Shown here: positions 1 through 64,000 of the stretch, piece after piece
Position numbering within the stretch: the stretch's first letter is position 1
How the letters are laid out: every line of letters starts with the position of its first letter
DNA from: Phycisphaerae bacterium
GTDB lineage: Bacteria > Planctomycetota > Phycisphaerae > UBA1845
DNA: 64,000 nucleotides
Assembly: GCA_029260035.1 (NCBI GenBank)
Contig: JAJDEA010000222.1
Span: 15,249 to 79,248 of the forward strand
Direction: 5' to 3'
Position numbers and translations under genes: made by a program
The notes under the pieces: model-generated
Databases searched by the model: none
The model's input: the letters and a program-made list of their open reading frames with translations, nothing else
What the model was told of the DNA's origin: nothing

Positions 1-111
1 TCGCTTGCCCTCTGCAACTTGGGGGTAGAACCCTGGACCGAAGCCGAAGTACGCTCACTGGAAGGGCTTGCTCAGGCAATTGCCGAAAAAGCTGGCGCTG
101 AGCTTCATTAG
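1..111 (+). CDS. 3' end of an unidentified CDS entering from upstream of the window
   Basis: Frame 1 is open from position 1 to TAG at 109-111 (...EGLAQAIAEKAGAELH*). It is too short to assign a function. Confidence 0.25.
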   Translation, partial: SLALCNLGVEPWTEAEVRSLEGLAQAIAEKAGAELH

Positions 112-411
112 TCCGGGCTGCCCAGAACCGGGTAGATACTATGGCACGTTTAGCTAGGGCTGCGAGAAAACAATCGAGTGGTATCGGACCCACCATCCCC
201 TAGGAAGTATGAAACCTGCTTGATCCATAATAACGAGCTTTTGAGCCACCCACGCGATGAAATTCCACTTGGCCCGCCGTTTGCTAGCAAAAAATCGTGT
301 GCTCGATTGCGTTCGCGGCCCATTGAAATGATTCTCGACCCTCCCATGACTACGATTACATATCATCGTCCTGCAAGACGATGAAAAGCTCGATTCAAAG
401 GCTGATCGACC

Positions 412-2508
412 ATGATTTCCAGCAGCCAGACAAAAGCCAGCACTGCGCGAGGGCGAAAGAGCACAGCGCTACCGGTCTTGCCGCTGCAAAAAAAGCGGAA
501 CTACAAGCGATGGCGTGCGATCTCTTTGTCCCTCGTCTATCTTGTTTTTGCGATTCACATCATTCACTGGAAGATCACCGGCAAGACGTTGGCACCGCTC
601 GAACTCAACGAGGTCATGTACACATTGGAGCTTGGGATCATTACGGCAGGCTTCCTTTTCATGGGCTTGCTGGTCGCAGGCACGGCGATTTTCGGCAGGT
701 TCTTTTGTTCCTGGGCTTGTCACATTATGGTGTTGCAGGACTTCTGTGCATACCTCCTTCGCAAAATCGGGATTCACGCAAAGCCTATTCGGTCCAGAGT
801 CTTGCTCTGGGTTCCCCCATTGACGGCTCTGTATATGTTTGTTTGGCCTCAAGTGCTTAGAATGTGGCACAGTCAAGCCTTTCCGACTTTCCATCTCGCA
901 AGCGACGCCGACGGCTGGGCGTCTTTCGCGACAACAAATTTTTGGCGTAACCTGCCCGGCCCCTGGGTGATCGCGGCTACGTTTGCTATTTGCGGATTCG
1001 CTATCGTTTATCTGATGGGCTCTCGCACGTTCTGCACTTTTGTTTGTCCCTATGGAGCGGTGTTCGCGCTGGCGGATCGTTTCGCACCTGGGCGCATCAA
1101 AGTGAACGATGCGTGCCAACAATGCGCCCGCTGCACTGCGGTATGCACCAGCGGTGTTCGTGTGCATGAAGAAGTGAAACTTCACGGCATGGTTGTAAAC
1201 TCAGCCTGCATGAAGGACCTGGACTGCGTGAGCGTCTGTCCGCAAAACGCGCTACAATACGGACTGGCAAAACCCGCAGTCTTCAGCGCAAGCACTCGCG
1301 CTAGTGGCAGCCGTTTGCTATCCCATTTTTCGATCGCTGAAGAAATCCTGCTGTCAGCGGTGTTCCTGGTCGTGCTATTTTCTTTCCGAGGCCTTTACGG
1401 TCAAATCCCTTTTCTTCTGTCGCTCGCACTCGGAGCCATACTTGGCTACTTGGCAGTCTTAACGGCAAGGCTCGTGACACGCCCTGCCGTATCTTTGTCA
1501 AAACATCACCTAAAGCAAACCGGCCGATTGACCGGACTCGGTGTTGGGTTCGCCCTATTTTCGTGCCTGTTGACGATATTGGTAACTCACAGCGCATTTG
1601 TAAGGCTTCACGAGTATTCCGGACTGCGCAGCTGGCAGGTTTGGCGGCAAACGGAATCAGAAGATGAACGACATGGGCTCGCCGAAACGATTACCCAGCG
1701 CCTTGATGTTGCGAACCGCTGGAGTCTTATTCACAATCCACGCGTCACGCGTGCGCTCTTGCAATGCTCACTCGACCTAAAGCGATTTGACGACGCAGGT
1801 ATCTATGCTCACCAGTTTCTTCAGAGATTTCCAAGCGATTCGCAAGCTCAGTTGCATCTTGGCCAGGCACTCGTCGGCTTAGGGAAAAAGAAAGAGGCAG
1901 AGCAATATTTTCGAGCACTGATCGAAAATGGCCCCGGTTCGCCCTCAGGTCAAAGTGGAAACTTAGCGACAGCACACTACACGCTGGCTTCGCTACTTGT
2001 TGAGCGGGGTGAGTTCCGAAACTCAATAACATCTTTTGAAAAAGCCATCAAGTTGTCACCGGAACAAGGAACCTGGCTTGCGGCGCTTGGCAGCGCATAC
2101 GCCGAAATCGGTGAACTGGACAAAGCCGTGGCATGCCTGCAAACGGCGATCGAATTCGACGACACCCTCTCTCGCGCTCAATACAACCTCGGGACGATTC
2201 TTGCCATACAGGGCAAACTCGAACCCGCTATCGAAAGCTACAAAGATGCACTGCGCAATGAACCGAATGATCCGGAAGTGCTCAACAACCTTGGCTTGGC
2301 GTTATTGCGGGCAGGTGATCTCAATCAATCCCAATACTACCTTGAACGAGCCTTGGCGCTAGCCCCGGAAAACGCCGATACCCATTTCAACCTTGGTAGA
2401 CTGTTCACAATGCTGAGCGACTTGGCCCGAGCAAACCGCCATTTCACGGAAGCAGTTCGCATCAATCCTCGCTACGAACGGTTATTGATTTCGGGGCAAG
2501 GCCATTAG
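412..2508 (+). CDS. NapH/MauN-like 4Fe-4S polyferredoxin membrane protein fused to a C-terminal TPR array
   Basis: 698-aa ORF with an ATG start. The multi-TM N-terminal half carries Cys clusters (CSWAC, CTFVCPYG) and ferredoxin motifs CQQCARCTAVC (CxxCxxCxxxC) and CMKDLDCVSVCP. The C-terminal ~300 aa are TPR repeats (AHYTLASLLVERGEF, AQYNLGTILAIQGKL, LNNLGLALLRAGDL, HFNLGRLF). Confidence 0.85.
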   Translation: MISSSQTKASTARGRKSTALPVLPLQKKRNYKRWRAISLSLVYLVFAIHIIHWKITGKTLAPLELNEVMYTLELGIITAGFLFMGLLVAGTAIFGRFFCSWACHIMVLQDFCAYLLRKIGIHAKPIRSRVLLWVPPLTALYMFVWPQVLRMWHSQAFPTFHLASDADGWASFATTNFWRNLPGPWVIAATFAICGFAIVYLMGSRTFCTFVCPYGAVFALADRFAPGRIKVNDACQQCARCTAVCTSGVRVHEEVKLHGMVVNSACMKDLDCVSVCPQNALQYGLAKPAVFSASTRASGSRLLSHFSIAEEILLSAVFLVVLFSFRGLYGQIPFLLSLALGAILGYLAVLTARLVTRPAVSLSKHHLKQTGRLTGLGVGFALFSCLLTILVTHSAFVRLHEYSGLRSWQVWRQTESEDERHGLAETITQRLDVANRWSLIHNPRVTRALLQCSLDLKRFDDAGIYAHQFLQRFPSDSQAQLHLGQALVGLGKKKEAEQYFRALIENGPGSPSGQSGNLATAHYTLASLLVERGEFRNSITSFEKAIKLSPEQGTWLAALGSAYAEIGELDKAVACLQTAIEFDDTLSRAQYNLGTILAIQGKLEPAIESYKDALRNEPNDPEVLNNLGLALLRAGDLNQSQYYLERALALAPENADTHFNLGRLFTMLSDLARANRHFTEAVRINPRYERLLISGQGH

Positions 2509-2703
2509 CAGCACATACGTCAAACAGCATTTTCGACAGCGGGTGTGCCATTGTCTTGAGCAGTGCATGACATTGACGATGGTCGTCGCGGGCACTGTTC
2601 AACATGTAGGGGTACACAGCACGGCGTTACTCGTCACCTGGAAACCGAAACGTGACACTACGCGAGCACAGCAATCAATCGAAAGCACTATCTTGGCGAA
2701 AAC

Positions 2704-2793
2704 TCATATCGCCGGAATCTGCTGTATAAGAAAAATGGCACTGAACAGATAGCCTGCGAGAATTGCAATAATAACCACTCCCCATTCGCCCAT
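2704..2793 (-). CDS. candidate 29-aa hydrophobic micro-protein (MGEWGVVIIAILAGYLFSAIFLIQQIPAI)
   Basis: ATG at 2793 is preceded by AAGGAGG (complement of 2800-2806) with a 6-nt spacer, and TGA lies at 2706-2704. It predicts a single TM helix. It is below the ORF-track length cut-off. Confidence 0.3.
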   Translation of the reverse strand: MGEWGVVIIAILAGYLFSAIFLIQQIPAI

Positions 2794-2972
2794 ACCGAGC
2801 CTCCTTACCAGTTGACAACAAACCAAGGGTCTATTCTAAGTCCGATTCAGGAATTGAGTAGTTCCTTCAACGATGTTTGAGAATAAGTCGGGCGAGATTA
2901 TTCGAGAGGCTGCATCAGGAATGCGGTACCTACAAGATCGATCATGTTTGCCTGAAGGCCGCGACCCAAAGA

Positions 2973-3008
2973 GGTATCGAACCTGCAACCTTCGGCTTCG
3001 GAGGGCAA
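2973..3008 (-). repeat. degenerate copy of the 3' half of tRNA-Arg(CCG) (att-like remnant, copy 3)
   Basis: ggtatcgaacctgcaaccttcggcttcgga matches the T-arm-to-anticodon part of the tRNA at 14633-14706 with one inserted base. The acceptor part is decayed. It shares the extra extension gagggcaa with the copy at 5286-5328. Confidence 0.6.
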
Positions 3009-3148
3009 TCAATCCTCGACACTCAGCCAGGTAGTCATTTAGTTTCGGGCGCCCATTACGAACCCGAAAGTAAGCCCCTATTTACCCCGCCCCATGAACG
3101 CTTGACCACTATATCGGAGGAAACGAGTCTTACCGTGGTTCCTAAAGG

Positions 3149-5047
3149 CTATTTGCCCCCTGTCTGCTTGCTTCTTTTTTCAATTCGCCAGTGGCTGTTG
3201 GCGATTCCGCAATGTTTCCTCAACAAATAGAGATACTTGTCGTCCATCGAAATACCCAAGATGCCACCAGGACGCCAATAACGATGCTCTAACGGGACAA
3301 TTCCACCAGTCCCGAAATTTTGGACGAGCGACCCGGTGTTCTTCTCTCTTTTCTCCAATCTCCAGTCTGGATTACCAAGTCCTCGAAGACGTTGCTGTCC
3401 TGCAATAAAAAGATAATTCGCATCAGTCAGAACCTGCTCTGCGCTATCAGACCATGGGCCTGGATTGACAACGATTATTCCTAAATCACCAAAATTCTGC
3501 TCTAGTTCGCCGCTTGAAGAATCTCGTTTTTCAATGCGCCATTCCCCACTATCTAGACAATTGTCGTCTCCCACAATGTAAACGCTGTCCTTGTCGGCTG
3601 CCACAGCATATGGTTGTTCGTACCCTGATGTCGGGTTATGTTCAACCACGCCAGATCGCCCGAACTCCTCGAACAGAGATCCAGTCAAGGTGCTTCGTTT
3701 TTCGATATGCCATTCGAAATCTGTTTCAGATTCACTGCCAGGGCCAAGCGAATTCTTGCCAATGACGAACAGGCATTCTCCGAATACATCCATATCCCAT
3801 TCGAAACTCGGCTTTGGGTTGCGCACCACGCCATTCTCTCCGAATTCAGGAATCAAAGCTCCCGTATTCTTGTTCCTCTTTTCTATGCGCGTAGACCCGG
3901 ACGTGGTCCAGGTTCTTTCGCTTCCGAGCACAAAGATATGGCCGTCAACCACGTTCAAATCCCTGATACTACGAAGCCAAGTCTGCCCCGAGGCTTTGTC
4001 AGGTGATGTCACTACACCATGAACACCGAATTCCTGAACAAGGTTGCCCGATTTCTTGTCTCGTTTTTCGATTTGCCAAAAGTTTTCTCTTTTTTCGTAA
4101 TACGGGCCGACCCCCCTCAAGCAGGAGGCTATGTAAATATGATGATCGTCCAGCGCTATGACACGATTCCGCCTGGTCTCCCCGCCCGCGTCGGTAAGGA
4201 CGATACCTTTGCGGCCAAAAGTTTCTACCAAGGCCCCAGTGTCTTTGTGCCGCTTCTCCAAACACCAAGCCATATCTCCGTACTTCAAGTCTGGAGTTTC
4301 AAGACCTGAATCGATTATCAATCCTCCGCCAATGACAAAGATGTAGTCGCCATCTATGGCCATGTCTTTGGCCCGATAGTCCAAAATACCAAAGTTTGAG
4401 GCAATGCTGTAGAGCGGCGCTATCGCTTCGCTAGGCGGCCTCTCCCCCGGCTTTGGATGTCGTATCGCAATCGTCCTGATCAAAGGGTAGAGGACTTTCT
4501 TGTCCAATGTAGGAACACCTTCGCCAAGAGCTACAGTCGAATCGACCTTGAGATCTAAATTTGCCACAAACGTTGCATGGAATGAGTCGCTTCTATACTT
4601 GCCGGGAGACAGGGGGTTGTAGCAGGAGCAACGAACTGCAATGGGAATTGCGTCGTTGACCCATTTCGCTGCTGGCGCGAATGATAAGGACACTTCGGAA
4701 AAACCGATTCTCGGAGTGCTAGATCCCCTATCCATGGGGCTTCCTAGGTACCCGAATCCTGTTGATGTGTTCTGACCAGCCCAGACAACAACTTCGAGCG
4801 ACACGATCTTCTTCTGCTGTTCACCGGCTAGCGCAATGACCCTGTCCGCCAACTTCTCCGCCTTGAGACCCTTCAAGAGAATTGCGTCGGCACTATCGAG
4901 GTATATCAATTGGATTTCCAAGCTCGCGCTAGCTACGCCTCTTCCTCGTTCTGCTTCGATGAACTCTAACTTAACATCCTCTTTGGCTTGGACACAGAGT
5001 GAGTGAGCGAAGGCTATCGAAATAATTAGGCAGGTTACTTTCTGCAT
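3149..5047 (-). CDS. secreted beta-propeller-type repeat protein (delta-60-like repeats)
   Basis: Signal peptide MQKVTCLIISIAFAHSLCVQA. The ATG at 5047 lies one codon inside the GTG at 5050. The C-terminal two thirds contain seven ~50-aa repeats of the form W-x-[IL]-EKR-x-K-x-[TS]G-x-L-x-x-x-FG-x-x-G-[IV]-V (e.g. WRIEKRDSSSGELEQNFGDLGIIV, WRLEKREKNTGSLVQNFGTGGIV). Confidence 0.8.
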   Translation of the reverse strand: MQKVTCLIISIAFAHSLCVQAKEDVKLEFIEAERGRGVASASLEIQLIYLDSADAILLKGLKAEKLADRVIALAGEQQKKIVSLEVVVWAGQNTSTGFGYLGSPMDRGSSTPRIGFSEVSLSFAPAAKWVNDAIPIAVRCSCYNPLSPGKYRSDSFHATFVANLDLKVDSTVALGEGVPTLDKKVLYPLIRTIAIRHPKPGERPPSEAIAPLYSIASNFGILDYRAKDMAIDGDYIFVIGGGLIIDSGLETPDLKYGDMAWCLEKRHKDTGALVETFGRKGIVLTDAGGETRRNRVIALDDHHIYIASCLRGVGPYYEKRENFWQIEKRDKKSGNLVQEFGVHGVVTSPDKASGQTWLRSIRDLNVVDGHIFVLGSERTWTTSGSTRIEKRNKNTGALIPEFGENGVVRNPKPSFEWDMDVFGECLFVIGKNSLGPGSESETDFEWHIEKRSTLTGSLFEEFGRSGVVEHNPTSGYEQPYAVAADKDSVYIVGDDNCLDSGEWRIEKRDSSSGELEQNFGDLGIIVVNPGPWSDSAEQVLTDANYLFIAGQQRLRGLGNPDWRLEKREKNTGSLVQNFGTGGIVPLEHRYWRPGGILGISMDDKYLYLLRKHCGIANSHWRIEKRSKQTGGK

Positions 5048-5285
5048 CACGGGTCTATTCTTGTCGTTGCCTCGGTAGGAATCCGGCCGTCCGCTCGACG
5101 ATCCTCACAGATCGTTTATGCACAGTCCAATTATCCCATCAGGGCTGGTGATTACAAGCAATGGCCAGATAAAGACCATGCATAGGCATAGGAAAAACAC
5201 CTCAAGATCTTCGGTGCTTCCTTTCAGAACAAATGGCGAAACCGCAATGACATCGTCATGAGGCTTGATTTTGAGAAATGTTGTC

Positions 5286-5328
5286 AACGTCCCCGGCAGG
5301 GTTCGAACCTGAAACCTTCGGCTTCGGA
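5286..5328 (-). repeat. copy of the 3' half of tRNA-Arg(CCG) (att-like remnant, copy 2)
   Basis: aacgtccccggcagggttcgaacctgaaaccttcggcttcgga is identical to 14631-14673 except for one mismatch. It spans the 3' flank, acceptor 3' strand, T-arm, variable loop and anticodon 3' stem. Confidence 0.8.
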
Positions 5329-5562
5329 GGGCAACTCTTCAGCAAACCAAATCGTGGATTCAAAGCAACCGGCGGTGACTCGCTTGATAACCACCGAGAG
5401 GCGAGCAGCCGAAAGCAGTCACCTGATCCTTGCTAACGAGGTAGCCAGAAGTCCGCGTACCTTGCTCTATACGCTTGCGGTTTCGCCCATACCTCCCCAA
5501 TCGCGATAGTGCAGTCGTATTCCGCTGACTTACGCGAACCGATCTTTCGTTTGCCGATGAAC

Positions 5563-6168
5563 TTAGGACCCCGCAGGTGAGACTTGAACAGGCACTGGCG
5601 CTGTCCTGAGTGACTTGGCCTTACTATAAACCCGAAACGATATGATTAATGATGCAATGAGGGCAGCCATGAGCACGATGAACAAGATCAACCGAAGGTA
5701 GTTACGCTTGCGTACCTGCCGTTGAGACACAGCTGTCGGGTCCGGCAATTCCATCTGCGCTGTTTCGCTCGAATTGAATTCTCTTCCACACTCCGGGCAT
5801 TGAGGATTGACTTGTCCACGCAAATCGTATCCACATTTAATACACCAGAATCCACAGCGTTCAAGGACAATTGCGCGATCCAGCATGATGATGAGCGGAA
5901 ACCAAACGGCCATCGCCAGCGGGATCGGCACCCAATCGCCCGCCAAGCCGGACCGCGTCAGATAAAGAGAACCAAAGACCGTAGCTACCATCAAAGGAAC
6001 TAGCGCGAAGTAACGCCTGTTCTTGTCGTTACTCAACAGCGATCTGCAATGAGAGCAGGAGAACGCCTTTCTGCTGAGCATGAACCTGACACAGTTGATC
6101 CGGTGACGGCAGACTGGACATTCGCTAACCATCGAGATGCCTCTCTGGCTGAGCCGCAGTCGTGTCAT
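5563..6168 (-). CDS. zinc-ribbon membrane protein (paralog of the adjacent upstream gene)
   Basis: Two CxxC...CxxC ribbons (CPVCRHRI...CSHCRS; CIKCGYDLRGQVNPQCPECG) flank two TM helices, with a C-terminal TM helix. An alternative start at ATG 6132 has GAGAGG 7 nt upstream. The gene overlaps the upstream gene end (6125). Confidence 0.65.
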   Translation of the reverse strand: MTRLRLSQRGISMVSECPVCRHRINCVRFMLSRKAFSCSHCRSLLSNDKNRRYFALVPLMVATVFGSLYLTRSGLAGDWVPIPLAMAVWFPLIIMLDRAIVLERCGFWCIKCGYDLRGQVNPQCPECGREFNSSETAQMELPDPTAVSQRQVRKRNYLRLILFIVLMAALIASLIISFRVYSKAKSLRTAPVPVQVSPAGS

Positions 6169-6763
6169 CTTCGACTGTCTTGATCCGATCCTTGACCTGT
6201 CTCACAAACCGTTCCACATGAGCTGGCGTTGGAAAGACATTGGCTACGCCACCGATGCTCAAGTTCTTTTGCTTGTCTTTGAAGAATACTAAAGCGATCT
6301 GCGGCTTGCCATCGGCAATTTTCTTGAACGATGCTCCACCGATCTTGTTCCACGGATTCAGTTCTTCGTCAAATCCCGGCAGGCGTACGATCAGCCCATC
6401 GCTTGTCACAGCAACTTCGAAACCTCTCCGATAACGTGTCACGAGAAACCACACGCCAAACCCAACGAAGAAGAACCAGGCTATCGCCGCCACGGCTCCG
6501 ACTTTGTCCCATCCTGACGCTGATGCGAAGTTCAGAGCATTGGGAAGGTTCTTGAGGACCACCCAGCCTCCGCTGAAGATAGCAATCCACACAAAGAGCA
6601 ACTGTTTCGGATTGGTCACTCGATACAACTCGCACCGCTCATCGAACCGCAATCCACATTCAGGGCAAGCATGATTAGAGGGTAATCCTCGAAGCAAGTA
6701 GGCGCACCTCGCGCATTTCTTGAAGACGGGTTCGGCGAGAGCCTGTGTAATCTTGTCGTTCAT
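6125..6763 (-). CDS. zinc-ribbon membrane protein (CxxC-x-Y-L-L-R-G-x6-CPECG)
   Basis: The ribbon CARCAYLLRGLPSNHACPECG is followed by two TM helices and a soluble C-terminal domain. The longest ORF starts at TTG 6901; ATG options are 6835 and 6763 (MNDKITQ...). The start is uncertain. Confidence 0.6.
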   Translation of the reverse strand: MNDKITQALAEPVFKKCARCAYLLRGLPSNHACPECGLRFDERCELYRVTNPKQLLFVWIAIFSGGWVVLKNLPNALNFASASGWDKVGAVAAIAWFFFVGFGVWFLVTRYRRGFEVAVTSDGLIVRLPGFDEELNPWNKIGGASFKKIADGKPQIALVFFKDKQKNLSIGGVANVFPTPAHVERFVRQVKDRIKTVEDDTTAAQPERHLDG

Positions 6764-7119
6764 GCGACGATCCAAAAACCAAAGAAGGGCAGCGTGACAA
6801 ACCACAAAGAATCTGCAAGTTTCGTGCCATGACATTGACGTTATTCGTAAGAAATTGTCCGCGAAGGCGATCCGCCTGATGGTCGGTTTGGGCCACCTCA
6901 AATACGCCTTTGACGAACTCGGATGAGCGTTGGTAGATCGCTGGGGCGAGAATTCCTACCGGCGGTACTTCTGTGGCTGCACATTCATACAACACGAGTG
7001 CCCGATCCATCCAACCAGAATGCCGAATTGGCGGCACCGATCGAGGCCCGTTGGGATCACTACAGATAGAGACCTGCCAGGCGCCCGCCCGAGAATCAGT
7101 TCATGGTCGCGAGCGACAC

Positions 7120-8196
7120 TCACTGCGTGCATACCATGGTTCCGGTTGCGGCCGCAGGTGGCCGCGTCAGCCATGTCCGTGATGCGCTGGCCCTGATCAC
7201 AAGCCACCAAAAAAAGAAAATCGTCGTGAAGATGCGTAAGGCGACGGGAAACCAGGAAGACAATACGTCTCGACAATCAACAAGCACTCCATCGCCAGGG
7301 AACAGGGCGAAGCCGAATAGTGCTGGCAAGCGGTACCAGTAATAGCAACTGATAGCCGCAGCCGCGAACACACGGTTTAATCGCATGTGGTGTCGATCAG
7401 GAATGAGCCTTTCAATCAGTAGATACGCAGTTAGCGTTACCATCATTGCGCTCAAAGGCCATGCGTACGCTTCTATAAGATGCTTGTATCCTTCGTTTGC
7501 AACATAATCCTGCACATGAAACCAGCCCCAGATATACCCGACAAAACCACCAACCATCAACGTGCCGCCGAGCCGACGCAATCTGATTTGATCTTGCACA
7601 AGCGGAGAAACACTCGGCTGTGAGTCAGGGCATGGCGTTACGCATGCCACGCAACGATGACAATGGGCATTGGTAAAGGAAGCCACCGGTTCAGAGCCGT
7701 AAAGTTTCTCAACTGGGTAAATAGGGCACAGCCCTGAGCACCAGGCACTCTTCCATTCGAAACGAGTGCAGACGATGACGGCGAGCAATATTATTGTCGC
7801 GAGTGTGATGGCCGTAGCGGGCCCATTGAGATCAAGAATGACGTGGCGTAACGGTACGATCAGCAAGAGCAAAGCGACGCCCATCAGCTCAAGTCGTGCC
7901 TGCCAAGTTACGGAAAGTTCACGACGTGTGAACCAGCCCATATGCCGTGTGAGCAGTGCAGTAGACCCGAGCGGACACACATTACGCCAGAAGCCGGTCG
8001 CGATTGCGAACAACGCTGGGGCAACAGGAATCAAAACGTTCCAAAAGGCATGGATACCAATCGTCGGAGCGAAAACCAGGGCGAGGAATATACCCAGCCC
8101 GACTAGCCAGACAGTCAGTTGCAGGGTTCTCCAAATGACCCATGAACGACTCGTGAGTAGCGGGGTGCCTTCAAGGATCGACTCGGAGTTTCCCAT
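7120..8196 (-). CDS. NapH-like 4Fe-4S-binding polytopic membrane protein
   Basis: 358 aa with an ATG start and ~8 TM helices. Cys motifs are CPLGS, CSGLCPIYP and the ferredoxin signature CHRCVACVTPCP (CxxCxxCxxxCP). Confidence 0.8.
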   Translation of the reverse strand: MGNSESILEGTPLLTSRSWVIWRTLQLTVWLVGLGIFLALVFAPTIGIHAFWNVLIPVAPALFAIATGFWRNVCPLGSTALLTRHMGWFTRRELSVTWQARLELMGVALLLLIVPLRHVILDLNGPATAITLATIILLAVIVCTRFEWKSAWCSGLCPIYPVEKLYGSEPVASFTNAHCHRCVACVTPCPDSQPSVSPLVQDQIRLRRLGGTLMVGGFVGYIWGWFHVQDYVANEGYKHLIEAYAWPLSAMMVTLTAYLLIERLIPDRHHMRLNRVFAAAAISCYYWYRLPALFGFALFPGDGVLVDCRDVLSSWFPVALRIFTTIFFFWWLVIRASASRTWLTRPPAAATGTMVCTQ

Positions 8197-8390
8197 TTAG
8201 TCACGCATCCCGAAACCAGAATACTAGAAACGGGTCGAACGTCAAAGACTTCGGCGGTCGGGAGTGGTCAAGATGGTATTCATTGCACTGGAGCCGTAGA
8301 GCCGCGCGTCATGCCCCAGATAGACCACGTCTGCCGCGCCGCAAGCAAACTCACGCGTGACCAACATGGGAGCAGATCTGGGTTGCGTCG

Positions 8391-11099
8391 TTATTGCTGG
8401 TCATTGGGAAGACGCCGGTCGAGCAGCGTCTGGAAGTTCAACACGACGTGCAGTTTCGTGAAATCTCCCTCATCCTCGCCGCGCAGGAACATGTGTCCCT
8501 TTCCATCAGGGGACGGTTGCCAGTTTCGGTACCGCAGTCCTTCAACCGATGAAACGTTCAGTATCTTTTCAGCCGACGCGACGGACAACTCCGGCTCGAC
8601 CGAGATGGCAACCGACCAAATTTGGCCGTCGTTGTCGATTCCAAGTAGCGCTGCGCCGTCCGCCGACCAATGCCGTCTTACGAGAGGCTTGGAGGTTACG
8701 ATCCGTCGTCGCACACCAATCAGGCCTTTCTTGAAATCGATGCGTTGCAGGTAAGTTTGGGTTTCGCCCGACACGTCGGAACTAAAGGCGAGTATCTGTT
8801 CGTTGGGAGATAGGGCTACGACGCTTTCTCTTGCGTCCGAGTCCAAGATCGGTCGTAAGGTTCCATCATCCAGCGACAGCAGCAAGATGTCCCCTTTCTG
8901 CGTTCCAGTTTCTCTGCGGTTCAAGAGCAACGCGGAATGACCACCCACCCATGCGCCGATCCGCATACTCTCTGTTGCAGAGTCGACTTCGATGAGCGTC
9001 TCTGGCTCAGTCGACCCGTCAATTGGAGCGACTTGAATGGACGGCGGCTCCCCGACCATATACGCGATGCGCAACCCATCCGGCGACCAGACTGGGGCAA
9101 ACGCAGGTAGATCGGCACGGGTCAGCGGTTGTTCAATACCCGTGTCGAGATCGAGTACCCAGATTCGTGGCGTTCCGCCGTCAAATCGAAAAACAGCAGA
9201 GGCGATACGCTGCCCGTTCGGTGCGAAGGAAGGGAATTTGTAGTCTCGCCTCTTGGTGTTCACGACTGTCGGTGCCGTTTCGACATCCGAGACGAGGACG
9301 ATGTCCATGGTCTCGTCTTTAGGTCCGACGCTGCCGCCGTGGACAAGGGTTCCGTTAGAAGTGAATATGAAATTCCTGACGCCCGCGAGCAGCGAGGTGA
9401 CTTCGCCGGTCGTTTCGAGTTGCTCGGGGTCGAATCGCGATCCGAGTAGCGATCCGTCGCGAGCAAACAGCAAGTGATTCGACGGTGTCAGGCCCCCCAT
9501 CTGCACATCGGAGATGACGTCCTTCCGACGCTTCGGGTCGAAGGAACGTAGTTGCAGATGGCGGGCAATCGTACGCGTAGAGAAATCGATCGTGTTTGTC
9601 AGGATCATATCGGACAACGGAGTCGGTCGCGCGAAAAACATCCAAGCAGCTTCGGCGGGTTCGCTATCGATCTTGCTGATCGATCCATCATTGACATTGA
9701 GACGGGAGAGTGTCTTGTCATGGTGCAAGATCAGCAGGTGGTTCTCATTCAACCAGCAGCCCATCCACATGGCCTCACGTTCCAGGCGAGCGATCTCTAC
9801 TGGCGGGCTGCCGTCGCGCCGTACTCGGAACAGGATCTTATTTTTCTCATAAGCGATCCAGCGACCACTCGGGCTGAATACGGGTTGATGGCCGCCCTCT
9901 GTGCCGCGAATCGTATCCGCGTGCGGTTCGTTCAATTTGCGGAGTTGGAGCGGCAGATTGCCATCGCCCGTGTCTTCGCCGATCAACCCGCGGCAGTAGG
10001 CGATGGCAAGTCCGTCCGGCGAGACATCGTACTTGTCAAACTCGTACCCCTCTTGGGCCGAGATTGACAAGTGCATCGGCTCGGGCTGCGGCGCATCTTC
10101 TCGCCACGGTTGCCATATGCCGACAACCGCCACGAGAATGGCGACGACGGCGGTCGCCCATGGCAAGAGCGATCGAAAACCTGATGTCGCACCTTCTTGT
10201 GCCAGCGCAACCGAGGCGATACCGAGCGACGTGCTCGACGGATCAACCAAAGCGTTCTCAAGTTCTATTCTAGCGTCGGCGATGTCGTGTAGACGACGCT
10301 TGCGATCTTTTGTCAAACAGCGGCGAAGCAGGAGCTGGATCGTCGGTGGAGTGGTTGGCGGCAACAAAGACCACTCTGGGTCTTTGTGCATGATCGCTCC
10401 CATGGAGTCAGTAGCCGTTTCGCCACGGAAGAGCGTCTCGCCCGTCAGACACTCAAACAGAATGATCCCAAACGACCAGATATCGGTTCGCTTATCGAGT
10501 TTGCGACCCCGAGCCTGCTCCGGGCTCATGTAGGCAGCAGTACCAAGCACGACCCCAGGGCGCGTGTAGTTGGCTGTGATCGTTGGCGAGTTGGCATCCG
10601 CATGGCCGGATGGCTCGTCGGTCATCGCTTTCGCCAAACCAAAGTCTAGAACCTTAACCGTACCATCCTGTCGCACCATCACATTGGCTGGCTTCAGGTC
10701 TCGATGGATAACACCCTGTCCGTGAGCCGCCTCCAAGGCCTCAGCGATCTGCTTTCCAATGTCGAGCGCATCTTCGACCGCAACTGGACCGTTTTTCAGA
10801 TGGTCGCCGAGCGTTTCACCCTCGACATACTCCATCACAAGAAACCGAGTTCCATCTGAGTCGTCGAACCCATGAATCGCGGCGATATTGGGGTGATTGA
10901 GGGAAGCCAGGAGTTTTGCTTCTCGTTCGAAGCGTGCTACCCGCTCGTTGTCCCGCACCATCGATTCTGGAAGCACCTTAATCGCGACCTTCCGATCCAG
11001 TTTAGAATCGTTGGCAAGATAGACCTCGCCCATGCCTCCCGCCCCGAGGGGCGAGAGAATTTCGTAGGGACCGAGTTTCGTTCCTGCTTCCAAAGCCAT
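8391..11099 (-). CDS. Ser/Thr protein kinase with TM helix and C-terminal TolB/PD40-like beta-propeller
   Basis: Hanks kinase motifs are present: LGAGGMGEVYLA, VAIKVL, HRDLKPANVMV, DFGLAK, MSPEQ. A TM helix (AVVAILVAVVGIW) is followed by PD40-like repeats (FSPSGRWIAY, FAPNGQRIAS, WSPDGLRIAY, LSPNEQILAF, PSPDGKG). Confidence 0.9.
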   Translation of the reverse strand: MALEAGTKLGPYEILSPLGAGGMGEVYLANDSKLDRKVAIKVLPESMVRDNERVARFEREAKLLASLNHPNIAAIHGFDDSDGTRFLVMEYVEGETLGDHLKNGPVAVEDALDIGKQIAEALEAAHGQGVIHRDLKPANVMVRQDGTVKVLDFGLAKAMTDEPSGHADANSPTITANYTRPGVVLGTAAYMSPEQARGRKLDKRTDIWSFGIILFECLTGETLFRGETATDSMGAIMHKDPEWSLLPPTTPPTIQLLLRRCLTKDRKRRLHDIADARIELENALVDPSSTSLGIASVALAQEGATSGFRSLLPWATAVVAILVAVVGIWQPWREDAPQPEPMHLSISAQEGYEFDKYDVSPDGLAIAYCRGLIGEDTGDGNLPLQLRKLNEPHADTIRGTEGGHQPVFSPSGRWIAYEKNKILFRVRRDGSPPVEIARLEREAMWMGCWLNENHLLILHHDKTLSRLNVNDGSISKIDSEPAEAAWMFFARPTPLSDMILTNTIDFSTRTIARHLQLRSFDPKRRKDVISDVQMGGLTPSNHLLFARDGSLLGSRFDPEQLETTGEVTSLLAGVRNFIFTSNGTLVHGGSVGPKDETMDIVLVSDVETAPTVVNTKRRDYKFPSFAPNGQRIASAVFRFDGGTPRIWVLDLDTGIEQPLTRADLPAFAPVWSPDGLRIAYMVGEPPSIQVAPIDGSTEPETLIEVDSATESMRIGAWVGGHSALLLNRRETGTQKGDILLLSLDDGTLRPILDSDARESVVALSPNEQILAFSSDVSGETQTYLQRIDFKKGLIGVRRRIVTSKPLVRRHWSADGAALLGIDNDGQIWSVAISVEPELSVASAEKILNVSSVEGLRYRNWQPSPDGKGHMFLRGEDEGDFTKLHVVLNFQTLLDRRLPNDQQ

Positions 11100-11398
11100 G
11101 ATCTCTTCTCATTTTCAAGTTCTTTGGCGAACGATGCGATTATCGCGGCAATGAGACTGATAGCAAACAAAGGCGCAAAAAGGGCCAAGCGAGGACCGAC
11201 GACAAATCGGGGCACGCCGAGCGATGGCGTCAACCGGCGGCAACACCACAGGTCTTCTCTTGCAACAACTGGCTGCCAAGCCATAATCGCTGACAACAAT
11301 GACGGAGAGGCAACTTCAGTAAACGGTAAAGCAGGAACGGCGAAGAAGCTTCGTGGGTCGGTGGGAACATCTGATAGAACGCATATAGGAGAATCTGC

Positions 11399-12100
11399 AT
11401 GGCTGAGAGTGGTTCGAACGAAAGCGGCAGGAGCCATGCTGGCATCATTCGGATCGGAGGCTTCGCGATTCTATTTGGTCTCGCGATACACATCTACGTC
11501 AATTCGTTTGTGAAGCAGTTTCCGCCCGATAATCCATCACTGGTTGAGCTACAACAATACCTTTCGGACGAGGCAGAATCATGGGCGATTGTACATGGAT
11601 TGAGATATGTCGCGTTCGTCTGCATTGCATTGTTTGGCGCTGGTCTCTTTGCAAGAACAAGTCGCCCACACGCTACGCATCCGAACGGGTGGGGAGTCGT
11701 AGGCCTACTCGGCTGTGCCATGATGCTGGCAAACGCACTGATCACGAACGGAATCGAAATCTTAGCATTCGTTGATTTCAATCGTCTTGGCGAAGATCCA
11801 AAGCTTTTCTGGCTGTTGTTTCAAATCACGCGGGTACTGTTCACGGCTGAGATTGTGACGTGGACCATCTTGATCCTGGGCTTCAGCATAGCAGGATGGA
11901 GTTCATCAATGCTCCCGAAATGGCTTGCAGGCTTTGGACTGTTGAGTGCCACGTCGGGTGTGCTAACAGGCGTATTTATCGTATCGATCCTCAATGAGGG
12001 GTGGGCGGTAATACTGATAGAAGTGGCGAGTCTGACTGGTTTGGCTTGGTTCTTGTGTGCCGGAGTGTACATGATATTGAAAGGGGGCCGATCCAGTTAA
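11399..12100 (+). CDS. polytopic membrane protein of unknown function
   Basis: 233-aa ORF with an ATG start and about 6 predicted TM helices. I recognise no motif. Confidence 0.55.
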   Translation: MAESGSNESGRSHAGIIRIGGFAILFGLAIHIYVNSFVKQFPPDNPSLVELQQYLSDEAESWAIVHGLRYVAFVCIALFGAGLFARTSRPHATHPNGWGVVGLLGCAMMLANALITNGIEILAFVDFNRLGEDPKLFWLLFQITRVLFTAEIVTWTILILGFSIAGWSSSMLPKWLAGFGLLSATSGVLTGVFIVSILNEGWAVILIEVASLTGLAWFLCAGVYMILKGGRSS

Positions 12101-12230
12101 TTAGCTCTGCCGTATGAGCATCGCAAACATGGGGCCAGAGAGCAAGGATTCTGGAGCTAACCTGCACAGCACCGCTTCCGTTGCGGCGGAATCGCTCTTG
12201 ACGATTCCAGAAAGCGGTTTTTGAACGAAA

Positions 12231-12277
12231 GGAAGTAACGTCCCCGGCAGGGTTCGAACTTGCAATCTTCGGCTCGG
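12231..12277 (-). repeat. copy of the 3' half of tRNA-Arg(CCG) plus ~10 nt of 3' flank (att-like remnant, copy 1)
   Basis: ggaagtaacgtccccggcagggttcgaacttgcaatcttcggct matches 14621-14668 (ggaagtgagtaacgtccccggcagggttcgaacctgcaaccttcggct) with 2 substitutions and a 3-nt gap. It ends 2 nt from the stop of the hydrolase gene. Confidence 0.8.
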
Positions 12278-12278
12278 C

Positions 12279-13199
12279 CTATCTCAATCCCTCTTGAAGC
12301 CACTTCACAGCGTCTTCCACATAGTCAACCGGAAGACTATGTCCGCTTTCGTAGAATATGAGGCTCTTCATCGAACCGGATATCACATCATAGAGTCGCT
12401 GTGCTGACGCTGCATCGCAATACTTGTCGCTGCGCCCCATCAGCATGAGAAAAGGACGACCATGTAACTCCGACGCAAAGGTGGACGGTTTGATTCCGGG
12501 ACCAGCCCCAATTTGAACCAGGTGTGCCGCTGGCGTCACACAAGCGACCGATGACTTGACACGCGAATCCAACGCAGTCAAAGCAAAAGTCTGGATACCA
12601 CCGAGGCTGTATCCGACAACGCCGATACGACCGCTATCAATTTCGGGTCGAGTTTCGAGGTAGTCGATAGCCCTCTTCCACTCGACGACCGATTGAACCA
12701 CGAGGTCCCGGAACCGATTCACATGCTTCTGCTGCACCATGGTCCAGGCTGACTCGAACCTATTCTCAAATGTGCGTTCACCGTGATACGGAGCATCGGG
12801 CGAGAGCACGGCGAAGCCGTTTTTCAGTAGGGCGTTCGTCATGTTGCCACCACTGCCGTAGTTATCATCCTCCCACCAACCATCCTTATCTCCCGTGATT
12901 CCGTGGAGCAGCAGCACGCATGGATAGGGTGGCGATCCTGTCTTGGGAATGCCAAGGTAGGTGGTAACCCAACTGTCATTAACACGTAAGACTAACTTCT
13001 CGCGGACACAATCAGGAAGTTCCCGCTTCTCAACCACTTTCGCTTCCAGCGGAATGTCGCGGTCATACTCGTAGAACGACGCAAGAAGCTTGTACGCCTC
13101 CGTTCCGAGTGCTGGCTTCGCCCCTTCAGTCGTATCTTGAGCTGCCGCCCAGGTCTGCACGCCAAGAACTAACGCGGCTGCAAAGATCATTATTCGCAT
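12279..13199 (-). CDS. secreted alpha/beta hydrolase (dienelactone hydrolase / acetyl-esterase-like)
   Basis: Signal peptide MRIMIFAAALVLGVQTWAAAQ starts at ATG 13199. The 52-codon upstream extension of the longest ORF runs into a pseudogene fragment. Motifs are LLLHGITG, the nucleophile elbow GYSLGG, and ESGHSLP near the C-terminus. Confidence 0.8.
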   Translation of the reverse strand: MRIMIFAAALVLGVQTWAAAQDTTEGAKPALGTEAYKLLASFYEYDRDIPLEAKVVEKRELPDCVREKLVLRVNDSWVTTYLGIPKTGSPPYPCVLLLHGITGDKDGWWEDDNYGSGGNMTNALLKNGFAVLSPDAPYHGERTFENRFESAWTMVQQKHVNRFRDLVVQSVVEWKRAIDYLETRPEIDSGRIGVVGYSLGGIQTFALTALDSRVKSSVACVTPAAHLVQIGAGPGIKPSTFASELHGRPFLMLMGRSDKYCDAASAQRLYDVISGSMKSLIFYESGHSLPVDYVEDAVKWLQEGLR

Positions 13200-13256
13200 C
13201 GTAATTCTCCGGTCTGCCTTCTGCTGAGATGGGCCCGATCTGCCAAGAAGATATAA

Positions 13257-13510
13257 GGGCCAAGCGAAGGCCCAGTGCATTCTCGCCAATAACGAACGGG
13301 CTTTCCTCGTCCATATCCCATTCGATGTTCGGCTTTGGATTGCGCTCAACGCCATTTTCTCCGAATTCCGGGATCAATGCCACCGTGTTCTTGTACCTCC
13401 TTGCCTATGCGAGTTGACCCGGACGTGGTCCACGTTCTTTCGCTTTCGAGCACAAAGACATGGTCGTCGAGCCACGTTTGGATCCCTCATACTACGAAGG
13501 CAGGTTTGAC
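13257..13510 (-). pseudogene. frameshifted ~250-bp fragment paralogous to the repeat-protein gene (matches 3741-3990)
   Basis: Nucleotide alignment by eye of 13257-13510 against 3741-3990 shows long identical blocks (e.g. gacccggacgtggtcca, ttctctccgaattc). The translation ALIPEFGENGVERNPKPNIEWDMD matches ALIPEFGENGVVRNPKPSFEWDMD of the 3149-5047 protein. The reading frame is broken near 13385. Confidence 0.65.
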
Positions 13511-13531
13511 CCGACTATTATGCAGGTGAGG

Positions 13532-14569
13532 TCATCCTCTTTGATCTTTCGGATAGCTAGCGAATACTCGTCTAGCCAGCTCCTGCATATCTACAACGAC
13601 GTCGGTCTCGTCCACAATCTCCTCGCCCAGAAGTGTCTCCAGTAAATCCTCTAAGGTGACTATTCCCGACATGCCTCCGTACTCGTCTACAACCAGCGCA
13701 ATATGTTGGCTGTTTTTTACGAGGACGCCCAAAGCGCTCCCAACCGTCGCCAACTCCGGAAAGACTGGCAGGGGCTTGACCAACTCTTTGAGTCGCTTTT
13801 GGTCTTCGTTGGCGAAATGGACGGCGTAGATGGCGAAACGTGGGATATAACCGGTAACATTCTCAGGATCACCCGAATACACTGGAATCCGCGCGTAGCG
13901 AATAGGGGCGTGTTCCGCGAGTACCCCTCGAACAGTCAAGTCCTCCGAGAGCGAGAATACTACCGCGCGAGGAGTGAGTACGCGGCTCAAGGGGACGCTG
14001 GACAAGGCGATCAGGTTCGAAGCGATCTCGGATTCGCTTCTGCTGATCACACCGCTTGTCTGCCCAAGCCGTATAGTGGCCAACAGCTCCGCGCGACTGA
14101 GACGCTCTTCATGTCGCTCGTAGCCAATGACCCGTTTGACCCACTCCAGCAGGATGATTAGCGGAAAGCACAACAGGATCATCAAACGAATGACCATCGC
14201 CGACGGGAGCGCTAGCGACTTAGCGTGAACCGCACCTAACGTTTTGGGAATGATTTCGCTCACGACCAGAACCAGGAACGTCATGACGGCGCTGGCCATG
14301 CCGACCGCACCACTGCCAAACACGTTGGCAGCCTGAGCCCCGACGCCGACCGCTCCCACAGTGTGCGCTACTGTATTCAACGTGAGGATTGCTGCCAGCG
14401 GGCGGTCAATGCTGTCTTTCATCTCTCGCAGGAGCGCTGCCCCTCGTTTGCCGCGCTCTTGTAGCAACTCCACGTAGCTACGGGGTAGGCTCAGCAAACA
14501 CGCCTCCAGAAGGGAGCAGACAAACGAAACAGCAACGGCCAGCAAGCCGTAAATAACCAAGAGCGTCAT
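13532..14569 (-). CDS. CNNM/DUF21-CBS family membrane protein (hemolysin/CorC-like divalent-cation transport family)
   Basis: N-terminal DUF21 TM domain (MTLLVIYGLLAV..., EIIPKTLG) and a CBS pair (ALVVDEYGGMSGIVTLEDLLETLLGEEIVDE). The start is set at ATG 14569 because the longest ORF (to 14659) overlaps the tRNA. Confidence 0.85.
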   Translation of the reverse strand: MTLLVIYGLLAVAVSFVCSLLEACLLSLPRSYVELLQERGKRGAALLREMKDSIDRPLAAILTLNTVAHTVGAVGVGAQAANVFGSGAVGMASAVMTFLVLVVSEIIPKTLGAVHAKSLALPSAMVIRLMILLCFPLIILLEWVKRVIGYERHEERLSRAELLATIRLGQTSGVISRSESEIASNLIALSSVPLSRVLTPRAVVFSLSEDLTVRGVLAEHAPIRYARIPVYSGDPENVTGYIPRFAIYAVHFANEDQKRLKELVKPLPVFPELATVGSALGVLVKNSQHIALVVDEYGGMSGIVTLEDLLETLLGEEIVDETDVVVDMQELARRVFASYPKDQRG

Positions 14570-14632
14570 CGGTGGAATCCTCTGATCTCGGCGTGCCAGT
14601 GCGCCTCTTTGGATCGCGAGGGAAGTGAGTAA

Positions 14633-14706
14633 CGTCCCCGGCAGGGTTCGAACCTGCAACCTTCGGCTTCGGAAGCCGACGCGCTATCCAGTTGTGCCAC
14701 GGGGAC
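14633..14706 (-). tRNA. tRNA-Arg (anticodon CCG), 74 nt, no encoded CCA
   Basis: Manual cloverleaf: acceptor GTCCCCG/CGGGGAC (7 bp), anticodon stem TCGGC/GCCGA with loop TTCCGAA (CCG at positions 34-36), T stem GCAGG/CCTGC with loop TTCGAAC, a 5-nt variable loop and discriminator G. The D stem has one A-C mismatch. Confidence 0.9.
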
Positions 14707-15014
14707 TTCGACTTGAATTAGCCATCATTGCGATGAGGTCCGATTTTAGGCTCCTTATCGTGACCATACCTGATTCGCAAATACGTTTGGTTGTTCCGAA
14801 TAACAACCGAGTCTAGCCCGATAGAAAGGCCTGTCAACAGATACTCACGCTCGCAAGGTAGCGTGAAATTCCCTCGAACAATCAAGCGTAATCGCACGAT
14901 TTTCCGCCCGCCCCGTCCGATACCTGCAGACCGTCTTGCCGCAGAGAATCCTATTCGCAACCAATATTGTAGGCTTGGGGGAAAGGTTTCCACTGACTAG
15001 GCGTAAGTGGATCC

Positions 15015-16640
15015 ATGTCCTTGGAGGAAGTGCAACGGATGGTAAAGGAAAACAGAAACACGATACTCATTGTTGAAGATGAGGCGGATCTGAGGTTTGT
15101 CATATTGGCACACCTTCGTGCCGCTGGCTTTAACACGCTCGAGGCATCGAATGGCCAAGAAGGCATTGAAATGGCCATCGAACACCAGCCCGACCTCGTC
15201 ATCATGGATGTTGGGTTGCCGATTCTCGATGGCGTTGCAGCAACAAAGCTGCTCAAAGGAAATCCTGAGACGTCACGCATACCCGTACTCATGCTTACCG
15301 GCCGTTCCGGCGCGGAAGATGTCGTTCGGGGTCTTGAAGCAGGCGCGCAAGAGTACCTAGCCAAACCCTTCGACCTGACCGAGCTGCTGGCGCGTGTACA
15401 ATCCGTGCATAAGCTGGCATGTGCGCATCGCGACCTGGACCATCTCAATGCACAGCTGGAAGTTGAAGTCGATAGCAAGACACAACGAATACAGTGCCTG
15501 TACGAAGTCATGCGAGACCTGAACCAAGCCTCATCACACGATAGGGTGTTAGACTTGGTCATCGACTGCGCGGAGCGACTGACTGGCGCATCCCGGCTTT
15601 CCCTCCTACTCCGTGAACCGATGAGCGACAGGCTATCATGTTCACGTGCGATCGGGATTGATCCGGCTGTTGTCCAGAGTATCAGTATTTCCGACGGCGA
15701 AGGCATAGCCGGGGAGGTCCTCCGAAGAGGTGCAACGTTCTCGGCGAGCGTTTCGGGGACCGGCGCAATGGATGCACGCGGGTACGACAGCAAGAATTTC
15801 GTCAGCACGCCTCTCGTATCCTCTGCATCTGGAGGCGAAGACGGAATCATTGGCGTGCTCAACGTAACCGGTCGATCGGACGAAAAGCCGTACACCGAAG
15901 AGGAGATCGATTGCCTGCAATCGCTTGCAAGCGCCGCGGCCATTGCGCTGGAAAACTTCGATCGTCGAGATCAACTGGAGCAATCCGTTCGGGTGCTTTT
16001 GCAGACAGTCGGCCATTTAGCTGAATATCGTGACGAAGAAACGACACAACATCTCAGCAGAGTTTCTCGCATGGCAGGGCTTCTCGCGACGGAAGCACAG
16101 ACGGAAGGGCCTTACGCGTCAGTTATCACTAACGATTTCATAGATCAACTGGTTCAGGCGGCCCCCTTGCACGATATTGGCAAAGTGGGTGTGCCCGATG
16201 AGATTCTCACAAAACCAGGCAAACTTACTGACGCTGAATTTGAGATAATGAAGACACATACGGAGATTGGCAGGCGAGTTCTCTCCCAGGCTCTCGACCC
16301 AGCCCATCCCGCACCCATACTTGAGATGTGCGTCGATATCGCAAGCAGTCATCACGAGAGATTCAACGGCAAGGGTTATCCAAATGGCCTTTCGGGTGAT
16401 ATCATACCGCTCTCGGCGAGAATGATCGCGCTTGTGGACGCATATGATGCCATTACCAGCGAGCGTCGATATTCACCCGCCAAGCCTCACGACGTGGCGG
16501 TTGAAATCATACGCGATGAAGCCGGTGCCCATTTTGACCCCGCGCTTGTCGATGCATTTATGCGTTGCCATCAGCAATTCGCCTTCCTTCGGGAAAGACT
16601 GACCGGCGCCGAATCCACACAAATCGCGTTGGCAGTTTAG
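15015..16640 (+). CDS. response regulator with REC-GAF-HD-GYP architecture (putative c-di-GMP phosphodiesterase)
   Basis: REC domain (ILIVEDEADL, DLVIMDVGLP, KPF). The central GAF-like region is followed by HD-GYP motifs LHDIGKVGVP and SHHERFNGKGYPNGL. Confidence 0.9.
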   Translation: MSLEEVQRMVKENRNTILIVEDEADLRFVILAHLRAAGFNTLEASNGQEGIEMAIEHQPDLVIMDVGLPILDGVAATKLLKGNPETSRIPVLMLTGRSGAEDVVRGLEAGAQEYLAKPFDLTELLARVQSVHKLACAHRDLDHLNAQLEVEVDSKTQRIQCLYEVMRDLNQASSHDRVLDLVIDCAERLTGASRLSLLLREPMSDRLSCSRAIGIDPAVVQSISISDGEGIAGEVLRRGATFSASVSGTGAMDARGYDSKNFVSTPLVSSASGGEDGIIGVLNVTGRSDEKPYTEEEIDCLQSLASAAAIALENFDRRDQLEQSVRVLLQTVGHLAEYRDEETTQHLSRVSRMAGLLATEAQTEGPYASVITNDFIDQLVQAAPLHDIGKVGVPDEILTKPGKLTDAEFEIMKTHTEIGRRVLSQALDPAHPAPILEMCVDIASSHHERFNGKGYPNGLSGDIIPLSARMIALVDAYDAITSERRYSPAKPHDVAVEIIRDEAGAHFDPALVDAFMRCHQQFAFLRERLTGAESTQIALAV

Positions 16641-16661
16641 TGAGCTGAATGGCGCAAGAAG

Positions 16662-16691
16662 AGAGCCTGAAGCTGCAAAGCCCCAGGCTCT
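16662..16691. terminator. hairpin between convergent genes (possible bidirectional terminator)
   Basis: AGAGCCTG (16662-16669) pairs with CAGGCTCT (16684-16691): an 8-bp perfect stem with a 14-nt loop. It lies between the stops at 16640 (+) and 16737 (-). The U-tract is poor on both strands. Confidence 0.3.
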
Positions 16692-16736
16692 CAATAATTC
16701 ACTAAATGACAGCATGTAGTCGCTGTAAAACGCGGA

Positions 16737-17645
16737 CTACGAGCCAATCGTATACGAATAGGCGAAACCTGCTCCAAAGTTCGGCGTGTCGCCGGTGTGG
16801 TCCAGCCCAATTTGCGTCGAAAGGCCGAGCTTGTGTCCGTCGGCAATATTCCACTCCGAACCCAGCTCAACCATATTCATGCTCGAACGACCATCGTATT
16901 GGCTGCTGCGAATCATGTAATCCGCAACCCAACGAACGGCACCGTCACGACAGAGAGGGCCATCCATACCAATTACAAAACCCCACTGAAAACTGCGCGG
17001 ATCAAGACTCTTGCTTCCGAATCCCACGGAAGCATTTGGAGCAAACAGCTTACCGAGGCTGGTACTTCTGGCCATTCGTGGATTGTCAGCGTTGTTTGTG
17101 TTAACCGTTGCGCCAAAGATGTTGACGTGCGAGCGAACGCCGCTGTCGTATTCGTTGGAGAAAACCGCACGGAGTTCAGCATCGATGCCTCTGGAGCCGT
17201 CTCCCGTCGGGATGCGTACCGTACTACTCAGCGCAATAGCTGGATGATAGCCTTCCTGTTCGTGGACACGCCAAAGCATCCCAACATAGGTGTCATAATT
17301 GCCATCCTGGAACGACTCTCTGTCGCCGCCGTCCCCAATCCACGCTGGAACGCGAAGGGAAACTTCGACATTGTCACAAGCACCCCAAACGATTTCCGGC
17401 GTAAGAATGTAATCATCATCCGAGTCGCCGACATTGGCGGGCGACGTTGAGGTGACCCAATTAAATCCTATGCGAAGATCGACAGTCCCGGTCTCGATGG
17501 GTGTCGCGTCCTCCATGAACCACATGGACGACATCAAGTCTTCATTGCCAGGTTCGATGGTCTTTGAAGTGGTAACGTCTGATTCCTGGCCAAAGGCTGC
17601 GGCACATACCGACAGCACGCAAACAACTGAAAACGCGCGTTTCAT
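16737..17645 (-). CDS. outer-membrane beta-barrel protein (MetA-pathway/transporter-like family)
   Basis: Signal peptide MKRAFSVVCVLSVCAAAFGQ, with GGAG 7 nt upstream of ATG 17645 (alternative ATG at 17660). The sequence shows alternating beta-strand-like segments and ends in an aromatic-rich terminal strand (GFAYSYTIGS). The family assignment is from overall resemblance only. Confidence 0.65.
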   Translation of the reverse strand: MKRAFSVVCVLSVCAAAFGQESDVTTSKTIEPGNEDLMSSMWFMEDATPIETGTVDLRIGFNWVTSTSPANVGDSDDDYILTPEIVWGACDNVEVSLRVPAWIGDGGDRESFQDGNYDTYVGMLWRVHEQEGYHPAIALSSTVRIPTGDGSRGIDAELRAVFSNEYDSGVRSHVNIFGATVNTNNADNPRMARSTSLGKLFAPNASVGFGSKSLDPRSFQWGFVIGMDGPLCRDGAVRWVADYMIRSSQYDGRSSMNMVELGSEWNIADGHKLGLSTQIGLDHTGDTPNFGAGFAYSYTIGS

Positions 17646-18101
17646 AGCGAATTTCTCCATAATCTTGTTAAACCGTTCACTCGGCCTGCCTTCAATTCAC
17701 CGCGCCATACGGGAAGGGCCGATACGATAGTCTGCCATAGTGTACCCATGGTCGAGGTTGCGCCAAGCGGGAAATCGCCCCATACAGGGCCCCGCATATC
17801 TTTGCGACCTATCCCCAAACATCCACCATTTAGTACCCGTAATCGGCTTTTTTGCCGTAAACTGCTTAGCGTAAATAAGTTAGGGGTTTCGAGAGTCCTT
17901 GAAAGAGCCAAAGCAGGCAAAAAATGCGCGGTTTCGCCCACCAAGTAGCGCAAAAATCACGCTTTCGTGCAGTCCTTCCAGAAACAGAGGCTTGAAAACT
18001 GGAATTGACGCCGAGCCACAGATGGTCACGTGCAGCGGCGAATTGCTAACATACACAAGAAAAAACGTGTAATCGGTCGCTACAGGCAATTCGAGATGAC
18101 T

Positions 18102-19385
18102 CTAGCCGGTACGAACGAACGAGTTTCCGGGGACGTTGATCCTGTGAATTGTTTCGCTTGCCTTCCCGGAATTCTTGTCCTCCACAAGCACTTTGAGAAT
18201 ATATTCGCCTTCCTGCTGAAACGGTGGCAGGTTTACGCGCTGTGCTATGAAGAAATCGGTTCGTCGCCTTCTACATATGTCAACGATGTCCGGCACCTCA
18301 TGATGCCAAAGTGACTCGCCGGCTGCGGTCAACAGCTCCAGCCTTGTCGAGACGAGGGTGCGAAACCTGCCGTCCTCGGTGCGTTCTGCGCGAAGATTGC
18401 GAACTTCACTATAAACAATTGTTTGCAGGCCTCGCCCAACAACAATTTCGCTTGTATCCAGTTCGTCGTACACGCCGAAGGTGGCCACCTTCTTGCAGAG
18501 TGCGATTTGGGTGACGATTGGGTCGGCACGATCGGCCAAAACTTTCCGCAACTCATCTGTACGGCGAATGGCGTCTTCGCCGGGGAGCAGTGGATTGCTC
18601 GCAGCACCGCGTACCGCTTCTGCGACACGCACAAAACTCTCCAAAATCTCACTTCCATCCTGCGAAAGGCTCTTTCCTGATTCGGTCACGGGCACATGTC
18701 GCCCCAGCGCAAGCAGCGAAAGTCGCAAAGCCCATTCGGAGGCAAAACTCTTCTGCGCTTCTGCCTGTCTCTCGATTTCCTCCAGGAATCGCTCTGCTAT
18801 ATCACCGGTTTCAACGGGGTCAACAATCATCGAACCGTTCATTGCGTTGGTTTCTTCCGTTCGTGTCGCCGCAACCATCGCATGGCTATTCGATCGAATG
18901 GAAACCTTCTCGATCCGCGGTAGTGCGGGTCCAGCATGCACGATGGGCTTTGCAGTCAAGGTCACCTGAGAGTTGGCGAACGCGGTGCGTGAACCGACTT
19001 GAGGACTCAAGTCGTTGGTGGTCGGCGCATGAGCTTGCCGAGTGACATATGCCGGTCTCCGATTAAAATTGCTCCTGTCAGCACCTTCTTGCCATGAAGG
19101 CCTAGGCTCGGGAATATGAGTCGAATTGGTTTCGGTTGAAGCTAAATCATAGTCCTTCGTGCGCTCGAGAAACTCCGCGACAACCGCCAACGCGGATTGG
19201 TCCGGCGCAGGGGTAGTTGCAGGCTCTTCGGGAACCTCTTGCGATTGTTCCGCCTGAACCACAGGGGGATTGGGCATCTGCATAGGCGCCGGATTACGAA
19301 ATGTGGAACAACCAGAAATCATCGCGAGACAGAACGCGACAACGAATTGGCATTTGAGTACCGAGTTTTTTCTAAATCGCATCAT
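18102..19385 (-). CDS. lipoprotein of unknown function
   Basis: MMRFRKNSVLKCQFVVAFCLAMISGC carries a lipobox (ISGC). The start is set at ATG 19385; the longer ORF extension to 19550 overlaps the holA 3' end. Confidence 0.7.
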   Translation of the reverse strand: MMRFRKNSVLKCQFVVAFCLAMISGCSTFRNPAPMQMPNPPVVQAEQSQEVPEEPATTPAPDQSALAVVAEFLERTKDYDLASTETNSTHIPEPRPSWQEGADRSNFNRRPAYVTRQAHAPTTNDLSPQVGSRTAFANSQVTLTAKPIVHAGPALPRIEKVSIRSNSHAMVAATRTEETNAMNGSMIVDPVETGDIAERFLEEIERQAEAQKSFASEWALRLSLLALGRHVPVTESGKSLSQDGSEILESFVRVAEAVRGAASNPLLPGEDAIRRTDELRKVLADRADPIVTQIALCKKVATFGVYDELDTSEIVVGRGLQTIVYSEVRNLRAERTEDGRFRTLVSTRLELLTAAGESLWHHEVPDIVDICRRRRTDFFIAQRVNLPPFQQEGEYILKVLVEDKNSGKASETIHRINVPGNSFVRTG

Positions 19386-19410
19386 GCGCAGAACTTTCCA
19401 GCATCCTTGC

Positions 19411-20370
19411 CTAGGCGCAGCAGCGCCGGCTGTGCTTGATAATGAATTTCTCGACCGACGTATCGGCTGTGGACAATCCCGTTTTAATGGCCTGGTCAGC
19501 CATGAGCAGGTCACGAAGCTGTTGCTCAAGCTCTCTTGCGGAAAAACCATCCAGCCTTTTTTGCAAGACCGACGGATCGGTGTAGAGTCGCCTTGCTAAC
19601 ACAGCGACGTTCGTTCCGCCTTCGTAGTCCCGCCTTGCCTGAAGCAACCGCCGAACCCCCCAGGCCAATCCTGCGATCGCACGGGCGGGCGCTGCCCGGT
19701 CGGTCGCATACACTTGCTCCCAATTCCGCAAAGCTGTTTCCGTTGAACCGGATGCCAATGCATCCGTCACCGCAAATATTTTTTCTTCTCGAATGCACCC
19801 CGTCAGTGCGCTGACATCTTCCAATGTTATTTCGCTGCGGTCTCCGGCATAAATCGCCAACTTGGACAATTCCGCGTCCAGAAGCCCCGGAGAATCCCCG
19901 ATTTGGTCACGCAATCTCTGCGATACAGAAGGTGCCAATTTCTTGCCATAAATATTCGCCGATCGACTCGCAATCCACGAACCGATCGCATGCCTCTTGA
20001 TCGGTTCGCACGCCAACACCTGTCCACGCTTTGCGATGATCTTGTAAAGCTTGGTATTCTTGGCGAGCGAATTACAAACGAAGATCAGACAGCCTGATTG
20101 AGCCGGGTCGTCGCAGTACCGCTCAAGACTCTTCCGATTAGCCGTAATGAACGCATCCGCATTATCCAACACAACAACTTGCAGGTCACCCAAAAGCGAC
20201 AATGTACGAACTTCATCCAGTACTTCTGCCAAACCGGCATTCGTACCGTCGAGACGAGCAGGCGAGATGTCGCCGACTTTCCCGGTAATTGCGTCGAGAA
20301 GCTGCTGCAATGCATCATGCACCAGGAATCGATCGGCACCGGCAATCGCAATGACAGGATGAATCTGCAT
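19411..20370 (-). CDS. holA: DNA polymerase III subunit delta
   Basis: Length and N-terminal pattern (MQIHPVIAIAGADRFLVHDALQQLL...) plus overall delta-subunit-like helical domains. The longest ORF starts at TTG 20412, directly abutting the upstream stop; the ATG at 20370 is preferred. Confidence 0.7.
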   Translation of the reverse strand: MQIHPVIAIAGADRFLVHDALQQLLDAITGKVGDISPARLDGTNAGLAEVLDEVRTLSLLGDLQVVVLDNADAFITANRKSLERYCDDPAQSGCLIFVCNSLAKNTKLYKIIAKRGQVLACEPIKRHAIGSWIASRSANIYGKKLAPSVSQRLRDQIGDSPGLLDAELSKLAIYAGDRSEITLEDVSALTGCIREEKIFAVTDALASGSTETALRNWEQVYATDRAAPARAIAGLAWGVRRLLQARRDYEGGTNVAVLARRLYTDPSVLQKRLDGFSARELEQQLRDLLMADQAIKTGLSTADTSVEKFIIKHSRRCCA

Positions 20371-20412
20371 CGGGTTGATACCGTTCCCCCAAGAGGAAAA
20401 ACGATTCGTCAA

Positions 20413-21684
20413 CTACGGACGATACGTTCTGGACACTTTTTCCATGAGCGCAAGCCTCTTCTGCGCCTCGTCAATAACATTCGTCGCGCTCGGATCGATC
20501 TTCGTGGCTCGTAGGTAGCTGTCTCTCGCCAGGATTTCGTCGCCCTGGTAAACAGCAATGTCGCCGAGATTCATCCAAACTTCCGCGTCTTTCGGATTAT
20601 ACCGAAGAATCGTGCGCAGTCTTTCCGCAGCAGCAGAGTAATTGTTCTTTTGACGTAATACTTTGGCCGAACCTTGCAGCCCCGATCGGAGTTTCGGGTC
20701 CTGGCCAATGGCAATATCGTAAGCACTCAAGGACCGATCGAAATCACCCAGCAAATATAGCAAATCTCCCAACTCGGAGAATGCGGGCGTAAGCTGAGAG
20801 TCCAGACGTACCGCCTGCCTGATCTTGGAGACGGCGTCCTTGTATCGCCCTTGGGCACGAAGCGCCAGTCCTTCGGAAAAAAGGTTGCTCGCTCGCGTTT
20901 CTTCGAATGTCTTTCGCTGCGAAATGGCTCGATCCGCGGTGTCGTCTGAACCACCCCATCCAGGCGTTGCCGTCAAATCAGCCAGTTGGGCCGTACGTTC
21001 AGCTTGGAGTAATATATCTGTGACACCTGGTACACTATCCGCCCGATGACCGCCCTGATCCACCACGGTCACCTGAACAGCGATACGTCCGGCAAGAGAA
21101 TTCGGAAAACGCCAATCGTACTTTCCTGTGTTGGCCAGCGGGTCTTTTGTAACTGCTCTCCATTGACCATTTGGGACGATTCTGTAGGTAAGTCGAACCG
21201 GACGGGCTGCGAAATTCGAGTCGATCGCGGTCCAGCGGATTTGCAGCACACGTTGCCCTAACGACGTGGCTTGTCGAAGCGCATGAAGTTGGACAACGGG
21301 TTGTGTGTAGTCGACGAACGCCGTTTTGTGAGGTTGAACGCCTCGGCTCGGCGGAGCGCTTGAAGCGCCCGCTGCGTTGGTAGCGATGAAGAAGAAGCCG
21401 TGAAGGCCCTCTTTGTCGGCGTGGAAGGTAAACGGTGACTGGCGATCGCTGTCATACCCATATTGCTGCCAACTGATACCGCCGTCGAGCGTATTCCAAA
21501 GTTCAACCGATTGTAGAGGCAAGGCGTCTTCGTTGATTTTATATTCAATGTCGAAAACGCGAGTTGTTATGGGATTTGGATTTGGCTCTGCACCCTGTAC
21601 GCCACTCTCAAGCAAGACGTTCAGAGCGAGAAGGGCGACGAAGCATCCATGCCGGGAAACGTAAGCTCGCATCGATAAGTCCAT
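20413..21684 (-). CDS. secreted protein with Ig-like N-terminal part and C-terminal TPR repeats
   Basis: N-terminal signal-like segment (CFVALLALNVLLESGVQGAEP). C-terminal TPR repeats are present (AFSELGDLLYLLGDFDRSLSAYDIAIGQDP, VWMNLGDIAVYQGDEILARDSYLRATKIDP). Confidence 0.75.
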   Translation of the reverse strand: MDLSMRAYVSRHGCFVALLALNVLLESGVQGAEPNPNPITTRVFDIEYKINEDALPLQSVELWNTLDGGISWQQYGYDSDRQSPFTFHADKEGLHGFFFIATNAAGASSAPPSRGVQPHKTAFVDYTQPVVQLHALRQATSLGQRVLQIRWTAIDSNFAARPVRLTYRIVPNGQWRAVTKDPLANTGKYDWRFPNSLAGRIAVQVTVVDQGGHRADSVPGVTDILLQAERTAQLADLTATPGWGGSDDTADRAISQRKTFEETRASNLFSEGLALRAQGRYKDAVSKIRQAVRLDSQLTPAFSELGDLLYLLGDFDRSLSAYDIAIGQDPKLRSGLQGSAKVLRQKNNYSAAAERLRTILRYNPKDAEVWMNLGDIAVYQGDEILARDSYLRATKIDPSATNVIDEAQKRLALMEKVSRTYRP

Positions 21685-22170
21685 CCCTGAAAATTGCGAG
21701 AATCGAACCAGCGCACATCCATGTGCGCCTCAGTAATGTATGGTGCCCCTATCGGATTGGAACCAATCGCCGCATCATGTTTTACTGGCACCCCAGAGCA
21801 ACACTGAAAAACCATCCAATCAAGCTGGCTCCGTCTGTCTTAAACCTACAATCAATGCTGAGATACCCTACCCTTAATTCCCAATGCTGAAATTGGGGGG
21901 TTTACAACTCGTTCGACCGTTGACTCAGCTTCCCTTTTTACCACGCGTCGAGCCAAATAGCTTTTCAATTTAATTTTCTTATTTACACCTTATTTTCACA
22001 TTGTTCGGGATCAAGTCACAAGATTCGCGTATCCGGGAAAAATCCTTGAAGAAGGCCGAATTTCGCCAATTTTTGCTTTGCTACCGGGTATTGCGTCTGA
22101 TAGACTCCCGCTCGCGGTGCGATCTAGGGAACGATCGCGATCCAGTTGCGCATCCTTGGAGAGTTTGAAA

Positions 22171-22350
22171 ATGGATGAATACGAACGACTGAAGGAAATC
22201 ATCGAAATGGCGGCGGATGATATACGGAAGGCCAGCGGCGGCAACAAGGCTGCGGGCACCCGCGTTCGCAAGGCAATGCAGGATGTGAAAGAGGCCGCCC
22301 AGGCGGTGCGAAAACGCATTCTTGAGGTTCGGGTCGATTCACAATCGTAG
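22171..22350 (+). CDS. Hc1-like (chlamydial histone H1-like) small DNA-binding protein, N-terminal domain only
   Basis: 59 aa: MDEYERLKEIIEMAADDIRKASGGNKAAGTRVRKAMQDVKEAAQAVRKRILEVR. The core GNKAAGTRVRK resembles the GNKAAAQRVR core of chlamydial Hc1. GGAGAG lies 8 nt upstream of the ATG, and an AT-rich promoter-like region lies upstream. Confidence 0.7.
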   Translation: MDEYERLKEIIEMAADDIRKASGGNKAAGTRVRKAMQDVKEAAQAVRKRILEVRVDSQS

Positions 22351-22631
22351 TGCCCGGACCTGGTTCGAATGGCTTGAGCACGCTCCGCTTAACGTGCGGC
22401 GGTCGAATATCGGTTTCGTCTGAGCAGCTAGTGCATTTGCGGCGCTACACTTGACCAGGCGCGCGAGCCTTGGCTTGTTGCGCGCATCGCAGAAAGACAA
22501 ACCAGGTTCGGTTTAGGCTTTGTAATAGTCGCAATCACCATAGATTGTTATCGAATACTTGCGCCCGTAAGGCGTGCGGTGCTGTCGGCGCGATGCAAGT
22601 GGCGCTAACATTTTGCATCGCAAGTTATGCG

Positions 22632-23123
22632 ATGGAGTTCAGGCTCATGCCGCCGCCGCTATTGATAGACCTCGAACCAATTGATTTGGACGCTGTCGTT
22701 GCGACCAAGGAGCAAATCTACGCCGCCCTGCCCCAACGGCACGAGTTCGGGTTGTTGGATGGCGTGTGCCACCTCGATGCCAACGCAAAGCAGATCGTCA
22801 CGTTTCGCGATTGCCGAAGTGATGACTGGTGGGTTCGTGGGCATGTCCCCGGCAGGCCTCTCTTGCCCGGCGTGTTGATGTTGGAAATGGCGGCGCAGAC
22901 ATCGGCGTACCTCGCAAAGCAATATGGCCAATATGATTCTTTTATCGCGTTCGGCGGGATCGACGAGTGCAAGTTCCGCGACACTATTTTACCCGACACA
23001 CGTCTTTACATTTTATGCGTGGGTGAAAAACTTCGTTCGCGAAGAATCGTCTCTCGCACACAAGGCTTCGCCGACGGCAGGCTGATCTTCGAAGCCAAGA
23101 TCACAGGCTTGACCATGTCGTAA
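22632..23123 (+). CDS. hot-dog fold 3-hydroxyacyl-ACP dehydratase (FabZ/FabA-like)
   Basis: Active-site region WWVRGHVPGRPLLPGVLMLEMAAQ (H-x-P-x-x-P-x-x-PGV-x-x-x-E). The start is uncertain (ATG 22632 or 22647; the longest ORF starts at 22470). Confidence 0.75.
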   Translation: MEFRLMPPPLLIDLEPIDLDAVVATKEQIYAALPQRHEFGLLDGVCHLDANAKQIVTFRDCRSDDWWVRGHVPGRPLLPGVLMLEMAAQTSAYLAKQYGQYDSFIAFGGIDECKFRDTILPDTRLYILCVGEKLRSRRIVSRTQGFADGRLIFEAKITGLTMS

Positions 23124-23404
23124 GCCCTTCTCTACATAGATGCCCCGTAGCCTCTTTTTCTACATCAAATCCCGCCAACCGGTTGCTTCGAGAAGACCGC
23201 TTCATACCCAATCGACTGGCAAACTCATGTTTAATGCAACAATCGAATAGTGGTGGCACCTGCTTGACTTTGCCCCCCTGCATCCTAGCATAGAATGCAC
23301 AATGATGTTGGTACAGCTTAACCAAACGGAAGCTAGCGAAAGCATGTTTCGTCCCGTGCATTGTAGGGTTTACGGCTTCATGTACTCGTTCGCAAGTATG
23401 ACTT

Positions 23405-24046
23405 ATGTTCACTGGAATCGTTGAAACAACTGGCCAAATTCTTTCCTCGCAAAATGTCGAGGGAGGCAAGCGTTTGCGTATCAAAGCTGGCGCTTTAGCA
23501 GAAGGCGTGACGCTTGGTGCAAGCGTTTGCGTGAACGGTGTTTGCCTGACCGCAACAGCCAATTCGAGAGAAGAAATCACATTCGATGTAATTCACGAAA
23601 CGCTCACAAAGACTACGCTGGGGGCAAAGCAGGTCGGCGATCGCGTGAATCTTGAACGGTCGCTGAGTGTGGGCGATCGGATCGACGGCCATTTCGTTCA
23701 AGGCCATATTGATGGCACTGCAGTTATTAAGAAGGTTCAGTCCACCGCCCGAGACTTCGTCCTATGGCTTCGCCCGCAAGACACAATTGCGAAGTATATG
23801 ATCCCAAAAGGCTCGGTCGCGGTTGACGGTGTATCACTAACAATAGCTGAAATGCGCGACAGTGCGTTTTCCGTCGCACTTATTCCGACGACGCTTGAAC
23901 ATACAACGCTGTCGTTGCTTCGCGAGGGCGATTTGGTCAATATCGAATCGGACATGCTCGCGCGTACGATTGTGCATTACCTCGAAGGTATCGAGAAGAA
24001 CGGCGGATTGAGCTTGCAGACCTTGCGTCAGGCGGGTTTCGCATGA
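23405..24046 (+). CDS. ribE: riboflavin synthase (alpha chain)
   Basis: MFTGIVETTGQI N-terminus. Duplicated lumazine-binding barrels are present (GASVCVNGVCLT / GSVAVDGVSLT). Confidence 0.9.
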   Translation: MFTGIVETTGQILSSQNVEGGKRLRIKAGALAEGVTLGASVCVNGVCLTATANSREEITFDVIHETLTKTTLGAKQVGDRVNLERSLSVGDRIDGHFVQGHIDGTAVIKKVQSTARDFVLWLRPQDTIAKYMIPKGSVAVDGVSLTIAEMRDSAFSVALIPTTLEHTTLSLLREGDLVNIESDMLARTIVHYLEGIEKNGGLSLQTLRQAGFA

Positions 24047-25125
24047 ACTCGGAGCGTGGCAACATCTCAACTGATGACATTCGCACCGAGCGCAAGCCCT
24101 TGATCGGCGTAACAATGGGTGACCCCTCCGGCATTGGCGCGGAGGTCATCGTCAAAGCATTGCTCGATAGTGACATTCGAACACTGGCGAGATTTATTGT
24201 TTACGGTATTGATGACTCATTACTGGCATCGGCAGATGCTGCGGGCATTCGGCCATACTGGTTTCGTGTTCCGCAGGATACTGTAAGCCGGGTGGATAGC
24301 GGCGTCGTGGTCGTTGATTTTGACCAATACGCTCGTGGTGATTGGCTGAGCGGTCGGCCGACGAAACGTGGCGGAGAGGCCTCGCTCGGTTTCGTCGATC
24401 GGGCAATCGAGGATGTCCGCTCAAATCGCCTTGACGCTGTGGTGACAGGACCTATTCACAAAGTTTCCTGGAAACTTGCGCGTTCTCGCTTTGCGGGACA
24501 CACGGAGCTGTTCGCAGATGCGTTTCGCGTAAAGCGGTACAACATGGCGTTCGTCGGGGGCGGACTTCGCATAGCGCTGGCCAGTTCTCACATTCCTCTT
24601 CTCGATCTGCGAAACCGCCTAACGATCGGGTTTGTGTTTCAGCCTATCGACTTGCTGGATCAAGCGATGCGGAATTGGTTCGGGCTGGAAAAACCTCGTA
24701 TCGCTGTTGCAGGACTCAACCCGCACGCGGGCGAAGAGGGTCGTTTCGGCGACGAAGAAGAGCGCGTAATCGCCCCGGCGATTCTCATGGCACAAAATGC
24801 GGGGATCGACGCAAGAGGGCCTTTCCCCGCAGACACACTTTTCACGCCCAAGATGCGAAACCGTTTTGACGGAATCGTCGCACTCTACCACGATCAAGGC
24901 TTGATCCCCATAAAGATGCTCGCATTCGACACTGCCGTAAATGTGACGCTTGGTCTTCCGACGATCCGAACGAGCGTCGATCATGGAACGGCATTTGACA
25001 TTGCGGGAACCGACTCGGCCGACCCTGGCAGCATGAAAGAAGCAATTCGGCTCGCGTGCCATTTGGCGTCGCGATCCAATGCTACGAAATGGCAGACACA
25101 GGCGGTCGATGCACTTCGCGATTGA
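24043..25125 (+). CDS. pdxA: 4-hydroxythreonine-4-phosphate dehydrogenase
   Basis: Motifs GDPSGIGAEV, GHTELFA, NPHAGE, HDQGLIP and TSVDHGTAFDIAG. The start overlaps the ribE stop (ATGA), consistent with an operon. Confidence 0.9.
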   Translation: MNSERGNISTDDIRTERKPLIGVTMGDPSGIGAEVIVKALLDSDIRTLARFIVYGIDDSLLASADAAGIRPYWFRVPQDTVSRVDSGVVVVDFDQYARGDWLSGRPTKRGGEASLGFVDRAIEDVRSNRLDAVVTGPIHKVSWKLARSRFAGHTELFADAFRVKRYNMAFVGGGLRIALASSHIPLLDLRNRLTIGFVFQPIDLLDQAMRNWFGLEKPRIAVAGLNPHAGEEGRFGDEEERVIAPAILMAQNAGIDARGPFPADTLFTPKMRNRFDGIVALYHDQGLIPIKMLAFDTAVNVTLGLPTIRTSVDHGTAFDIAGTDSADPGSMKEAIRLACHLASRSNATKWQTQAVDALRD

Positions 25126-25166
25126 GCCAAGCTATTACTTGAGTGCAACACCAAGCTGGCGTTACA

Positions 25167-26126
25167 TTATGTCGGCTTGCTCACGCTTCTGATCTGACCG
25201 ACCAACTCTTCGCACGCATGACGAATGGTCTGTCGCCAATCAGCGGGCGCGGTGCCGGCATATTTCTTGTCGTTGTACGCGTAGATAACGCTTCTCGACG
25301 CCGTAACAAGAGCGCCCGTGCCATCGGGCTTAAAGCACTTTGCTACTTCTTCCTGCGTTCTGCCCTGCGCACCGAAGCCCGGCACGAGGAATATGCAATT
25401 TGGCATAAGCTCGCGAATGATCATTGTCGATTCGACGTCGCGAGGCGAGACGACAGCACCAATCGAGCTGTATCCTGATTCGCCAATCAAGCCTGGTGCG
25501 CTAGCCCATTCTTGAACAAGTTTGCCAACATGTTGACATAGTGTTCCGCCCGAATTGAGCTGCATACCCTGCACTTCTGCGGCGGAAGGATTGCTCGTTT
25601 GCACAAGGACGAATAGCCCTTTGCCCTGCTCGCTTGCAACTTCTACAAACGGCGAAACTCCATCAAACCCGAAGTACGGGTTGATCGTAATCGCTTCCGG
25701 TGCAGCCCAGCTTTGACATCTTCCGCCGAGCTGAGCCATCGCGTATTGCATTGATGTATGGCCTATGTCAGCGCGTTTGACGTCGCCGATGACAATTAAC
25801 CCCTTGTCCTGCGCGGCTTGGACAAGCTGGTGGTAGGCGCGAATACCGTCCGCATAGAAAGGTTCAAAAAACGCGATGTTGATTTTGATAGCTGGGACGA
25901 ACGCGGCAATCGCATCAATCACTTCGCTTCCAAAAGAGAGAATCGCATCGGCGCATGATTTTGTGTCGCCAAGGGGATCGACGTTGCGTGCAATCGCATC
26001 GGAAAGTCCGTGCTTTTTCAATAGCTCTGATGGAAGCCTATCGATGAGCGGGTCCAATCCCACGCAAGCTGCAACGCCCTTTTGCTGTATCGAGGTAACG
26101 ATGTTGTCGCCGAAGTGGTTACTCAA
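25167..26126 (-). CDS. pyrF: orotidine 5'-phosphate decarboxylase, type 2
   Basis: Motifs CVGLDP, KINIAFFE and IGDVKRADIGHT. The apparent start is TTG at 26126. Confidence 0.85.
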   Translation of the reverse strand: MSNHFGDNIVTSIQQKGVAACVGLDPLIDRLPSELLKKHGLSDAIARNVDPLGDTKSCADAILSFGSEVIDAIAAFVPAIKINIAFFEPFYADGIRAYHQLVQAAQDKGLIVIGDVKRADIGHTSMQYAMAQLGGRCQSWAAPEAITINPYFGFDGVSPFVEVASEQGKGLFVLVQTSNPSAAEVQGMQLNSGGTLCQHVGKLVQEWASAPGLIGESGYSSIGAVVSPRDVESTMIIRELMPNCIFLVPGFGAQGRTQEEVAKCFKPDGTGALVTASRSVIYAYNDKKYAGTAPADWRQTIRHACEELVGQIRSVSKPT

Positions 26127-26372
26127 TGATGATTCCTTTTCATTCGTAGAATCTGTCGAAGAAACGTCAGCCTCGAATGGCTTTTTGGGCGAGGTAACGC
26201 AAAAGGTCTTTAGGTACTATAATGATGTCGATGACACCCTGCAACGTGCAACGCGCCGTCATTTGTCGAATAGTTTCCGATCGACTTGCGCCAGTAGGTT
26301 GATGTTTTCGCGAGTCGCAAAGTTCACGAGACGACTACGCGATTGCGGAGCCTACTTGAGTCCTGGTTTGCA

Positions 26373-27515
26373 ATGAACGAAGAAAAAGACAACAAGGATA
26401 AACCCTCCAAGCCTGGGAAGGTTCGCGCCCCGTTCCGACGGAATCGATCCAAGCCCAGCCGAGATAAGAATTGGACGCAGAAAGCGCGCGACGACGAAGG
26501 AGAAACGCTAAACACATTTGACTCGGAGAGCGTTCGTGCCAAGGGTTCGCTTTCCCGCAATCGTACGATCAAGGTCCATCAGACTGGCGATGAAGAAGAT
26601 TCTGCTCTGCGCGCTGGCGTAGTCGTTGCCATGCGTGGCTTGTACGCAGAGGTGGACGACGGGGAACGGGTTTGGCTTTGCACGATTCGGAAAGTGCTGC
26701 GGTCCAGGCAGATCGACGAAAGACACGCCGTTACGATCGGCGATCGAGTAGGCTTTACGTTGGAAACTTCCGGGAGCGGCGAGGCTGAAGAGGGAGTTAT
26801 TGAACAAGTAAAGGAACGACATGGACAATTACGACGGAAGGCTGGTCGGCGGATCCAGACGATAGCCGCGAATGTCGATCAAGCTATCATCGTAAGCTCA
26901 GCCGCCCAGCCAAGCCCAAAACCTCAATTGATCGACCGCTATATTGTTGCGGCTCTTGCGGGAGACGTAGTTCCGATCATTTGCTTTAACAAGATCGACC
27001 TGGATGAAGGTCACTCAATTGATTCTTTGCTTCAACGGTATACGAGTTTGGGGTATCAGGCGATAGGCGCGAGTACCGTAACCGGCGTCGGAATCGATCA
27101 GCTAAGGCAATTCCTGAAGGATAAGAGCAGTGTTGTCGCAGGACAGAGTGGTGTCGGGAAGAGTTCTCTGCTCAACGCAATTCAACCGGGCTTGAAGCTC
27201 AAAACGGGTAGCGTGGCAATTCAAACGGAAAAGGGTCGGCATACGACCACAACGGCGAGCCTGATTCGGTTGGATCAAGGGGGCTATGTCGTCGATACGC
27301 CGGGCATTCGATCGTTCGACATCTCAATGATTCCGAAGTGCGAAATAGAATCCTATTTTGAAGAGTTTGTGAAACATATAGAAGACTGCAAATTTCCTGA
27401 CTGCACGCACACCCATGAAACGAAGTGTGCCGTGAAGTCGGCGGTAGAAAATGGTGAAATCGATGTAGAGCGTTACGAGAGCTATGTGTATCTGTTTGAA
27501 GACCCTGACCGTTGA
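26373..27515 (+). CDS. rsgA: ribosome small-subunit-dependent GTPase A
   Basis: Circularly permuted GTPase motifs (NKIDL, GQSGVGKSSLLNAI, GRHTTT, DTPGIRSF) and a C-terminal zinc knuckle (CKFPDCTHTHETKCAV). The basic N-terminal extension gives a start at ATG 26373 or TTG 26343. Confidence 0.85.
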   Translation: MNEEKDNKDKPSKPGKVRAPFRRNRSKPSRDKNWTQKARDDEGETLNTFDSESVRAKGSLSRNRTIKVHQTGDEEDSALRAGVVVAMRGLYAEVDDGERVWLCTIRKVLRSRQIDERHAVTIGDRVGFTLETSGSGEAEEGVIEQVKERHGQLRRKAGRRIQTIAANVDQAIIVSSAAQPSPKPQLIDRYIVAALAGDVVPIICFNKIDLDEGHSIDSLLQRYTSLGYQAIGASTVTGVGIDQLRQFLKDKSSVVAGQSGVGKSSLLNAIQPGLKLKTGSVAIQTEKGRHTTTTASLIRLDQGGYVVDTPGIRSFDISMIPKCEIESYFEEFVKHIEDCKFPDCTHTHETKCAVKSAVENGEIDVERYESYVYLFEDPDR

Positions 27516-27781
27516 AACAAGCTCTACTCTTAATTGGCGTGGGTGTCCTGCTCCGGGCGCCTTTGAAAACTAGGGTTTCCCGATGAATAGAGTATTGACG
27601 GGTTGTTGAGGACGTCTACGCAAACGTTTTTGCTGCTCCGTCATCTTGGGCAGTGGCACGATCGGACGCTGTCGGCTATCCTTAGAGTAGGCTCTGTTTT
27701 CTTGTAGTGGTCGAAATTCGGTTTCTTGAGAGAAGCTGTCCCGCAACAGCGTTTGCACAATAGATGAGAATGTTCTAAGCC

Positions 27782-30481
27782 ATGGCTATACACCCTCTCT
27801 CCGACATTGATACGACCGAGACGCAGGAATGGATTGATTCGCTTAAATCCGTTACCGAATCTATGGGCCGAGAACGTGCGAGGTATTTGCTTCAGCGTTT
27901 GATCGATTGGGGGAAGCAGCACGATGTCATCGCCCCGTTTACCGCGAACACGCCCTACGTCAATACGATTCCGGTGCATCGCCAACATCCTTATCCCGGC
28001 GACCGCGCAATCGAGCGCCGTCTTAAGAGCCTGATGCGGTGGAATGCCATGGCCATGGTCGTGCGGGCGAATCGAAAATCGGCAGGCATTGGCGGCCATA
28101 TTTCAACATTTGCATCTGCGGCGACTCTCCTGCAGGTTGGGTTCAATCATTTTTTCCGAGCGAACTCCAAGGACCAGATTGGCGACCAGATTTTCTTTCA
28201 GGGACACGTCGCTCCGGGCATCTACTCAAGGGCTTACCTGGAGCGTCGCCTTAGCACTCAACAGCTTCGTAACTTTCGCCGAGAACTAGCCAAAGACGGC
28301 GGACTTTCTTCCTATCCGCACCCCTGGCTGATGCCGGATTTTTGGGAATTTCCAACAGTGTCGATGGGGCTCGCGTCGCTAACCGCCATCTACCAGGCAC
28401 GGTTTAACCGATATCTTCATGACCGGGGACTGCAGGATACGTCAAACAGCCATGTTTGGGCGTTTCTCGGCGACGGCGAAACGGACGAACCTGAATCGCT
28501 GGGTGCCATAACGCTGGCGTCTCGGGAACGCCTTGACAATCTGATCTTCGTTGTCAATTGCAATCTGCAGAGGTTGGATGGGCCTGTTCGGGGCAACGGA
28601 AATATTACGCAAGAATTGGAGGCGGCGTTTCGAGGTGCGGGCTGGAATGTGATTAAGGTAATCTGGGGCGAAGATTGGGATCCCCTTCTAGCTGCGGACA
28701 CCGAAGGAGTACTCGTCGATCGGATGGGCGAAACCATCGACGGCGAATGGCAGAAATACACAGTCGAATCCGGCGCGTATTCGCGCGAAAAATTCTTCGG
28801 CACGGATCCAAGACTTGCAAAGCTCGTGGATCATTTGAGCGACGAGAAAATTCGTAAGCTTCGCCTTGGTGGCCACGATCCAGCGAAGGTTTATTCCGCA
28901 TTCAAGACTGCTGTTGCCCATGAAGGCCAGCCGACAGTCGTTCTCGCGAGAACCATCAAGGGTTATGGCTTGGGCGAAGCGGGAGAAGGACGCAACGTTA
29001 CGCACCAGCAGAAAAAGCTGAACCTTGAAGAGCTGCGGCATTTTCGAGATCGCTTTGATATACCAATCCCAGACAACGAACTTGAAGATGCACCTTTTTA
29101 TCGACCAGCTGAAGATACGGAAGAGTACAAGTATCTTGTCGAGCGCCGGCAGGCTTTGGGAGGGTTTGTGCCACGCCGTCGGGTCCGTGCCGCGCCGCTT
29201 CATTTACCTTCCGATGATCTGTTTCGCGAAATGTTCGAGGGTTCCGGCGATCGGGAGATGGCTACGACGATGGCAATCGTTCGGCTGATCTCAAAGCTCA
29301 TGGACGACGAGAAAACCGGTAAGCTCATCGTTCCAATCGTACCCGACGAAGCCCGAACGTTTGGCATGGATGCACTTTTTCGTAAGTACGGCATTTATTC
29401 TCATCTCGGCCAAAAGTATGAGCCGGTCGACTCGCACTTGCTGCTCTATTATCGCGAAAGCAAGGACGGACAGATTCTCGAGGAAGGCATCACCGAGGCT
29501 GGCGCGATGGCTTCTTTCACCGCGGCGGGCACCGCTAGCGTTACGTTCGGCATCAACACGATTCCCTTCTACCTTTTCTATTCGATGTTCGGGTTCCAGC
29601 GGATTGGCGACTCGGCTTGGGCATGTGGTGATTCGCGCTGCCGAGGTTTCATGATCGGCTGCACGGCTGGCCGAACAACGCTCGCGGGCGAGGGCTTGCA
29701 ACATCAGGATGGCCATAGCCATCTTCTTGCAAGCACAATCCCAAACATCTTAAGTTATGACCCTGCATTCGCGTACGAAATTGCGATCATCATTCGTGAG
29801 GGAATTCGGCGGATGTATGTTGAACGTGAGCCGGTCTTCTATTACGTCACAGTTGGCAACGAGGTCTATCAACACCCGGAGATGCCAGCGGGCTGCGAAG
29901 ACGGCGTGCTCAAGGGGCTATATAAAATTCGGGAATCAAAGGAGCCGGGCGACAAGCCTCGTATCCATCTGTTCGGCAGTGGCTCGATCCTTCGGGAAGC
30001 AATCAAAGCGCAGGAAATTCTTGCTGAGAAATTCAACGTCGCTGCAGATGTTTGGAGCGTCACAAGCTACAACCTGCTTCGGCGCGACGCGATGTCGTGC
30101 GACCGTTGGAATCTTCTCCATCCTGGTAAGAAGCAGCAAAAGACGCCTTATGTCGTTGAGGTATTGAAGGATGAGCCTTGGCCGATTGTTGCGACAAGTG
30201 ACTACATGAAGGCTGTTCCAGATCAGATTTTGCGATGGGTTCCAGATGGCTTGGTTTCCTTGGGGACGGATGGCTTTGGGCGAAGCGAAGCCCGGGCTGA
30301 GCTTCGAGATTATTTTGAAATTGATGCGCGATACGTCGTGCTTGGCGCTCTTGGAGAACTTGTACGAAAGGGTCAGTTCGATCCCAAGAAACTCCCTTCT
30401 GCGATGAAAGAACTGAACATTGATGCGAACAAGCTTGACCCCGTTGAGCCACCCGCACCAACGACGTTGCCACCCAATTGA
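27782..30481 (+). CDS. aceE: pyruvate dehydrogenase E1 component (homodimeric type)
   Basis: 899 aa with a typical AceE N-terminus (ETQEWIDSL), the ThDP-binding region GDGETDEPES...NCNLQRLDG, and a transketolase-like C-terminal half. Confidence 0.95.
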   Translation: MAIHPLSDIDTTETQEWIDSLKSVTESMGRERARYLLQRLIDWGKQHDVIAPFTANTPYVNTIPVHRQHPYPGDRAIERRLKSLMRWNAMAMVVRANRKSAGIGGHISTFASAATLLQVGFNHFFRANSKDQIGDQIFFQGHVAPGIYSRAYLERRLSTQQLRNFRRELAKDGGLSSYPHPWLMPDFWEFPTVSMGLASLTAIYQARFNRYLHDRGLQDTSNSHVWAFLGDGETDEPESLGAITLASRERLDNLIFVVNCNLQRLDGPVRGNGNITQELEAAFRGAGWNVIKVIWGEDWDPLLAADTEGVLVDRMGETIDGEWQKYTVESGAYSREKFFGTDPRLAKLVDHLSDEKIRKLRLGGHDPAKVYSAFKTAVAHEGQPTVVLARTIKGYGLGEAGEGRNVTHQQKKLNLEELRHFRDRFDIPIPDNELEDAPFYRPAEDTEEYKYLVERRQALGGFVPRRRVRAAPLHLPSDDLFREMFEGSGDREMATTMAIVRLISKLMDDEKTGKLIVPIVPDEARTFGMDALFRKYGIYSHLGQKYEPVDSHLLLYYRESKDGQILEEGITEAGAMASFTAAGTASVTFGINTIPFYLFYSMFGFQRIGDSAWACGDSRCRGFMIGCTAGRTTLAGEGLQHQDGHSHLLASTIPNILSYDPAFAYEIAIIIREGIRRMYVEREPVFYYVTVGNEVYQHPEMPAGCEDGVLKGLYKIRESKEPGDKPRIHLFGSGSILREAIKAQEILAEKFNVAADVWSVTSYNLLRRDAMSCDRWNLLHPGKKQQKTPYVVEVLKDEPWPIVATSDYMKAVPDQILRWVPDGLVSLGTDGFGRSEARAELRDYFEIDARYVVLGALGELVRKGQFDPKKLPSAMKELNIDANKLDPVEPPAPTTLPPN

Positions 30482-30524
30482 GGTTGTAATCGGGCGCCTC
30501 CGCTCTTGAGCAGTGCGTGAACGA

Positions 30525-31076
30525 ATGAAACTGTATACCAAAGCAGGTGACGACGGCAAGACAGGCCTTTACGGAGGCGCGCGAGTCCCAAAATGCGACG
30601 TGCGCGTTCAGGCATACGGAGAAGTCGATGCTTTGTGTGCATATGTTGGGGTCGTTGTCGCGTGTTGTGATGATGCGAATCTAAAGCACCTCCTGTGCCA
30701 GGTTCAATCGGATCTGTTTACGATCGGGGGCGAGTTGGCAACACCCGACGACAAGGCGTCTCCCGTCAATATCGATCCGAATCGCGTTTCGTGGGTCGAG
30801 CAACGAATTGACGAAGCGTCAGCACAGGTCGAGCCGCTCAAGCAGTTCGTGTTGCCCGGCGGTTCAGAAACGGCTGCCCATCTCCATATTGCCCGTGTCA
30901 ATTGCCGACGCGCGGAGAGAGCGGTTGTATGCCTCGCCCAAACACAATCGGTACGCGATGTGATCCTGCATTATCTGAATCGACTGAGCGACTTGCTCTT
31001 TGCATTAGCTCGTGCTGATAACTATCGGCAAGGGATTCACGATATCCCTTGGGAGCCTGCCAAGAGCGAAAGCTGA
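30525..31076 (+). CDS. ATP:cob(I)alamin adenosyltransferase, PduO type
   Basis: N-terminus MKLYTKAGDDGKTGLYGG is diagnostic for the PduO/MMAB family. The size (~183 aa) fits. Confidence 0.85.
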   Translation: MKLYTKAGDDGKTGLYGGARVPKCDVRVQAYGEVDALCAYVGVVVACCDDANLKHLLCQVQSDLFTIGGELATPDDKASPVNIDPNRVSWVEQRIDEASAQVEPLKQFVLPGGSETAAHLHIARVNCRRAERAVVCLAQTQSVRDVILHYLNRLSDLLFALARADNYRQGIHDIPWEPAKSES

Positions 31077-31226
31077 GAAACGAAATTACGTTATGCCGTA
31101 ACCATGAACAGAAGAAGAGCCGTCTCACATGCTGCGACGTGCGAATTGTAGGTTCTTACAAGAATTGCCCAAAAAAACGCCATGCACAATGAACGAAAGT
31201 GCCATGGCTGCGTAGTATGAAGCCGG

Positions 31227-34200
31227 ATGGTTGGCCTACCCAAAACGCATACCGACGAGAGGAGCACCCTTCACCCCCTTCACGTTGTAATGATCGGGCT
31301 GATCGGCGCCGTGGTCGCGGGCGGCTGCTTGCTTCTTAGCACCCCCGAATCGATGTCCGCCGTGGATGGTGCGATTGAATGGCATGTCGATTCTCCTTTG
31401 CGTGCGGTGGTCTCACTGCTCTGCTGTAACTATCAACTGCCTACGCCCAATGCTGGCGACATCAAGGGTTATGTCCTTGGAATTGGCGCGGGATTAGCGC
31501 TCTTAGCCTTGGCGGTGGCTGTTCTTGCCCGATCCACATCCGAATCCGAAGACAGCAGATGGGATCATGCCAACGGCGAGCTTGGCGACGCTGCTCCCGC
31601 ATCGACTCGATCCAATTGGCGTCATATGTCGCCGATTTCAGCCGCTCAACTCTTCGTCGGGTTCTATTTACTGTGGTCGCTCGCCAGCAGTCGATGGTCC
31701 GCCGCCCCAGAGCTTGCCTTCGGTGCGAGCATGTTGCTTGCGATTCATTTTTTCTGGTCGCTTGGTATCGGCTGGAGTCTCAACCATTACGCGACGCGCA
31801 TATCGACTTGCCTAGTCGTGGTGGTCTTGTCAATCTCGTCTATCGTCGCCCTTTGGTATTTCTATGGCAGGAACCCGAGTCTTCGTGCGAAGTTTCCATT
31901 TGGGAACCCCAACTTCCTGTCGTCATGCCTCATTCCTGGCATTTTGCTGGCAATCGGCATGCTCATCAAAACCGGAACGGGATTCCTGCGTCAAATCGAC
32001 CCGAGAAAAATTGCCTTCTTTGTTTGCTGCATCCTAGCGCTAACCGTGATGGGCTGGGCTTTTGCGAAAGCTGATTCACGCGGCGCCTTAGCAGGACTTG
32101 TCGCTGGCTTGTTGGCACTCAACTTCTTTTCTCTTCGCGGAAAACAAAAATGGCTCCCCGTAGGCTTAGCGACAATCGCGATTGTCGTTGGTGCGTTATT
32201 TTACACGCAACAGCGCTCGACTCCGTCTCTTGAAGGTCGAAGTGCCACACTTCGTTTTCGTGAATACGCGTGGAAATATGCATGGCAAATGTTTGCCGAG
32301 AAGCCATTGACCGGACATGGCCAAGGCGGCTTTACGCTAGTCGGCGATTCATACGCTGTCGATGATGTATTGCATGATCCCGATGTATTCGAAGCGCGAA
32401 TTGCTCACGCCCACAACGAATGGCTGGAAACGGCAGCAGACCTTGGCGCGGTGGGAGTAATCCTGCTCCTTGCTGTCATCTTTATGACATTTCGCGCAGG
32501 GTTGCTTGTATTGCGCGACCCCGATCAATCGAAAGACCGCTGGGTTGTGATCGGATTGCTGAGTGCGTTGGTTGCGCTAATCGTCGAAGAGAGTTTTAAC
32601 GTCGGGCTGCGCGTGTCCGGCGTTCCCACGCTTTTCTATACGATTCTCGGTTTGACCTGGGCTATCTGCCGAAAGGAACAGCGCGATCTGATCTTGACTG
32701 TTTCCAACAAGTCAGGCTGGAGGCTTGGGGCAGCAGCAATTGGGGGCACGCTTGGGTTACTCGCAATGGTCGTATCCCAACAGGATTTCGACGCCGCCCG
32801 CGCTTCCTATGAAGCACGCCTATCAATGGATGCCGGCAATTATGAAGAGGCCATTCGGCACGCGGAATCCGGCGTCAGTCGCCTTAACCCGCAACGTGCT
32901 TTGACGGGTCTCGTGCAACTGAGCCAAGCGCATCTGCTAGTTGCCGACAAGCTATTGCGGCGGGCGGCGGATCGTGAATCCAGGGCTAGACAGAAGGATA
33001 TGGTGGATCAGCAATTGCTTGCTCTGTCTTGGCAGGATCGCGAGCAAGCGGAAAAAATTTATTGCGTGCAGGCCAGTCAAGCAATCAAAGACCTGATTAC
33101 GCGCGCGCCAGGATTCCTAAATCATGGCCGAATTGAATTCGATCTTAATCTTTTGTTGGCCGAAATTGCAGCGGCACACAACGATCAGGCAAAGTACGAG
33201 CTGGACATTGCCAACGCGGCAACAGCAATCAATCGCGAATTGCAGCGTCAGCCTTTTAATCCGATGATTGCACTCGATTATCTTCGAGTCGCAGCGGCTG
33301 ACATCGATCCGTCAGAGGGATTAATAATCCTCGCCAGGCCTTTGCGTTATTATCGAATTTCGGCAAACCATGTTGGTCTTCTCACGCAGTTGGCGGGCGG
33401 GCAGAAAAACCGGTTTGATCTCGATGCTATGGAATTCGCCGCGCGGGAACTATGCGTCAAACCAACCACTATAGATGAAGCTGGTCGCCCGGTTCAGCAT
33501 TGGTGCTCGGAAAAACTTCGACTGATTGCAGCCGTTCGATTTTCCCAAGGAGCTTACGATGACGCCAGGAAGTTACTCGTGCTGGCAGCTACATGGTACG
33601 AAAACAACCTACCCAAGCCGACGATCGGCATGGCAAGTTGCTATGCGGAGCTGGCGGATAGTCAGTTTTATCTGGACCCAAATACTGCCGATCAGGCCAT
33701 TGAGCTATTGAAGAATGCAATCGCGTCGTTGCCTACGTCGTGGAAGGGTCGCGGTTTTGAAAATGCGTTGGATCAACGGCTTGTCACATATCTTCTCGCG
33801 GACGCCAAAGAATCGGCAGCCCGTGATGTACTCAGAAATATGGCATCGAAAACTGTTTCTGAAGAAATCATTAGTGAGGAATTGGGGCGTCGATACCGCA
33901 AACTTTGCGAATCGCTCTTGAGCCGGCGGGAAGCACACATTCTCCGCAAGTCGGCGGATGAAATTCTGACGAAACTTGTTCGATGGATCAACCGAGCCGC
34001 TGAACTAATTCCTGATGACTACGCAACGCATTTCATAGCTGCAGACCTTGCATTCCACAATGATGCCTTCGAAGTGGCATCTTCACATCTTCAGAAATCG
34101 TTAGCCTTGGGCCTGCCATCTGACGCTGCGGTTCGATTTCTCGATCTTGCACTGGAAAAACAACCGGAATGCGAAGTTCTTCGTGAGATTCGTGCCAAAC

Positions 34201-34280
34201 TGCCCGCAACAAAGGTAGCCCCGCCCGAGATGGCTCCACCCATTGACCTGCCTGCCCGATCTGATAATCCGGCCCAATAA
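31227..34280 (+). CDS. O-antigen ligase (Wzy_C)-like polytopic membrane protein with long helical-repeat C-terminal domain
   Basis: About 12 TM helices with the Wzy_C-type loop signature (ARIAHAHNEWLETAADLGAVGVILL). The C-terminal ~500 aa are alpha-helical and TPR-like. Confidence 0.75.
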   Translation: MVGLPKTHTDERSTLHPLHVVMIGLIGAVVAGGCLLLSTPESMSAVDGAIEWHVDSPLRAVVSLLCCNYQLPTPNAGDIKGYVLGIGAGLALLALAVAVLARSTSESEDSRWDHANGELGDAAPASTRSNWRHMSPISAAQLFVGFYLLWSLASSRWSAAPELAFGASMLLAIHFFWSLGIGWSLNHYATRISTCLVVVVLSISSIVALWYFYGRNPSLRAKFPFGNPNFLSSCLIPGILLAIGMLIKTGTGFLRQIDPRKIAFFVCCILALTVMGWAFAKADSRGALAGLVAGLLALNFFSLRGKQKWLPVGLATIAIVVGALFYTQQRSTPSLEGRSATLRFREYAWKYAWQMFAEKPLTGHGQGGFTLVGDSYAVDDVLHDPDVFEARIAHAHNEWLETAADLGAVGVILLLAVIFMTFRAGLLVLRDPDQSKDRWVVIGLLSALVALIVEESFNVGLRVSGVPTLFYTILGLTWAICRKEQRDLILTVSNKSGWRLGAAAIGGTLGLLAMVVSQQDFDAARASYEARLSMDAGNYEEAIRHAESGVSRLNPQRALTGLVQLSQAHLLVADKLLRRAADRESRARQKDMVDQQLLALSWQDREQAEKIYCVQASQAIKDLITRAPGFLNHGRIEFDLNLLLAEIAAAHNDQAKYELDIANAATAINRELQRQPFNPMIALDYLRVAAADIDPSEGLIILARPLRYYRISANHVGLLTQLAGGQKNRFDLDAMEFAARELCVKPTTIDEAGRPVQHWCSEKLRLIAAVRFSQGAYDDARKLLVLAATWYENNLPKPTIGMASCYAELADSQFYLDPNTADQAIELLKNAIASLPTSWKGRGFENALDQRLVTYLLADAKESAARDVLRNMASKTVSEEIISEELGRRYRKLCESLLSRREAHILRKSADEILTKLVRWINRAAELIPDDYATHFIAADLAFHNDAFEVASSHLQKSLALGLPSDAAVRFLDLALEKQPECEVLREIRAKLPATKVAPPEMAPPIDLPARSDNPAQ

Positions 34281-34503
34281 GCACCTCTTTAGCAACGAAC
34301 GGTCAAAGAAAGCGGCGAATCGCACTATCACACTAGCGGAAATACATCCAAGCGCTTTAGTAGATTAGATCTTGCTCTAATCGATTTGGCGTAATTGTTT
34401 GTCTGTAACCGTCAGGATCATAGCAGGTCCGCTCCGCACCGGTTATCATAATGCATTCGGGAACGGAAAAACTCTTCTTATTACCTCAGATTGCGATTAG
34501 TTC

Positions 34504-35463
34504 ATGCGTGCAAAGGGACTTTTTCAGGCTATTGCAGTACTCACGGTCGTCACGATGTCGCTCGCTGCAATGAGTGCAATCGGCCGGGCTAAACCCAAAG
34601 CGACGCCAGTCGATTGGGGGATCTATCAAATTCTCTGGTCGCGCGAATATGGAAAACATCTGGATGCAGAATTGGCGCGTTTCGCGTCGAAGCCTGATTA
34701 CGTCATGTTCTATCGTGACCTTGGCAGGCCTTTTCCAAAATTTCCGATCGACATTATTGCCAAACGTGGAGCCACGACAATCGTGTCGCTGGAGTTATGG
34801 TCGTGGCACGGCGGGCGCAGCGGTTCTTATCTGCCCAAAATCAACGATGGGTCGTACGACAAGTTTCTTCGAGAGTGGGCAATTGCCGCCAAGGCTGATG
34901 GACGACGTGTCCTGCTTCGCTTTGGGTTCGAGTTTAATGGCGACTGGTTCACCTGGTCACTGAAACCAAAGGACTACGTCAAGGCATGGCGTCGCGCGCA
35001 TGGCATTTTCAGAGAGATTGGAGCGAATAATGTCGAATGGGTTTGGGCGCCCAACGTCGTAAGTTGTCCCAATACGCCGGAGAATAATATGCACCTTTAT
35101 TACCCGGGGGATGAATACGTCGATTGGGTTGGCGTAGATGGCTACAACTTTGGCGACCATCATGACAAGTGGCACCAATGGCAGTCGTTCGACGATGTTT
35201 TTGCCAAGACACTCCGTGAATTCGAAGTACATTATCCAGGGAAACCCGTTATGTTGGCTGAATTCGGCTGCGCATCGGGAAACACCAAGCAACGAGCATC
35301 GTGGATCAGAGACGCCCACAAGGCACTCGAAGCGTATCCGCAGGTCAAAGCGGCTATCTGGTTCAATTTAGACAAGCGTCGAGAAAACGAGCCGAACTGG
35401 TATTTAACTTCAACGGATCAATCGCTCCAGGCATTCAACGAGACGTTCGCATTCAAGCCTTAA
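34504..35463 (+). CDS. glycoside hydrolase family 26-like (beta-mannanase-type)
   Basis: Signal peptide followed by GH26-like blocks LRFGFEFNGDWFTW, WVWAPN, YYPGDEYVDWVGVDGYN and MLAEFG (putative acid/base and nucleophile Glu). Confidence 0.7.
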   Translation: MRAKGLFQAIAVLTVVTMSLAAMSAIGRAKPKATPVDWGIYQILWSREYGKHLDAELARFASKPDYVMFYRDLGRPFPKFPIDIIAKRGATTIVSLELWSWHGGRSGSYLPKINDGSYDKFLREWAIAAKADGRRVLLRFGFEFNGDWFTWSLKPKDYVKAWRRAHGIFREIGANNVEWVWAPNVVSCPNTPENNMHLYYPGDEYVDWVGVDGYNFGDHHDKWHQWQSFDDVFAKTLREFEVHYPGKPVMLAEFGCASGNTKQRASWIRDAHKALEAYPQVKAAIWFNLDKRRENEPNWYLTSTDQSLQAFNETFAFKP

Positions 35464-35724
35464 AACCCAACGTCAAATGGATTCGTGCAAGGCTCGGTGT
35501 TCTTATCGTTTCAATGAGCACTTTCTCCCCGCCGGAAAGTCGCGATTTGTCCGCCAGCAAGGACGGAAATGCGCTGACTTGCGAACTGAATGGTTTGCCA
35601 ATACGCTCCCGCTCATGAACTTTGCGATTGGTGCGTAAGCAAGGCATTTGTGTAGGAAGCGGAAAACGAATCGGTACTGCAGGGGTAAAAATGAATTGCC
35701 CGGCGTGCCCTGAACGAAACTCTT

Positions 35725-36969
35725 ATGAACTCAACCGTCCATGACAGTCTGCCTTGCGGCATCGAATATGCAGCCCTCCCATTGCCCAAGAGGCACGTCG
35801 TATCCTTCTGCTTACGCGTCTTCGCGGGAGCCGTCGATGACCCCGAAGAAAAACTAGGTCTTGCGAAACTCGTCGGAGAGACGATCGACAAAGGCACCGA
35901 GCGCCATACGGGTCGCGAGCTTTCCGATGCCTACGATGCAATCGGTGCATCGATCGATATCGGTGTTGGTCGCGAAACGACAACGATCTCGTGCACGGTA
36001 TTGCCTGATCATTTTGAGAGAGCGGTCGAGCTGACAGCGGAAATGCTCCGAACGCCAACATTTCCCCAGGAGATGTTTTCGGTCAACGTTGATCTCGCCC
36101 AGCAGGAACTCATCGCACTTCAAGATGATCCACAAAGCCTGGCCGACAAAATAATCACACGGCAGTCTTATGGTTCCGTCCTTGGTCGATATCCGCTGGG
36201 AGAGGAGGCCACCCTCGCCCGAATTAAGCAGGATGATTTGTCGGAATTTTGGCACAACTATTATTGTGGCGGGCGGACTATATTTTCAGTAGCTGGCGCG
36301 GTCGAGGTATCGTGCGCCACGGATACGATCGAGAAGCACTTTGCAGGATTCGGGCAAGCGGAAAAGCAAGGCCGATCGCCTCACCCTTTCGATTTCAACG
36401 CAAGCGCCACGCATCAAACGAAAGACCTGGAGCAACAGCAGATCAGCCTATGTTGGCCTGGCGCAGAAGTAACCCATTCGGATTTTCCTGCGCAGCGCGT
36501 AATGCTCGGTATTCTGTCAGGCGGTATGAGTGGGCGACTTTTCACCGAAGTTCGAGAGAAACAAGGGCTTGTTTATTGGGTTGGCGCGTGGAACGATACC
36601 CCCAGAGGCGGTAGCTTGATTTTCCTTGGCGCATCCACAACACCCCAGCGATGTGACAAGACCTATGCTACACTTTTGCGAGAAGTGGATCGACTTGCTG
36701 ATGACGTCACACAGATGGAGCTTGATCGCGCGATTACAGGAATCCTCGCTGCGCGCGAAACAAGGGGGGACGCTACTCGCTCGCAATGTATGGAGTTAAT
36801 TAACGATCTGTTCTTTTTCGGTAGACCCATACCTGCAGAGGAAAAGGACGAAAAGATCAAAGCGGTTGGGATCGGCGACATTCGCAGCTTCTTTGCAAAA
36901 TACCCTCGTGATCGGATCAGTGTCGTAACGCTGGGGCCTAGAGCGTTAGGTCAAAGTGACGAATCCTAG
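35725..36969 (+). CDS. M16 (pitrilysin) family peptidase subunit lacking the HxxEH zinc motif
   Basis: 414 aa with the M16 fold pattern, but there is no HxxEH at the expected N-terminal position. It is paired with the catalytic subunit immediately downstream. Confidence 0.8.
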   Translation: MNSTVHDSLPCGIEYAALPLPKRHVVSFCLRVFAGAVDDPEEKLGLAKLVGETIDKGTERHTGRELSDAYDAIGASIDIGVGRETTTISCTVLPDHFERAVELTAEMLRTPTFPQEMFSVNVDLAQQELIALQDDPQSLADKIITRQSYGSVLGRYPLGEEATLARIKQDDLSEFWHNYYCGGRTIFSVAGAVEVSCATDTIEKHFAGFGQAEKQGRSPHPFDFNASATHQTKDLEQQQISLCWPGAEVTHSDFPAQRVMLGILSGGMSGRLFTEVREKQGLVYWVGAWNDTPRGGSLIFLGASTTPQRCDKTYATLLREVDRLADDVTQMELDRAITGILAARETRGDATRSQCMELINDLFFFGRPIPAEEKDEKIKAVGIGDIRSFFAKYPRDRISVVTLGPRALGQSDES

Positions 36970-36988
36970 ACAGGCGGAACCCTAAGAG

Positions 36989-38230
36989 ATGAATAACCCC
37001 TATACGATGCACAAGCTGGATAATGGCTTGCAAATCGTTATCGAAAAAATGCCGGATGTTCGTAGTGCTGCAGCAGGCTTTCTTGTTCGTACCGGAGCGC
37101 GCGATGAAGTCGCTCCGCAAGCCGGCGTTTCTCATTTTCTAGAACACATGATGTTCAAGGGTACGGCAAAGCGAGGCTGGCGCGATATTACAATTGCATT
37201 GGATGACCTGGGCAGCCAATATAACGCTTTCACAAGTGAAGACCGAACAGTTTATTACGGCTGGGTGCGAAAGGCGGACCTCGAAAAGCAGATCGAAATA
37301 CTCGCCGATATGTTACGCTCGACCTTGCCGGGCGAAGAATTCGACATGGAGAAGAATGTCGTTCTGGAAGAAATCGCAATGGCTAAGGATAGCTTGGAGC
37401 ACATCGCGTTCGACTTCGTTCAGGAAAAAGTCTTCGCAGGCCATCCGCTCGCTTGGCCGGTTTTGGGTTACGAAAAAACTGTCCAGGACTTATCCCGCGA
37501 CACGATGTGGGATTATTTCAAAAAGCGATACACACCGGACAATATAGTCCTGGTAGTATCAGGCCAGGTTGACCCAGCCGCCATTATTGATCTTGCAGAA
37601 AAATACTGTGGAAGCTGGAAGCCGGGGAACGAAGAGACACGCCGCACGCCACCCGAAATCAAAGGTGGCATCGATTCGTGTTGCATTGATCGCTTCAACC
37701 AACAAATATTAATCCTAACGCTACCCGCCGTGTGTTCAACCGACCGTCTCGTCGAATCGGCTTCCGCCGTCGCCACGATTCTCGGCGGCGATAATTCGCG
37801 GTTCTTTTGGAATATCGTACAGGCTGGCGTGAGCACTCGGGCTGGCGCCTATCTCATGGATTATTCCGACTATGGTGCGATGCTGTTATACGGAGCCTGC
37901 CAGCCGGAGAACGCGGAAAAGCTTTTGGACGCAATTCGCAGAGAATCGAAACGTATCTGCGAAGATGGTGTACAAGAAGAGGAAGTCGACCGGGTGAAGA
38001 ACCGTCGCAGAACGTCGTTGGCACTGGAAAGCGAAACGCCTTATCATCGATTGACCCATTTGATGGACGATATCGAATATCGAGGCGGCCCTCGTACCGT
38101 CGAACAAATGTTGGCTGATGTTGACGCGGTTAGCGTACAGACCGTGCGAGAATACCTTGAACGCTATCCATTGGACGCAGCGGGTCACTTGGCGAGCGTT
38201 GGCCCCCGAGCTTGGCCGACGGAAAGTTGA
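36989..38230 (+). CDS. M16 (pitrilysin) family zinc peptidase, catalytic subunit
   Basis: Zinc-binding motif HFLEHMMFKG (HxxEH) with downstream Glu (LEEIAM). 413 aa. Confidence 0.85.
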   Translation: MNNPYTMHKLDNGLQIVIEKMPDVRSAAAGFLVRTGARDEVAPQAGVSHFLEHMMFKGTAKRGWRDITIALDDLGSQYNAFTSEDRTVYYGWVRKADLEKQIEILADMLRSTLPGEEFDMEKNVVLEEIAMAKDSLEHIAFDFVQEKVFAGHPLAWPVLGYEKTVQDLSRDTMWDYFKKRYTPDNIVLVVSGQVDPAAIIDLAEKYCGSWKPGNEETRRTPPEIKGGIDSCCIDRFNQQILILTLPAVCSTDRLVESASAVATILGGDNSRFFWNIVQAGVSTRAGAYLMDYSDYGAMLLYGACQPENAEKLLDAIRRESKRICEDGVQEEEVDRVKNRRRTSLALESETPYHRLTHLMDDIEYRGGPRTVEQMLADVDAVSVQTVREYLERYPLDAAGHLASVGPRAWPTES

Positions 38231-38277
38231 TCTCTTAAGATAAAAGGGGGCGCAGGGAGCACACGCAACAACAGAAC

Positions 38278-39108
38278 ATGGACTCAACTCAGACGCTTGA
38301 TATCAAGGTAGTTTATAGTGCAACGAAAGGCGCCAGCCCCAGAAAACCGGTGTCTGTTTCGCCTGCTGGAGGTTCGCCGCGCTGGCTCGGGGCGCTTGGT
38401 TTGTCCGCCATGGTTGTGGCAGCAAGTCTGTGTTTCGCCGCCTGGTGGCGCGTTGATACGGAAATTCGTCTCATATGGATGTTCAAAACGCCAGTTCAAG
38501 GCCTCAATCCGGACTCCGCATCCAAGCTGTTTGAAGATTCTCTGACAGCGGGAAATGCACATCAAGCAAGACCCGAAAATCCTCAAGCAAACCCCTCAAG
38601 CGAACCAAGAATTGTCGGCGTCACGGCACGCAATGTGATTGTTGGAACCGGAGTAGTTTGGCTGGCTGTCGTGACGATCGCCTGCTGCGCACTTACATTT
38701 GCTGCGGGAACAGTAGCTGGCAGGAATCTTTCCGGACTCACTCGAGGCGGCTTAGCGTGTGCCGCCATGGCGTGCCTTGCTGGTATGTGCTGGATAGGCT
38801 TTGGCATTTGGCAGGACCACAAATGGGGCTATGAGCCGAGGACTATGCGCATTGGCATGTCGTCACTGGTAGTGTTGTTTGCCGTATTCGGAGCTGCGGT
38901 GGGCAACCCTACACAAAAAAAATGGCGCACCGCATCGCTGGCTCTCATCGCTTCCGCAGTGGCCAGCATCCTGGCACTCTATCTTGGCAAGGAAACCGGC
39001 GCAATCAAGCCTGAATATGCAACACTCACGGTTCTGGTTACGGTGTTCGTAGCCCAATCGTTTTATGGCTGGATCCTCTGGCCAATCGCATCCCGCGTTC
39101 GATCTTAA
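38278..39108 (+). CDS. polytopic membrane protein of unknown function
   Basis: 276-aa ORF with an ATG start and ~6 TM helices. No recognisable motif. Confidence 0.55.
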   Translation: MDSTQTLDIKVVYSATKGASPRKPVSVSPAGGSPRWLGALGLSAMVVAASLCFAAWWRVDTEIRLIWMFKTPVQGLNPDSASKLFEDSLTAGNAHQARPENPQANPSSEPRIVGVTARNVIVGTGVVWLAVVTIACCALTFAAGTVAGRNLSGLTRGGLACAAMACLAGMCWIGFGIWQDHKWGYEPRTMRIGMSSLVVLFAVFGAAVGNPTQKKWRTASLALIASAVASILALYLGKETGAIKPEYATLTVLVTVFVAQSFYGWILWPIASRVRS

Positions 39109-39136
39109 AGCGTCAGCCTCTGGAGAGAAGTCGTCC

Positions 39137-39685
39137 ATGGCGTACATACCCTATAAAACAAGGGAAGAAGCGTCCGACGCACTTCGCGCGATGTACGATC
39201 GCTACGCAGACCGGAACGGCCAAGTAGATAACATTCTCCGCATTCACGGCCAAAATCCACCCAGCATGGAAGCTCACTTCGACCTCTATCGAGTTCTGAT
39301 GCGCGGCCGGTCTGAACTTACCAAAACTCAACGTGAAATGATCGCCGTCGTCGTATCCCGCATCAACGAATGTCATTACTGACTGCAACATCACGGAGCG
39401 GGGCTCCTTAAACTTACCAAAGATCAGGAGTTGGTTGAATCACTCAAGTGCGGAGAACAAACCCCATCGGTTTCAGAAGCTGATCGTGCGATGCTCGATT
39501 ATGCCGCAAAGCTGACGCTTGAGCCGGCTTCAATAAACAAAGAAGATGTCGAGTCGCTGGCACGTGCAGGATTTACGGATTCAGCCATCCTCGACATATG
39601 CCAGGTCACAGCCTATTTCGCCTTTGTCAATCGACTCGCCGACGGTTTGGGCGTAGAACTTGAAGAAGACGGCCTAACAGGCTAA
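39137..39685 (+). CDS. AhpD/carboxymuconolactone-decarboxylase (CMD) family peroxidase-related protein, probable selenoprotein (in-frame TGA 39380-39382 read as Sec)
   Basis: The ORF-track pieces 39065-39382 and 39431-39685 are in the same frame, separated only by TGA. The read-through sequence is ...VVSRINECHY-U-LQHHGAGL..., which is the family redox motif CxxCxxxH with the second Cys replaced by TGA. The hairpin GGAGC-GGG-GCTCC starts 12 nt after the TGA. ATG 39137 has GGAGAG upstream. Confidence 0.65.
39395..39407 (+). promoter_or_regulatory. candidate bacterial SECIS-like hairpin
   Basis: GGAGC (39395-39399) pairs with GCTCC (39403-39407), with a GGG loop. The G-rich apical loop lies ~18 nt downstream of UGA. 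The stem is short. Confidence 0.35.
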
Positions 39686-39737
39686 GGCAGGCCCTGTTTT
39701 TCGGGGCGATCAAACTTCACCTCTTGGGTTAATCACT

Positions 39738-41837
39738 TTAGCGCGGAAATGCACCGACAACTCCGCCGTCTACCGGCAAGGTCGCACCGGTAGTTGGTGT
39801 AGCGTTGCTGGCGAAGAAAACCACCGCGTTGCCGACGTGGTGACCTTGCACTTTTGCCTTTAACAGGTTTCTACTTTGGTAATACTCCGGCAAGGCCTCC
39901 ACCGACAAGTCCCTGCTTTGCGCTCGATCAGGGCCAACGTCTTGCCACAAGCCGGATGGAATCGACTTGTCGCCAAAAATGGCATCAGCGTTAATCATGT
40001 TGACACGAATACCGAAAGGTGCCAGCTCCATCGCGGCTACCTTACCAAGCTGATGCCCCGCTGCCTTGGATGCACTATATGCAGCAAAATCCTTACCCGG
40101 CGCGAAGACGTTCTTGCTAGCATTGACAATAACATGCCCGCCAAGCCCCTGCCGTTTCATAATGCGCGTTCCTTCACGCATGAAGAGCAAGTATCCGGTA
40201 GTATTGATCTCCATTACACGGCGGAATTCGGTCACATCCATCATGTCGATTGAAGAAACGTGGGCAATCCCCGCATTACAAACTGCAACATCAACGCCGC
40301 CGAACGCACGGACGATATCCTGAAACCCTCGCTTGACGCTGGATTCATCTGTCACATCCATGACAACGCCCATTGCGAGGTTTGCTCCGGCTTTCTTGTT
40401 CACAATTTCAACGGTATGGCTGATCCGCGTTTCGTCCAAATCCGTTACGGCTACATGAGCACCCGCCTGAGCACAGACACACGCCACAGCTGCGCCAATT
40501 GCACCAGCTCCCCCGCTGATTGCTACGACCTGTCCTGCCAATGGCAAGGCATCAATTGACTTGATCTTCTTTCGTTGTAGCGCGCGACATTCCATGTCAA
40601 CTAGATGATCCATGGGCAAAGAGCGATACTCGCCGATCAGCATAGCATCCGCTTTGACTCGAAGACTTTGCTCAACGACATCCGCAGTAATCCCGGCGTC
40701 TTTCCTGCTGTTGCCCCAGCAAAACACACCCGCCCCAGGCAGTATCACCACTCTTGGCATTGCGGAGTCATTCGGGTCGGCTTCTGTCGATCGAAGCAAT
40801 TGCGCCTTGTGATGCTCGCAATAATCGCGAATTCCTTGCTCAAGCTGGCAGCGCAAGGCATCGTTGTCGTCCCAATTGGGGGCATCAATATAGAGCCAAT
40901 TCGGCCCCGTGCGAATAACATGATCGCCGGTCAACGCGCCGGACGAAGCAATCTCTTGAGCTTCCCGGCTATTTACTATTGCCATTATTTCGGCACTATG
41001 TCGCCAATCGAATATTTTGCGTAGGTGGGGCTGATCTTCGTCGCTTGATTTTTCTGCGAGTAGTCCACGAAGAATCGGTGCAACGCGATCTGCAAGTTCT
41101 TCAGGAGAATCATCAAACTTGGCGGTTGCAACAATTGAACGACCGTTTTTGCGCTTCCGAATAAAATCCTCACAGGCAGTAACAAGCGAGACATGATTCT
41201 CGTAGGACGTCTTCGCGTCCTCGCCGAACGTCACAAGGCCGTGATGAAGCAGCACAATGCCTTCTATGATCGGGTTTGACTCGTAGGCGTCGCTAACAAT
41301 TCTAGCCAGCTCGAAGCCGGGCTTTACATACGGCAAAATGGCTACGCGATCTCCCAACGCTTCGGCAATCAATTGCTCGCCGTTTGGTCGATTCGTAAGG
41401 GTCAGCACTGCGTCTGCATGGGAATGATCTATGAATCGCGAGGGAAGAAAGGCATGCAACAGTGTTTCGATTGATGGCGTCGGGCCTGCTGAATCGCACA
41501 AGCTTTTGCGAAACTCGTTCACCATCGCGTCATCGACGACGGATTCCAATTGTCGCATTTGACGCAAAGGCGCCAATTCCAGAGCAGGGAGATCATCCAT
41601 CCCGAGCGAAGCCAGGTCCGCCCCGCTCGCTTTGACGTAAACAACTTCTATAAACTCACGATACAGGGAGCGAAGAGTGCCTTTGATCGAGACGTTACCC
41701 CCCCCATGGAGAACCAAGGTTGGTTCTTGCCCGATCAATCGGGCCGTGTAAAGACGATCGGCCATACCCTGCCCATAAGCGTCACCTATATGGCATTTTA
41801 ATTCTTCCAAGCCTTTTTCCGACCAGAGGGATTTCAT
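39738..41837 (-). CDS. bifunctional class II aldolase (rhamnulose-1-phosphate aldolase-like) / short-chain dehydrogenase
   Basis: 699 aa. The N-terminal half is a class II aldolase/adducin-like domain. The C-terminal half is an SDR with the Rossmann motif ISGGAGAIG and catalytic YSASKAA (YxxxK). Confidence 0.9.
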   Translation of the reverse strand: MKSLWSEKGLEELKCHIGDAYGQGMADRLYTARLIGQEPTLVLHGGGNVSIKGTLRSLYREFIEVVYVKASGADLASLGMDDLPALELAPLRQMRQLESVVDDAMVNEFRKSLCDSAGPTPSIETLLHAFLPSRFIDHSHADAVLTLTNRPNGEQLIAEALGDRVAILPYVKPGFELARIVSDAYESNPIIEGIVLLHHGLVTFGEDAKTSYENHVSLVTACEDFIRKRKNGRSIVATAKFDDSPEELADRVAPILRGLLAEKSSDEDQPHLRKIFDWRHSAEIMAIVNSREAQEIASSGALTGDHVIRTGPNWLYIDAPNWDDNDALRCQLEQGIRDYCEHHKAQLLRSTEADPNDSAMPRVVILPGAGVFCWGNSRKDAGITADVVEQSLRVKADAMLIGEYRSLPMDHLVDMECRALQRKKIKSIDALPLAGQVVAISGGAGAIGAAVACVCAQAGAHVAVTDLDETRISHTVEIVNKKAGANLAMGVVMDVTDESSVKRGFQDIVRAFGGVDVAVCNAGIAHVSSIDMMDVTEFRRVMEINTTGYLLFMREGTRIMKRQGLGGHVIVNASKNVFAPGKDFAAYSASKAAGHQLGKVAAMELAPFGIRVNMINADAIFGDKSIPSGLWQDVGPDRAQSRDLSVEALPEYYQSRNLLKAKVQGHHVGNAVVFFASNATPTTGATLPVDGGVVGAFPR

Positions 41838-42130
41838 GGCTGTTCTGGCAAAACAAGTTTGAAGGGACGAACCTCTACGTTTGAAAAGACTCCGCCCAAG
41901 ACGTAAGGGTCGCGATTGACGATTTCACGGGCCTCTGTCAGATCAGCTGCATCGAAAACAATGACAGCCCCGACGGATCGTTCGTCGTTGTCATCGCGGA
42001 TTGGTCCGGCCAGTTCGATTCGACCCGTTTCGTTAAGATTCGAGACGTGTTGAACGTGAGCGCTGCGATGTTCATTGCGGTGCTGAGCGCCGTCCGCACC
42101 ATCCCAGCCGATCATCACAAATGTAGGCAT
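41834..42130 (-). CDS. YciI family protein
   Basis: 98 aa from ATG 42130 (MPTFVMIGWDG...HRSAHVQHV...DPYVLGGVF) with the typical YciI pattern. Its stop overlaps the downstream start by 4 nt. Confidence 0.75.
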   Translation of the reverse strand: MPTFVMIGWDGADGAQHRNEHRSAHVQHVSNLNETGRIELAGPIRDDNDERSVGAVIVFDAADLTEAREIVNRDPYVLGGVFSNVEVRPFKLVLPEQP

Positions 42131-42188
42131 GCGTTGGGTGTCTCTCGAAATATTCCAGATACAACCTGAACGGAAGAACAAGAACTAT

Positions 42189-42971
42189 TTAACCTTTAAG
42201 CTCTTGAAACAGTTCCCAGGCCTCTGCATCTGACTTGCCTTCGTGAACGATGCTTCGAACCGTGCGAATCATGGAAACCGGCCATTTGGATTGGAAAATG
42301 TTCCGCCCCATATCAACGCCGACTGCTCCAGCGGAAATGGCACGATACGCCAACTCAATCGCAGCCCGTTCTTCGATTTTCTTGCCGCCGGCAATCACCA
42401 CAGGCACCGGACAGCTATTCACGACCTTCTCGAATTCTTCGCAATAGTAGGTTTTGACGACCTGGGCACCCAACTCAGCGGCAATACGACAAGCGAGCGA
42501 CAGGTATCGCGCATCGCGCGCCATTTCGCGTCCTACCGCAGTGACTGCCAAAATGGGGACACCATACTTCTGACCTCGATCGCAAAGTTTCGCCAGGTTT
42601 GTAAGTGATGTTCTTTCGCTCGCAGACCCAACAAAGATTGAAATCGCAAGACACGATGCGTTGAGACGCAGCGCATCCTCCATGGAAACCGTGAGGTCCT
42701 CGTTCGACAGGTCGTCTCGTAGAATACTCGTCCCGCCGGATACGCGTAGAACGATCGGCACGCGTCGTTGAGGATCAACGACATTTCGGAGTACGCCTCG
42801 AGTCAACATCAGCGAATCCGCATATTCGGCAAGTAACTCGATCGCTTCGCCAGGCCTTTCGAGTCCGGTCGTCGGCCCCTGAAAATAACCGTGATCTACC
42901 GCAAGCATCAGGCATCGACCCGTCTCAGGACGAATCAGGCCCGCCAGCCTGTTACGCATTCCCCAATCCAT
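42189..42971 (-). CDS. class I aldolase (DhnA/LsrF/FbaB family)
   Basis: 260 aa with LMLAVDHGYFQGPTTGLE, a probable Schiff-base Lys in QVVKTYY, and GVDMGRNIFQ. Confidence 0.8.
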   Translation of the reverse strand: MDWGMRNRLAGLIRPETGRCLMLAVDHGYFQGPTTGLERPGEAIELLAEYADSLMLTRGVLRNVVDPQRRVPIVLRVSGGTSILRDDLSNEDLTVSMEDALRLNASCLAISIFVGSASERTSLTNLAKLCDRGQKYGVPILAVTAVGREMARDARYLSLACRIAAELGAQVVKTYYCEEFEKVVNSCPVPVVIAGGKKIEERAAIELAYRAISAGAVGVDMGRNIFQSKWPVSMIRTVRSIVHEGKSDAEAWELFQELKG

Positions 42972-43031
42972 GGCGGATGAGTGTTTGGTGTCTTGATTTG
43001 TAATAGGACTAACTCCAACAGCTTAGCAACA

Positions 43032-43595
43032 TCAATAAAAATCAGAATGACTGATGTCGTCGCGAATAAATTTCTGGTCCATAGCTAACTGATCCAATTC
43101 TGCGATGAAAGCTTTGCGTTTGAACTCAGGCGGCAGAAGAACCGTAAACTTGTGACGATAAGTGAATAGCCCTTGGGTTCCGGGCAACGGCGACTTGTGC
43201 GTGTGATGCTCTACGATGTCCAGGCTATGACGCGTAAAAAACAGCGTGATGGAAGCAACCAGGCCTGCGAAATCCGGCGAGGATATTCGCAATGTCAACG
43301 GTAGCGTATCACGATCCGTCACGGCTTGCTTATCATTGATACGCGAGAAAAGAGAGATAAGCTGGAGCGTCTCGCCGAGCTTCGACGATTCCTGTTCGAT
43401 CATGTTCAGCTGTTTGGAGGACCCGGAAACATACAGGATAACGATCGCTTCGGTACTAAGGGTATGGGAGATTCCTTCTTCGATGGTCCCTCCGCGATCG
43501 CTCACGAACGCGGATGCCTCCTGCAGAATGCCCGTTCGGTCCTTTCCGATCAAATGAAGTACACCAAATTGACGCCCAGTCGAAGACATATCCAT
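43032..43595 (-). CDS. tandem ACT-domain regulatory protein (GcvR-like)
   Basis: Two ACT-like modules are present (LHLIGKDRTGILQEASAFVSDRGGTIEE; LTLRISSPDFAGLVASITLFFTRHSLDIVE). Confidence 0.7.
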   Translation of the reverse strand: MDMSSTGRQFGVLHLIGKDRTGILQEASAFVSDRGGTIEEGISHTLSTEAIVILYVSGSSKQLNMIEQESSKLGETLQLISLFSRINDKQAVTDRDTLPLTLRISSPDFAGLVASITLFFTRHSLDIVEHHTHKSPLPGTQGLFTYRHKFTVLLPPEFKRKAFIAELDQLAMDQKFIRDDISHSDFY

Positions 43596-44079
43596 CCAGT
43601 CGCTCCAAGAAAATAGAACGCTTATCTATTGCGTAGCACAACGGCGATTCGACGCACCGACAAAAATCACGATTCGAGCAAGCCAACCCGAAGAAAGCTT
43701 GTACCTGCCATCGCAAACTACAAACGTCTGAAAAGCTCGATCGTAGATCGCCTGCATTAGAGCGTCAATGGTCGTTGATACATGGAGAGCCGGATCGAGC
43801 AAAACCGGTTTGCAATTGAAAAAAAATGAGCCGATATGAGTGGATTCCTGGATTCGGCAAGACGGGCAACATTTCTGAGACGAATTCGACGTCCTATAAC
43901 ATTCACCTTTGCGCTATCCCGGATGACCAATGGATTATGTGATGAATGGGGCAGCGATTACGAGAATTGAGGCACTCACATCCGCACCCACTACCAATAT
44001 CGCACTCTGATAGCCCGGTGAGTCATGACAAATCACGCAGTCCTGATTCGGAGATCACCTTTACTTCAGTCAGCGAGGC

Positions 44080-46485
44080 CTATTTCTTGAGCGGAAAAAG
44101 TGTCTCAAACATGTCATCCGTTCGATTATTCCAACTGGACCAACCCGTCCCATCGTTCGCCTCACCACCCAGAGTTTCGTAGCCCTTGTCTTGCAGGAGC
44201 CTGTCGAGCTTTCGATTCGTGTCGGCCAGGTCCCAGGCTTCGTGCGGATTTCGCAAGTCATACTTGCCCCAATCAAAGTAGATTTGCAAAGGCTGTTTCT
44301 CCGCAGACTTGAGAGAGGAGTCAAGCTGTGCACGCATCGAGTCAAAAATGAAAGATGATTGAGACCCAACCTTGGCCACGACGTCCGGCTCGCCAAACGC
44401 GCAAAGCAAAGCGGCAGAAGCAGAGAAACCCGCGCCGATGCTTGCCCTCGTATCAGGGGACGCGTGCGTTCGGAAATTCTCATCGATAAAGGGAATCAAC
44501 TCATTCGCAAAAAGCTGTGGATACTTGCCTTTCGTTGCGCTCGGCCTTAGCTCGATAAACACAACAATCACCGGAGCCACAGACTGCCCGATCAAGTTGT
44601 CGAGTGAGGTGACATACATGCCTTTTTCGCGTGCCGCCTTGCCGCCATGAACGAATGCGACGGGGTAGCGGGCATCGCTATCATCGTAACCTGCGGGCAG
44701 ATACACATGGACGGGATACTTCGATTCGAGATGTTCGCTTTCCATCTCGCGCTTTTCTACTCGGCCTCGCCTCGCCGGTTGGGGTTCGCCCAAATGACGG
44801 GCTGGCTTCCACGCGGGCATAGCGACCCACGACATTTCCATCCCATCGCCCCGAAAGGACATCTCCATTTCCTTCCCGTAAACAATCGTTTTCGTTTTTC
44901 TCTCGTTTCGCGGGTCCAGAATTTGATCGTAGTCCTTCAGAAAAACATAATTGGTTCTTGCGTCGGGCTCTAGTTTCATTGAGTAATAGAAAAGATCAGT
45001 TCCCGACACATGCGTCATCGACGTTTCCTGTCTAGCGCCAAAAATATCGCCCGCTACAGCGACATCGTCCGCCTCACCTCGATAAACGAAATGAATGCGA
45101 TCGCTCCCTTCGATGATGGGGAACTGCTTTTGTGAAGCTATGAATCGATCGACGACCGCCTTCTTGTCCGAAGCTTTTTCAACCGTCGCGAGGAATTGGC
45201 CGAACTTATAGCTTGACAAGTCTTCGGCTACTGCGACGGCGGGCGTACCCGAAACGCTTCCTGACTGAATATCTATGCGCGCGATTTCACCCATACTTCG
45301 AGTGAAAATGCTGCCTTTTGCAAAACTGGGCGGCGACCACGAAAGATCGCTGAATACTTCTGCGTGAGCCAATTCTTTGTATCCATCAGGGCTTGCCTTG
45401 GCGATGTGTACACCACCCTCTTTCGTTTGAATTACAAGGTGTTGATCTACCAGGATGAGGAAACCATCGCCAGGTTGCCGTGACCGCCAGACACTTTTTC
45501 CCGTCTCCGCGTCTACGCAGGTTAGAAATCGGCTGCTGTACGCATAAACGTAGCCGTCGTGGTATACGGGCACATTGTAGCTGTTCTTGATGGAACGGTC
45601 GGTCCACACCGTTTTCACGTCAACGGCGCTTTCCGTTGGCGTGACGGTCACAATTGTCGATTCGTCGTCTTTGTAGGCCAGGAACAGGCGGTTCTTACCT
45701 GCCGGCACTGGGGTTGCGCTGCCAACGCCGCGTGCTCCACCTCCGCCGTGCTCATGTTCCCAGAGAATCTCGCCGGTACGCGGGCTTAGACCAACTATCT
45801 TCTTATCTCCAACTGCCAAGACATAGGCACCAAGACGATCCATACGGTACGGGATTGGCGACTGATACTGAACGGAATCTTCACACGCCTGCCACACGCG
45901 CTCGCCCGTCGTCATATTGAATCCCGCGACCGATCCTTTTTCCGCCCCCATTTGCACGATAAGCATATTGTCCATAATGATGGGGGATGTCGTGAAGCCG
46001 TAATGAGGTTTCTTTGCTTCATGGTCGTCAACGAGTTCGGTCGACCAGGTTTCCTTTCCCGATTTGGCATCAAGAGCAACCAGTCTCCCTCGCGGCGCAA
46101 GCGCGAAAACCTGCCCCGAACTACTCACCGCTGGCGTCGAGATCGGGCCGGTGTGGGAGCCGTCATGGCCTTTGTATGTTTCGCCCAGAACATAGCGCCA
46201 TTTCTCTGCACCCGTTTCTTCATCAAACGCAATCACGACATCCTCCTTACCATCGGAGAACATGGTTACAACAAGGCCGTTGGCCACAGCTACACCTGAA
46301 TAGCCGCTGCCTATCGTTTTCTTCCATTTGATTTTCAAACCAAACCCGTCAGAGTGGGCTAGCGCGGAGGAAGTTGGATAGATGCCATCTCCGTTAGGCC
46401 CGCGAAACGCTGGCCAATCGGATGGACTGGATGCGAACGTATTCGATGACAATAGACATGCTGTCGCAACCAGTAACATCCTCAT
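44080..46485 (-). CDS. secreted PQQ-like beta-propeller fused to a C-terminal esterase (enterochelin-esterase/esterase-D-like) domain
   Basis: Signal peptide MRMLLVATACLLSSNTFASS (ATG 46485; the longest ORF starts at GTG 46518). Repeated propeller motifs are VIAFDEETGAEKWRY, LVALDAKSGKETWS, GFNMTTGERVWQ, GLSPRTGEILWEH and LTCVDAETGKSVWR. The C-terminal esterase blocks are YPVAFVHGG and IGAGFSASAAL. Confidence 0.8.
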   Translation of the reverse strand: MRMLLVATACLLSSNTFASSPSDWPAFRGPNGDGIYPTSSALAHSDGFGLKIKWKKTIGSGYSGVAVANGLVVTMFSDGKEDVVIAFDEETGAEKWRYVLGETYKGHDGSHTGPISTPAVSSSGQVFALAPRGRLVALDAKSGKETWSTELVDDHEAKKPHYGFTTSPIIMDNMLIVQMGAEKGSVAGFNMTTGERVWQACEDSVQYQSPIPYRMDRLGAYVLAVGDKKIVGLSPRTGEILWEHEHGGGGARGVGSATPVPAGKNRLFLAYKDDESTIVTVTPTESAVDVKTVWTDRSIKNSYNVPVYHDGYVYAYSSRFLTCVDAETGKSVWRSRQPGDGFLILVDQHLVIQTKEGGVHIAKASPDGYKELAHAEVFSDLSWSPPSFAKGSIFTRSMGEIARIDIQSGSVSGTPAVAVAEDLSSYKFGQFLATVEKASDKKAVVDRFIASQKQFPIIEGSDRIHFVYRGEADDVAVAGDIFGARQETSMTHVSGTDLFYYSMKLEPDARTNYVFLKDYDQILDPRNERKTKTIVYGKEMEMSFRGDGMEMSWVAMPAWKPARHLGEPQPARRGRVEKREMESEHLESKYPVHVYLPAGYDDSDARYPVAFVHGGKAAREKGMYVTSLDNLIGQSVAPVIVVFIELRPSATKGKYPQLFANELIPFIDENFRTHASPDTRASIGAGFSASAALLCAFGEPDVVAKVGSQSSFIFDSMRAQLDSSLKSAEKQPLQIYFDWGKYDLRNPHEAWDLADTNRKLDRLLQDKGYETLGGEANDGTGWSSWNNRTDDMFETLFPLKK

Positions 46486-46742
46486 TTGAGCAATGATTGT
46501 TGGCCTAATCGTTGACACTTGCTGTTCTCCTCAAAGTAAGACATTGTTAATTGAAAACTGAGATGCGATTCCTCTCGGCCCGATTTGCCGGGATGCGTTG
46601 GCCGCATAGGCCAAAACGTACCCAAACACTCCGGGTTTTTCAATAGTCGTGTAAGTTTCGACAATTGCCAATACAATTCGCATCTCGGTTGGAGCTTCGG
46701 ACAATCCGGGCTAGGGTGGTTCTCGGAAAGGAAACGTTTGGA

Positions 46743-47423
46743 ATGAAACACCAGGACGAAACAGGCGGCAGTTCACCGGATAGCGGAGCGACTCTTCGAA
46801 CCAAGGTACGCCAAGTGTCAAAAAGAGGCGCGTACGATCGAGAGACGGTTTATCGTATCATCGACGAGTCGCTGGTTTGTCACGTTGGGTTTGTTGATGA
46901 TGGCCAGCCTTACGTTGTACCGACGCTTCATGTTCGCTTGGGCGATGTTCTTTATTTTCATGGCTCGCGGAAGAGCAGGATGCTTCGAATCATGGAAAAG
47001 GGGGCTCCTGTGTGTGCGACCATGACACTCCTGGATGGGCTGGTTTTGGCTCGGTCAGCGTTTCATCATTCCGTAAACTACAGATCCGTCATGGTTTTTG
47101 GCAAGGGTTCGCCGATCGAAGACGCTGCTGAAAAGCTGAGCATCCTGGATGCGTTGGTTGAACACGTCATCAAGGGTAGATCGGATGATGCACGCCCGCC
47201 AACAAAAAACGAGCTGGCCGGAACGCATGTCGTCGCGTTGCCGATCACGGAAGCATCAGCCAAATTGCGCGAAGGGCCACCAGTTGACGACGATGCCGAT
47301 TACGCATTGCCTGTTTGGGCGGGCGTTTTGCCAATGCGTATGAAGACGGGCGAACCAATTGCAGATCCAAAATTGGCTGAAAACATCGCCTTGCCCAACT
47401 ATTTGCGTGCATATTCGCGATGA
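46743..47423 (+). CDS. pyridoxamine 5'-phosphate oxidase-like FMN-binding family protein
   Basis: Split-barrel pattern (RGAYDRETVYRIIDESLVCHVGFVDDGQPYVVPTLHVRLGDVLYFHGS). The start is set at ATG 46743. Confidence 0.7.
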   Translation: MKHQDETGGSSPDSGATLRTKVRQVSKRGAYDRETVYRIIDESLVCHVGFVDDGQPYVVPTLHVRLGDVLYFHGSRKSRMLRIMEKGAPVCATMTLLDGLVLARSAFHHSVNYRSVMVFGKGSPIEDAAEKLSILDALVEHVIKGRSDDARPPTKNELAGTHVVALPITEASAKLREGPPVDDDADYALPVWAGVLPMRMKTGEPIADPKLAENIALPNYLRAYSR

Positions 47424-47528
47424 CGCAAATCTCGCCTACGGTTTGACCGACGGGTGCGGCCGTCGTTAAACTGCGATCAATACAATGAATAAAAAGAATC
47501 GCGCGTCTTAACCCCGGAGGAAACAGCC

Positions 47529-48053
47529 ATGTCCAATGTCAATGCTTTTAGTCTGAAAGGTTGGATCGACGAACATCGCCATTTGCTCAAGCCGCCGGTA
47601 GGCAATCAGCAGGTCTACGAAGATACGGACTTCATTATCATGATCGTTGGCGGCCCCAATGTTCGGAAAGATTACCACATCAATCCGACTGAAGAGTTTT
47701 TCTATCAGCTCGAGGGTGACGTATCCGTCGGAATTATTGAAGATGGCGAGAAGCGAACGATTCCAATTCGAGAAGGGGAAATCCTCTTGCTTCCGCCTAT
47801 GATTCCCCATTCACCACAAAGACCGGCTAATACCGTAGGCATGGTCGTCGAGCGCCGCAGACCCAAAGGGCAAATGGACCACCTAAGGTATTACTGCGAG
47901 AAATGCGACGAAATTCTTTACGATCCACAGTTCTATCTCACGAACATCGTAAAGCAGCTCAAGCCTTTGATGGACACGTTTTGGAATGACGCATCCCTCC
48001 AAACATGTAAGAAGTGTGGCACTATCATGGAACCACCAGTCGCGGCGACATAG
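47529..48053 (+). CDS. nbaC: 3-hydroxyanthranilate 3,4-dioxygenase
   Basis: Cupin with the characteristic N-terminus (WIDEHRHLLKPPVGNQ...GGPNVRKDYHINPTEEFFYQLEGD), metal ligands (H...E...H) and a C-terminal rubredoxin-like CEKCDE...CKKCG. GGAGGA lies upstream of the ATG. Confidence 0.9.
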   Translation: MSNVNAFSLKGWIDEHRHLLKPPVGNQQVYEDTDFIIMIVGGPNVRKDYHINPTEEFFYQLEGDVSVGIIEDGEKRTIPIREGEILLLPPMIPHSPQRPANTVGMVVERRRPKGQMDHLRYYCEKCDEILYDPQFYLTNIVKQLKPLMDTFWNDASLQTCKKCGTIMEPPVAAT

Positions 48054-48122
48054 CTAGCGCGAACTTCACATTCTACATGTTTGATTGATTCAAAATTGGA
48101 CAATCGTTAAGGCTAACGGCTT

Positions 48123-49136
48123 GTGTTTAAGATAGACATCCACACGCACATTCTTCCTGAAAATTGGCCCGACCTGCGCGAGCGCTACGGGTACGGCGGG
48201 TTCATTCGCCTTGAACACCACAAGCCATGTTGCGCACGCATGTTCAAGGACGACGAATTTTTTCGTGAGATACAGGACAATTGCTGGTCGCCGACGCGTC
48301 GGATCGAAGAGTGCGACGGCGCCGGTGTTCACGTACAAGTGCTTTCGACGGTACCCGTCATGTTCAGCTATTGGGCGAAACCGGACGACGCCCACGATCT
48401 GGCGAAATTATTGAACGATCATATTGCCGAAGTCGTTCGTCAATACCCAAAACGGTTTGTCGGGCTTGCCACGATTCCCATGCAATCACCCAAGCTCGCG
48501 ATTCAGGAGATGGAACGCTGCGTCAACGAACTTGGACTCTCCGGCGTGCAAATCGGCACGCACGTCAATGGCTGTAATCTGGACGACGATAAGATATTCC
48601 CCATTCTCCAAGCTGCCGAACAGTTGGGCGCTGCGGTGTTCGTGCATCCGTGGGATATGCTAGCTAAAGATCGCATGTCAAAATATTGGCATAGTTGGCT
48701 TGTCGGTATGCCGGCTGAAACCGCCCTCGCGATCAGTTCGCTAATGTTTGCGGGCGTATTCGATAAACTACCCAAGCTGCGCATCTGTTTCGCTCATGGC
48801 GGCGGCTCATTTCCGGGCACGATTGGACGATTGCAGCATGGTTTCGACGTTAGGCCTGACTTGTGCGCAACTGACACGAAAACGTCCCCTCGCGATTGGA
48901 TGGGGCGTTTTTATGTGGATTCATTGGTCCATGATTCGGATGCTCTGGCTTATCTGGTGAAACTCGTGGGAAAGGAAAAAGTAGCGCTTGGATCGGATTA
49001 TCCGTTCCCATTGGGCGAGGCTGTACCCGGCAAGCTGATCGAATCGATGGAAAAGTTCTCAGCAGAAACGAAGCAAAGGCTGTTAGCCGGGTCGGCTATG
49101 GAGTTTCTCGATCTCGATCAAAATCGGTTTCTGTAG
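48123..49136 (+). CDS. 2-amino-3-carboxymuconate-6-semialdehyde decarboxylase (amidohydrolase_2 family)
   Basis: [16 protein letters not shown]-terminus with [15 protein letters not shown] and [13 protein letters not shown] start at 48123. Confidence 0.85.
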
Positions 49137-49169
49137 GATTCAATCTGCTACGTTCGGGCCGAGCTTTTT

Positions 49170-50486
49170 ATGACGACAAACCATACTAACTCTCCCGCTG
49201 ACTCTGACGTTTCTTTTCGCGAAGACGAGGCGTTTGCGATCAAGCTGGATGCGGATGATCCGTTGGCTCACTATCGCGCTCAGTTTCACATTCCGAAACA
49301 ATCAAACGGGGAAGACGTAATTTACTTTGCCGGGAACTCGCTGGGATTACAACCTCGAACCGTTCGGGATTTAATTGGCCAGGAATTGACTGATTGGGCT
49401 AAACTCGGCGTGGACGGGCATTTCGATAGCACCAGGCCTTGGTACTCATATCATGAGATTTTTCGCGATACGGGCGCGAGGCTGGTTGGCGCAAAGCCCG
49501 GCGAAGTCGTCATGATGAACAGCCTGACGATCAATCTGCACCTTATGATGACGACGTTTTTCCGCCCAACGAAAGAACGATTCAAGATCATGATGCAGTC
49601 GCCAGCATTTCCGTCGGACACATACGCCGTGAAGTCGCAGCTTGCCTTTCATGGATTGGACCCTGCAGAGGCGCTAATCATCCTGAAGCCTCGCGAAGAT
49701 GAGCACACGATTCGACTTGAAGATATTGAGCAAACGCTAGCCGAACAGGGCGATAAGATTGCACTTGTCCTTTTTGAAGGAGTCAATTATTTCACGGGTC
49801 AACTCTTCGAAATAGAAAAGATAACGAATCTGGTAAAGCAACATGGATGCGTCATGGGCTGGGATTTGGCGCACGCAGCTGGCAATGTGCCACTTAAATT
49901 GCACCAATGGGACGTCGATTTCGCTGTATGGTGCAATTACAAATATCTTAACGCCGGCCCTGGCGCCGTGGCGGGTTGTTTCGTTCACGAAAAAAATAGC
50001 AAGAACCTGGACCTGCATCGGCTGGCGGGTTGGTGGGGGAACGACCCCAACACACGTTTCCGAATGCACCTTCAGCCTGAATTCGTTCCGCGTCCGGGAG
50101 CAGAGGGCTGGCAGGTAAGCAATCCACCCATTCTCGCGTTAGCGCCAGTAAAAGCATCCATCGATATCTTTGATGAAGTGGGTATGTCGCCACTCCGGCA
50201 GAAATCAACTCAAATGACTGACTACCTGGCATATCTGATTGGCCTGCTTTCAGCCAATCGATTCGAGATCATCACGCCACAGCCAGCAAGTGTTCGAGGG
50301 TGCCAGCTTTCGATCCTGGCCCATGAACGGCCAAGAGAGCTGCACAACGCATTGAATTCAAAGGGTGTTGTATGCGATTTTCGTGAACCAAATGTCATCC
50401 GCGTGGCTCCAGTTCCACTATACAACACATACCACGACGCATGGCGCTTCGCACAGGTATTGGCAAGGCATGTAGAGGCGGGGTAG
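49170..50486 (+). CDS. kynU: kynureninase
   Basis: 438 aa, PLP fold type I, with the conserved blocks IYFAGNSLGLQP, WDLAHAAGN and the PLP-Lys region WCNYKYLNAGPG. Confidence 0.9.
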   Translation: MTTNHTNSPADSDVSFREDEAFAIKLDADDPLAHYRAQFHIPKQSNGEDVIYFAGNSLGLQPRTVRDLIGQELTDWAKLGVDGHFDSTRPWYSYHEIFRDTGARLVGAKPGEVVMMNSLTINLHLMMTTFFRPTKERFKIMMQSPAFPSDTYAVKSQLAFHGLDPAEALIILKPREDEHTIRLEDIEQTLAEQGDKIALVLFEGVNYFTGQLFEIEKITNLVKQHGCVMGWDLAHAAGNVPLKLHQWDVDFAVWCNYKYLNAGPGAVAGCFVHEKNSKNLDLHRLAGWWGNDPNTRFRMHLQPEFVPRPGAEGWQVSNPPILALAPVKASIDIFDEVGMSPLRQKSTQMTDYLAYLIGLLSANRFEIITPQPASVRGCQLSILAHERPRELHNALNSKGVVCDFREPNVIRVAPVPLYNTYHDAWRFAQVLARHVEAG

Positions 50487-50507
50487 GGTCGGTGACTCTC
50501 GGCGTAC

Positions 50508-52655
50508 CTATTCTCGCATCAGTCGATTGACAAACCGTGCAAGTCGCCTCGCGACGCGTTTGGCAACTGGTACGGCTCCACCTTGAAGCAAAACAGAGCC
50601 AGTCATGCCATGGCGAAGGTCGGAAGATTGGGCATCGGGCAGTTCGATAACGATCTCAAAATATGGCTCCGCCGCTTCGTGCGTGTTGGGATCCACTACG
50701 ATATGGCCGCCCGCCAATTGCGTGAGGGATGTCAAACGCACCGTGCGTGACCCGGCTGGGGAAACACTGACTACAATGCCCTCGTATATGTTTGTCGTAT
50801 TCGCTACTGTTCGGAACTTGGCGAAACCACCAATTGTTGGCTTGCTTTGGACATATTGATCTTCCGTAAGAAAAGCATGAACCTGCCAAGTGCCTGATGC
50901 AATCGTCGCAATGGGGTCACCCTCGTTAAGGTAAAGCCCTCGATCTTGCGGCTTCAAGCTGCTGATAATTCTACCTTCGCAAGGTGATTGCACAGCAAGG
51001 TTATCCAGTTTCAATTGGCTGTCTTTCAGGGCTTTTTCCCAGGAATTCGCCCGGTACGCTTCCTGTTGCGCCCTTTCCGGTTCGGTGCCGCGAAAGGCAT
51101 CTCGTCGAATCTGTGTCGCACGAAGATTGGCGCGTGCAAAAGCCACGTCTTGCTTAAGCGTGTCGTTACTGAGCGTCACCAAGGTTTGATCGATACTCGC
51201 ATCATCGCCGAATTGGGACGAAACACCTTCCACAAAGCCCGGCACTTTTGTACGAACGATTGTTTCATTCTCAGTCGTCAACCTTCCGCTGGCGTGAACG
51301 CGCGATGGCAAAGGCACAAATGTCAACAAGCAAGGCACGATAAGGAGGGCAACTACTCCTAACGCGATCGCTCTTTTTCGCACATGCGCGGTTTCCTCCG
51401 CGCGCCACAGGTAACCAATCGTTCTACGCAGCGTCGAAATCACCGTACTTCCGAAATAGAACACCGCCAATGACATACCCAGCAAGAACATTTTGGACGC
51501 CAGGATCGCCGAAATGGCGATCAGCAAAGAGATGCGATAAAGGAAAGCACAGATACCAAAGGAGAGTAGGAGCCAACGGAGTCTCCGGCTGGCGATTTCC
51601 GGCCCGGAGCGAATCCCGAGGAGCCATCGTTTCGCCTTAGCAGTTACATACTGGGCTGATTTTGCGCGAAGATTGGGAACCTCTGTCAAATCGCTAAGTA
51701 TATAGTAACCGTCGTAGCGCATGAGCGGGTTGATGTTGAATAGGACAGTGATGATGCTAGCCAGGAAGATGACGTTGTAGGCTATGCTGTTGACCAATGA
51801 TGGGCCTGTGAACGCCCAAACCAACACCGCCATAGCAGCAGTAAAACTCTCGAAATACATTCCGCCGAAACAGACGATCAAACGATCGAGCTTGCGCGAA
51901 AACCCCCACGAAGCGGTCGCATCCATATATGCGCACGGGGTAAACATGATTAGGTACGCGCCCATTTCGGGCACATGTCCGCCATATTTCTTGCACGCAT
52001 ACGCATGGCCGAACTCGTGGAAGACTTTGAGTGCGATAAGCGTAATCCACATGAGTGCCAGATTTTGACTGGCCATGATACCATGCAACGGTTCGGAGAG
52101 TTCGTGCCATCGCCTAAACGCAACGAAGCCTGCGACACACATCAACATTAGCCAACAGATGAAAGCTGGCCTAGTGAACAATGGCCTTGCGTACTGAATA
52201 GTGCGGTCCAAAAACGCGTTTGGATTCCAAAGTGGAATGCGTATGAAGAGAAACCCCAGGAACTTTTGCTTTCGGCTGGCGCGTTCTCGGGCGCGATAGC
52301 GCTTGTATAGAAGCTTGTGATCTGAAATTGGCAAATGAAGAAGACCAAGCTTGTGAAGGCCCATCACGAACCGATAAAACTTCTCTTCGTCGGTCTCGCG
52401 TAGGATCTTCTTGTCAACGAGGTTTTGAAAATTTTGGCTCAGCGGTTTGTGATCATTTATATTGATCAATACTTGGTAGTTCGCGGGATCGAGACGCTGA
52501 CTTTCAAACGTCACCGGATCGCGAACGATGTAGGATGGCTCACCTCGAAAAACATGACGGCTAACCTCCAGGTCTTCGCGCAGCTTGACCTGAACCGACC
52601 CAAGTTGGCTGGCGAGAGATGAAGCGGCGGGCGAATTGGCGGCACTTACGGCCAT
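50508..52655 (-). CDS. site-2-protease (peptidase M50) family membrane metalloprotease fused to a C-terminal HlyD/MFP-like periplasmic domain
   Basis: Both S2P signatures are present: HEFGHA (HExxH, in a TM helix) and NINPLMRYDGYY (NxxPxxxxDG). Several further TM helices are followed by a ~280-aa barrel/lipoyl-like adaptor domain (GRIISSLKPQDRGLYLNEGDPIATI, GIVVSVSPAG). The start overlaps the upstream gene by 10 nt. Confidence 0.85.
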   Translation of the reverse strand: MAVSAANSPAASSLASQLGSVQVKLREDLEVSRHVFRGEPSYIVRDPVTFESQRLDPANYQVLININDHKPLSQNFQNLVDKKILRETDEEKFYRFVMGLHKLGLLHLPISDHKLLYKRYRARERASRKQKFLGFLFIRIPLWNPNAFLDRTIQYARPLFTRPAFICWLMLMCVAGFVAFRRWHELSEPLHGIMASQNLALMWITLIALKVFHEFGHAYACKKYGGHVPEMGAYLIMFTPCAYMDATASWGFSRKLDRLIVCFGGMYFESFTAAMAVLVWAFTGPSLVNSIAYNVIFLASIITVLFNINPLMRYDGYYILSDLTEVPNLRAKSAQYVTAKAKRWLLGIRSGPEIASRRLRWLLLSFGICAFLYRISLLIAISAILASKMFLLGMSLAVFYFGSTVISTLRRTIGYLWRAEETAHVRKRAIALGVVALLIVPCLLTFVPLPSRVHASGRLTTENETIVRTKVPGFVEGVSSQFGDDASIDQTLVTLSNDTLKQDVAFARANLRATQIRRDAFRGTEPERAQQEAYRANSWEKALKDSQLKLDNLAVQSPCEGRIISSLKPQDRGLYLNEGDPIATIASGTWQVHAFLTEDQYVQSKPTIGGFAKFRTVANTTNIYEGIVVSVSPAGSRTVRLTSLTQLAGGHIVVDPNTHEAAEPYFEIVIELPDAQSSDLRHGMTGSVLLQGGAVPVAKRVARRLARFVNRLMRE

Positions 52656-54589
52656 AGGTGCAACCTGATATAGTCAATTGCCCGGTGTAAGGTGATCCAC
52701 CAGACTCGGCGAGATCCCAATTCGAGTTTCGCTACACCCTCCATACCCGGTCGAAGCCAATCTTGCTCAGCGACGACATCCGCTTCCGCGATATAGACGT
52801 TGATTCCGTTGCGAATTTGAGCCTCGCCGAGAACGCGCGACATACTAAATGGCGTACTTAGCTCCGGTTTAGCAAATGCGGCGAAGCGGCCCGTAAGCTT
52901 CTCGTGCAAGTCCGCAGAACTATGTTCTGGAACCTGCACCTCTAGCGTCCAATGGTCAAGCGGTGCGACGGCAAAGAGCGTCTCGCCTCGCGCAACAACG
53001 CCGCCAATCCGCTGGCGAAGGTCGCCCGTGACGACAACACCGGCAATCGGCGAACGCACCGTAGCCTGCGCGATGCGCCGAGTGACTATATCGAGTTTCG
53101 CCTGAGTAAGAACTTGCTTGGCTCTGGCAAGTTGAACATCGATCGGTAAGTTCGAGGCTAATGCTCGATCCGTTTCTCGCTCCAATACCGCCAGCTCGGC
53201 TTGAAGTTCCACCTGTTGCTGATCCAGTTCTTTGTGATTCAACAGGCACAAAACCTGGCCCGCTTGAACGACTTCGCCTTCGACAATCGAAGCGGACTCA
53301 ACAAGGCCATCGAAAGGCATCGTAAGTTGCCGCAACTGGTGCGGCGTGACGACACATGGAACAGTCAATTCATAATTCATCGACCCGAAGAAGAAGCTTG
53401 CGGTCATAAGAAGCGCAACCGCAACCATGACTTTCAATCCCACGCGATCCGGATGTCTAACCAATGTCGCAAATCGCTTGATTCCGTCCGTAGCATGAGT
53501 GAGAAAGCTTCGACTGGCGCGCCGTGTTAGTTCCAGTGCAGGCGCGTAAGGCTCTACTTTGCTCTTGATATCGTCGAGTTGTCCTGGTTTGAATGGATCA
53601 CTCGCCGGGCGACGAAGGCTTAGAACAGCTATCGTGTGACCGTCTACCGCAAGCGGCATCGACGCGACCGCATCACCATGCGACGCAGAGTGCCATTGTT
53701 TGTGCAGGCGATAGCCGGATAACTTCTCGTCTGTCGCCCAATCGGTTCCCCGCTGATAGGTAATGAGAGCGCTCGCATCGAGGCATTCTTCCATAGCACC
53801 TCGAATCGCGGACACGCCCGGACTCTGCGATTTCACATTGTCAAACCCAGAGATAGAAATTATCCGAATTCTCTTACCCTGAACCAGCCCGAGGGCGACT
53901 TGCTCGCATTGGGCCTTTGTACAAAGATCGTTCGTCAGAGCAAACGCTAATTCTTCCACGGTCGTAAAGGACGCGGCGCGTGACAGTGTCCGGTGGTCGG
54001 TCTGACTGCCAGACGCACGACCTCCTGGTGAATTAGCGCTTGCCGTCGGTTGCGATCGTCCGAGGAACTCGGCACTAAACGACATGAGTCGCGCCAAACT
54101 TTCCAGTTGGTCAAGTTGACGACCCAGCTTGGCTTCATTCGTCGGAGCAATGACAAGCGCAACCGCACCGATTGCCGGGCCGGACGAATCGAAAACCGTA
54201 GCTGACAGGAACGCGACTTTCGTCGCTCCTGTCTTGGATTTGAGCAACTTCGCTCTGGATGTAGGCTCGGCCAGGGATTCCGTCAAGAACTGTTGTAAGC
54301 TGTTCTTCCAAAACTTCGGATCCGTCGGACCAGCGTGCCAATCGTCTTGAATGACCTCGGAAGCGTATCGCACATGCATCGCCGCGTACGGGCATACAAA
54401 GTGCTTGGCTATTACTTTCAGGCACGATTGAAGGAACTGAATGGGTGATACGCTCTTGCGCGCAAGAGAAACGATTTCGGCGTAAGAAGCTCCCTCACGC
54501 TGGGAGTCCGAAGCACTCGTCGAATTCTTGGATGACGATTTTTCCAACTTCGTTTGCACGGATCGTGTCACCTTCCAATCAAAGCCCAA
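52646..54589 (-). CDS. GAF-GAF-TM-HlyD/MFP fusion protein
   Basis: Two cytoplasmic GAF-like modules (~residues 50-175 and 200-350) are followed by one TM helix (VGLKVMVAVALLMTASFFFG). Then comes an MFP domain with a coiled-coil hairpin (QQQVELQAELAVLERETDRALA...LARAKQVLTQAKLDIV) and lipoyl/barrel segments (VRSPIAGVVVTGD). The apparent start is non-ATG (TTG 54589; alternatives GTG 54571 and 54559). Confidence 0.8.
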   Translation of the reverse strand: MGFDWKVTRSVQTKLEKSSSKNSTSASDSQREGASYAEIVSLARKSVSPIQFLQSCLKVIAKHFVCPYAAMHVRYASEVIQDDWHAGPTDPKFWKNSLQQFLTESLAEPTSRAKLLKSKTGATKVAFLSATVFDSSGPAIGAVALVIAPTNEAKLGRQLDQLESLARLMSFSAEFLGRSQPTASANSPGGRASGSQTDHRTLSRAASFTTVEELAFALTNDLCTKAQCEQVALGLVQGKRIRIISISGFDNVKSQSPGVSAIRGAMEECLDASALITYQRGTDWATDEKLSGYRLHKQWHSASHGDAVASMPLAVDGHTIAVLSLRRPASDPFKPGQLDDIKSKVEPYAPALELTRRASRSFLTHATDGIKRFATLVRHPDRVGLKVMVAVALLMTASFFFGSMNYELTVPCVVTPHQLRQLTMPFDGLVESASIVEGEVVQAGQVLCLLNHKELDQQQVELQAELAVLERETDRALASNLPIDVQLARAKQVLTQAKLDIVTRRIAQATVRSPIAGVVVTGDLRQRIGGVVARGETLFAVAPLDHWTLEVQVPEHSSADLHEKLTGRFAAFAKPELSTPFSMSRVLGEAQIRNGINVYIAEADVVAEQDWLRPGMEGVAKLELGSRRVWWITLHRAIDYIRLHLWP

Positions 54590-54597
54590 GTTCAGAG

Positions 54598-55029
54598 CTA
54601 TGACAAAATGCCGGATTCCTGTTCGGTCTGTACATTCTCTGGTAGACAGATCGGCTTGAAAAACGCGAAGCCGGCTTCAAATGCGTCTTCGCGAACAAGC
54701 CTGCATCGGACACACCGTGCAAAAGTCAAGGGTAATGCGAACGAGCTTTTGTCAAATTGCAAACGGAAAATATCACCAACTCCGACGGGAATCGGGAAAA
54801 GTCCGCTACAACCTCCTTGAGAAATGTCGCCCGTGACGCCTTGAACTTTGAACTTCAACATCTCGCTCGAATTACCGGCTTGCAGTACAACGCTGATCTT
54901 GATGGCTAATCGAAAGTGCGCGCGCTGTTGCCGAACTTCTTCCGCGGTGTTCTTACCAAGCTCTTGGAGAAGGTCAAAAGCCGAATCCGCATCAAGAGAT
55001 GTGTTAGGATTTTGAAAATCATCAAACAT
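54598..55029 (-). CDS. stand-alone PilZ domain protein (putative c-di-GMP receptor)
   Basis: Both PilZ signatures are intact: RAHFR (RxxxR) and DISQGG (D/NxSxxG), ~30 residues apart. 143 aa. It lies 5 nt and 8 nt from the flanking MFP genes. Confidence 0.8.
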   Translation of the reverse strand: MFDDFQNPNTSLDADSAFDLLQELGKNTAEEVRQQRAHFRLAIKISVVLQAGNSSEMLKFKVQGVTGDISQGGCSGLFPIPVGVGDIFRLQFDKSSFALPLTFARCVRCRLVREDAFEAGFAFFKPICLPENVQTEQESGILS

Positions 55030-55034
55030 TTCGT

Positions 55035-56036
55035 TTACTCACGATACCCTTTTGACTCATCTTTAGAATCTGTTGGACTACTCTTATGCTGCTGATTGGT
55101 TTGCTGTGCTTCAATGACACGAGACGACAAGTGGTCTCTCTCGCTTACACCTTGCTGAAAATCTACATATACCTTTAGACCGGCTATCCAACGGTCATCC
55201 CTATTGGGTATGGCTAGCTTCACGTTGAACGTTTGACTCGCCCCATCTGCAACCCGGTTAACCAACACAACTTCACCGGCACGGGTTTTCCAGCCTGAGC
55301 TGACTGGATTCACGCTGAGTATGTTTCCTGCGTGGATTTGAGTAGCAAGTGTCAATGGGCAGGCAAATGACACCACAAGCGGGTCGAGCTGAGCCACACG
55401 AACGACGCCTTCTCCTTGTTCGACGGGCTCGCCTTCTTCTTTGAAGACTTCAGCCACATAACCTGAAAAGGGGGCAGAGACAAGGTATTCCGCGAGCGCA
55501 TGCTGCTCACGTTGATAGATCCAGGAATCTACCGTATGGCGAAAATTGGCGAGGTCATATTCGATCTTGTTGATATCGCGTGCAGCAAGGGCGTCACTCA
55601 ATTCCTTGGACGAAGCAGAATCTCCGCCGTAAAGTTTCTCAAGCCGATCCCAATCACGCCTGGCCCGTTCCCATTTCGTCTTGGCCAGTTCAATAGCGAG
55701 CGTTGATTCTGCTACCGTTTTTGCTTTCTCAGTTTGGGCGCGCTGCACACGATCATCAAGAACGAATAGGATCTGCCCCTTTTCTATGCTGTCGCCTTCT
55801 TCGACGGCGATGTGGCTGATAAGCGTGGGTCTCGCCGCACCCAGCATCGCTTCACGAACAGGCATCGTAAGCCCGAAAACTCTGACCGCGGAATTCGACG
55901 CAGGCGTGGCGGTAACCGCTTGCTGAGCAGATGATGTTGATTCTCCGATTACAACGAAAGAGAGAATCAACACGACATACTGCCAGGCAATAGGTATCTT
56001 ACAGGTTGCTTTCTTGACGCGGGTTCCGTTCCGCAT
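55035..56036 (-). CDS. HlyD/RND-type membrane fusion (periplasmic adaptor) protein
   Basis: N-terminal TM/signal anchor, a lipoyl-like motif (ISHIAVEEGDSIEKGQILFVLD...VSAPFSGYVAEVFKEEGEPVEQGEGVVRV), a coiled-coil hairpin and a beta-barrel domain. Confidence 0.8.
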   Translation of the reverse strand: MRNGTRVKKATCKIPIAWQYVVLILSFVVIGESTSSAQQAVTATPASNSAVRVFGLTMPVREAMLGAARPTLISHIAVEEGDSIEKGQILFVLDDRVQRAQTEKAKTVAESTLAIELAKTKWERARRDWDRLEKLYGGDSASSKELSDALAARDINKIEYDLANFRHTVDSWIYQREQHALAEYLVSAPFSGYVAEVFKEEGEPVEQGEGVVRVAQLDPLVVSFACPLTLATQIHAGNILSVNPVSSGWKTRAGEVVLVNRVADGASQTFNVKLAIPNRDDRWIAGLKVYVDFQQGVSERDHLSSRVIEAQQTNQQHKSSPTDSKDESKGYRE

Positions 56037-56082
56037 GAGTCATCCGCTTGACAAATACTGCGCAAGAGTTCCGATAAATGAA

Positions 56083-56099
56083 GGCGCATTTTGCGCGCC
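56083..56099 (-). terminator. weak hairpin in the 127-nt gap between the large secreted-protein gene and the MFP gene (possible attenuator/partial terminator)
   Basis: On the minus strand the sequence reads GGCGC-GCAAAAT-GCGCC followed by TTCATTTAT. The stem is only 5 bp. Confidence 0.25.
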
Positions 56100-56163
56100 C
56101 TCCTCTCGATCTTGTCGGCAGTTCATACAGGCGAATTGAAAGCATCTCGTGCCGCCGTTTTGG

Positions 56164-58698
56164 TTAACGATCCTTGCTTCCTCGGCCACCTTCATGCGTC
56201 CGATCTTGTTTTTCGCTACGAGCGCCAAGGCCACGAATTGCGCTCCAAAGCCCTGCAAAAAACCCGCTGGATGCGCCTGCGCTTGCAACCATCGTATCGT
56301 CAGTCGATTCGCCATCGGTTTCATCCCAACGATCGACTTCGAACTCGTTATGGGTCTCAACCTCTGATTCGTTATCCCGATTGAATCCGCGATCGGCGTA
56401 TTCAACTTTTCCGGACGAAGTCTCTGACGTATCGGACTCGTTTCCGTTTGATTCATCCGCCGAGTCGGAAGCAGCAAAGGCCGCCTCGAGATTGTCACTG
56501 TGAACGCCGCTCGCAATTTCATGAAAGACGTCCGGCACCTCAAGACCCGCATCGCCATTGGCCAAGAAGCTAACATCATTACTATCTTCCTGGTCCATGT
56601 CCGATGAATAAGCGATTTCCTGCTGCGTATCGTATTCCGTCTCAACCGTATCTGCTAACGGAGTAGCGGACGACGTTTCGGCTACGTCCGCAAGAAAATC
56701 AGATTCAGCTCGCGCCACGTCGACTGTATCCGAAACTTCCTCCAACGGATTCATGACACCAAGCTCTTCGGAACCATCCCAAACAACTTCATCACCTTTG
56801 TCGGAATGCCCCGCCCCACTGCCGCCACCAGACTCATTGCTTTGCGACCCTGCTGTACTTCCCGTCGTTGCCACAGGTACATCGACGACCGGCGAAGAAG
56901 GAGTGGTGTCGGTTGACCCATGCTGAGCCGATCCGCCATCACCTTCAACTGACTCGACGACAGCAACGGGTGTTTGAACGACCGGCGTCACATCTGCGAC
57001 GCTTTCCGTCGGCTCTGGCGGCGCTATCACATCGGACGCCGATTCATCGGCTCCCGATCCACCAGACTCACTCACAGTCACATCGTCAACATCCTTCGCA
57101 ACAGCGGAGGCATCTTCACTCTCGACGTCGTCAGGCGTAGGTGTTGCTACGGGAGCAGGTGCACTTGGCGCCGGAGTGGATGCAGGCGCAGTCGGCGCGC
57201 TCGCAGCCACATTGACCGTAACCGTCTCGGTCGCGGTGTTACCATTGCCGTCATCGACGGTGTAGGTGAAGGAATCGCTGCCGTTGAAGTTGGCATTTGG
57301 CGTATACGAGAACGTGCCATCGCCGTTGTCAGCAACCGTGCCGTTACTAGCTTGAGTAAAGCTGGCAACGGACAGGGTATCGCCATCTGGGTCGCTGTCA
57401 TTGGTCAACACATTGCCCGTCGTAACCGCCGTGTCTTCGGTAGTTGAGAATGTATCGGCCGCAGCTGTTGGTCCATCATTTACCGCAGCCACATTGACCG
57501 TAACCGTCTCGGTCGCGGTGTTACCGTTGCCGTCATCGACGGTGTAGGTGAAGGAATCGCTACCGTTGAAGTTGGCATTTGGCGCATAAGAGAACGTGCC
57601 ATCGCCGTTGTCAGCAACCGTACCGTTACTTGCCTGCGTAAAGCTGGCAACGGACAGGGTATCGCCATCCGGATCGCTGTCATTGGTCAACACATTTCCC
57701 GTCGTAACCGGCGTGTCCTCGGTAGTTGAGAAAGTGTCGGCAACGGCTGTCGGAGCTGAGTTGGACGCAACGTCATTAACAACAACATTGACCAAATCTG
57801 TATGCTCACCACCATTGCCATCGTCCGCCGTTACCGAGAACGTCAGAGTGGTAGGCCCCGTTACGTCCGGTGCCGTGAACGTAGGCTGGGCGTCGGTGTC
57901 ACTGCTTAGCGTTACCGATGGGCCTTGAACCTGCGTCCAGGCATAAGTTAGCGAATCACTGTTGGCGTCGGCGCTCAGAGACGCATCCAGTGTCACGTTA
58001 CTGCCTTCATCCACCGTTTGGTCAACACCCGCATTGGCGACCGGTGCGACATTCACACTGCCTCCGGAACCACCTCCGGATCCGCCAGAGCTACCCGAGC
58101 CTCCGCCAGAACCACCAGAACTTCCGCTTGAACCTCCACCCGAGCCGCCGGAGCTACCTCCAAAGCCACCGCCTGAACCGCCACCCGATCCGCCAGAACT
58201 ACCCGAGCCTCCGCCAGAACCACCAGAACTTCCGCCTGAACCGCCACCCGATCCGCCAGAACTACCCGAGCCTCCGCCAGAACCACCAGAACTTCCGCCT
58301 GAACCGCCGCCGGAGCTACCTCCAAAGCCACCGCCTGAGCCGCCACCTGATCCACCAGAGCTACCTGAGCTTCCGCCTGATCCACCGCTCGAGCCGCCGA
58401 AGAGCGAGTCATCTCCACTGCCACCGAATAGCTGGTCGTTCGAATCACCACCTGACATTAAGTCGTCATCGCTAAGTCCGTCAGCGCCGTCAGTTCCAGT
58501 AGAGGAGTCGTTTCCTTCGGTGGCTCCGTCTAGCGGATCGCCCGTATCCGCATCCACCCAGGTTGCGGAAAGGAGAATGCGAGGCTCGAGCGCTTCAATA
58601 TCCAACGAAGCAGAATCTGGAGTCTTATTAGACTGGTTTCCCTTCTTCTTACCTGATCCGCTGCGACGTTTTGTTTGCTTGCTCTTTTTCCTGGCCAT
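56164..58698 (-). CDS. large secreted protein: basic N-terminus with LEPRILLSA motif, ~115-aa Gly/Ser linker, PKD/Ig-like domain, two cadherin-like tandem ~94-aa repeats, acidic tail and C-terminal hydrophobic/basic segment
   Basis: 844 aa. The N-terminus is MARKKSKQTKRRSGSGKKKG...IEALEPRILLSATW. It is followed by a (G/S)n tract, then VNVAPVANAGVDQTVDEGSNVTLDASLS...LTYAWTQVQGPSVTLS (PKD-like). Next come 2x ADTFSTTEDT.VTTGNVLTNDSDPDGDTLSV...GSDSFTYTVDDGNGNTATETVTVNV. A D/E/S/T-rich region ends in GFFAGLWSAIRGLGARSEKQDRTHEGGRGSKDR. Confidence 0.85.
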   Translation of the reverse strand: MARKKSKQTKRRSGSGKKKGNQSNKTPDSASLDIEALEPRILLSATWVDADTGDPLDGATEGNDSSTGTDGADGLSDDDLMSGGDSNDQLFGGSGDDSLFGGSSGGSGGSSGSSGGSGGGSGGGFGGSSGGGSGGSSGGSGGGSGSSGGSGGGSGGSSGGSGGGSGSSGGSGGGSGGGFGGSSGGSGGGSSGSSGGSGGGSGSSGGSGGGSGGSVNVAPVANAGVDQTVDEGSNVTLDASLSADANSDSLTYAWTQVQGPSVTLSSDTDAQPTFTAPDVTGPTTLTFSVTADDGNGGEHTDLVNVVVNDVASNSAPTAVADTFSTTEDTPVTTGNVLTNDSDPDGDTLSVASFTQASNGTVADNGDGTFSYAPNANFNGSDSFTYTVDDGNGNTATETVTVNVAAVNDGPTAAADTFSTTEDTAVTTGNVLTNDSDPDGDTLSVASFTQASNGTVADNGDGTFSYTPNANFNGSDSFTYTVDDGNGNTATETVTVNVAASAPTAPASTPAPSAPAPVATPTPDDVESEDASAVAKDVDDVTVSESGGSGADESASDVIAPPEPTESVADVTPVVQTPVAVVESVEGDGGSAQHGSTDTTPSSPVVDVPVATTGSTAGSQSNESGGGSGAGHSDKGDEVVWDGSEELGVMNPLEEVSDTVDVARAESDFLADVAETSSATPLADTVETEYDTQQEIAYSSDMDQEDSNDVSFLANGDAGLEVPDVFHEIASGVHSDNLEAAFAASDSADESNGNESDTSETSSGKVEYADRGFNRDNESEVETHNEFEVDRWDETDGESTDDTMVASAGASSGFFAGLWSAIRGLGARSEKQDRTHEGGRGSKDR
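57203..57766. repeat. near-identical 282-bp tandem duplication (2 copies) encoding the cadherin-like modules
   Basis: gcagccacattgaccgtaaccgtctcggtcgcggtgttacc... starts at 57203 and again at 57485. About 250 bp of each copy differ by only a handful of substitutions. Confidence 0.85.
58058..58400. repeat. imperfect tandem repeat with ~63-bp period encoding the Gly/Ser linker
   Basis: gcctgaaccgccacccgatccgccagaactacccgagcctccgccagaaccaccagaacttcc recurs at 58171, 58234 and 58297. The flanking units are degenerate. Confidence 0.8.
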
Positions 58699-58730
58699 AA
58701 CGATTCCCTTTCCGTTTATTCAACTGGAAC

Positions 58731-59234
58731 TTATGCTGCCGACAGAATGGTTTCGACGGTGAGGTTGTCCCAGCGTTCGATTCTGTGAAGAAACCTTTCG
58801 AGTGGGACTCGATGCGTTCCTCGGCTTAGCAACACAAGCTTTTGTGCCCAATTCCTTAGTGCTTCTCTGTTTGCTTTCTTATCATCCAAGAGACGCCGAA
58901 TCTCCCGCCACCAGGGCGTTTCCGGCTCTTTGAAGTTGATCTGATAACCATGATCGAGCGCAAGCGTAACATATGCACCAGTTGTAGCGCATGGGCTGTT
59001 GTCGCTATCTACGACAATGGGACTTGCATTGTTTTGGATTGCCCGCTTGATACGCTCATAGTTCCAGCGTCGTGCCGATGGCAGTAGTTTAGCGGACCAA
59101 TCGTATCGAGCCGGGTTGTCTCCGGCTTGGGTATAAAAGAATTCGTCGAACTCGATGTGAATCCCGCCATCGATCACAAGTTGTCGGCTGGCGAAGGATT
59201 TTCCGCAACTCGGAAGCCCCCGCATGAGAATCAT
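58731..59234 (-). CDS. P-loop NTPase/kinase (AAA_33-like)
   Basis: Walker A GLPSCGKSF sits right after the start MILMRG (ATG 59234; the longest ORF extends to 59441), with VVDSDN as a Walker-B-like motif. 167 aa. It lies 32 nt upstream of the large secreted-protein gene on the same strand. Confidence 0.65.
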   Translation of the reverse strand: MILMRGLPSCGKSFASRQLVIDGGIHIEFDEFFYTQAGDNPARYDWSAKLLPSARRWNYERIKRAIQNNASPIVVDSDNSPCATTGAYVTLALDHGYQINFKEPETPWWREIRRLLDDKKANREALRNWAQKLVLLSRGTHRVPLERFLHRIERWDNLTVETILSAA

Positions 59235-59888
59235 TCTCTTTTGAGTTTTTTGCTCGAATCGTGGGCGAGATGGGCAGGTACAAATACGCGCAGTTACGGG
59301 TTCGACTTCCGCCGAGGTTGATGCAGGCCTCGCGGCATTTCCGTAGCCTATTGCGTTGCCGCCTTCGACAGGATTGGCTTTTTCTATGTCACTTGTTCCC
59401 CGAAACATACCAACATTCCCAATACGACCGCCAATAGGCAAGGACGGAGTTTTTTGGAACTACCGTCTTTGAGGGAAAAACCCTCGGTAATTGAAAGGTA
59501 CGAAACATCCAAGCGGCGGGCAAAACCGCGAACAAGACGAGATTTGAAAACCCAATCCTCTCGGACGTAAGGAGCCCAACTCGTGCTACCTATGTTCACA
59601 TACTGTTTACAATACAGGTCGAAACACATCGGTCAGCACAAGTTATCGGTCAGTAGATTTCGTGAAGGAATTTGACGCGCGATCACTTTTGTACCTTGCG
59701 CAAGGCCGTTCCGAACCATCTTCGTTTGATCGCCTTTACGCACAGTCCGAGAAATGTTTCAATGTTCGGATTGAGGGTCCATCTCTTCAGGTAAGATGGG
59801 ATGCGCACTCGCCGACGATCGATCATTGCGTCCCCAAGCGGGAAAGACGATTCGCGCGAAATGAGAAGAGTGCAAAGCAAACAGAAAG

Positions 59889-61073
59889 ATGGTGATGATG
59901 ACGGACCGAAAATTCGGCAGTGAGTCTCCAAGCCGACCAGTTGTCGCCCGGCCACGCCGCTGGGTAGCAGGCTGGGGGACCATGATCGGTGTCTGGTCGC
60001 TTGTTTTCCTCCTGGCGTGGACGTTGGTTCGACAGACGAGATCAGCGCCGCTGCGCGATCCGCAAATCGAGGCCCGTCCGGTAATCCCTCGAGGCGACCT
60101 TTCGGCTGGCGAGCAGGCGACCGTCCAGCTCTTTGCTCAGACGTCACCCTCTGTCGTATACATTACCAACATCGAATACAGCAGAGTCTCGCTCTTCAGT
60201 TTGGATGTGTTCAAGATTCCGAAAGGTACGGGGTCCGGGTTTATTTACGACCGCCAAGGCTACATTGTGACAAATTTTCACGTCGTGGCTGGTTCGAGCG
60301 CGATTGAGGTGACGCTTGCCGATCACTCCCGGTGGGAGGCTCACGTCGTTGGATATGAAATGGACAAAGACCTGGCGGTTATCAAGATCGATGCGCCGTC
60401 CGAACAACTCAAGCCGATAATAGTCGGGTCTTCTAACGACTTGCAGGTCGGCCAAAAAGTCTTCGCAATCGGGAATCCGTTCGGCTGGGATCAGACGCTG
60501 ACAACGGGGATTGTTAGCGCCCTAGGGAGACAGATCGATTCGATCGTAGAAGGCCGTACGATTCGCGATGTGATTCAAACCGACGCGGCGATCAACCCTG
60601 GCAATTCTGGCGGGCCTTTGCTGGACAGTTCCGGCAGGCTCATAGGGGTCAATACGCAGATTGCAAGCCCTTCCGGCGCAAGTGCCGGGATTGGATTCGC
60701 TGTGCCGGTCGATACCGTCAATCGGATCGTTCCGCAAATCATCAAGTATGGTCATGTTATTAGGCCGGGCCTTGGGGTGCGCATTGCCCCCGACTGGGTC
60801 ACGAAAAGACTGGACCTGCCCGGCCCCTTGCTCGACACCGTCACGACAAACAGTGCCGCCGCCAAGGCAGGTTTACGAGGCACAATCGTTCAGGGGCGAA
60901 GGATTCGGCAACTGGGAGATGTCATCCTTCGCGTTGATGACCGGGAAATTAAACAAGAGGACGATCTCCTGGATGCGCTGGAGCGTCATGCCGTCGGTGA
61001 TGAAGCGACCGTTACCTACTTGCGCGAAGACAAAGTGACTACGACTCGAGTGATTTTACAACAAGTGCGATAA
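59889..61073 (+). CDS. HtrA/DegP-family serine protease with PDZ domain
   Basis: N-terminal TM anchor and catalytic triad blocks TNFHVV (His), DLAVIKI (Asp) and GNSGGPLLD (Ser). A C-terminal PDZ domain is present. Confidence 0.85.
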   Translation: MVMMTDRKFGSESPSRPVVARPRRWVAGWGTMIGVWSLVFLLAWTLVRQTRSAPLRDPQIEARPVIPRGDLSAGEQATVQLFAQTSPSVVYITNIEYSRVSLFSLDVFKIPKGTGSGFIYDRQGYIVTNFHVVAGSSAIEVTLADHSRWEAHVVGYEMDKDLAVIKIDAPSEQLKPIIVGSSNDLQVGQKVFAIGNPFGWDQTLTTGIVSALGRQIDSIVEGRTIRDVIQTDAAINPGNSGGPLLDSSGRLIGVNTQIASPSGASAGIGFAVPVDTVNRIVPQIIKYGHVIRPGLGVRIAPDWVTKRLDLPGPLLDTVTTNSAAAKAGLRGTIVQGRRIRQLGDVILRVDDREIKQEDDLLDALERHAVGDEATVTYLREDKVTTTRVILQQVR

Positions 61074-61103
61074 CCAACGTCAACCTATCCGCACAAGAAC
61101 AGC

Positions 61104-61130
61104 GCGAATGAACAATATTCGCTTGTTTTA
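61104..61130 (+). terminator. candidate rho-independent terminator after the HtrA gene
   Basis: GCGAAT (61104-61109) pairs with ATTCGC (61117-61122) across a 7-nt loop and is followed by TTGTTTTAT. It lies 30 nt after the stop codon. Confidence 0.4.
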
Positions 61131-61582
61131 TAGGACGTTGCTGCCCAAAGAGCTTTTTGAGGTTGCTAGAGCGGTTCTTGCCCTTAAAGCAATTCCCCTA
61201 TTTACAACATGTGAAATACCCAGACCACCTACATTTTGTTGTTCGTAACTCCTTCGTTTGCAACATGTTGTATTGCCTGTGACTTTTTTTGTGAATCGGG
61301 TTCATTTTGGTTCAAGCTCAAAATTCAGGCTTGTCGATATTAGGACTGATAACACTGCTGCACTCGGGGCAATAATCGAAGCCTGAGCTTATAGCAGCGT
61401 TGGCAAGCCTCATTGCTCCTCGGCGATTCACGGATGATAGCCTAGTTGGGGTCGTAGGCGATGGTTGTGTTTCGCCCGGAGGAGGCGACGCCATCGGTTT
61501 TCGGGCGCTCCGCAATTGGACGCGCAGATTCCGCCGGTTGGTGGCGACCGGCATAACGCATTCGCTCAAAGGACGTGGCACA

Positions 61583-61858
61583 ATGAGTGAAATAATCAAT
61601 ATTTCCAGTTATCTCCCGTCGATTTATCAGCCCCGTGAACTGCCGGATTCGAAATCGCCGATCGGCGATTCTGCTCCGTTGGTCCGAGACCGGGTTGAAA
61701 TATCCCCCCGTGGCAGGCTGCTTGCTGAAACCAGCGCATCATCAAGTTTCCGGACGGCCAAGACACAAGCTATACGTGCTGAAATCGAAGCTGGCACCTA
61801 CGAAACTCCCGAACGCATCGAGGGTACAGTGGCTCGTATTCTGGACGTTATCGGCTAG
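61583..61858 (+). CDS. flgM: anti-sigma-28 factor FlgM-like protein
   Basis: 91 aa from ATG 61583. The C-terminal segment TAKTQAIRAEIEAGTYETPERIEGTVARILDVI fits the FlgM C-terminal pattern (K-x-x-I-x-x-G-x-Y-x-x-x-x-x-x-I/V-A-x-x-L). The N-terminus is disordered-looking. Confidence 0.55.
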   Translation: MSEIINISSYLPSIYQPRELPDSKSPIGDSAPLVRDRVEISPRGRLLAETSASSSFRTAKTQAIRAEIEAGTYETPERIEGTVARILDVIG

Positions 61859-62273
61859 CGCATCGCGAAAGCGAATCCCGACATCTAATACGCGACACCT
61901 GGACCGCCTACGCTCCGCTGGAGCAGACTCTATGCCTACTGTAGCGTTCGGTAGCACGCGATTGCTCGAGCATGAGAGCAGCTTGACGCTACCCTTGGCT
62001 GACCGCCGTTATTACGCTGCGCCTTTGATGGTCGTTTGCTCCTCCATCAATACACGGCTGAATGAGCAATGCCTCGCCGTTCGTGCAAGATATCCAATCT
62101 TCGGACTCTGATTTTCCCTAAATGGTCACATAATGTGTGCCATCATGCCATGTTCTGCAAATCAACGCTCTAACTTCCGCGCCCCGGCGATTTGAATCGT
62201 AGACTCCGTGGGGCCCAACGCCGTTTTCGTCAGTTGGGGGAAGAGCTGTTTTCTCTTGCCAGAGGATCATGGC

Positions 62274-63041
62274 ATGATGTCCTATATCGACTTGCACGCT
62301 ACACTCAAGGATTGGCCTTATGACGCCGAGCAGATTTCGGTAAGAAAGATACTTGGCTCCGACGGCGTAATGCGCATTCAAATGCGCGTCGAACTCGGCG
62401 TGCTGCAAATGGAAATCCAGGGAAGGCCTGATGCGGCTGAGCCGTTCGATTGTCCGTCTCTGTTGGATTTCCATCGGAAGCGTCTGGATCGATTTGAAGA
62501 CCGTCACGGCTCGACACATGACTATCAAATGACCGCGATACAGTGCCAGGCACTGCGTGACGAAGCTTCATTGTATTACCGTCGATATGTGGCTAGTTTC
62601 GTTCTCGAGGAATTTGAAAACGTCGTCGAGGATACAACTCACACGCTTGCTATTTTTGACCTGTGCCGAGACCACGCTGGCGATCAGGAAGATCAGGCAT
62701 GCCTGGAATCATTTCGACCCTATGTAATCATGATGCGTGCCCGCGCTCTTGCCTACCAGGCTCTCAATGACGGGGAAGTAGTCAGCGCTTTGGCACATGT
62801 CAATCGTGGCGTCATGCAAATCCAATCTCTTTATGAAGAGATCGGCAATTTTGAAGCATGCGAAACGAGCGAAGAGATAAGAATGTTGCGATCATTGGCT
62901 GCGGACATCAATAAGGATATGCCTGACGACTCGCTACTTTCCAAACGCAAAGCTCTTCGTGAAGCCATCGAAAAAGAACATTTTGAAGAAGCTGCTCGCT
63001 TACGAGATTCGCTGGAGAGTCAGCACGGCGAACGCGCTTAG
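62274..63041 (+). CDS. UVR (UvrB/UvrC motif) domain-containing protein
   Basis: The C-terminus KRKALREAIEKEHFEEAARLRDSLES is a UVR motif. The remainder is alpha-helical with no recognised family. The start is set at ATG 62274. Confidence 0.65.
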   Translation: MMSYIDLHATLKDWPYDAEQISVRKILGSDGVMRIQMRVELGVLQMEIQGRPDAAEPFDCPSLLDFHRKRLDRFEDRHGSTHDYQMTAIQCQALRDEASLYYRRYVASFVLEEFENVVEDTTHTLAIFDLCRDHAGDQEDQACLESFRPYVIMMRARALAYQALNDGEVVSALAHVNRGVMQIQSLYEEIGNFEACETSEEIRMLRSLAADINKDMPDDSLLSKRKALREAIEKEHFEEAARLRDSLESQHGERA

Positions 63042-63181
63042 AGCATGCTCTGAACGGCCAAGCCGTGCGAGCAGGCGAGTACCGATACCGCCGTTTGCCA
63101 TAATCGTTGGTTCGATAGGCATTGCCAGCTTAGCGCGCTCAGGATATCTCCCGACGATCAAAATACTTGACGGCGTGTGCG

Positions 63182-64000
63182 CTATTTTTTCGTCCATTCA
63201 TCAAGCCAACCTATGACGGTATCGTGCCACAAAATACTATTGGCGGGTTTGAGGACCCAGTGGTTTTCGTCAGGAAAATACAGCATTTTGCTCGGAATCC
63301 CGCGCCGCTGCAGAGCTGTGAATGTAGCCATCCCCTGCGTGTCGACGACTCGATAATCCAATCCGCCGTGAATGACGAGCATCGGGGTTTTCCAATTTTT
63401 GACGAAGTTGATGGGGTTGTGCTTTTCGTAGCCTTCGGGATTGCTCCAAGGCGTTCCGATGTGGTCGCGTTCAGGAAACCATAGCTCTTCCGTATCGTAA
63501 TAAGCCATACGTTCGCACAGATTTCCATCGTGATTGACCAGGCAGCGGAATCGGTCAGGCCAATTCCCCGAAATCCAGTTTATCATATATCCGCCATACG
63601 ACGCCCCAAGTGCCGAGACGCGGTCACGATTCATCCAGGGATATCGCTTGAGAGCAGCAGCCAACCCCTTCTGCAAATCCTCCAGAGGTTTCCCGCCCCA
63701 ATCAGATTTAATTGAATCGCAGAATTCTTGTCCGTAGCCGCTCGAACCATGAAAATCGATCATCACCGCTGCATAGCCCGCGCCAGCGTAAGCTTGCGGG
63801 TTCCATCGGTAGTGAAACGTATTTCCAAACGAGCCTTGAGGCCCACCGTGAATGAGAAACGCAACGGGATATGTCTTTTTTGGGTCGAAGTGAATCGGCT
63901 TAACAACGTATCCGTAGACCTTTTCGTCATTCCAGCCTGCAAAAGTAAACTGCTCTATTTCGCCCATCTCTGCCGCAGCTAATCTCGCTTTGTTGATAGA
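63182..64000 (-). CDS. S9 family serine peptidase (prolyl oligopeptidase/acylaminoacyl-peptidase-like), C-terminal catalytic domain; 5' part lies beyond the window
   Basis: Catalytic blocks GASYGGYM (GxSxGG), GGLDYRV (Asp) and DENHWV (His). The reading frame stays open from 63967 to the window edge (SINKARLAAAEMGEIEQF...). Confidence 0.8.
   Translation of the reverse strand, partial: SINKARLAAAEMGEIEQFTFAGWNDEKVYGYVVKPIHFDPKKTYPVAFLIHGGPQGSFGNTFHYRWNPQAYAGAGYAAVMIDFHGSSGYGQEFCDSIKSDWGGKPLEDLQKGLAAALKRYPWMNRDRVSALGASYGGYMINWISGNWPDRFRCLVNHDGNLCERMAYYDTEELWFPERDHIGTPWSNPEGYEKHNPINFVKNWKTPMLVIHGGLDYRVVDTQGMATFTALQRRGIPSKMLYFPDENHWVLKPANSILWHDTVIGWLDEWTKK

Follow-up and report, generated by a model that had tools for sequence, protein, structure and literature searches.

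Scars of mobile DNA at the 3' ends of tRNA genes are a common, well-understood and known pattern. In the Islander database, displaced tDNA fragments mark the ends of islands (Hudson, Lau & Williams 2015, PMC4383910). Islander requires a fragment that represents the tRNA gene's end, an integrase in the interval (one per member in tandem arrays), a length of 2-200 kb and no overlap of the fragment with conserved domains. Its sublocation classes, attributed to Williams 2002, include an 'anticodon-centred' attP class that accounts for 2083 of the 3919 islands (PMC4383910). Partial tRNA genes commonly represent attR sites (PMC9897764), and decayed elements that retain att sites but have lost their integration genes (CIMEs) accumulate in tandem (PMC5704250). 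Here, we analysed a 64-kb stretch of DNA (hereafter the window), part of a 112-kb metagenome-assembled contig from an uncultured planctomycete-type genome, in which a tRNA-Arg(CCG) gene is followed by three partial copies of itself. We argue that the locus probably represents a tandem array of att scars, now decayed, that tyrosine-integrase elements left behind; their integrases would since have been deleted and their contents remodelled.

Results

Only one tRNA gene was called by ARAGORN in the window: tRNA-Arg(CCG) at 14633-14706, encoded on the minus strand. It was also the only window sequence scored as tRNA by Rfam (RF00005, 61.7 bits). A repeat search of the window revealed one direct-repeat family with four members (2960-3009, 5286-5335, 12237-12286 and 14631-14680). 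Using the tRNA gene plus 10 nt of its trailer as blastn-short query, three partial copies were detected: copy 1 at 12229-12274 (tRNA positions 39-84, 91% identity, E = 2e-12), copy 2 at 5286-5335 (positions 27-76, 92%, E = 3e-14) and copy 3 at 2972-3002 (positions 34-64, 94%, E = 3e-7). Two sub-patterns of the tRNA 3' half gave three matches each at ≤3 mismatches, versus 0.00 expected from 100 shuffles. All copies are encoded on the minus strand like the tRNA and are situated in intergenic gaps at lower coordinates, that is, on its 3' side. The arrangement described by the initial annotation, a tRNA-Arg(CCG) gene with three same-orientation repeats of its 3' half on the 3' side, is thus real (E 3e-14 to 3e-7). 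The same annotation had named a dispersed genome-wide repeat as one refuting possibility; the 45-nt sequence is not dispersed within the window, and blastn-short returned no further significant copy in the 64 kb.

Copy 1 comprises the end of the anticodon loop, the T-arm and the 3' strand of the acceptor stem, followed by 10 nt of trailer, and differs from the tRNA by two to three substitutions and one gap, the latter further 5' in the anticodon loop. Copy 2 begins with a diverged 5' arm of the anticodon stem and ends 2 nt past the discriminator; its 43-nt core contains one mismatch. The retained part of copy 3 has no substitution, and the repeat search stretched this copy to 2960-3009 at 78% identity. 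Since its 26 perfectly matching nucleotides are followed by 9 mismatches in 17 positions (P ~4e-5 under uniform decay), copy 3 is a truncated internal fragment: the acceptor part, initially described as decayed, is indeed lost, but not through uniform decay. These 26 nt equal the longest exact match of any copy to the tRNA region. The left boundaries of the copies, at tRNA positions 27, 34 and ~39, all fall within the anticodon stem-loop, and upstream of the copies neither D-arm nor 5' acceptor sequence could be traced. Positions 1-4796 of the window, and with them copy 3, recur with 100% identity in L106, a Logan assembly obtained independently, so this junction is not peculiar to one assembly.

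Outside the tRNA core, the flanks of the copies revealed no similarity to each other (copy 1 versus copy 2, p = 0.84; copy 2 versus copy 3, p = 0.49). Sequence identity is 91-94% between the cores and the tRNA, compared to 80% for the only other repeat of the region. Such core-only homology, together with the better conservation of the cores, is the signature of a site-specific att core rather than of segmental duplication. An extension, 'gagggcaa', had been assigned to the two outer copies and interpreted as non-tRNA sequence from a common element end. In fact, the copies that carry it are those at 5286 and 2960. On the tRNA strand it reads TTGCCCTC and can be aligned with the 5' arm of the anticodon stem and the loop (TCGGCCTC) of related tRNAs; it is therefore mostly diverged tRNA sequence. 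Within this arm, copies 2 and 3 have derived changes in common (TTGCCC versus TCGGCC). The 53 nt that follow copy 1 (12186-12238, minus strand) are collinear with the native tRNA-Arg(CCG) trailer of a metagenome contig (L089). In an alignment anchored at the tRNA end, 35 of the 53 positions are identical, and the local-alignment score was 17 versus 7.4 ± 1.3 for 1000 dinucleotide shuffles (z = 7.6). If copy 1 derives from a genuine 3' end that was displaced, homology to a native trailer is to be expected.

The copies delimit three segments: A from the tRNA to copy 1 (~2.3-2.36 kb), B from copy 1 to copy 2 (6.9 kb) and C from copy 2 to copy 3 (2.3 kb). Segment A starts with a CNNM/CBS transporter gene (13532-14569, minus; Pfam CNNM and CBS), the start of which lies 64 nt past the tRNA end. 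Its stop codon is abutted by what the initial annotation had called a gene fragment; it is a 266-nt pseudogene piece (13269-13534, minus) of a paralogue of the repeat protein in segment C, with stops and frameshifts and 80% nucleotide identity to positions 3742-4011. The segment ends with a gene for a secreted alpha/beta-hydrolase, a dienelactone hydrolase-type esterase (12279-13199, minus; Pfam DLH/Abhydrolase, NCBIfam esterase). Segment B encodes a membrane protein without family match (11399-12100, plus), a Ser/Thr kinase with a TolB-like beta-propeller (8391-11099, minus; Pkinase and PD40, otherwise generic kinase matches only), a NapH-like membrane polyferredoxin (7120-8196, minus; weak NapH/MauN match) and two adjoining membrane proteins with a common CxxC...CPECG zinc-ribbon motif (5563-6763, minus). 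It also contains the N-terminal remnant of an IS5-family transposase with an in-frame stop (6861-7046, plus; NCBIfam NF033578, E = 1.9e-13, model positions 47-108 of 419; DUF772, E = 7e-4). The sole gene of segment C (3149-5050, minus) encodes a secreted protein built of ~55-60 aa repeats with a W.IEKR...G.L..FG..G motif. A Fer4_5 polyferredoxin-TPR gene (412-2508, plus) forms the distal flank of the array, and a response regulator-GAF-HD-GYP gene (15039-16640, plus) is the 5' neighbour of the tRNA.

The CNNM gene, initially taken for accessory cargo, has orthologues of 56-86% identity throughout the clade. In relatives these reside in other contexts, once beside homologues of window genes that are 25 kb away. 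Its distribution and its position suggest a core gene that has moved here, not cargo, and because it behaves as a vertically inherited core gene, segment A at least is not a simple cargo-bearing element. As for composition, GC content and codon usage of the segment genes are within or close to the native range, the GC3 values of the kinase and CNNM genes (~+3 sd) being the sole outliers.

No Phage_integrase domain was found in any ORF or intergenic peptide of the window, and tblastn with two att-linked viral integrases matched tRNA-derived sequence only. Neither integrase nor excisionase, nor a recognisable remnant of them, was detected in the window, as had been annotated, but the claim that transposases are missing too does not hold in view of the IS5 fragment at ~6861-7046 (E = 1.9e-13). 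This fragment is the sole mobile-element relic; the searches gave no sign of a degraded recombination or conjugation module. The segments contain no phage, relaxase or conjugation/transfer genes; searches for phage structural, replication and lysis genes were negative, with PHROGs giving generic kinase, esterase and CNNM-like matches only.

The relatives available for comparison are distant lineages, the flanking proteins being only ~60% identical. The response-regulator gene adjoins tRNA-Arg(CCG) not only in the window but also in L099-L101 and in a complete Phycisphaerales genome (L098), with ~60% protein identity. While this 5' neighbour is conserved, the 3' side of the tRNA differs in each of three distant lineages, none of which has tRNA fragments there. 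The relatives hold a single tRNA-Arg(CCG) at the locus, and none of the Fer4_5 polyferredoxin-TPR orthologues (up to 57% identity) adjoins a tRNA. Gene order conserved beside the tRNA, put forward earlier as an argument against integration, was hence observed on the 5' side but not on the 3' side.

Integrase-linked att sites of the same design exist elsewhere. Two IMG/VR contigs (UViG_3300036781_000517 and UViG_3300049889_000013) carry PF00589 tyrosine-integrase genes ~215 nt from a tRNA-Arg(CCG) fragment that spans position 27/28 to the acceptor end, without an intact tRNA there. Both share with the window the same tRNA-Arg(CCG) segment, of which 25 nt are identical, and with copies 2 and 3 the left boundary. 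Outside this core they have no sequence in common with the window, and their GC content of 64-67% points to other hosts. They carry a tyrosine integrase, which the window lacks.

Discussion

Several observations argue for att scars. The copies are collinear with the tRNA 3' half, where chance predicts none, and are located on the same strand and on the 3' side. All begin at the anticodon stem-loop, as do the integrase-linked fragments of the viral contigs. A conserved 5' neighbour contrasts with a lineage-specific 3' side devoid of tRNA fragments in relatives, and the IS5 fragment and the repeat-protein pseudogene are relics of mobile DNA and decay inside the array. Other observations speak against it: no integrase, excisionase or recognisable remnant of either was detected, nor were phage or conjugation genes; the intervals between copies are very short and contain chromosomal-type genes with near-native GC content and codon usage; comparison with the distant relatives, ~60% identical in flanking proteins, revealed neither an empty site nor a presence/absence polymorphism; copy 3 is internal and would fail the end-fragment filter of Islander; and the substitution counts (two to three plus a gap, one and zero for copies 1, 2 and 3) are not in the order expected if the newest insert is nearest to the tRNA. 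Geometry, boundaries and viral att analogues thus support the serial integration proposed in the initial annotation, but not three tidy events with three cargo segments.

From this evidence we infer an integrase as the maker of these copies. A circular integrative element, either an island or a temperate virus, would have recombined with the tRNA gene by means of its tyrosine integrase, presumably on two or three occasions. Its attP would have borne the tRNA sequence from the anticodon stem onwards, as far as the 3' end, and the crossover would have taken place in or near the anticodon loop. Each integration would have restored an intact tRNA and displaced the earlier 3' half beyond the insert, such that the tRNA at 14633-14706 may represent the regenerated target on the attL side. 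The integrase and excision modules may later have been lost by deletion while the inserts were remodelled: an IS5-type element would have arrived and decayed, the repeat-protein paralogue would have shrunk to its 266-nt fragment, the chromosomal CNNM gene would have relocated directly behind the tRNA and the outermost tRNA fragment would have become truncated. The order of these events is likewise conjectural. The result would be the present short att-bounded segments without integrase, comparable to CIMEs.

Alternatively, there might have been only one true integration. The remaining copies, along with the repeat-protein gene, would then stem from an att-bearing piece of DNA that was duplicated or rearranged inside the locus without site specificity, for example by IS-mediated or illegitimate recombination. 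The TTGCCC arm common to copies 2 and 3 points to descent from one sequence, the repeat-protein gene in segment C and its 80%-identical pseudogene in segment A demonstrate that DNA was duplicated between segments, an IS5 remnant is at hand in the array, and the CNNM gene was clearly relocated by a process independent of att sites. Yet segmental duplication would have brought flanks along, while those of the copies are dissimilar outside the core; the cores are 91-94% conserved versus 80% for the duplicated protein-coding DNA; and the common arm could equally well reflect two related elements that had an identical attP. We thus regard such a mixed origin as unlikely. An artefact, in which metagenome assembly chained alternative islands of co-existing strains via the shared core, is far less probable still, even though the window derives from a metagenome-assembled contig, the second assembly confirms the copy 3 junction only, and contigs of a related species often break within this tRNA. 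Single reads should span each copy with its substitutions and both flanks, given that the longest exact match of 26 nt is far below usual reads and final k-mers; moreover, the copies differ among themselves, and the 4.8 kb shared with L106 give independent support for the stretch across copy 3.

Two further readings strike us as highly improbable. Former tandem full-length tRNA-Arg genes that later lost their 5' halves would fit the common orientation and the trailer of copy 1, which resembles the native one. Independent decay, however, would not stop at the anticodon stem-loop in all three cases; D-arm and 5' acceptor traces are missing upstream of every copy, and relatives hold just one such gene at the locus. 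Equally implausible are tRNA-like RNA elements under selection, for example as processing or termination signals for neighbouring genes. It is true that each copy occupies the gap just downstream of a same-strand gene (the esterase for copy 1, a zinc-ribbon protein for copy 2 and the repeat protein for copy 3), but a minihelix cannot form as the 5' acceptor partner is missing, substitutions disrupt T-stem pairs of copies 1 and 2, and the acceptor part is missing altogether from copy 3. In addition, Rfam does not detect the copies at E values up to 1, terminator-like sites are no more frequent in the region than expected by chance, and the relatives have no such fragments at the locus.

Read as an att-scar array, the locus resembles Islander islands in that an intact tRNA-Arg(CCG) gene is paired on the same replicon with three cognate fragments, all in the same orientation and downstream of the tDNA. 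As in the anticodon-centred class (class A), where the identity block runs from the anticodon stem-loop to the tRNA 3' end, the copies begin at this stem-loop, and several fragments in a row recall the tandem arrays of that collection. Whereas copy 3 covers positions 34-64 only, the other two copies continue past the tRNA 3' end. The interval lengths (~2.36, 6.9 and 2.3 kb) fall within 2-200 kb, and the fragments avoid conserved domains. Unlike Islander islands, no interval contains or overlaps a tyrosine integrase gene, so the locus would not pass the integrase filter; its intervals are near the 2-kb lower limit, its outermost fragment is internal and its genes are not island-like. Phage structural, replication or lysis genes, which would mark a prophage or prophage remnant, do not appear among its PHROGs matches. 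PYG1 of Pyrococcus yayanosii, inserted at a tRNA-Gln and bordered by 44-bp repeats, likewise has a tRNA-3' direct repeat of ~44-50 bp flanking the insert, but consists of one 21-kb element that encodes an integrase (PMC9897764), in contrast to three short intervals without one.

The ICESt1/ICESt3-related CIMEs of Streptococcus thermophilus are outlined in a review (PMC5704250) that draws on Pavlovic 2004 and Bellanger 2011. For these CIMEs, ICE relatives can be demonstrated and cis mobilisation is documented by experiment, while our locus has no known parent element and resides in a Planctomycetota-type host of another phylum. Its att copies are, unlike those of CIMEs, partly decayed or truncated and may no longer be recombinogenic. 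Still, putative att-like cores bound each interval and integrase, relaxase and transfer genes are absent, just as the CIMEs in the review's account are att-bounded and have lost their integration and transfer genes. Like the CIMEs, the segments are arranged in tandem at the 3' end of a target gene, as integration, decay and re-integration are expected to produce.

Results

The window holds a single tRNA gene, tRNA-Arg(CCG), at 14633-14706 on the minus strand, which was also the only stretch that Rfam scored as a tRNA (E up to 1). A repeat finder placed its 3' half in a four-member direct-repeat family (2960-3009, 5286-5335, 12237-12286 and 14631-14680), and two sub-patterns of this half gave three matches each with up to 3 mismatches, versus none in 100 dinucleotide-preserving shuffles. 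Using short-word BLAST with the tRNA and ten trailer bases as query, we set the extents of three partial copies: copy 1 (12274-12229, minus strand) corresponds to tRNA positions 39-84 at 91% identity and thus includes ten bases past the gene end, copy 2 (5335-5286, minus strand) to positions 27-76 at 92%, and copy 3 (3002-2972, minus strand) to positions 34-64 at 94%. All of them lie on the tRNA strand and 3' of the tRNA, and the left boundary of each falls in the anticodon stem-loop. The repeats of the tRNA 3' half reported in the initial annotation are therefore real by repeat finder, shuffles and BLAST. They do not belong to a dispersed 45-nt repeat, the alternative raised there, as far as the 64 kb go, where short-word BLAST found no further significant match to the tRNA plus trailer.

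Two details of the copies had to be revised. An extension, gagggcaa, had been assigned to the two outer copies as non-tRNA sequence. It is indeed shared, but by the copies at 5286 and 2960, and it reads TTGCCCTC on the tRNA strand, which aligns with TCGGCCTC of this tRNA in relatives, that is, the 5' arm of the anticodon stem and the first loop bases; the extension is therefore mostly diverged tRNA sequence. Copies 2 and 3 have two substitutions in common, which shows their descent from a single att sequence. Copy 3 had been described as a decayed repeat, but 26 perfect bases are followed by mismatches at 9 of 17 positions (chance about 4e-5 under uniform decay), and this clustering marks it as a truncated, internal fragment. 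Neither the junction of copies 2 and 3, TTGCCCTCCGAAGCCGAAGGTT, nor the exact 40-nt tRNA 3' half had a match in viral contigs; in metagenomes, the latter was found in six intact tRNA genes and nothing else.

Read in tRNA orientation, the order is tRNA, segment A, copy 1, segment B, copy 2, segment C, copy 3 and a Fer4-TPR gene (412-2508, plus strand). Segment A comprises a CNNM/CBS transporter gene, a repeat-protein pseudogene and a secreted esterase gene. Segment B encodes a membrane protein (on the other strand), a Ser/Thr kinase-TolB protein, a NapH-like polyferredoxin and two zinc-ribbon membrane proteins and carries an IS5 relic, while segment C holds the gene of one secreted repeat protein. 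No window ORF or intergenic peptide matched integrase, excisionase, relaxase or phage structural families, and tblastn of the window with two att-linked viral integrases (see below) hit translated tRNA-like cores only. The initial annotation was right about the absence of integrase and excisionase, but not about that of a transposase: an N-terminal pseudogene fragment of an IS5-family transposase (6861-7046, plus strand; NF033578, E 1.9e-13; DUF772), encoding transposase positions 47-108 with an in-frame stop at 6924-6926, sits in the gap that separates the polyferredoxin gene from the second zinc-ribbon gene. The listed gene fragment (13269-13534, minus strand) proved to be a pseudogene remnant, 266 nt long, of a repeat-protein paralogue; it is 80% identical at the nucleotide level to 3742-4011 (minus strand) and interrupted by stops and frameshifts. 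It begins exactly at the CNNM stop codon.

GC content and codon usage of the segment genes, which we profiled as had been proposed, were inside or near the spread of the 31 other window genes and gave no clear foreign signal; the GC3 of the kinase and CNNM genes (about 3 sd high) were the sole compositional outliers among the segment genes. Promoter and terminator scans of the region stayed at chance level. We rejected the kinase as a defence-island marker, its PADLOC matches (PD-T4-6, mad6) reflecting generic kinase-domain similarity. The secreted repeat protein (3149-5050, minus strand; 633 aa) consists of repeats of about 55-60 aa with the motif W.IEKR...G.L..FG..G.V; searches against Pfam, NCBIfam, PHROG and PADLOC gave no family above threshold, and the protein probably folds as a beta-propeller built from an undescribed type of repeat. 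The genes of the zinc-ribbon proteins (5563-6168 and 6125-6763, minus strand) are adjacent, with ORFs overlapping by about 44 nt, and the only part common to both products is a short C.(K/R)C.Y.LRG....CPECG..F motif (BLASTP E 3e-5 over 26 aa). Elsewhere in the window, 56164-58698 (minus strand) encodes an 844-aa secreted protein with a long Gly/Ser-rich low-complexity tract and tandem repeats of about 90 aa; a 266-aa proline-rich ORF opposite this gene (57962-58762) is almost certainly a shadow ORF.

The segments had been described as carrying accessory-type cargo, from which the CNNM gene (13532-14569) should probably be excepted. Its homologues across the clade, at 56-86% identity, occur in other contexts in relatives, and judged by them it looks like a core gene. 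None of those in three comparison contigs or genomes (L081-L083; 86%, 75% and 74%) lies beside a tRNA. CNNM is the sole gene that L081 and L083 have in common with the window, and in L082 (10001-14294) it adjoins homologues of the aldolase/short-chain-dehydrogenase fusion and YCII genes, which in the window (39738-42130) lie 25 kb from CNNM on the other side of the tRNA. The CNNM start codon follows the tRNA 3' end by 64 nt on the same strand (14569-14633), homology to the L081 CNNM leader covers 38 of these 64 nt, and the gene may be co-transcribed with the tRNA. A promoter-like TTGACA-16-TAGACT lies upstream of the tRNA at 14837-14810. The pseudogene edge exactly at the CNNM stop suggests that a rearrangement put CNNM in at the paralogue's expense; probably this was a secondary, non-att rearrangement, which destroyed most of the paralogue.

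The 5' neighbour of the tRNA is a response regulator-GAF-HD-GYP gene (15039-16640, plus strand). A reference-genome scan with its product returned only distant paralogues without a tRNA (up to 53% identity, many phyla), while protein search placed it in a well-defined group of orthologues (55-64% identity). Two other lineages, a complete Phycisphaerales genome (L098) and L099-L101, also have tRNA-Arg(CCG) about 290-330 nt upstream of the response-regulator gene, the two diverging as they do in the window; the tRNA and its 5' neighbour are therefore old. The 3' side of the tRNA differs in each lineage compared, and no partial copy of the own tRNA was found at the L098 and L099-L101 loci in 4-10 kb of sequence; fragments and intervening genes are therefore lineage-specific. 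Conserved gene order in distant relatives had been named as evidence against serial integration, and its lack on the 3' side favours the finding, with the caveat that at about 60% identity ordinary rearrangement erodes synteny too, and that Fer4-TPR and CNNM orthologues are found everywhere in different contexts. Fer4-TPR could not be confirmed as the ancestral tRNA neighbour: no tRNA lies close to its orthologues in L084, L086 and L087 (up to 57% identity). In the L099 species, contigs of at least four samples (starts of L102-L105, against L099 9641-9714) break off within the 3' portion of tRNA-Arg(CCG), at the T-stem, the T-loop or the acceptor end, with 13 further similar places listed; this is suggestive only, and may reflect strain variation or heterogeneity, or a repeat there.

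The copies all start in the anticodon stem-loop and thereby belong to the anticodon-centred attP class, to which 2083 of 3919 precisely mapped tDNA islands, about half, are assigned (PMC4383910). The 53 nt past copy 1 are collinear, from the tRNA end, with the native tRNA-Arg(CCG) trailer of a metagenome contig (L089; 54% GC, with a HIT-like lipoprotein gene downstream), 35 of 53 positions being identical (score 17 versus 7.4 +/- 1.3 in 1000 dinucleotide shuffles). This fits copy 1 as a genuine 3' end displaced together with its trailer or, alternatively, related P' arms. The similarity of the copy 2 flank is weaker (p 0.03) and fails multiple testing.

A 25-nt sequence from anticodon loop to T-loop is present in three IMG/VR contigs. 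One of them (L108, 9041-11408) carries a 13-tRNA array including tRNA-Arg(CCG) with the 25-nt core, and was discarded as att evidence because it is a phage-encoded tRNA cluster unrelated to integration. The other two, L107 and L109 (the pair UViG_3300036781_000517 and UViG_3300049889_000013), have no intact tRNA; each contains a tRNA fragment that begins at position 27/28 and extends up to the acceptor end, and that lies about 215 nt past the PF00589 catalytic domain of a tyrosine integrase (L107: integrase 733-2778, att 2400-2450; L109: integrase 230-1768, att 400-447). The integrases are homologous (46.5% identical), the direction of the att fragment relative to the integrase gene is opposite between the contigs, and in both a long ORF runs through the fragment. 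Integrase-bearing elements with the att content and left boundary of copies 2 and 3 therefore exist. A wider search for this integrase family returned the same two contigs only; the closest GenBank phage match was a mycobacteriophage integrase at 26% identity.

Discussion

We consider it likely that tyrosine-integrase elements integrated two or three times and left the copies behind as att scars, and that the integration modules of these elements were later lost and their contents heavily remodelled. What we observe directly are the repeats with their boundaries and orientation, the missing integrase, the decay relics and integrase-att modules of an analogous kind; the involvement of an integrase at tRNA-Arg(CCG), as well as the number and order of events, we infer. 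Such elements would have integrated at the tRNA, and subsequent loss and remodelling would have left what amounts to CIME-like remnants in tandem (PMC5704250). Against this reading count the lack of any integrase trace in the window, the very short intervals (2.4, 6.9 and 2.3 kb), the near-native composition, the core-like CNNM gene, the internal nature of the outermost fragment, substitutions that do not increase with distance from the tRNA, and the lack of an empty site among the relatives compared (about 60% identical).

The main rival, a single true integration after which an att-bearing piece was duplicated or rearranged locally, would account for the derived bases common to copies 2 and 3, and both the duplicated repeat-protein DNA and the IS relic speak for it. 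However, the 90-base flanks of the copies are mutually unrelated (p 0.5-0.8), and a segmental duplication would have brought flanks along with the tRNA core to which homology is confined; we therefore regard this course as rather unlikely. Far less credible is that the integrase-less segments are live cassettes that an integrase from another place in the genome still mobilises in trans, with the tRNA 3' end serving as an integron-like capture platform; if so, the platform would capture and reshuffle ordinary chromosomal genes, CNNM being one such capture.

An assembly chimera is very improbable. No copy matches the tRNA region exactly over more than 26 nt, too short a stretch to mislead the assembly of ordinary reads. 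L106, a Logan assembly made independently from a public run, reproduces window 1-4796 with full identity, across copy 3, whose junction is therefore independent of any one assembler. (For DNA past the left edge of the window, a look-up with the Fer4-TPR protein returned a 5.1-kb Logan contig only.) We give hardly any credence to truncated former tRNA genes, given the breakpoint common to the copies and the single tRNA in relatives, and just as little to functional tRNA-like RNA signals, since the acceptor partner is absent, T-stem pairs are disrupted and Rfam did not detect the copies.

To our knowledge, few integrative elements have been described from Planctomycetota/Phycisphaerae-type lineages. 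The significance of att scars at this locus is modest: they document the 3' side of tRNA-Arg(CCG) as a site-specific insertion point in such an uncultured lineage, and point to the tyrosine integrase family of the viral contigs, whose att is the segment from the anticodon stem to the 3' end of this tRNA. For annotation, the three tRNA-like fragments should not be called genes, and the 11.7-kb stretch should be treated as having a lineage-specific gene order. Partial tRNA genes that represent attR sites are a frequent and recognised problem in annotation (PMC9897764).

The locus opens no new mechanism; it is an ordinary, already understood kind of scar in a little-studied phylum, with no departure from known biology. 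In its working it resembles the tDNA island arrays of Islander and Williams (2002). Islander tandems of three or more are rare (4 of 3919), a count that demands an integrase in each member. Islander also asks for end fragments of the tRNA gene (PMC4383910); the window locus has no integrase, and its copy 3 is not an end fragment. The segments fit the descriptive definition of CIMEs, which have kept their att sites and lost their integration and transfer genes (PMC5704250).

Follow-up and report, generated by a model that had tools for sequence, protein, structure and literature searches.

The locus considered here raises the question of whether a TGA triplet in the middle of an AhpD-like gene ends translation or encodes selenocysteine (Sec). 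The gene lies in a stretch of 64 kb from a Phycisphaerae bacterium, which we refer to as the window. From position 39137 to 39685 on the forward strand, the window reads as one frame of 182 codons, counting the UGA, followed by TAA. The only stop inside this frame is the TGA at 39380 to 39382; there is no other stop and no frameshift. The peptide around it reads I-N-E-C79-H-Y-[UGA82]-L-Q-H85-H86, which corresponds to the pattern C-x-x-U-x-x-x-H. The program-made list of open reading frames (ORFs) cuts the gene into two parts that share one frame, 39065..39382 and 39431..39685. An ATG at 39137 as the start agrees with the N termini of homologs (MAYIPY...), whereas a start at the ATG farther upstream (39065) would make the gene overlap the one before it (38278 to 39108). 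The original prediction, which proposed a selenoprotein of the AhpD/CMD family with Sec in place of the second redox-motif Cys and a hairpin downstream, had been made from the letters and the ORF list; sequence reading, translation, and the same list reproduced all of its gene features and coordinates. The features of the locus are collected in Table 1.

Table 1. Features of the AhpD-like gene and its proposed Sec codon (window positions)
Feature	Position	Strand	Basis
Shine-Dalgarno-like GGAGAG	39122..39127	+	Read from sequence; 9 nt 5' of the ATG
Complete CDS, predicted AhpD-like (TIGR01926) selenoprotein, 182 residues including Sec82	39137..39685	+	Translation, profiles, relatives
GAA, Glu67, putative proton-relay glutamate, 12 residues before Cys79	39335..39337	+	R-E-M/L-I in 36/36 aligned sequences
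TGT, Cys79, first residue of C-x-x-U	39371..39373	+	Invariant in the alignment; pairs with the first Cys of CxxC in 3c1l and 2pfx
In-frame UGA, proposed Sec82 codon	39380..39382	+	TGA/TGC pairing in relatives; structures; second assembly
CAC, His86 (U+4), H of C-x-x-U-x-x-x-H	39392..39394	+	H-H shared by every Sec or Cys form examined
SECIS-like hairpin GGAGC-GGG-GCUCC, 5-bp stem, G-rich apical loop; codes for G87-A88-G89-L90	39395..39407	+	Comparative
True stop TAA	39683..39685	+	Homolog C termini lie no more than a few residues from the ...GLGVELE motif

Elsewhere in the window, TGA also joins same-frame ORFs at 5107 and 17699 on the minus strand, and both junctions were considered and rejected. 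At both of them the real genes start after the TGA, with signal peptides.

Profile searches were run on the joined protein with Cys substituted at the UGA. It scored 147.3 bits against the NCBIfam model TIGR01926, “peroxidase-related enzyme” (cutoff, 81.8), with residues 3 to 174 aligned to profile positions 2 to 174 of 178, a match that bears out the earlier proposal that the two same-frame halves make up one CMD protein. The cutoffs of the Pfam CMD domain (PF02627; 42.6 bits versus 23) and of the AhpD core-domain model (TIGR00778; 42.8 bits versus 27.8) were also passed. The model of AhpD sensu stricto, TIGR00777 (Mycobacterium tuberculosis type), failed at 17.9 bits against a cutoff of 191.95; in this weak match, window residues 57 to 105 corresponded to AhpD profile positions 108 to 157, and Glu67 fell at about position 118. 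NF041238 (AhpD_rel_CFYUT) likewise failed (49.7 bits versus 175), with only profile positions 152 to 337 of 357 matched.

The nearest solved structures are Cys-form proteins described as “peroxidase-related,” namely, 3c1l (E value of 9e-31), 2pfx, 6k40, 2oyo, and 2prr, and the homology to such structures extends over the full length (E values of 1e-22 to 1e-30). Their ...REMIAV.VSS.N.C.YC...HGA segment aligns with the window protein residue for residue and places the second Cys on the UGA, so that the two share R-E-M-I-A...S-x-x-N-x-C-x-Y-C-x-x-H-G, and the C-x-Y-C of 3c1l, 2pfx, and 6k40 is aligned to C-H-Y-U. The difference is that the structures have Cys where the window has UGA, and that the peptide following H-H varies among them, whereas it is G-A-G-L in the window. 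We take 6k40 to be DR1765 of Deinococcus radiodurans. DR1765 is the nearest studied homolog; its deletion sensitizes cells to H2O2, and the cysteines of its CxxC motif are needed for complementation (PMC8945050). Judging from the profile matches and alignments, the locus appears to encode one protein of 182 residues, an AhpD-like thiol/selenol oxidoreductase that belongs to TIGR01926 and has a CMD fold.

What relatives carry at the UGA column was determined from 35 loci encoding relatives, drawn from GTDB species representatives, which gave an alignment of 36 sequences including that of the window. The same codon is TGA in 31 of the 35 (L001 to L031), which are 45 to 66% identical to the window protein over the full length and belong to Planctomycetota (Phycisphaerae), candidate division KSB1, Gemmatimonadota (Longimicrobiales), and Halanaerobiales (Halobacteroidaceae). 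Four distant Acidobacteriota loci (L032 to L035; 32 to 35% identity) have TGC there. Among further loci, L037 has TGA, and L040 and L041 have TGC. All 31 TGA loci keep the frame across the UGA and have a conserved C terminus, and identity to the relatives is 41 to 64% upstream of the TGA versus 51 to 67% downstream of it, so that both halves are equally conserved. Identity that is alike before and after the UGA is not the pattern expected of a decaying pseudogene. Independent disruptions, which would have pointed to a pseudogene, were absent from the relatives: all 31 closer ones share the TGA together with an intact, conserved downstream half.

The same column was read in a collection of 5.8 billion proteins, in which the exact N- and C-terminal fragments of the window gene do not occur. 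Among the best 120 clusters, 51 had Cys at the UGA column, 40 had “W,” and a few had R, G, or L; about 20 were C-terminal fragments of about 100 residues that begin right after the UGA. At the DNA level, one “W” cluster (L037) proved to have TGA, its gene caller having used a code in which UGA is Trp, and one “R” and one “G” proved to be AGA and GGA, respectively, each a single base from TGA, on metagenome contigs. The column thus corresponds to the second CxxC cysteine of the TGC loci L032 to L035, of the 51 Cys clusters, and of 3c1l and 2pfx, which is where the original prediction had placed it.

Downstream of the UGA, the hairpin begins after 12 nt, and the Gs of its loop lie 18 to 20 nt after the A of the UGA. 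In the bSECISearch model of the bacterial SECIS, the apical loop lies about 16 to 37 nt from the UGA. The hairpin has this spacing in the window, and in all 32 Sec-form sequences, which align here without gaps, its position is the same. The loop is GGG (or CGGGG), with column G34 the same in every one of the 32 sequences and G33 kept by at least 90% of them. Pairing in the stem holds for 87% of cells, versus 25 to 47% when the partners are slid by one to three columns, and RNAalifold predicts it from the Sec-form alignment. The third stem pair exchanges A-U and G-U at a ratio of 22:10; true compensatory double changes occur in three cells, so that classical covariation is weak. Two sequences, L004 and L005, break the consensus and keep a hairpin in a shifted register. 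The apical region of L005 is GGAGCA-GGUC-UGCUCC, and its motif GCA-GGUC-UGC is, we presume, that of the Escherichia coli fdhF SECIS. A small apical loop with one or more conserved guanosines is a criterion for bacterial SECIS elements (PMC1088965).

Codon usage within the hairpin bears on whether the RNA itself is constrained. The first hairpin Gly codon is GGA or GGG in 31/31 sequences versus 48% GGR elsewhere in the same genes, the Ala codon is GCG in 29/31 versus a background of 36%, and the Leu codon is CTC or CTT in 30/32; the second Gly codon, whose third base falls in the loop, varies freely there (entropy of 1.76 bits). Of 45 conserved four-fold codons, these three have the lowest third-base entropies (0.41, 0.78, and 0.87 bits; the next value is 1.18). 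By chance, three prespecified columns would take ranks 1 to 3 of 45 about once in 14,000 times. Support for the hairpin comes mostly from constrained synonymous sites, and the sequences are phylogenetically related. The peptide after H-H is also affected: GAGL is nearly fixed in Sec forms and variable in Cys forms (GASL, RESL, AEAL, SDAL, and others), which implies that the RNA constrains the protein. Two single Cys-form sequences can be set beside this pattern. L040 encodes the same HHGAGL peptide, uses GGC, and is without the stem; L041 keeps the stem, consistent with a recent change from Sec to Cys.

The hairpin of the window is identical to that of a Phycisphaerae relative (L003). It is minimal, with 5 bp and a free energy of -7.2 kcal/mol, and is without the two outer pairs found in most Gemmatimonadota. 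Folded as a single sequence, the 61 nt from 39380 to 39440 are no more stable than shuffled sequences (z = -0.2), and the minimum-free-energy structure of this segment favors a pairing other than the hairpin; this fold was set aside as evidence in either direction. Local fold energy does not separate Sec forms (mean, -7.1 kcal/mol) from Cys forms (-5.7 kcal/mol). A scan of 39300 to 39520 against Rfam 15 gave no match at an E value of ≤10, which carries little weight because bacterial SECIS elements in coding regions are short and diverse. The SECIS hairpin of the original prediction therefore stands as to its position, loop Gs, conserved shape, and selection at the RNA level, and finds no backing in the fold of the single sequence or in Rfam. 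The putative element is convincing only in comparison with relatives, and the synonymous-site pattern supports the view that it is under RNA-level selection beyond what the protein needs.

With Sec/Cys pairing, the conserved TGA, the conservation of both halves, and the constraint on the hairpin all supporting a selenoprotein, as was originally proposed, we consider it very probable that this is a functional Sec-encoding gene for an AhpD-like selenoprotein. Other readings have to be weighed against it. If the Sec machinery had been lost, translation would stop at codon 82 and the gene would be a functionless pseudogene. The window would agree with such a relic in that no SelA, SelB, or SelD was found in it (30 ORFs searched with NCBIfam and 10 with Pfam) and ARAGORN found no tRNA-Sec there, only a tRNA-Arg; tRNA-Sec was likewise not found in 32 related loci. 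The Sec trait is, moreover, patchy in Planctomycetes, some of which have the machinery (absent from 1/3 genomes; PMC4807772). The absence of sel genes from the window is nevertheless uninformative because Sec genes are few and rarely expected in any 64 kb, and a relic fits poorly with a downstream half that has stayed whole and is no less conserved than the upstream one and with a hairpin unchanged from that of the Phycisphaerae relative. We regard a relic as improbable, and use of Sec by this genome as plausible.

A reassigned code or near-cognate readthrough might instead place one of the standard amino acids Trp, Gly, and Cys at the UGA, as the many database homologs translated with W at this position would suggest; the W cluster that was checked at the DNA level, however, is a gene caller's rendering of TGA. 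Within the window, TGA is the normal stop of 8 of 28 family-supported genes, and the genes that end at it match their homologs in length (e.g., AceE, with 899 amino acids versus about 898), which argues against a global reassignment of UGA in this organism. Trp or Gly in place of the catalytic Cys would abolish CxxC chemistry, and a reassigned code has no need of a conserved hairpin downstream, so we hold this reading to be very unlikely. A sequencing or assembly error has an even slimmer chance. TGC and TGT, which would make the gene one for an ordinary Cys-form peroxidase-related enzyme, are one base from TGA, and single-base variants (AGA and GGA) do occur at the codon on some metagenome contigs. 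Yet a separate Logan assembly of run SRR15505515 is identical over 38884 to 42498 (0 mismatches in 3615 bp), though it may share reads with the first; TGA stands at this codon in 31 relatives; and the gene has the synonymous codons that form the SECIS, unlike the Cys form L040. Finally, the ORF list and the gene callers used for metagenomes give the halves as separate genes, as if an 81-residue N-terminal protein and a C-terminal protein of about 84 residues formed a split CMD-fold enzyme. The second half has no conserved start, however, with callers taking whichever ATG, GTG, or TTG follows the UGA, and no ribosome-binding site is evident for it. A second protein beginning with the TTG at 39431 would lack the active-site H-H pair and a portion of the fold, both encoded between codon 82 and that triplet, and the frame is always kept across the UGA. 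Two genes are, in our estimation, hardly credible.

The Sec reading places the gene in company that has been known for some time. Zhang, Fomenko, and Gladyshev introduced the family, then new, in 2005 under the name “AhpD-like protein” (COG2128, CxxU motif), from 27 Sargasso Sea sequences with predicted SECIS elements (PMC1088965). In the GOS survey of 2008, the AhpD-like family (“AhpD-like 1”) ranked fourth in abundance among prokaryotic selenoprotein families, with 299 sequences (PMC2398784). A 2026 review lists the AhpD-like selenoprotein family with TIGR01926 as its model (PMC13188914), and the family can be browsed in BSepDB (PMC13326102). The remark in the original prediction that Sec-containing AhpD-like proteins are known from bacterial surveys is thus documented in the first three of these sources. 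The window protein resembles this family in passing TIGR01926, in its CxxU motif with Sec at the second Cys, in its widespread Cys-form homologs, and in the SECIS-like stem-loop that follows the UGA directly and has G in its small apical loop. No substantive difference was apparent; the window copy comes from a Phycisphaerae-related planctomycete, whose AceE is about 78% identical to proteins of Planctomycetes/Phycisphaerae MAGs, and it shares no more than 66% identity with the GTDB representatives retrieved.

Other systems resemble the locus in part. The NF041238 family (“hypothetical protein 1” from the Sargasso Sea) has a related CMD-type domain and a C-x-Y-U motif, and the Gemmatimonadota relatives of the window gene read C-F-Y-U; it is nevertheless a different, longer family, of whose 357-position model the window protein matches only the C-terminal half. 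The fdhF-type SECIS of E. coli is likewise an intragenic hairpin that starts about 11 to 12 nt past the UGA and carries Gs in a small apical loop. The window element differs from it in being much shorter (5-bp stem and triloop), with no bulged U evident and no Rfam match.

M. tuberculosis AhpD is the lipoamide-dependent reductant of AhpC. It shares the CMD/AhpD core with the window protein, and its E...C-x-x-C-x-x-x-H constellation maps to Glu67/Cys79/Sec82/His86, which we take to be the counterparts of its Glu118/Cys130/Cys133/His137. The window protein differs in failing TIGR00777 and in having no ahpC or lipoamide-enzyme gene adjacent. More broadly, no peroxiredoxin, thioredoxin reductase, lipoamide enzyme, or ahpC gene is adjacent in the window, and no neighbor gene is conserved across phyla among 34 loci, so that no redox partner was identified in this way. 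A promoter/terminator consensus scan around the gene returned nothing relevant. By analogy, the window protein would work as an AhpD-type redox protein yet not as AhpD in the strict sense.

We propose that UGA82 is recoded as Sec in a CMD-fold enzyme. Under the standard bacterial mechanism, the hairpin 12 nt downstream would recruit SelB-GTP with Sec-tRNA(Sec) to the ribosome at UGA82, and in this organism Sec would be inserted there instead of termination taking place. Sec82 would take the place of the second Cys of CxxC, giving a putative redox center of Cys79/Sec82 with His86 and Glu67. If the chemistry parallels that of AhpD, the selenolate of Sec82 would attack the oxidized substrate, which may be a peroxide or the oxidized Cys of a peroxiredoxin-type partner, and Cys79 would resolve the intermediate to form an intramolecular selenenyl-sulfide, which an upstream reductant would presumably re-reduce. 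The UGA had been assigned to the “resolving/catalytic Cys” of the family. The column is indeed that of a catalytic-motif Cys; “resolving” appears to be the wrong word, since the second Cys of M. tuberculosis AhpD is, as we understand it, the attacking nucleophile.

Because it shares the TIGR01926 model, the motif, and the SECIS type, the window gene is an unexceptional member of a selenoprotein family that has been on record from 2005 onward. It is already known in kind, and its recognition here is an annotation catch, not a discovery. A more ambitious reading is that the small, near-invariant hairpin (ACGGAG-CGGGN-CUCCGU, of which the window has just GGAGC-GGG-GCUCC) is a family-specific “minimal SECIS” present in at least four phyla, that the Sec form has been horizontally transferred and its hairpin dictates G-A-G-L, and that this planctomycete is an unrecorded Sec user. 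We think it doubtful that all of this holds, and even if it did, the understanding of Sec decoding would be unchanged. In textbook fashion, a SECIS within the coding region here restricts the choice of synonymous codons as well as the peptide that they specify, and no new principle is involved.

For databases, the consequences are practical. In the large metagenomic protein collection, Trp stands in for Sec in about one-third of the “full-length” clusters nearest to the window protein, a database artefact (one case checked at the DNA level) by which studies of the motif and active site of this family can be led astray. The expectation that automated annotation would miss the gene is partly true; NCBIfam includes models that allow for selenoproteins, and the example of TIGR01926 given in the 2026 review is a GenBank accession (PMC13188914). 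The proper record would be one 182-residue selenoprotein (transl_except Sec at codon 82) and not two fragments or a pseudogene. For the organism, an uncultured planctomycete, the presence of the gene predicts selA, selB, selC, and selD and a need for selenium.

Among the 120 best clusters of homologs from the metagenomic protein collection, 40 had tryptophan in the Sec column (the alignment position of the in-frame TGA), giving the motif C-H-Y-W-I-T-H-H (e.g., P0002-P0030). At the one locus that we checked at the DNA level, L037, the codon for this "W" was TGA, from which it follows that gene callers read UGA under an alternative code. The tryptophan is a systematic artefact, and selenoproteins are masked as seemingly full-length "W" proteins. 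Two other relatives, L038 (P0001) and L039 (P0016), had AGA (Arg) and GGA (Gly), respectively, in place of the Sec codon. Each of these codons is one base away from TGA, and the hairpin 3' of the codon was kept at both loci; they may represent either sequencing errors or true loss-of-Sec variants. The P0016 motif (INECHYGLQHHGAAL) is the nearest to that of the window gene.

The register of the SECIS hairpin was shifted in two Planctomycetota relatives, L005 (GGAGCA-GGUC-UGCUCC) and L004 (CGC..CC-GGUCU-GG.GCG). The former has an apical GGUC loop that resembles the SECIS of E. coli fdhF.

In Longimicrobiales/Gemmatimonadota loci, a tRNA-Gly(GCC)/tRNA-Cys(GCA) pair, or tRNA-Cys by itself, was found upstream of the AhpD-like selenoprotein gene, ending no more than ~150 nt from its start in L020 and L027. 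This placement is probably clade synteny. In the window, a gap of 28 nt and a shared strand suggest that the selenoprotein gene may be co-transcribed with the preceding gene, which encodes a predicted membrane protein lacking a Pfam match and was not found beside the selenoprotein gene in other phyla.

Coordinates of homologous loci, tRNA genes, and other genes in the window
Location	Strand	Feature	Remarks
L037:1056-1607		"W" homolog	
L038:99-647		Arg homolog	
L039:2671-3453		Gly homolog	
L041:2253-5500		Cys-form homolog and neighboring genes	
L005:3250-3300		Shifted hairpin	
L004:3244-3294		Shifted hairpin	
L020:2741-2964		tRNA gene or pair	
L025:302-509		tRNA gene or pair	
L027:2654-2849		tRNA gene or pair	
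L010:127-199		tRNA gene or pair	
Window 412-2508	+	698-aa protein	NapH/MauN-type ferredoxin-like membrane domain, TPR array
Window 38278-39108	+	Predicted multi-pass membrane protein, 276 aa	Ends 28 nt before selenoprotein gene, same strand
Window 39738-42971	-	Sugar-catabolism-like cluster	Convergent with selenoprotein gene
Window 48123-50486	+	Amidohydro_2-family gene, then kynureninase	Kynureninase, 462 bits versus TIGR01814
Window 50508-56036	-	Possible peptide-maturation/export cluster	Metalloprotease-like and adaptor-like genes
Window 52646-54589, 55035-56036	-	Two more adaptor-like genes	After 715-aa protein gene

The sugar-catabolism-like cluster encodes a bifunctional aldolase/short-chain dehydrogenase (760 bits versus NF006194), a YciI-like protein, and an LsrF-type 3-hydroxy-5-phosphonooxypentane-2,4-dione thiolase-like aldolase (401 bits). 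Elsewhere in the window, the position of kynureninase after the Amidohydro_2-family gene suggests a tryptophan/kynurenine catabolic pair. A minus-strand cluster may function in peptide maturation/export. Its 715-aa protein has a HlyD/RND-adaptor-like C terminus and is similar to the HExxH intramembrane metalloprotease of daptide biosynthesis, with a score versus NF041824 (145.7 bits) that is under the cutoff of 300. The 698-aa protein is an uncommon fusion, with the membrane domain at residues ~90 to 285 and a long TPR array C-terminal to it.

The Cys-form homolog L041 (codon TGC), from a Planctomycetota MAG (GCA_043813895.1), retained a SECIS-like stem (ACGGAGC-GUC-GCUCCGU). It is flanked on one side by a pyridine-nucleotide disulfide oxidoreductase gene and on the other by two divergent genes, one for a PF11823 Se/S-carrier-like protein and one for a cysteine desulfurase/selenocysteine lyase-like class-V aminotransferase, a setting that hints at a connection with selenium or sulfur trafficking.

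Follow-up and report, generated by a model that had tools for sequence, protein, structure and literature searches.

A membrane protein of Phycisphaerae that joins an RRE/PqqD-like domain, an M50 protease core and a periplasmic adaptor, and its conserved gene module

One gene in the window (the whole stretch of DNA analysed here, 64,000 nucleotides from a Phycisphaerae bacterium) encodes a 715-aa protein for which sequence comparison and structure prediction support a membrane zinc protease with an N-terminal leader-binding-type domain (RRE) and a C-terminal periplasmic adaptor (MFP). It stands last in a module that is widespread and unstudied, in the order giant LEPR-XLL/RTX/cadherin-like protein, MFP, PilZ protein, GAF-TM-MFP and RRE-M50-MFP. 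We give about an even chance to the reading that the protein is the leader-recognising protease subunit of a multi-MFP trans-envelope apparatus, which would mature, export or release the giant neighbour under c-di-GMP control. The features of the protein are the following.

50508..52655, minus strand: RRE-M50-MFP fusion protein, 715 aa (ORF and translation, homologues, AF2)
52347..52598, minus strand: RRE/PqqD-like leader-peptide-binding-type domain, aa about 20-103 (AF2, Foldseek, Pfam PqqD, family profile)
51321..52226, minus strand: M50 (site-2-protease-type) membrane core with seven predicted TM helices, aa about 144-445 (hydropathy, AF2, Pfam, NCBIfam)
52008..52022, minus strand: HExxH zinc-binding/catalytic motif, H212 E213 F G H216 (invariant in 60 homologues, 79/79 loci)
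51711..51740, minus strand: NxxPxxxxDG motif, N306 P309 D314 G315 (invariant in 60 homologues, 79/79 loci)
50571..51317, minus strand: periplasmic MFP/adaptor domain, aa about 447-695 (PDB profile, Foldseek, TIGR01730)

The gene is a single unbroken ORF with an ATG start that exactly spans 50508..52655 in the window translation, and the NCBI source assembly calls the identical product. The translation contains all three peptides quoted in an earlier, sequence-only reading of this DNA; that reading gave no strand, which proves to be minus. Between the start codon and the stop of the upstream gene there is an overlap of 10 nt, and a promoter/terminator scan of positions 50300-59200 returned sites no more numerous than in shuffled sequence. 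The proposal of an M50/S2P-type metalloprotease covalently fused to an MFP behind an N-domain is upheld by sequence, profiles and predicted structure (AF2 mean pLDDT 85.1). Prediction of topology and structure, a check suggested along with that proposal, gave seven TM helices, an RRE-like N-domain and an MFP C-terminus (hydropathy, AF2). With seven TM segments between them, the RRE and the MFP lie on opposite membrane faces, the N-domain most probably in the cytoplasm. A homologue search yielded 4,015 cluster representatives at E<=1e-30, the best 150 of which keep the full-length fusion, and full-length homologues are carried by at least 587 species genomes spanning Planctomycetota, Verrucomicrobiota, Fibrobacter, Spirochaetales and Proteobacteria. 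The fusion is thus real and no artefact of one genome; mis-assembly or a frameshift of two genes, which the sequence-only reading had itself raised, is ruled out by this full-length conservation. We found no curated family for the RRE-M50-MFP architecture. In the literature covered (open-access papers and bioRxiv) neither the architecture nor the module was found described, so that its novelty is unproven; LEPR-XLL was mentioned in passing only, and the one other relevant item was a general review of RiPP proteases.

The N-terminal domain had been described as a region of ~170 aa reminiscent of small peptide/ligand-binding domains. The resemblance proved correct and a leading domain exists; the length needs refining, as the soluble part amounts to about 100 aa, followed by a linker helix, and the TM helices begin near aa 160. 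In the AF2 model, aa 29-101 adopt a bbb-aaa fold (pLDDT >90; 86.6 when the N-domain is modelled separately), in which a three-stranded sheet (strands 30-36, 39-45 and 52-55) is followed by three helices (57-64, 72-81 and 87-102), an arrangement like that of known RREs. All of the top 10 Foldseek matches in the PDB are RRE proteins, the best being TbiB1 with its leader (5v1v, probability 1.00, TMt 0.73) at a modest E-value of 5e-3, and others including lasso B1 (6jx3), CteB and ThcOx. Pfam PqqD (PF05402) matches 6 of 16 aligned family N-domains (best E 5.3e-8) and has no match to the window N-domain alone, while the family profile matches PqqD 3g2b over its whole length (E 0.0075). Matches of the N-domain profile to designed TIM barrels were set aside as repeat-driven noise. 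On predicted fold and family profiles, the domain is of the RRE/PqqD leader-binding type, the binding itself being predicted.

The M50 core sits in the middle of the protein, as first read, with both motifs intact and HEFGH (aa 212-216) inside a predicted helix (198-222, AF2). HExxH and NxxPxxxxDG, the latter carrying the third zinc ligand (Asp) of S2P-type enzymes, are invariant in 60 aligned homologues, and both are present in 79/79 homologues from other genomes. A degenerate pseudo-protease is ruled out by these invariant motifs. Pfam Peptidase_M50 (PF02163) reaches 21.6 bits against a gathering score of 27.2 (E 1.5e-4, aa 204-283 only), so the window protein is a divergent M50 relative and not a member by the Pfam threshold; PF02163 is present in the precomputed annotation of some homologues. 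The NCBIfam model daptide_HExxH (NF041824) scores 145.7 bits against a cutoff of 300 (E 2e-42), which indicates a homologue and not an equivalog, and the YydH/LiaK model (NF058609) 37.6 bits against a cutoff of 225 (E 1.8e-9). By sequence, the RRE and M50 core is homologous to RiPP leader peptidases of the daptide and epipeptide types, and it groups with RiPP-type M50 enzymes and not with RseP or SpoIVFB. The two NCBIfam matches thus bear out an affinity to YydH-type peptide maturation rather than to anti-sigma RIP, both of which had been named at the outset. In classical RIP, the S2P would cut an anti-sigma factor or another membrane regulator and the MFP would act as periplasmic sensor or scaffold; the M50/S2P core and the cytoplasmic signalling domains of the module (PilZ, GAF) would suit this. 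We would nonetheless hardly expect it at all, given the nearer kinship with RiPP-type enzymes, a marginal PDB profile match to MJ0392 (E 0.026), no PDZ or CBS regulatory domains in the window protein and no sigma or anti-sigma gene in the conserved module.

A C-terminal lipoyl/beta-barrel adaptor had also been proposed, and the C-terminus does model as an MFP, with lipoyl half-domains, a short alpha-hairpin (aa 497-550) and a beta-barrel, then a basic C-terminal helix (aa 696-713, AF2). Profile and Foldseek comparisons agree with this lipoyl/barrel-sandwich, hairpin and barrel fold: the family profile matches MacA, EmrA and HlyD in the PDB (MacA E 2.2e-12, aa 450-687), and the AF2 model matches MacA, MexA, AcrA and ZneB over about 260-280 columns (E 1e-13 to 1e-11, best 8.6e-14) at a target-normalised TM of about 0.6. 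TIGR01730 reaches 34.6 bits on the window protein against a cutoff of 94.9 (E 1e-8) and no Pfam HlyD model matches it at E<=0.01; homologues carry barrel-sandwich matches (PF25973, PF25917 and PF25919).

The remaining genes of the module lie upstream on the same strand.

52646..54589, minus strand: GAF-like cytoplasmic region, one TM helix and MFP, about 641-647 aa (Pfam HlyD_3, HlyD_D23)
54598..55029, minus strand: stand-alone PilZ protein, 143 aa (Pfam PilZ, PF07238, E 4e-9; RxxxR and DxSxxG motifs)
55035..56036, minus strand: conventional single-TM MFP, 333 aa (TIGR01730, Pfam HlyD_D23, HlyD_3, Biotin_lipoyl_2)
56164..58698, minus strand: 844-aa LEPR-XLL protein, candidate substrate/cargo (Pfam and NCBIfam matches)
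58552..58605, minus strand: N-terminal leader-like motif of the cargo, LDIEALEPRILLSATWVD, aa 32-49 (NCBIfam LEPR-XLL; conserved in 11/11 cargos)
56224..56265, minus strand: C-terminal motif of the cargo, GFFAGLWSAIRGLG, aa 812-825 (conserved in 28 cargos)

The five-gene module, like its counterpart with a SecA-like ATPase in a sister clade, was not part of the sequence-only reading. Its genes are tightly packed, and those flanking them vary between genomes. In 72/79 loci the gene immediately upstream of the protease is of MFP type; a PilZ gene is found in 40/79 and a third MFP in 48/79. The start of the GAF-TM-MFP gene is uncertain (TTG 54589 or GTG 54571); its family profile matches MacA (1e-19) and the GAF domain of Cph2 (3e-4), and faint GAF matches occur in homologues. 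The PilZ protein (37.2 bits against a cutoff of 22.5) has the motifs R36-AHF-R40 and DISQGG, kept in 38/41 homologues, and is by its sequence a candidate c-di-GMP receptor. The 333-aa MFP scores 109.7 bits with TIGR01730, above the cutoff of 94.9. The window's module has no gene for an ATPase, an ABC/RND/MFS transporter or an outer-membrane channel, and a pump gene (ABC/RND/MFS) occurs in none of the 84 loci. Three MFP-type proteins beside a PilZ protein, together with the precedent of the PilZ-MFP fusion Alg44 (bioRxiv 10.1101/814665), might instead indicate a set of adaptors that serve an exporter of small molecules, metal or polysaccharide whose genes lie elsewhere, with the M50 part as a mere membrane anchor or quality control. 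We judge this very improbable, as the catalytic residues are invariant across phyla, a peptide-binding-type RRE is present, the conserved module holds neither a transporter nor a glycosyltransferase, and a sister clade has a SecA-like protein-translocation ATPase (see below).

Among curated families, RiPP leader peptidases stand closest to the protein; RRE domains are a hallmark of RiPPs, and HlyD-type MFPs accompany bacteriocin exporters. On these grounds the protein could also be a maturation protease and exporter of a small RiPP or bacteriocin-like peptide, with its precursor gene unrecognised or elsewhere and the giant neighbour a coincidence. The sequence-only reading had suggested a search for small peptide genes or anti-sigma-like substrates near orthologous loci, and that search found no conserved small ORF near the modules and no sigma/anti-sigma gene in the conserved module; the small ORFs that did turn up were shadow frames of flanking genes and of the SecA-like gene. 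RiPP modifying enzymes were likewise found neither in nor around 80 or more modules. With the tight packing of the module genes and a linkage to the giant protein that survives altered gene order, we consider a small-peptide system improbable.

The giant neighbour carries RTX-like Gly/Asp repeats and PKD, Big_9 and cadherin-like domains, and a related giant protein adjoins the module wherever the contig reaches. In two loci (L040 and L079) it lies on the opposite side of the module, yet still next to it. Its N-terminus has a 30-aa Lys/Arg-rich stretch followed by the motif LDIEALEPRILLSATWVD, matched by NCBIfam LEPR-XLL (NF012209) at aa 34-45 (19.4 bits, cutoff 17), and lacks a classical hydrophobic signal-peptide core; the motif is conserved in every one of the 11 cargos whose N-terminus is on the contig. 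The C-terminal motif GFFAGLWSAIRGLG, after which comes a polar tail that ends in basic residues, is conserved in the window, 26 loci and L040. Nevertheless, giant proteins may simply be common neighbours in these genomes and bear no relation to the module. Of the conserved features of the cargo, the C-terminal motif can be observed most widely (28 cases), and the M50 enzyme might be a protease of C-terminal sorting signals, which would cut the amphipathic GFFAGLWSAIRGLG and basic tail while the LEPR-XLL N-terminus has another role. Such cutting would resemble the way rhombosortase or exosortase systems process C-terminal anchors, or the removal of a C-terminal secretion signal of type-I-like kind. 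S2P-type enzymes such as RseP and SpoIVFB cut membrane-associated helices, and the RTX-like repeats recall substrates with C-terminal secretion signals. The RiPP M50 enzymes TglG and TmoG act at substrate C-termini (PMC10885120), which also counts for a C-terminal cut, but RRE domains characterised to date bind N-terminal leader peptides. Moreover, the hydrophobic stretch of ~14 residues contains an Arg and precedes a long polar tail, so that the cargo C-terminus is no classical TM anchor, and the N-terminal motif is at least equally conserved. Processing of a C-terminal sorting signal therefore seems unlikely to us.

A sister clade lacks PilZ; there, the protease is followed by a truncated SecA-like ATPase, sometimes with TolC, which is adjacent in some loci only. 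Members of this clade match the whole daptide model, N-terminal region included (E 1e-49 to 1e-53). Their SecA-like proteins (about 650 aa), absent from the window, score 400-540 bits against the SecA and SecA2 models, below every SecA/SecA2 cutoff, and lack the C-terminal third and a SecY2 partner. The resulting series (TolC, MFP, GAF-MFP, M50-MFP, SecA-like ATPase) points to polypeptide translocation across the whole envelope. No LEPR-XLL protein lies within 10 kb of the sister-clade modules, so that the proposed cargo may be restricted to the Planctomycetota clade, and clustering of the sister-clade neighbours yielded TolC, the MFPs and the SecA-like gene but no conserved cargo.

In the preferred reading, the 715-aa protein would serve as protease and as inner-membrane subunit in a dedicated apparatus that spans the envelope and is built from three MFP-type proteins. 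The cytoplasmic RRE would bind a leader-like substrate segment, likeliest the basic-LEPRILLSATWVD N-terminus of the giant adhesin-like protein at 56164-58698. The M50 active site, open to the cytoplasmic membrane face, would cut this segment. The fused MFP domain, the GAF-TM-MFP and the 333-aa MFP would form a periplasmic conduit or scaffold through which the giant protein would leave the cell or at which it would be held and released. This assembly, with a presumed link to an outer-membrane channel and a presumed energy source, may be the oligomeric, periplasm-spanning ring of the sequence-only reading; MFPs are usually hexameric. The PilZ protein (c-di-GMP) and the GAF region would provide cytoplasmic control.

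Several observations argue for this leader-recognising apparatus: the RRE, an M50 core with invariant motifs and an MFP stand in one chain; the RRE and M50 parts are homologous to RiPP leader peptidases; module synteny is kept while the flanking genes differ, and the protease start overlaps the upstream stop; the linkage to a cargo with shared terminal motifs survives relocation in L040 and L079; and no conserved small ORF lies near the module, whose PilZ motifs are kept in most homologues. Against it count the lack of an ATPase, transporter or channel gene in the window's module, a window N-domain below Pfam PqqD significance, and at least one close homologue (L002, 45% identity) beside which only a short MFP lies, with neither PilZ nor a giant protein. 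More tentatively, and sooner expecting it not to hold in full, we propose a previously unrecognised class of trans-envelope secretion/release system made of RRE-M50-MFP, GAF-TM-MFP, a short MFP and TolC, plus a SecA-like ATPase or PilZ. In it, the leaders of giant LEPR-XLL adhesin-like proteins would be bound by the RRE and the proteins would pass MFP/TolC without an ABC transporter, after which the M50 enzyme would mature them or release them from a cytoplasmic-face tether under second-messenger control.

Planctomycetota, Verrucomicrobiota and related bacteria have many giant surface proteins with LEPR-XLL N-termini unlike classical signal peptides, and the module is a concrete, testable candidate for their export. 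If true, RRE-type leader recognition would reach beyond small RiPPs to proteins thousands of residues long, an MFP-based secretion architecture without an ABC, RND or MFS pump would be added, and a c-di-GMP-controlled adhesin system would exist that is mechanistically distinct from LapADG. Read conservatively, thousands of entries named only 'HlyD family efflux transporter periplasmic adaptor subunit' would, judging by their sequences, be active-site-intact intramembrane proteases with a leader-binding-type domain.

Among known systems, the daptide protease (NF041824) and YydH/EpeP/LiaK (NF058609) share with the window protein a homologous membrane core that bears HExxH and NxxPxxxxDG. RiPP M50 leader peptidases, however, are about 250-380 aa long without an MFP domain and are encoded with small precursors, modifying enzymes and ABC transporters, whereas the window protein has 715 aa with a fused MFP and, in place of RiPP genes, a giant neighbour. 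EpeP (M50) is thought to couple peptide cleavage with export (PMC10885120). With MacA, HlyD, EmrA and AcrA/MexA, the window protein shares the lipoyl/alpha-hairpin/beta-barrel fold after a TM helix, and the likeness extends to the module through two further MFP paralogues here and TolC beside some sister-clade loci. These MFPs have a single N-terminal TM anchor, instead of which the window protein has a seven-TM protease and a cytoplasmic RRE; the helices of its short hairpin have about 25 residues each, a membrane-proximal domain was not seen and no ABC, RND or MFS pump stands alongside.

PCATs with HlyD-type partners offer an analogy only, not homology, in that leader recognition, cytoplasmic-face cleavage and MFP-linked export meet in one inner-membrane machine. 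PCATs combine a C39 cysteine peptidase and an ABC motor with a separate MFP, unlike the M50, RRE and fused MFP found here, where the window type has no motor and the sister type a SecA-like ATPase. LapA/LapG/LapD is another possible analogue, with a giant repeat/RTX adhesin-like protein, a dedicated protease, c-di-GMP input and MFP/TolC-type components, and a conserved N-terminal adhesin segment as the candidate cleavage target. In the Lap system, which depends on an ABC transporter, the protease LapG is a cysteine enzyme of the periplasm and LapD is a receptor of the GGDEF/EAL type; neither of these nor the transporter has a homologue in the window's module. RseP, SpoIVFB and MjS2P resemble the window protein in their M50 catalytic motifs and in an active site within the membrane, but it lacks their PDZ/CBS domains and anti-sigma context and its similarity is marginal (Pfam 21.6 bits, MJ0392 E 0.026). 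Accessory SecA2 systems dedicate a SecA paralogue to giant adhesins, to which the sister-clade SecA-like gene is comparable, although it is truncated and without a SecY2 partner. Finally, Alg44 of alginate secretion joins PilZ c-di-GMP sensing to an MFP (bioRxiv 10.1101/814665) in a single fusion, whereas in the present module PilZ is a separate 143-aa protein.

The covalent fusion of an intramembrane S2P metalloprotease to a periplasmic adaptor (membrane fusion protein, MFP), proposed in the sequence-only reading, is neither an artefact nor rare. ORF calling and translation gave one 715-aa ORF with an ATG start at 50508..52655 (-), in which all of the peptides quoted in that reading were found, and the NCBI source assembly predicts an identical product, as well as identical neighbours of 143, 333 and 844 aa. 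Full-length homologues in cluster representatives and in many species genomes show the fusion to be genuine. More than 1,130 hits came up in a word-indexed search; the best 120 are all ~711-735 aa long, with 97-100% query cover and 45-56% identity. An exhaustive HMMER search of 1.84 billion cluster representatives retrieved 11,775 proteins at E<=1e-3 (4,015 at E<=1e-30), the best 150 being nearly all full-length, with identities down to 33%. In a scan of one genome per species, at least 587 species carried homologues, with Planctomycetota as the majority among the matches listed; full-length matches at 26-31% identity also occurred in Verrucomicrobiota, Brocadiaceae, Fibrobacter, Spirochaetales and Proteobacteria (Bradyrhizobium, Rhizobacter, Limnohabitans, Burkholderiaceae and Paracoccaceae). 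The source annotations of the homologues are generic ("HlyD family efflux transporter periplasmic adaptor subunit", "biotin/lipoyl-binding protein", "putative peptide zinc metalloprotease protein").

The structural support comes from single-chain predictions and Foldseek searches against the PDB. In the AlphaFold2 model of the full-length protein (alignment of 60 homologues, mean pLDDT 85.1), aa 29-101 form three strands and then three helices. When aa 1-135 were modelled separately (pLDDT 86.6), the best ten Foldseek matches were all RiPP recognition elements (RREs). TbiB1 with its leader peptide (5v1v) was matched at E 5e-3, probability 1.00 and a target-normalised TM of 0.73, with the entire 88-aa protein covered; lasso-peptide B1 (6jx3), ThcOx and the RRE of CteB, a sactipeptide enzyme, were also among the ten. 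Taken alone, the sequence of the window's N-domain is below detection against Pfam PqqD; six of 16 aligned family N-domains match this model (best E 5.3e-8), and the family profile finds PqqD in the PDB (3g2b) end to end (E 0.0075). Because of the RRE-only top matches, the PqqD matches and the profile match to 3g2b, the N-domain, which had been left unnamed, is assigned as a predicted leader-peptide-binding domain of the RRE/PqqD type.

The two M50 motifs of the protease core, HEFGH (aa 212-216) and N306xxP309xxxxD314G315, show no variation among 60 homologues, and every one of the 79 complete homologues taken from other genomes has both. The match to Pfam Peptidase_M50 is marginal (21.6 bits, gathering score 27.2). 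The NCBIfam model for daptide intramembrane metalloproteases (E 2e-42) and the YydH/LiaK epipeptide protease model (E 1.8e-9) both match far under their equivalog cutoffs, and in distant family members the daptide model is aligned from first to last position, including the N-domain (E 1e-49 to 1e-53). Since the family profile matches MJ0392 in the PDB only weakly (E 0.026) in comparison with these, the RRE and M50 unit is akin to RiPP leader peptidases and not to signalling proteases of the RseP or SpoIVFB type. That the target is a classical anti-sigma RIP protease is, given this kinship, highly improbable.

At the C-terminus, the family profile matches MacA, EmrA, a type-I-secretion MFP and HlyD in the PDB (best E 2.2e-12, aa 450-687), and Foldseek aligned ~260-280 columns of the target model with MacA, MexA, AcrA and ZneB (best E 8.6e-14). 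The modelled domain comprises lipoyl halves, a short alpha-hairpin (aa 497-520 and 525-550), a beta-barrel and then a basic helix. Seven TM segments, on which hydropathy and model agree, separate RRE from MFP and so place one on each side of the membrane, the RRE being predicted as cytoplasmic and the MFP as periplasmic. The two catalytic motifs are presumably situated toward the cytoplasmic helix ends, as in known S2P structures. The RRE, the M50 protease with its active site intact, and the MFP all belong to one chain.

The target is the last gene of a module, listed here from upstream to downstream:

56164-58698, minus strand, 844-aa protein with LEPR-XLL motif at the N-terminus (NF012209, above cutoff) and repeats of the PKD, Big_9 and cadherin-like types
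55035-56036, minus strand, conventional MFP (TIGR01730, 109.7 bits, above cutoff)
54598-55029, minus strand, 143-aa PilZ protein with RxxxR and DxSxxG
52646-54589, minus strand, ~645-aa protein made up of a cytoplasmic GAF-like part, a single TM helix and an MFP domain
50508-52655, minus strand, the target, RRE-M50-MFP

The operon adds to the target two MFPs and a PilZ protein with intact c-di-GMP-binding motifs. A 10-nt overlap between the target's start codon and the stop of the upstream gene (ATGGCCGTAA) suggests co-translation within the operon. For the GAF-TM-MFP gene, two start codons come into question: TTG 54589, which gives the longest ORF, and GTG 54571, where the alignment with homologues begins. 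Downstream of the target, the genes of a kynurenine/NAD-pathway-type cluster are convergent (46665-50486 (+): pyridoxamine-phosphate-oxidase-like, 3-hydroxyanthranilate 3,4-dioxygenase, ACMSD-like amidohydrolase, kynureninase). Elsewhere in the window, 44080-46518 (-) encodes an 812-aa fusion of a PQQ/BamB-like beta-propeller with a C-terminal putative esterase domain, and 31227-34280 (+) a 1,017-aa protein, far exceeding typical ligase length, with an O-antigen-ligase domain (Wzy_C, aa 271-415) as the only recognisable one; the 633-aa ORF at 3149-5050 (-) had no Pfam match at E<=1e-3.

For the synteny analysis, 84 loci, the majority from metagenome-assembled genomes, were fetched, their ORFs called and searched with the window's five proteins, and 79 complete protease genes were obtained. 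A GAF-TM-MFP-type gene lies directly upstream of the protease in 72 of the 79, a third, short MFP is present in 48 (upstream in some subclades, immediately downstream in others) and a PilZ gene in 40, with the c-di-GMP-binding motifs kept in 38 of 41 PilZ cases. The flanks vary among genomes (SpoIID, topoisomerase, radical SAM, kynureninase), and therefore the module moves as a unit. The complete 4.28-Mb Planctomycetota genome CP070790 has a 45%-identical homologue in minimal context (L002:9291-12157): a 237-aa MFP lies directly upstream (4-nt overlap), beside a GH42 glycosidase, and PilZ, GAF-MFP and giant protein are all absent from this locus.

On every contig of sufficient reach, the module is adjoined by a large protein (up to >2,600 aa) with repeats and with cadherin, PKD, Big_9, RTX-like or Laminin_G domains; this protein, with its conserved termini, is co-inherited with the module. 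In all 11 visible cases, its N-terminus has a long Lys/Arg-rich stretch followed by h-x-h-E-x-LE-x-R-[IV]-L-[LM]-S-A-T-W-[VIY]-D, and none has an ordinary hydrophobic signal-peptide core. At two loci, the giant-protein gene is on the other side of the module, still adjacent, and the strongest available argument for a functional tie is that adjacency survives this move. There (L040:6603-7856 and L079 near 15184, two subclades), the LEPR-XLL cargo gene follows the short MFP on the downstream side of the module. The giant protein is the obvious candidate substrate of the target. Its C-terminus carries, in 28 cases, G-[FLW]-[FLW]-A-x-L-W-G-L-L-R-G-x-x-G and then a polar tail with a basic end:

56224-56265, minus strand, C-terminal motif of the window's giant protein (same motif in 27 other loci)

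For a classical TM anchor, this motif lacks the length and is too polar; it could serve as secretion signal, as in-plane anchor or as the target of a protease. Cleavage by the target at this segment, as a sorting- or secretion-signal protease, is worth naming but unlikely. The target might instead mature and export some unrecognised small peptide, but no conserved small ORFs as possible RiPP precursors were found near the modules, and we consider this quite unlikely.

The loci of the sister clade, whose proteases are 26-31% identical, do not contain PilZ, and the gene directly after the protease encodes a truncated SecA-like ATPase of ~650 aa (SecA_DEAD E 1e-80 to 1e-90, SecA_PP_bind, P-loop_SecA) with DEAD motor, preprotein cross-linking domain and P-loop. 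It scores 400-540 bits against SecA/SecA2 models, under every cutoff, and aligns only to the first ~470-610 of their ~760-820 positions. The SecA-like gene occurs in 28 loci and PilZ in 40, both together in none. Some SecA-type modules are headed by a TolC-family gene, which is followed by MFP-type, M50-MFP, SecA-like and MFP genes:

L077:9734-11695, L072:12128-14074, L078:4702-6699 and L061:12266-14329, SecA-like ATPase genes (24 further loci)
L078:34-564 (contig end) and L055:5366-7285, TolC-family outer-membrane channel genes

In Rhizobacter, the gene order is TolC, possible GAF-MFP, M50-MFP, SecA-like, MFP; a ~600-aa family including one TolC-like match is common to five sister-clade loci, and in Fibrobacter a >3,000-aa protein is encoded immediately upstream. 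With a SecA-like motor and a TolC duct beside an RRE-protease and three MFP-type proteins, the arrangement points to polypeptide movement across the whole envelope. Within the window's module, no ABC, RND or MFS transporter, ATPase or outer-membrane channel was found; that the module provides the adaptors of an exporter for non-protein cargo whose genes lie elsewhere is, next to the sister-clade arrangement, very improbable. At a Verrucomicrobiae locus (L070:15199-17538), five near-identical ~114-aa ORFs lie in tandem (-) downstream of the SecA-like gene, probably as shadow frames of an opposite-strand tandem-repeat protein gene.

Beyond domain identity and synteny, our proposal draws on genomic context and homology. 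The giant protein would be captured by the cytoplasmic RRE at its conserved leader-like N-terminal segment, which the M50 site would cut at the cytoplasmic face, the fused MFP and the two other MFPs would form a periplasmic scaffold or conduit, and PilZ and GAF would gate the process. We give this mechanism as a whole about an even chance. The cleavage may be either a regulated release of a tethered adhesin, for which LapG/LapD acting on LapA is the analogue, or a constitutive maturation coupled to export, which parallels the proposal for the M50 enzyme EpeP (PMC10885120).

For none of the specific families tested (daptide, YydH/LiaK, TIGR01730, Pfam M50) does the target reach the curated threshold, and it differs from these in lacking their defining gene contexts; it has no dedicated Pfam or NCBIfam model, and no published description of its architecture or module was found in open-access papers and bioRxiv. 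For these reasons, the protein taken by itself is a variation on kinds already known. For the entire module, there is a substantial chance, though less than even, that it represents a class of secretion or release system not recognised before. By analogy, the target would most resemble a RiPP leader peptidase-exporter in its working, and its periplasmic half the adaptor of a tripartite pump.
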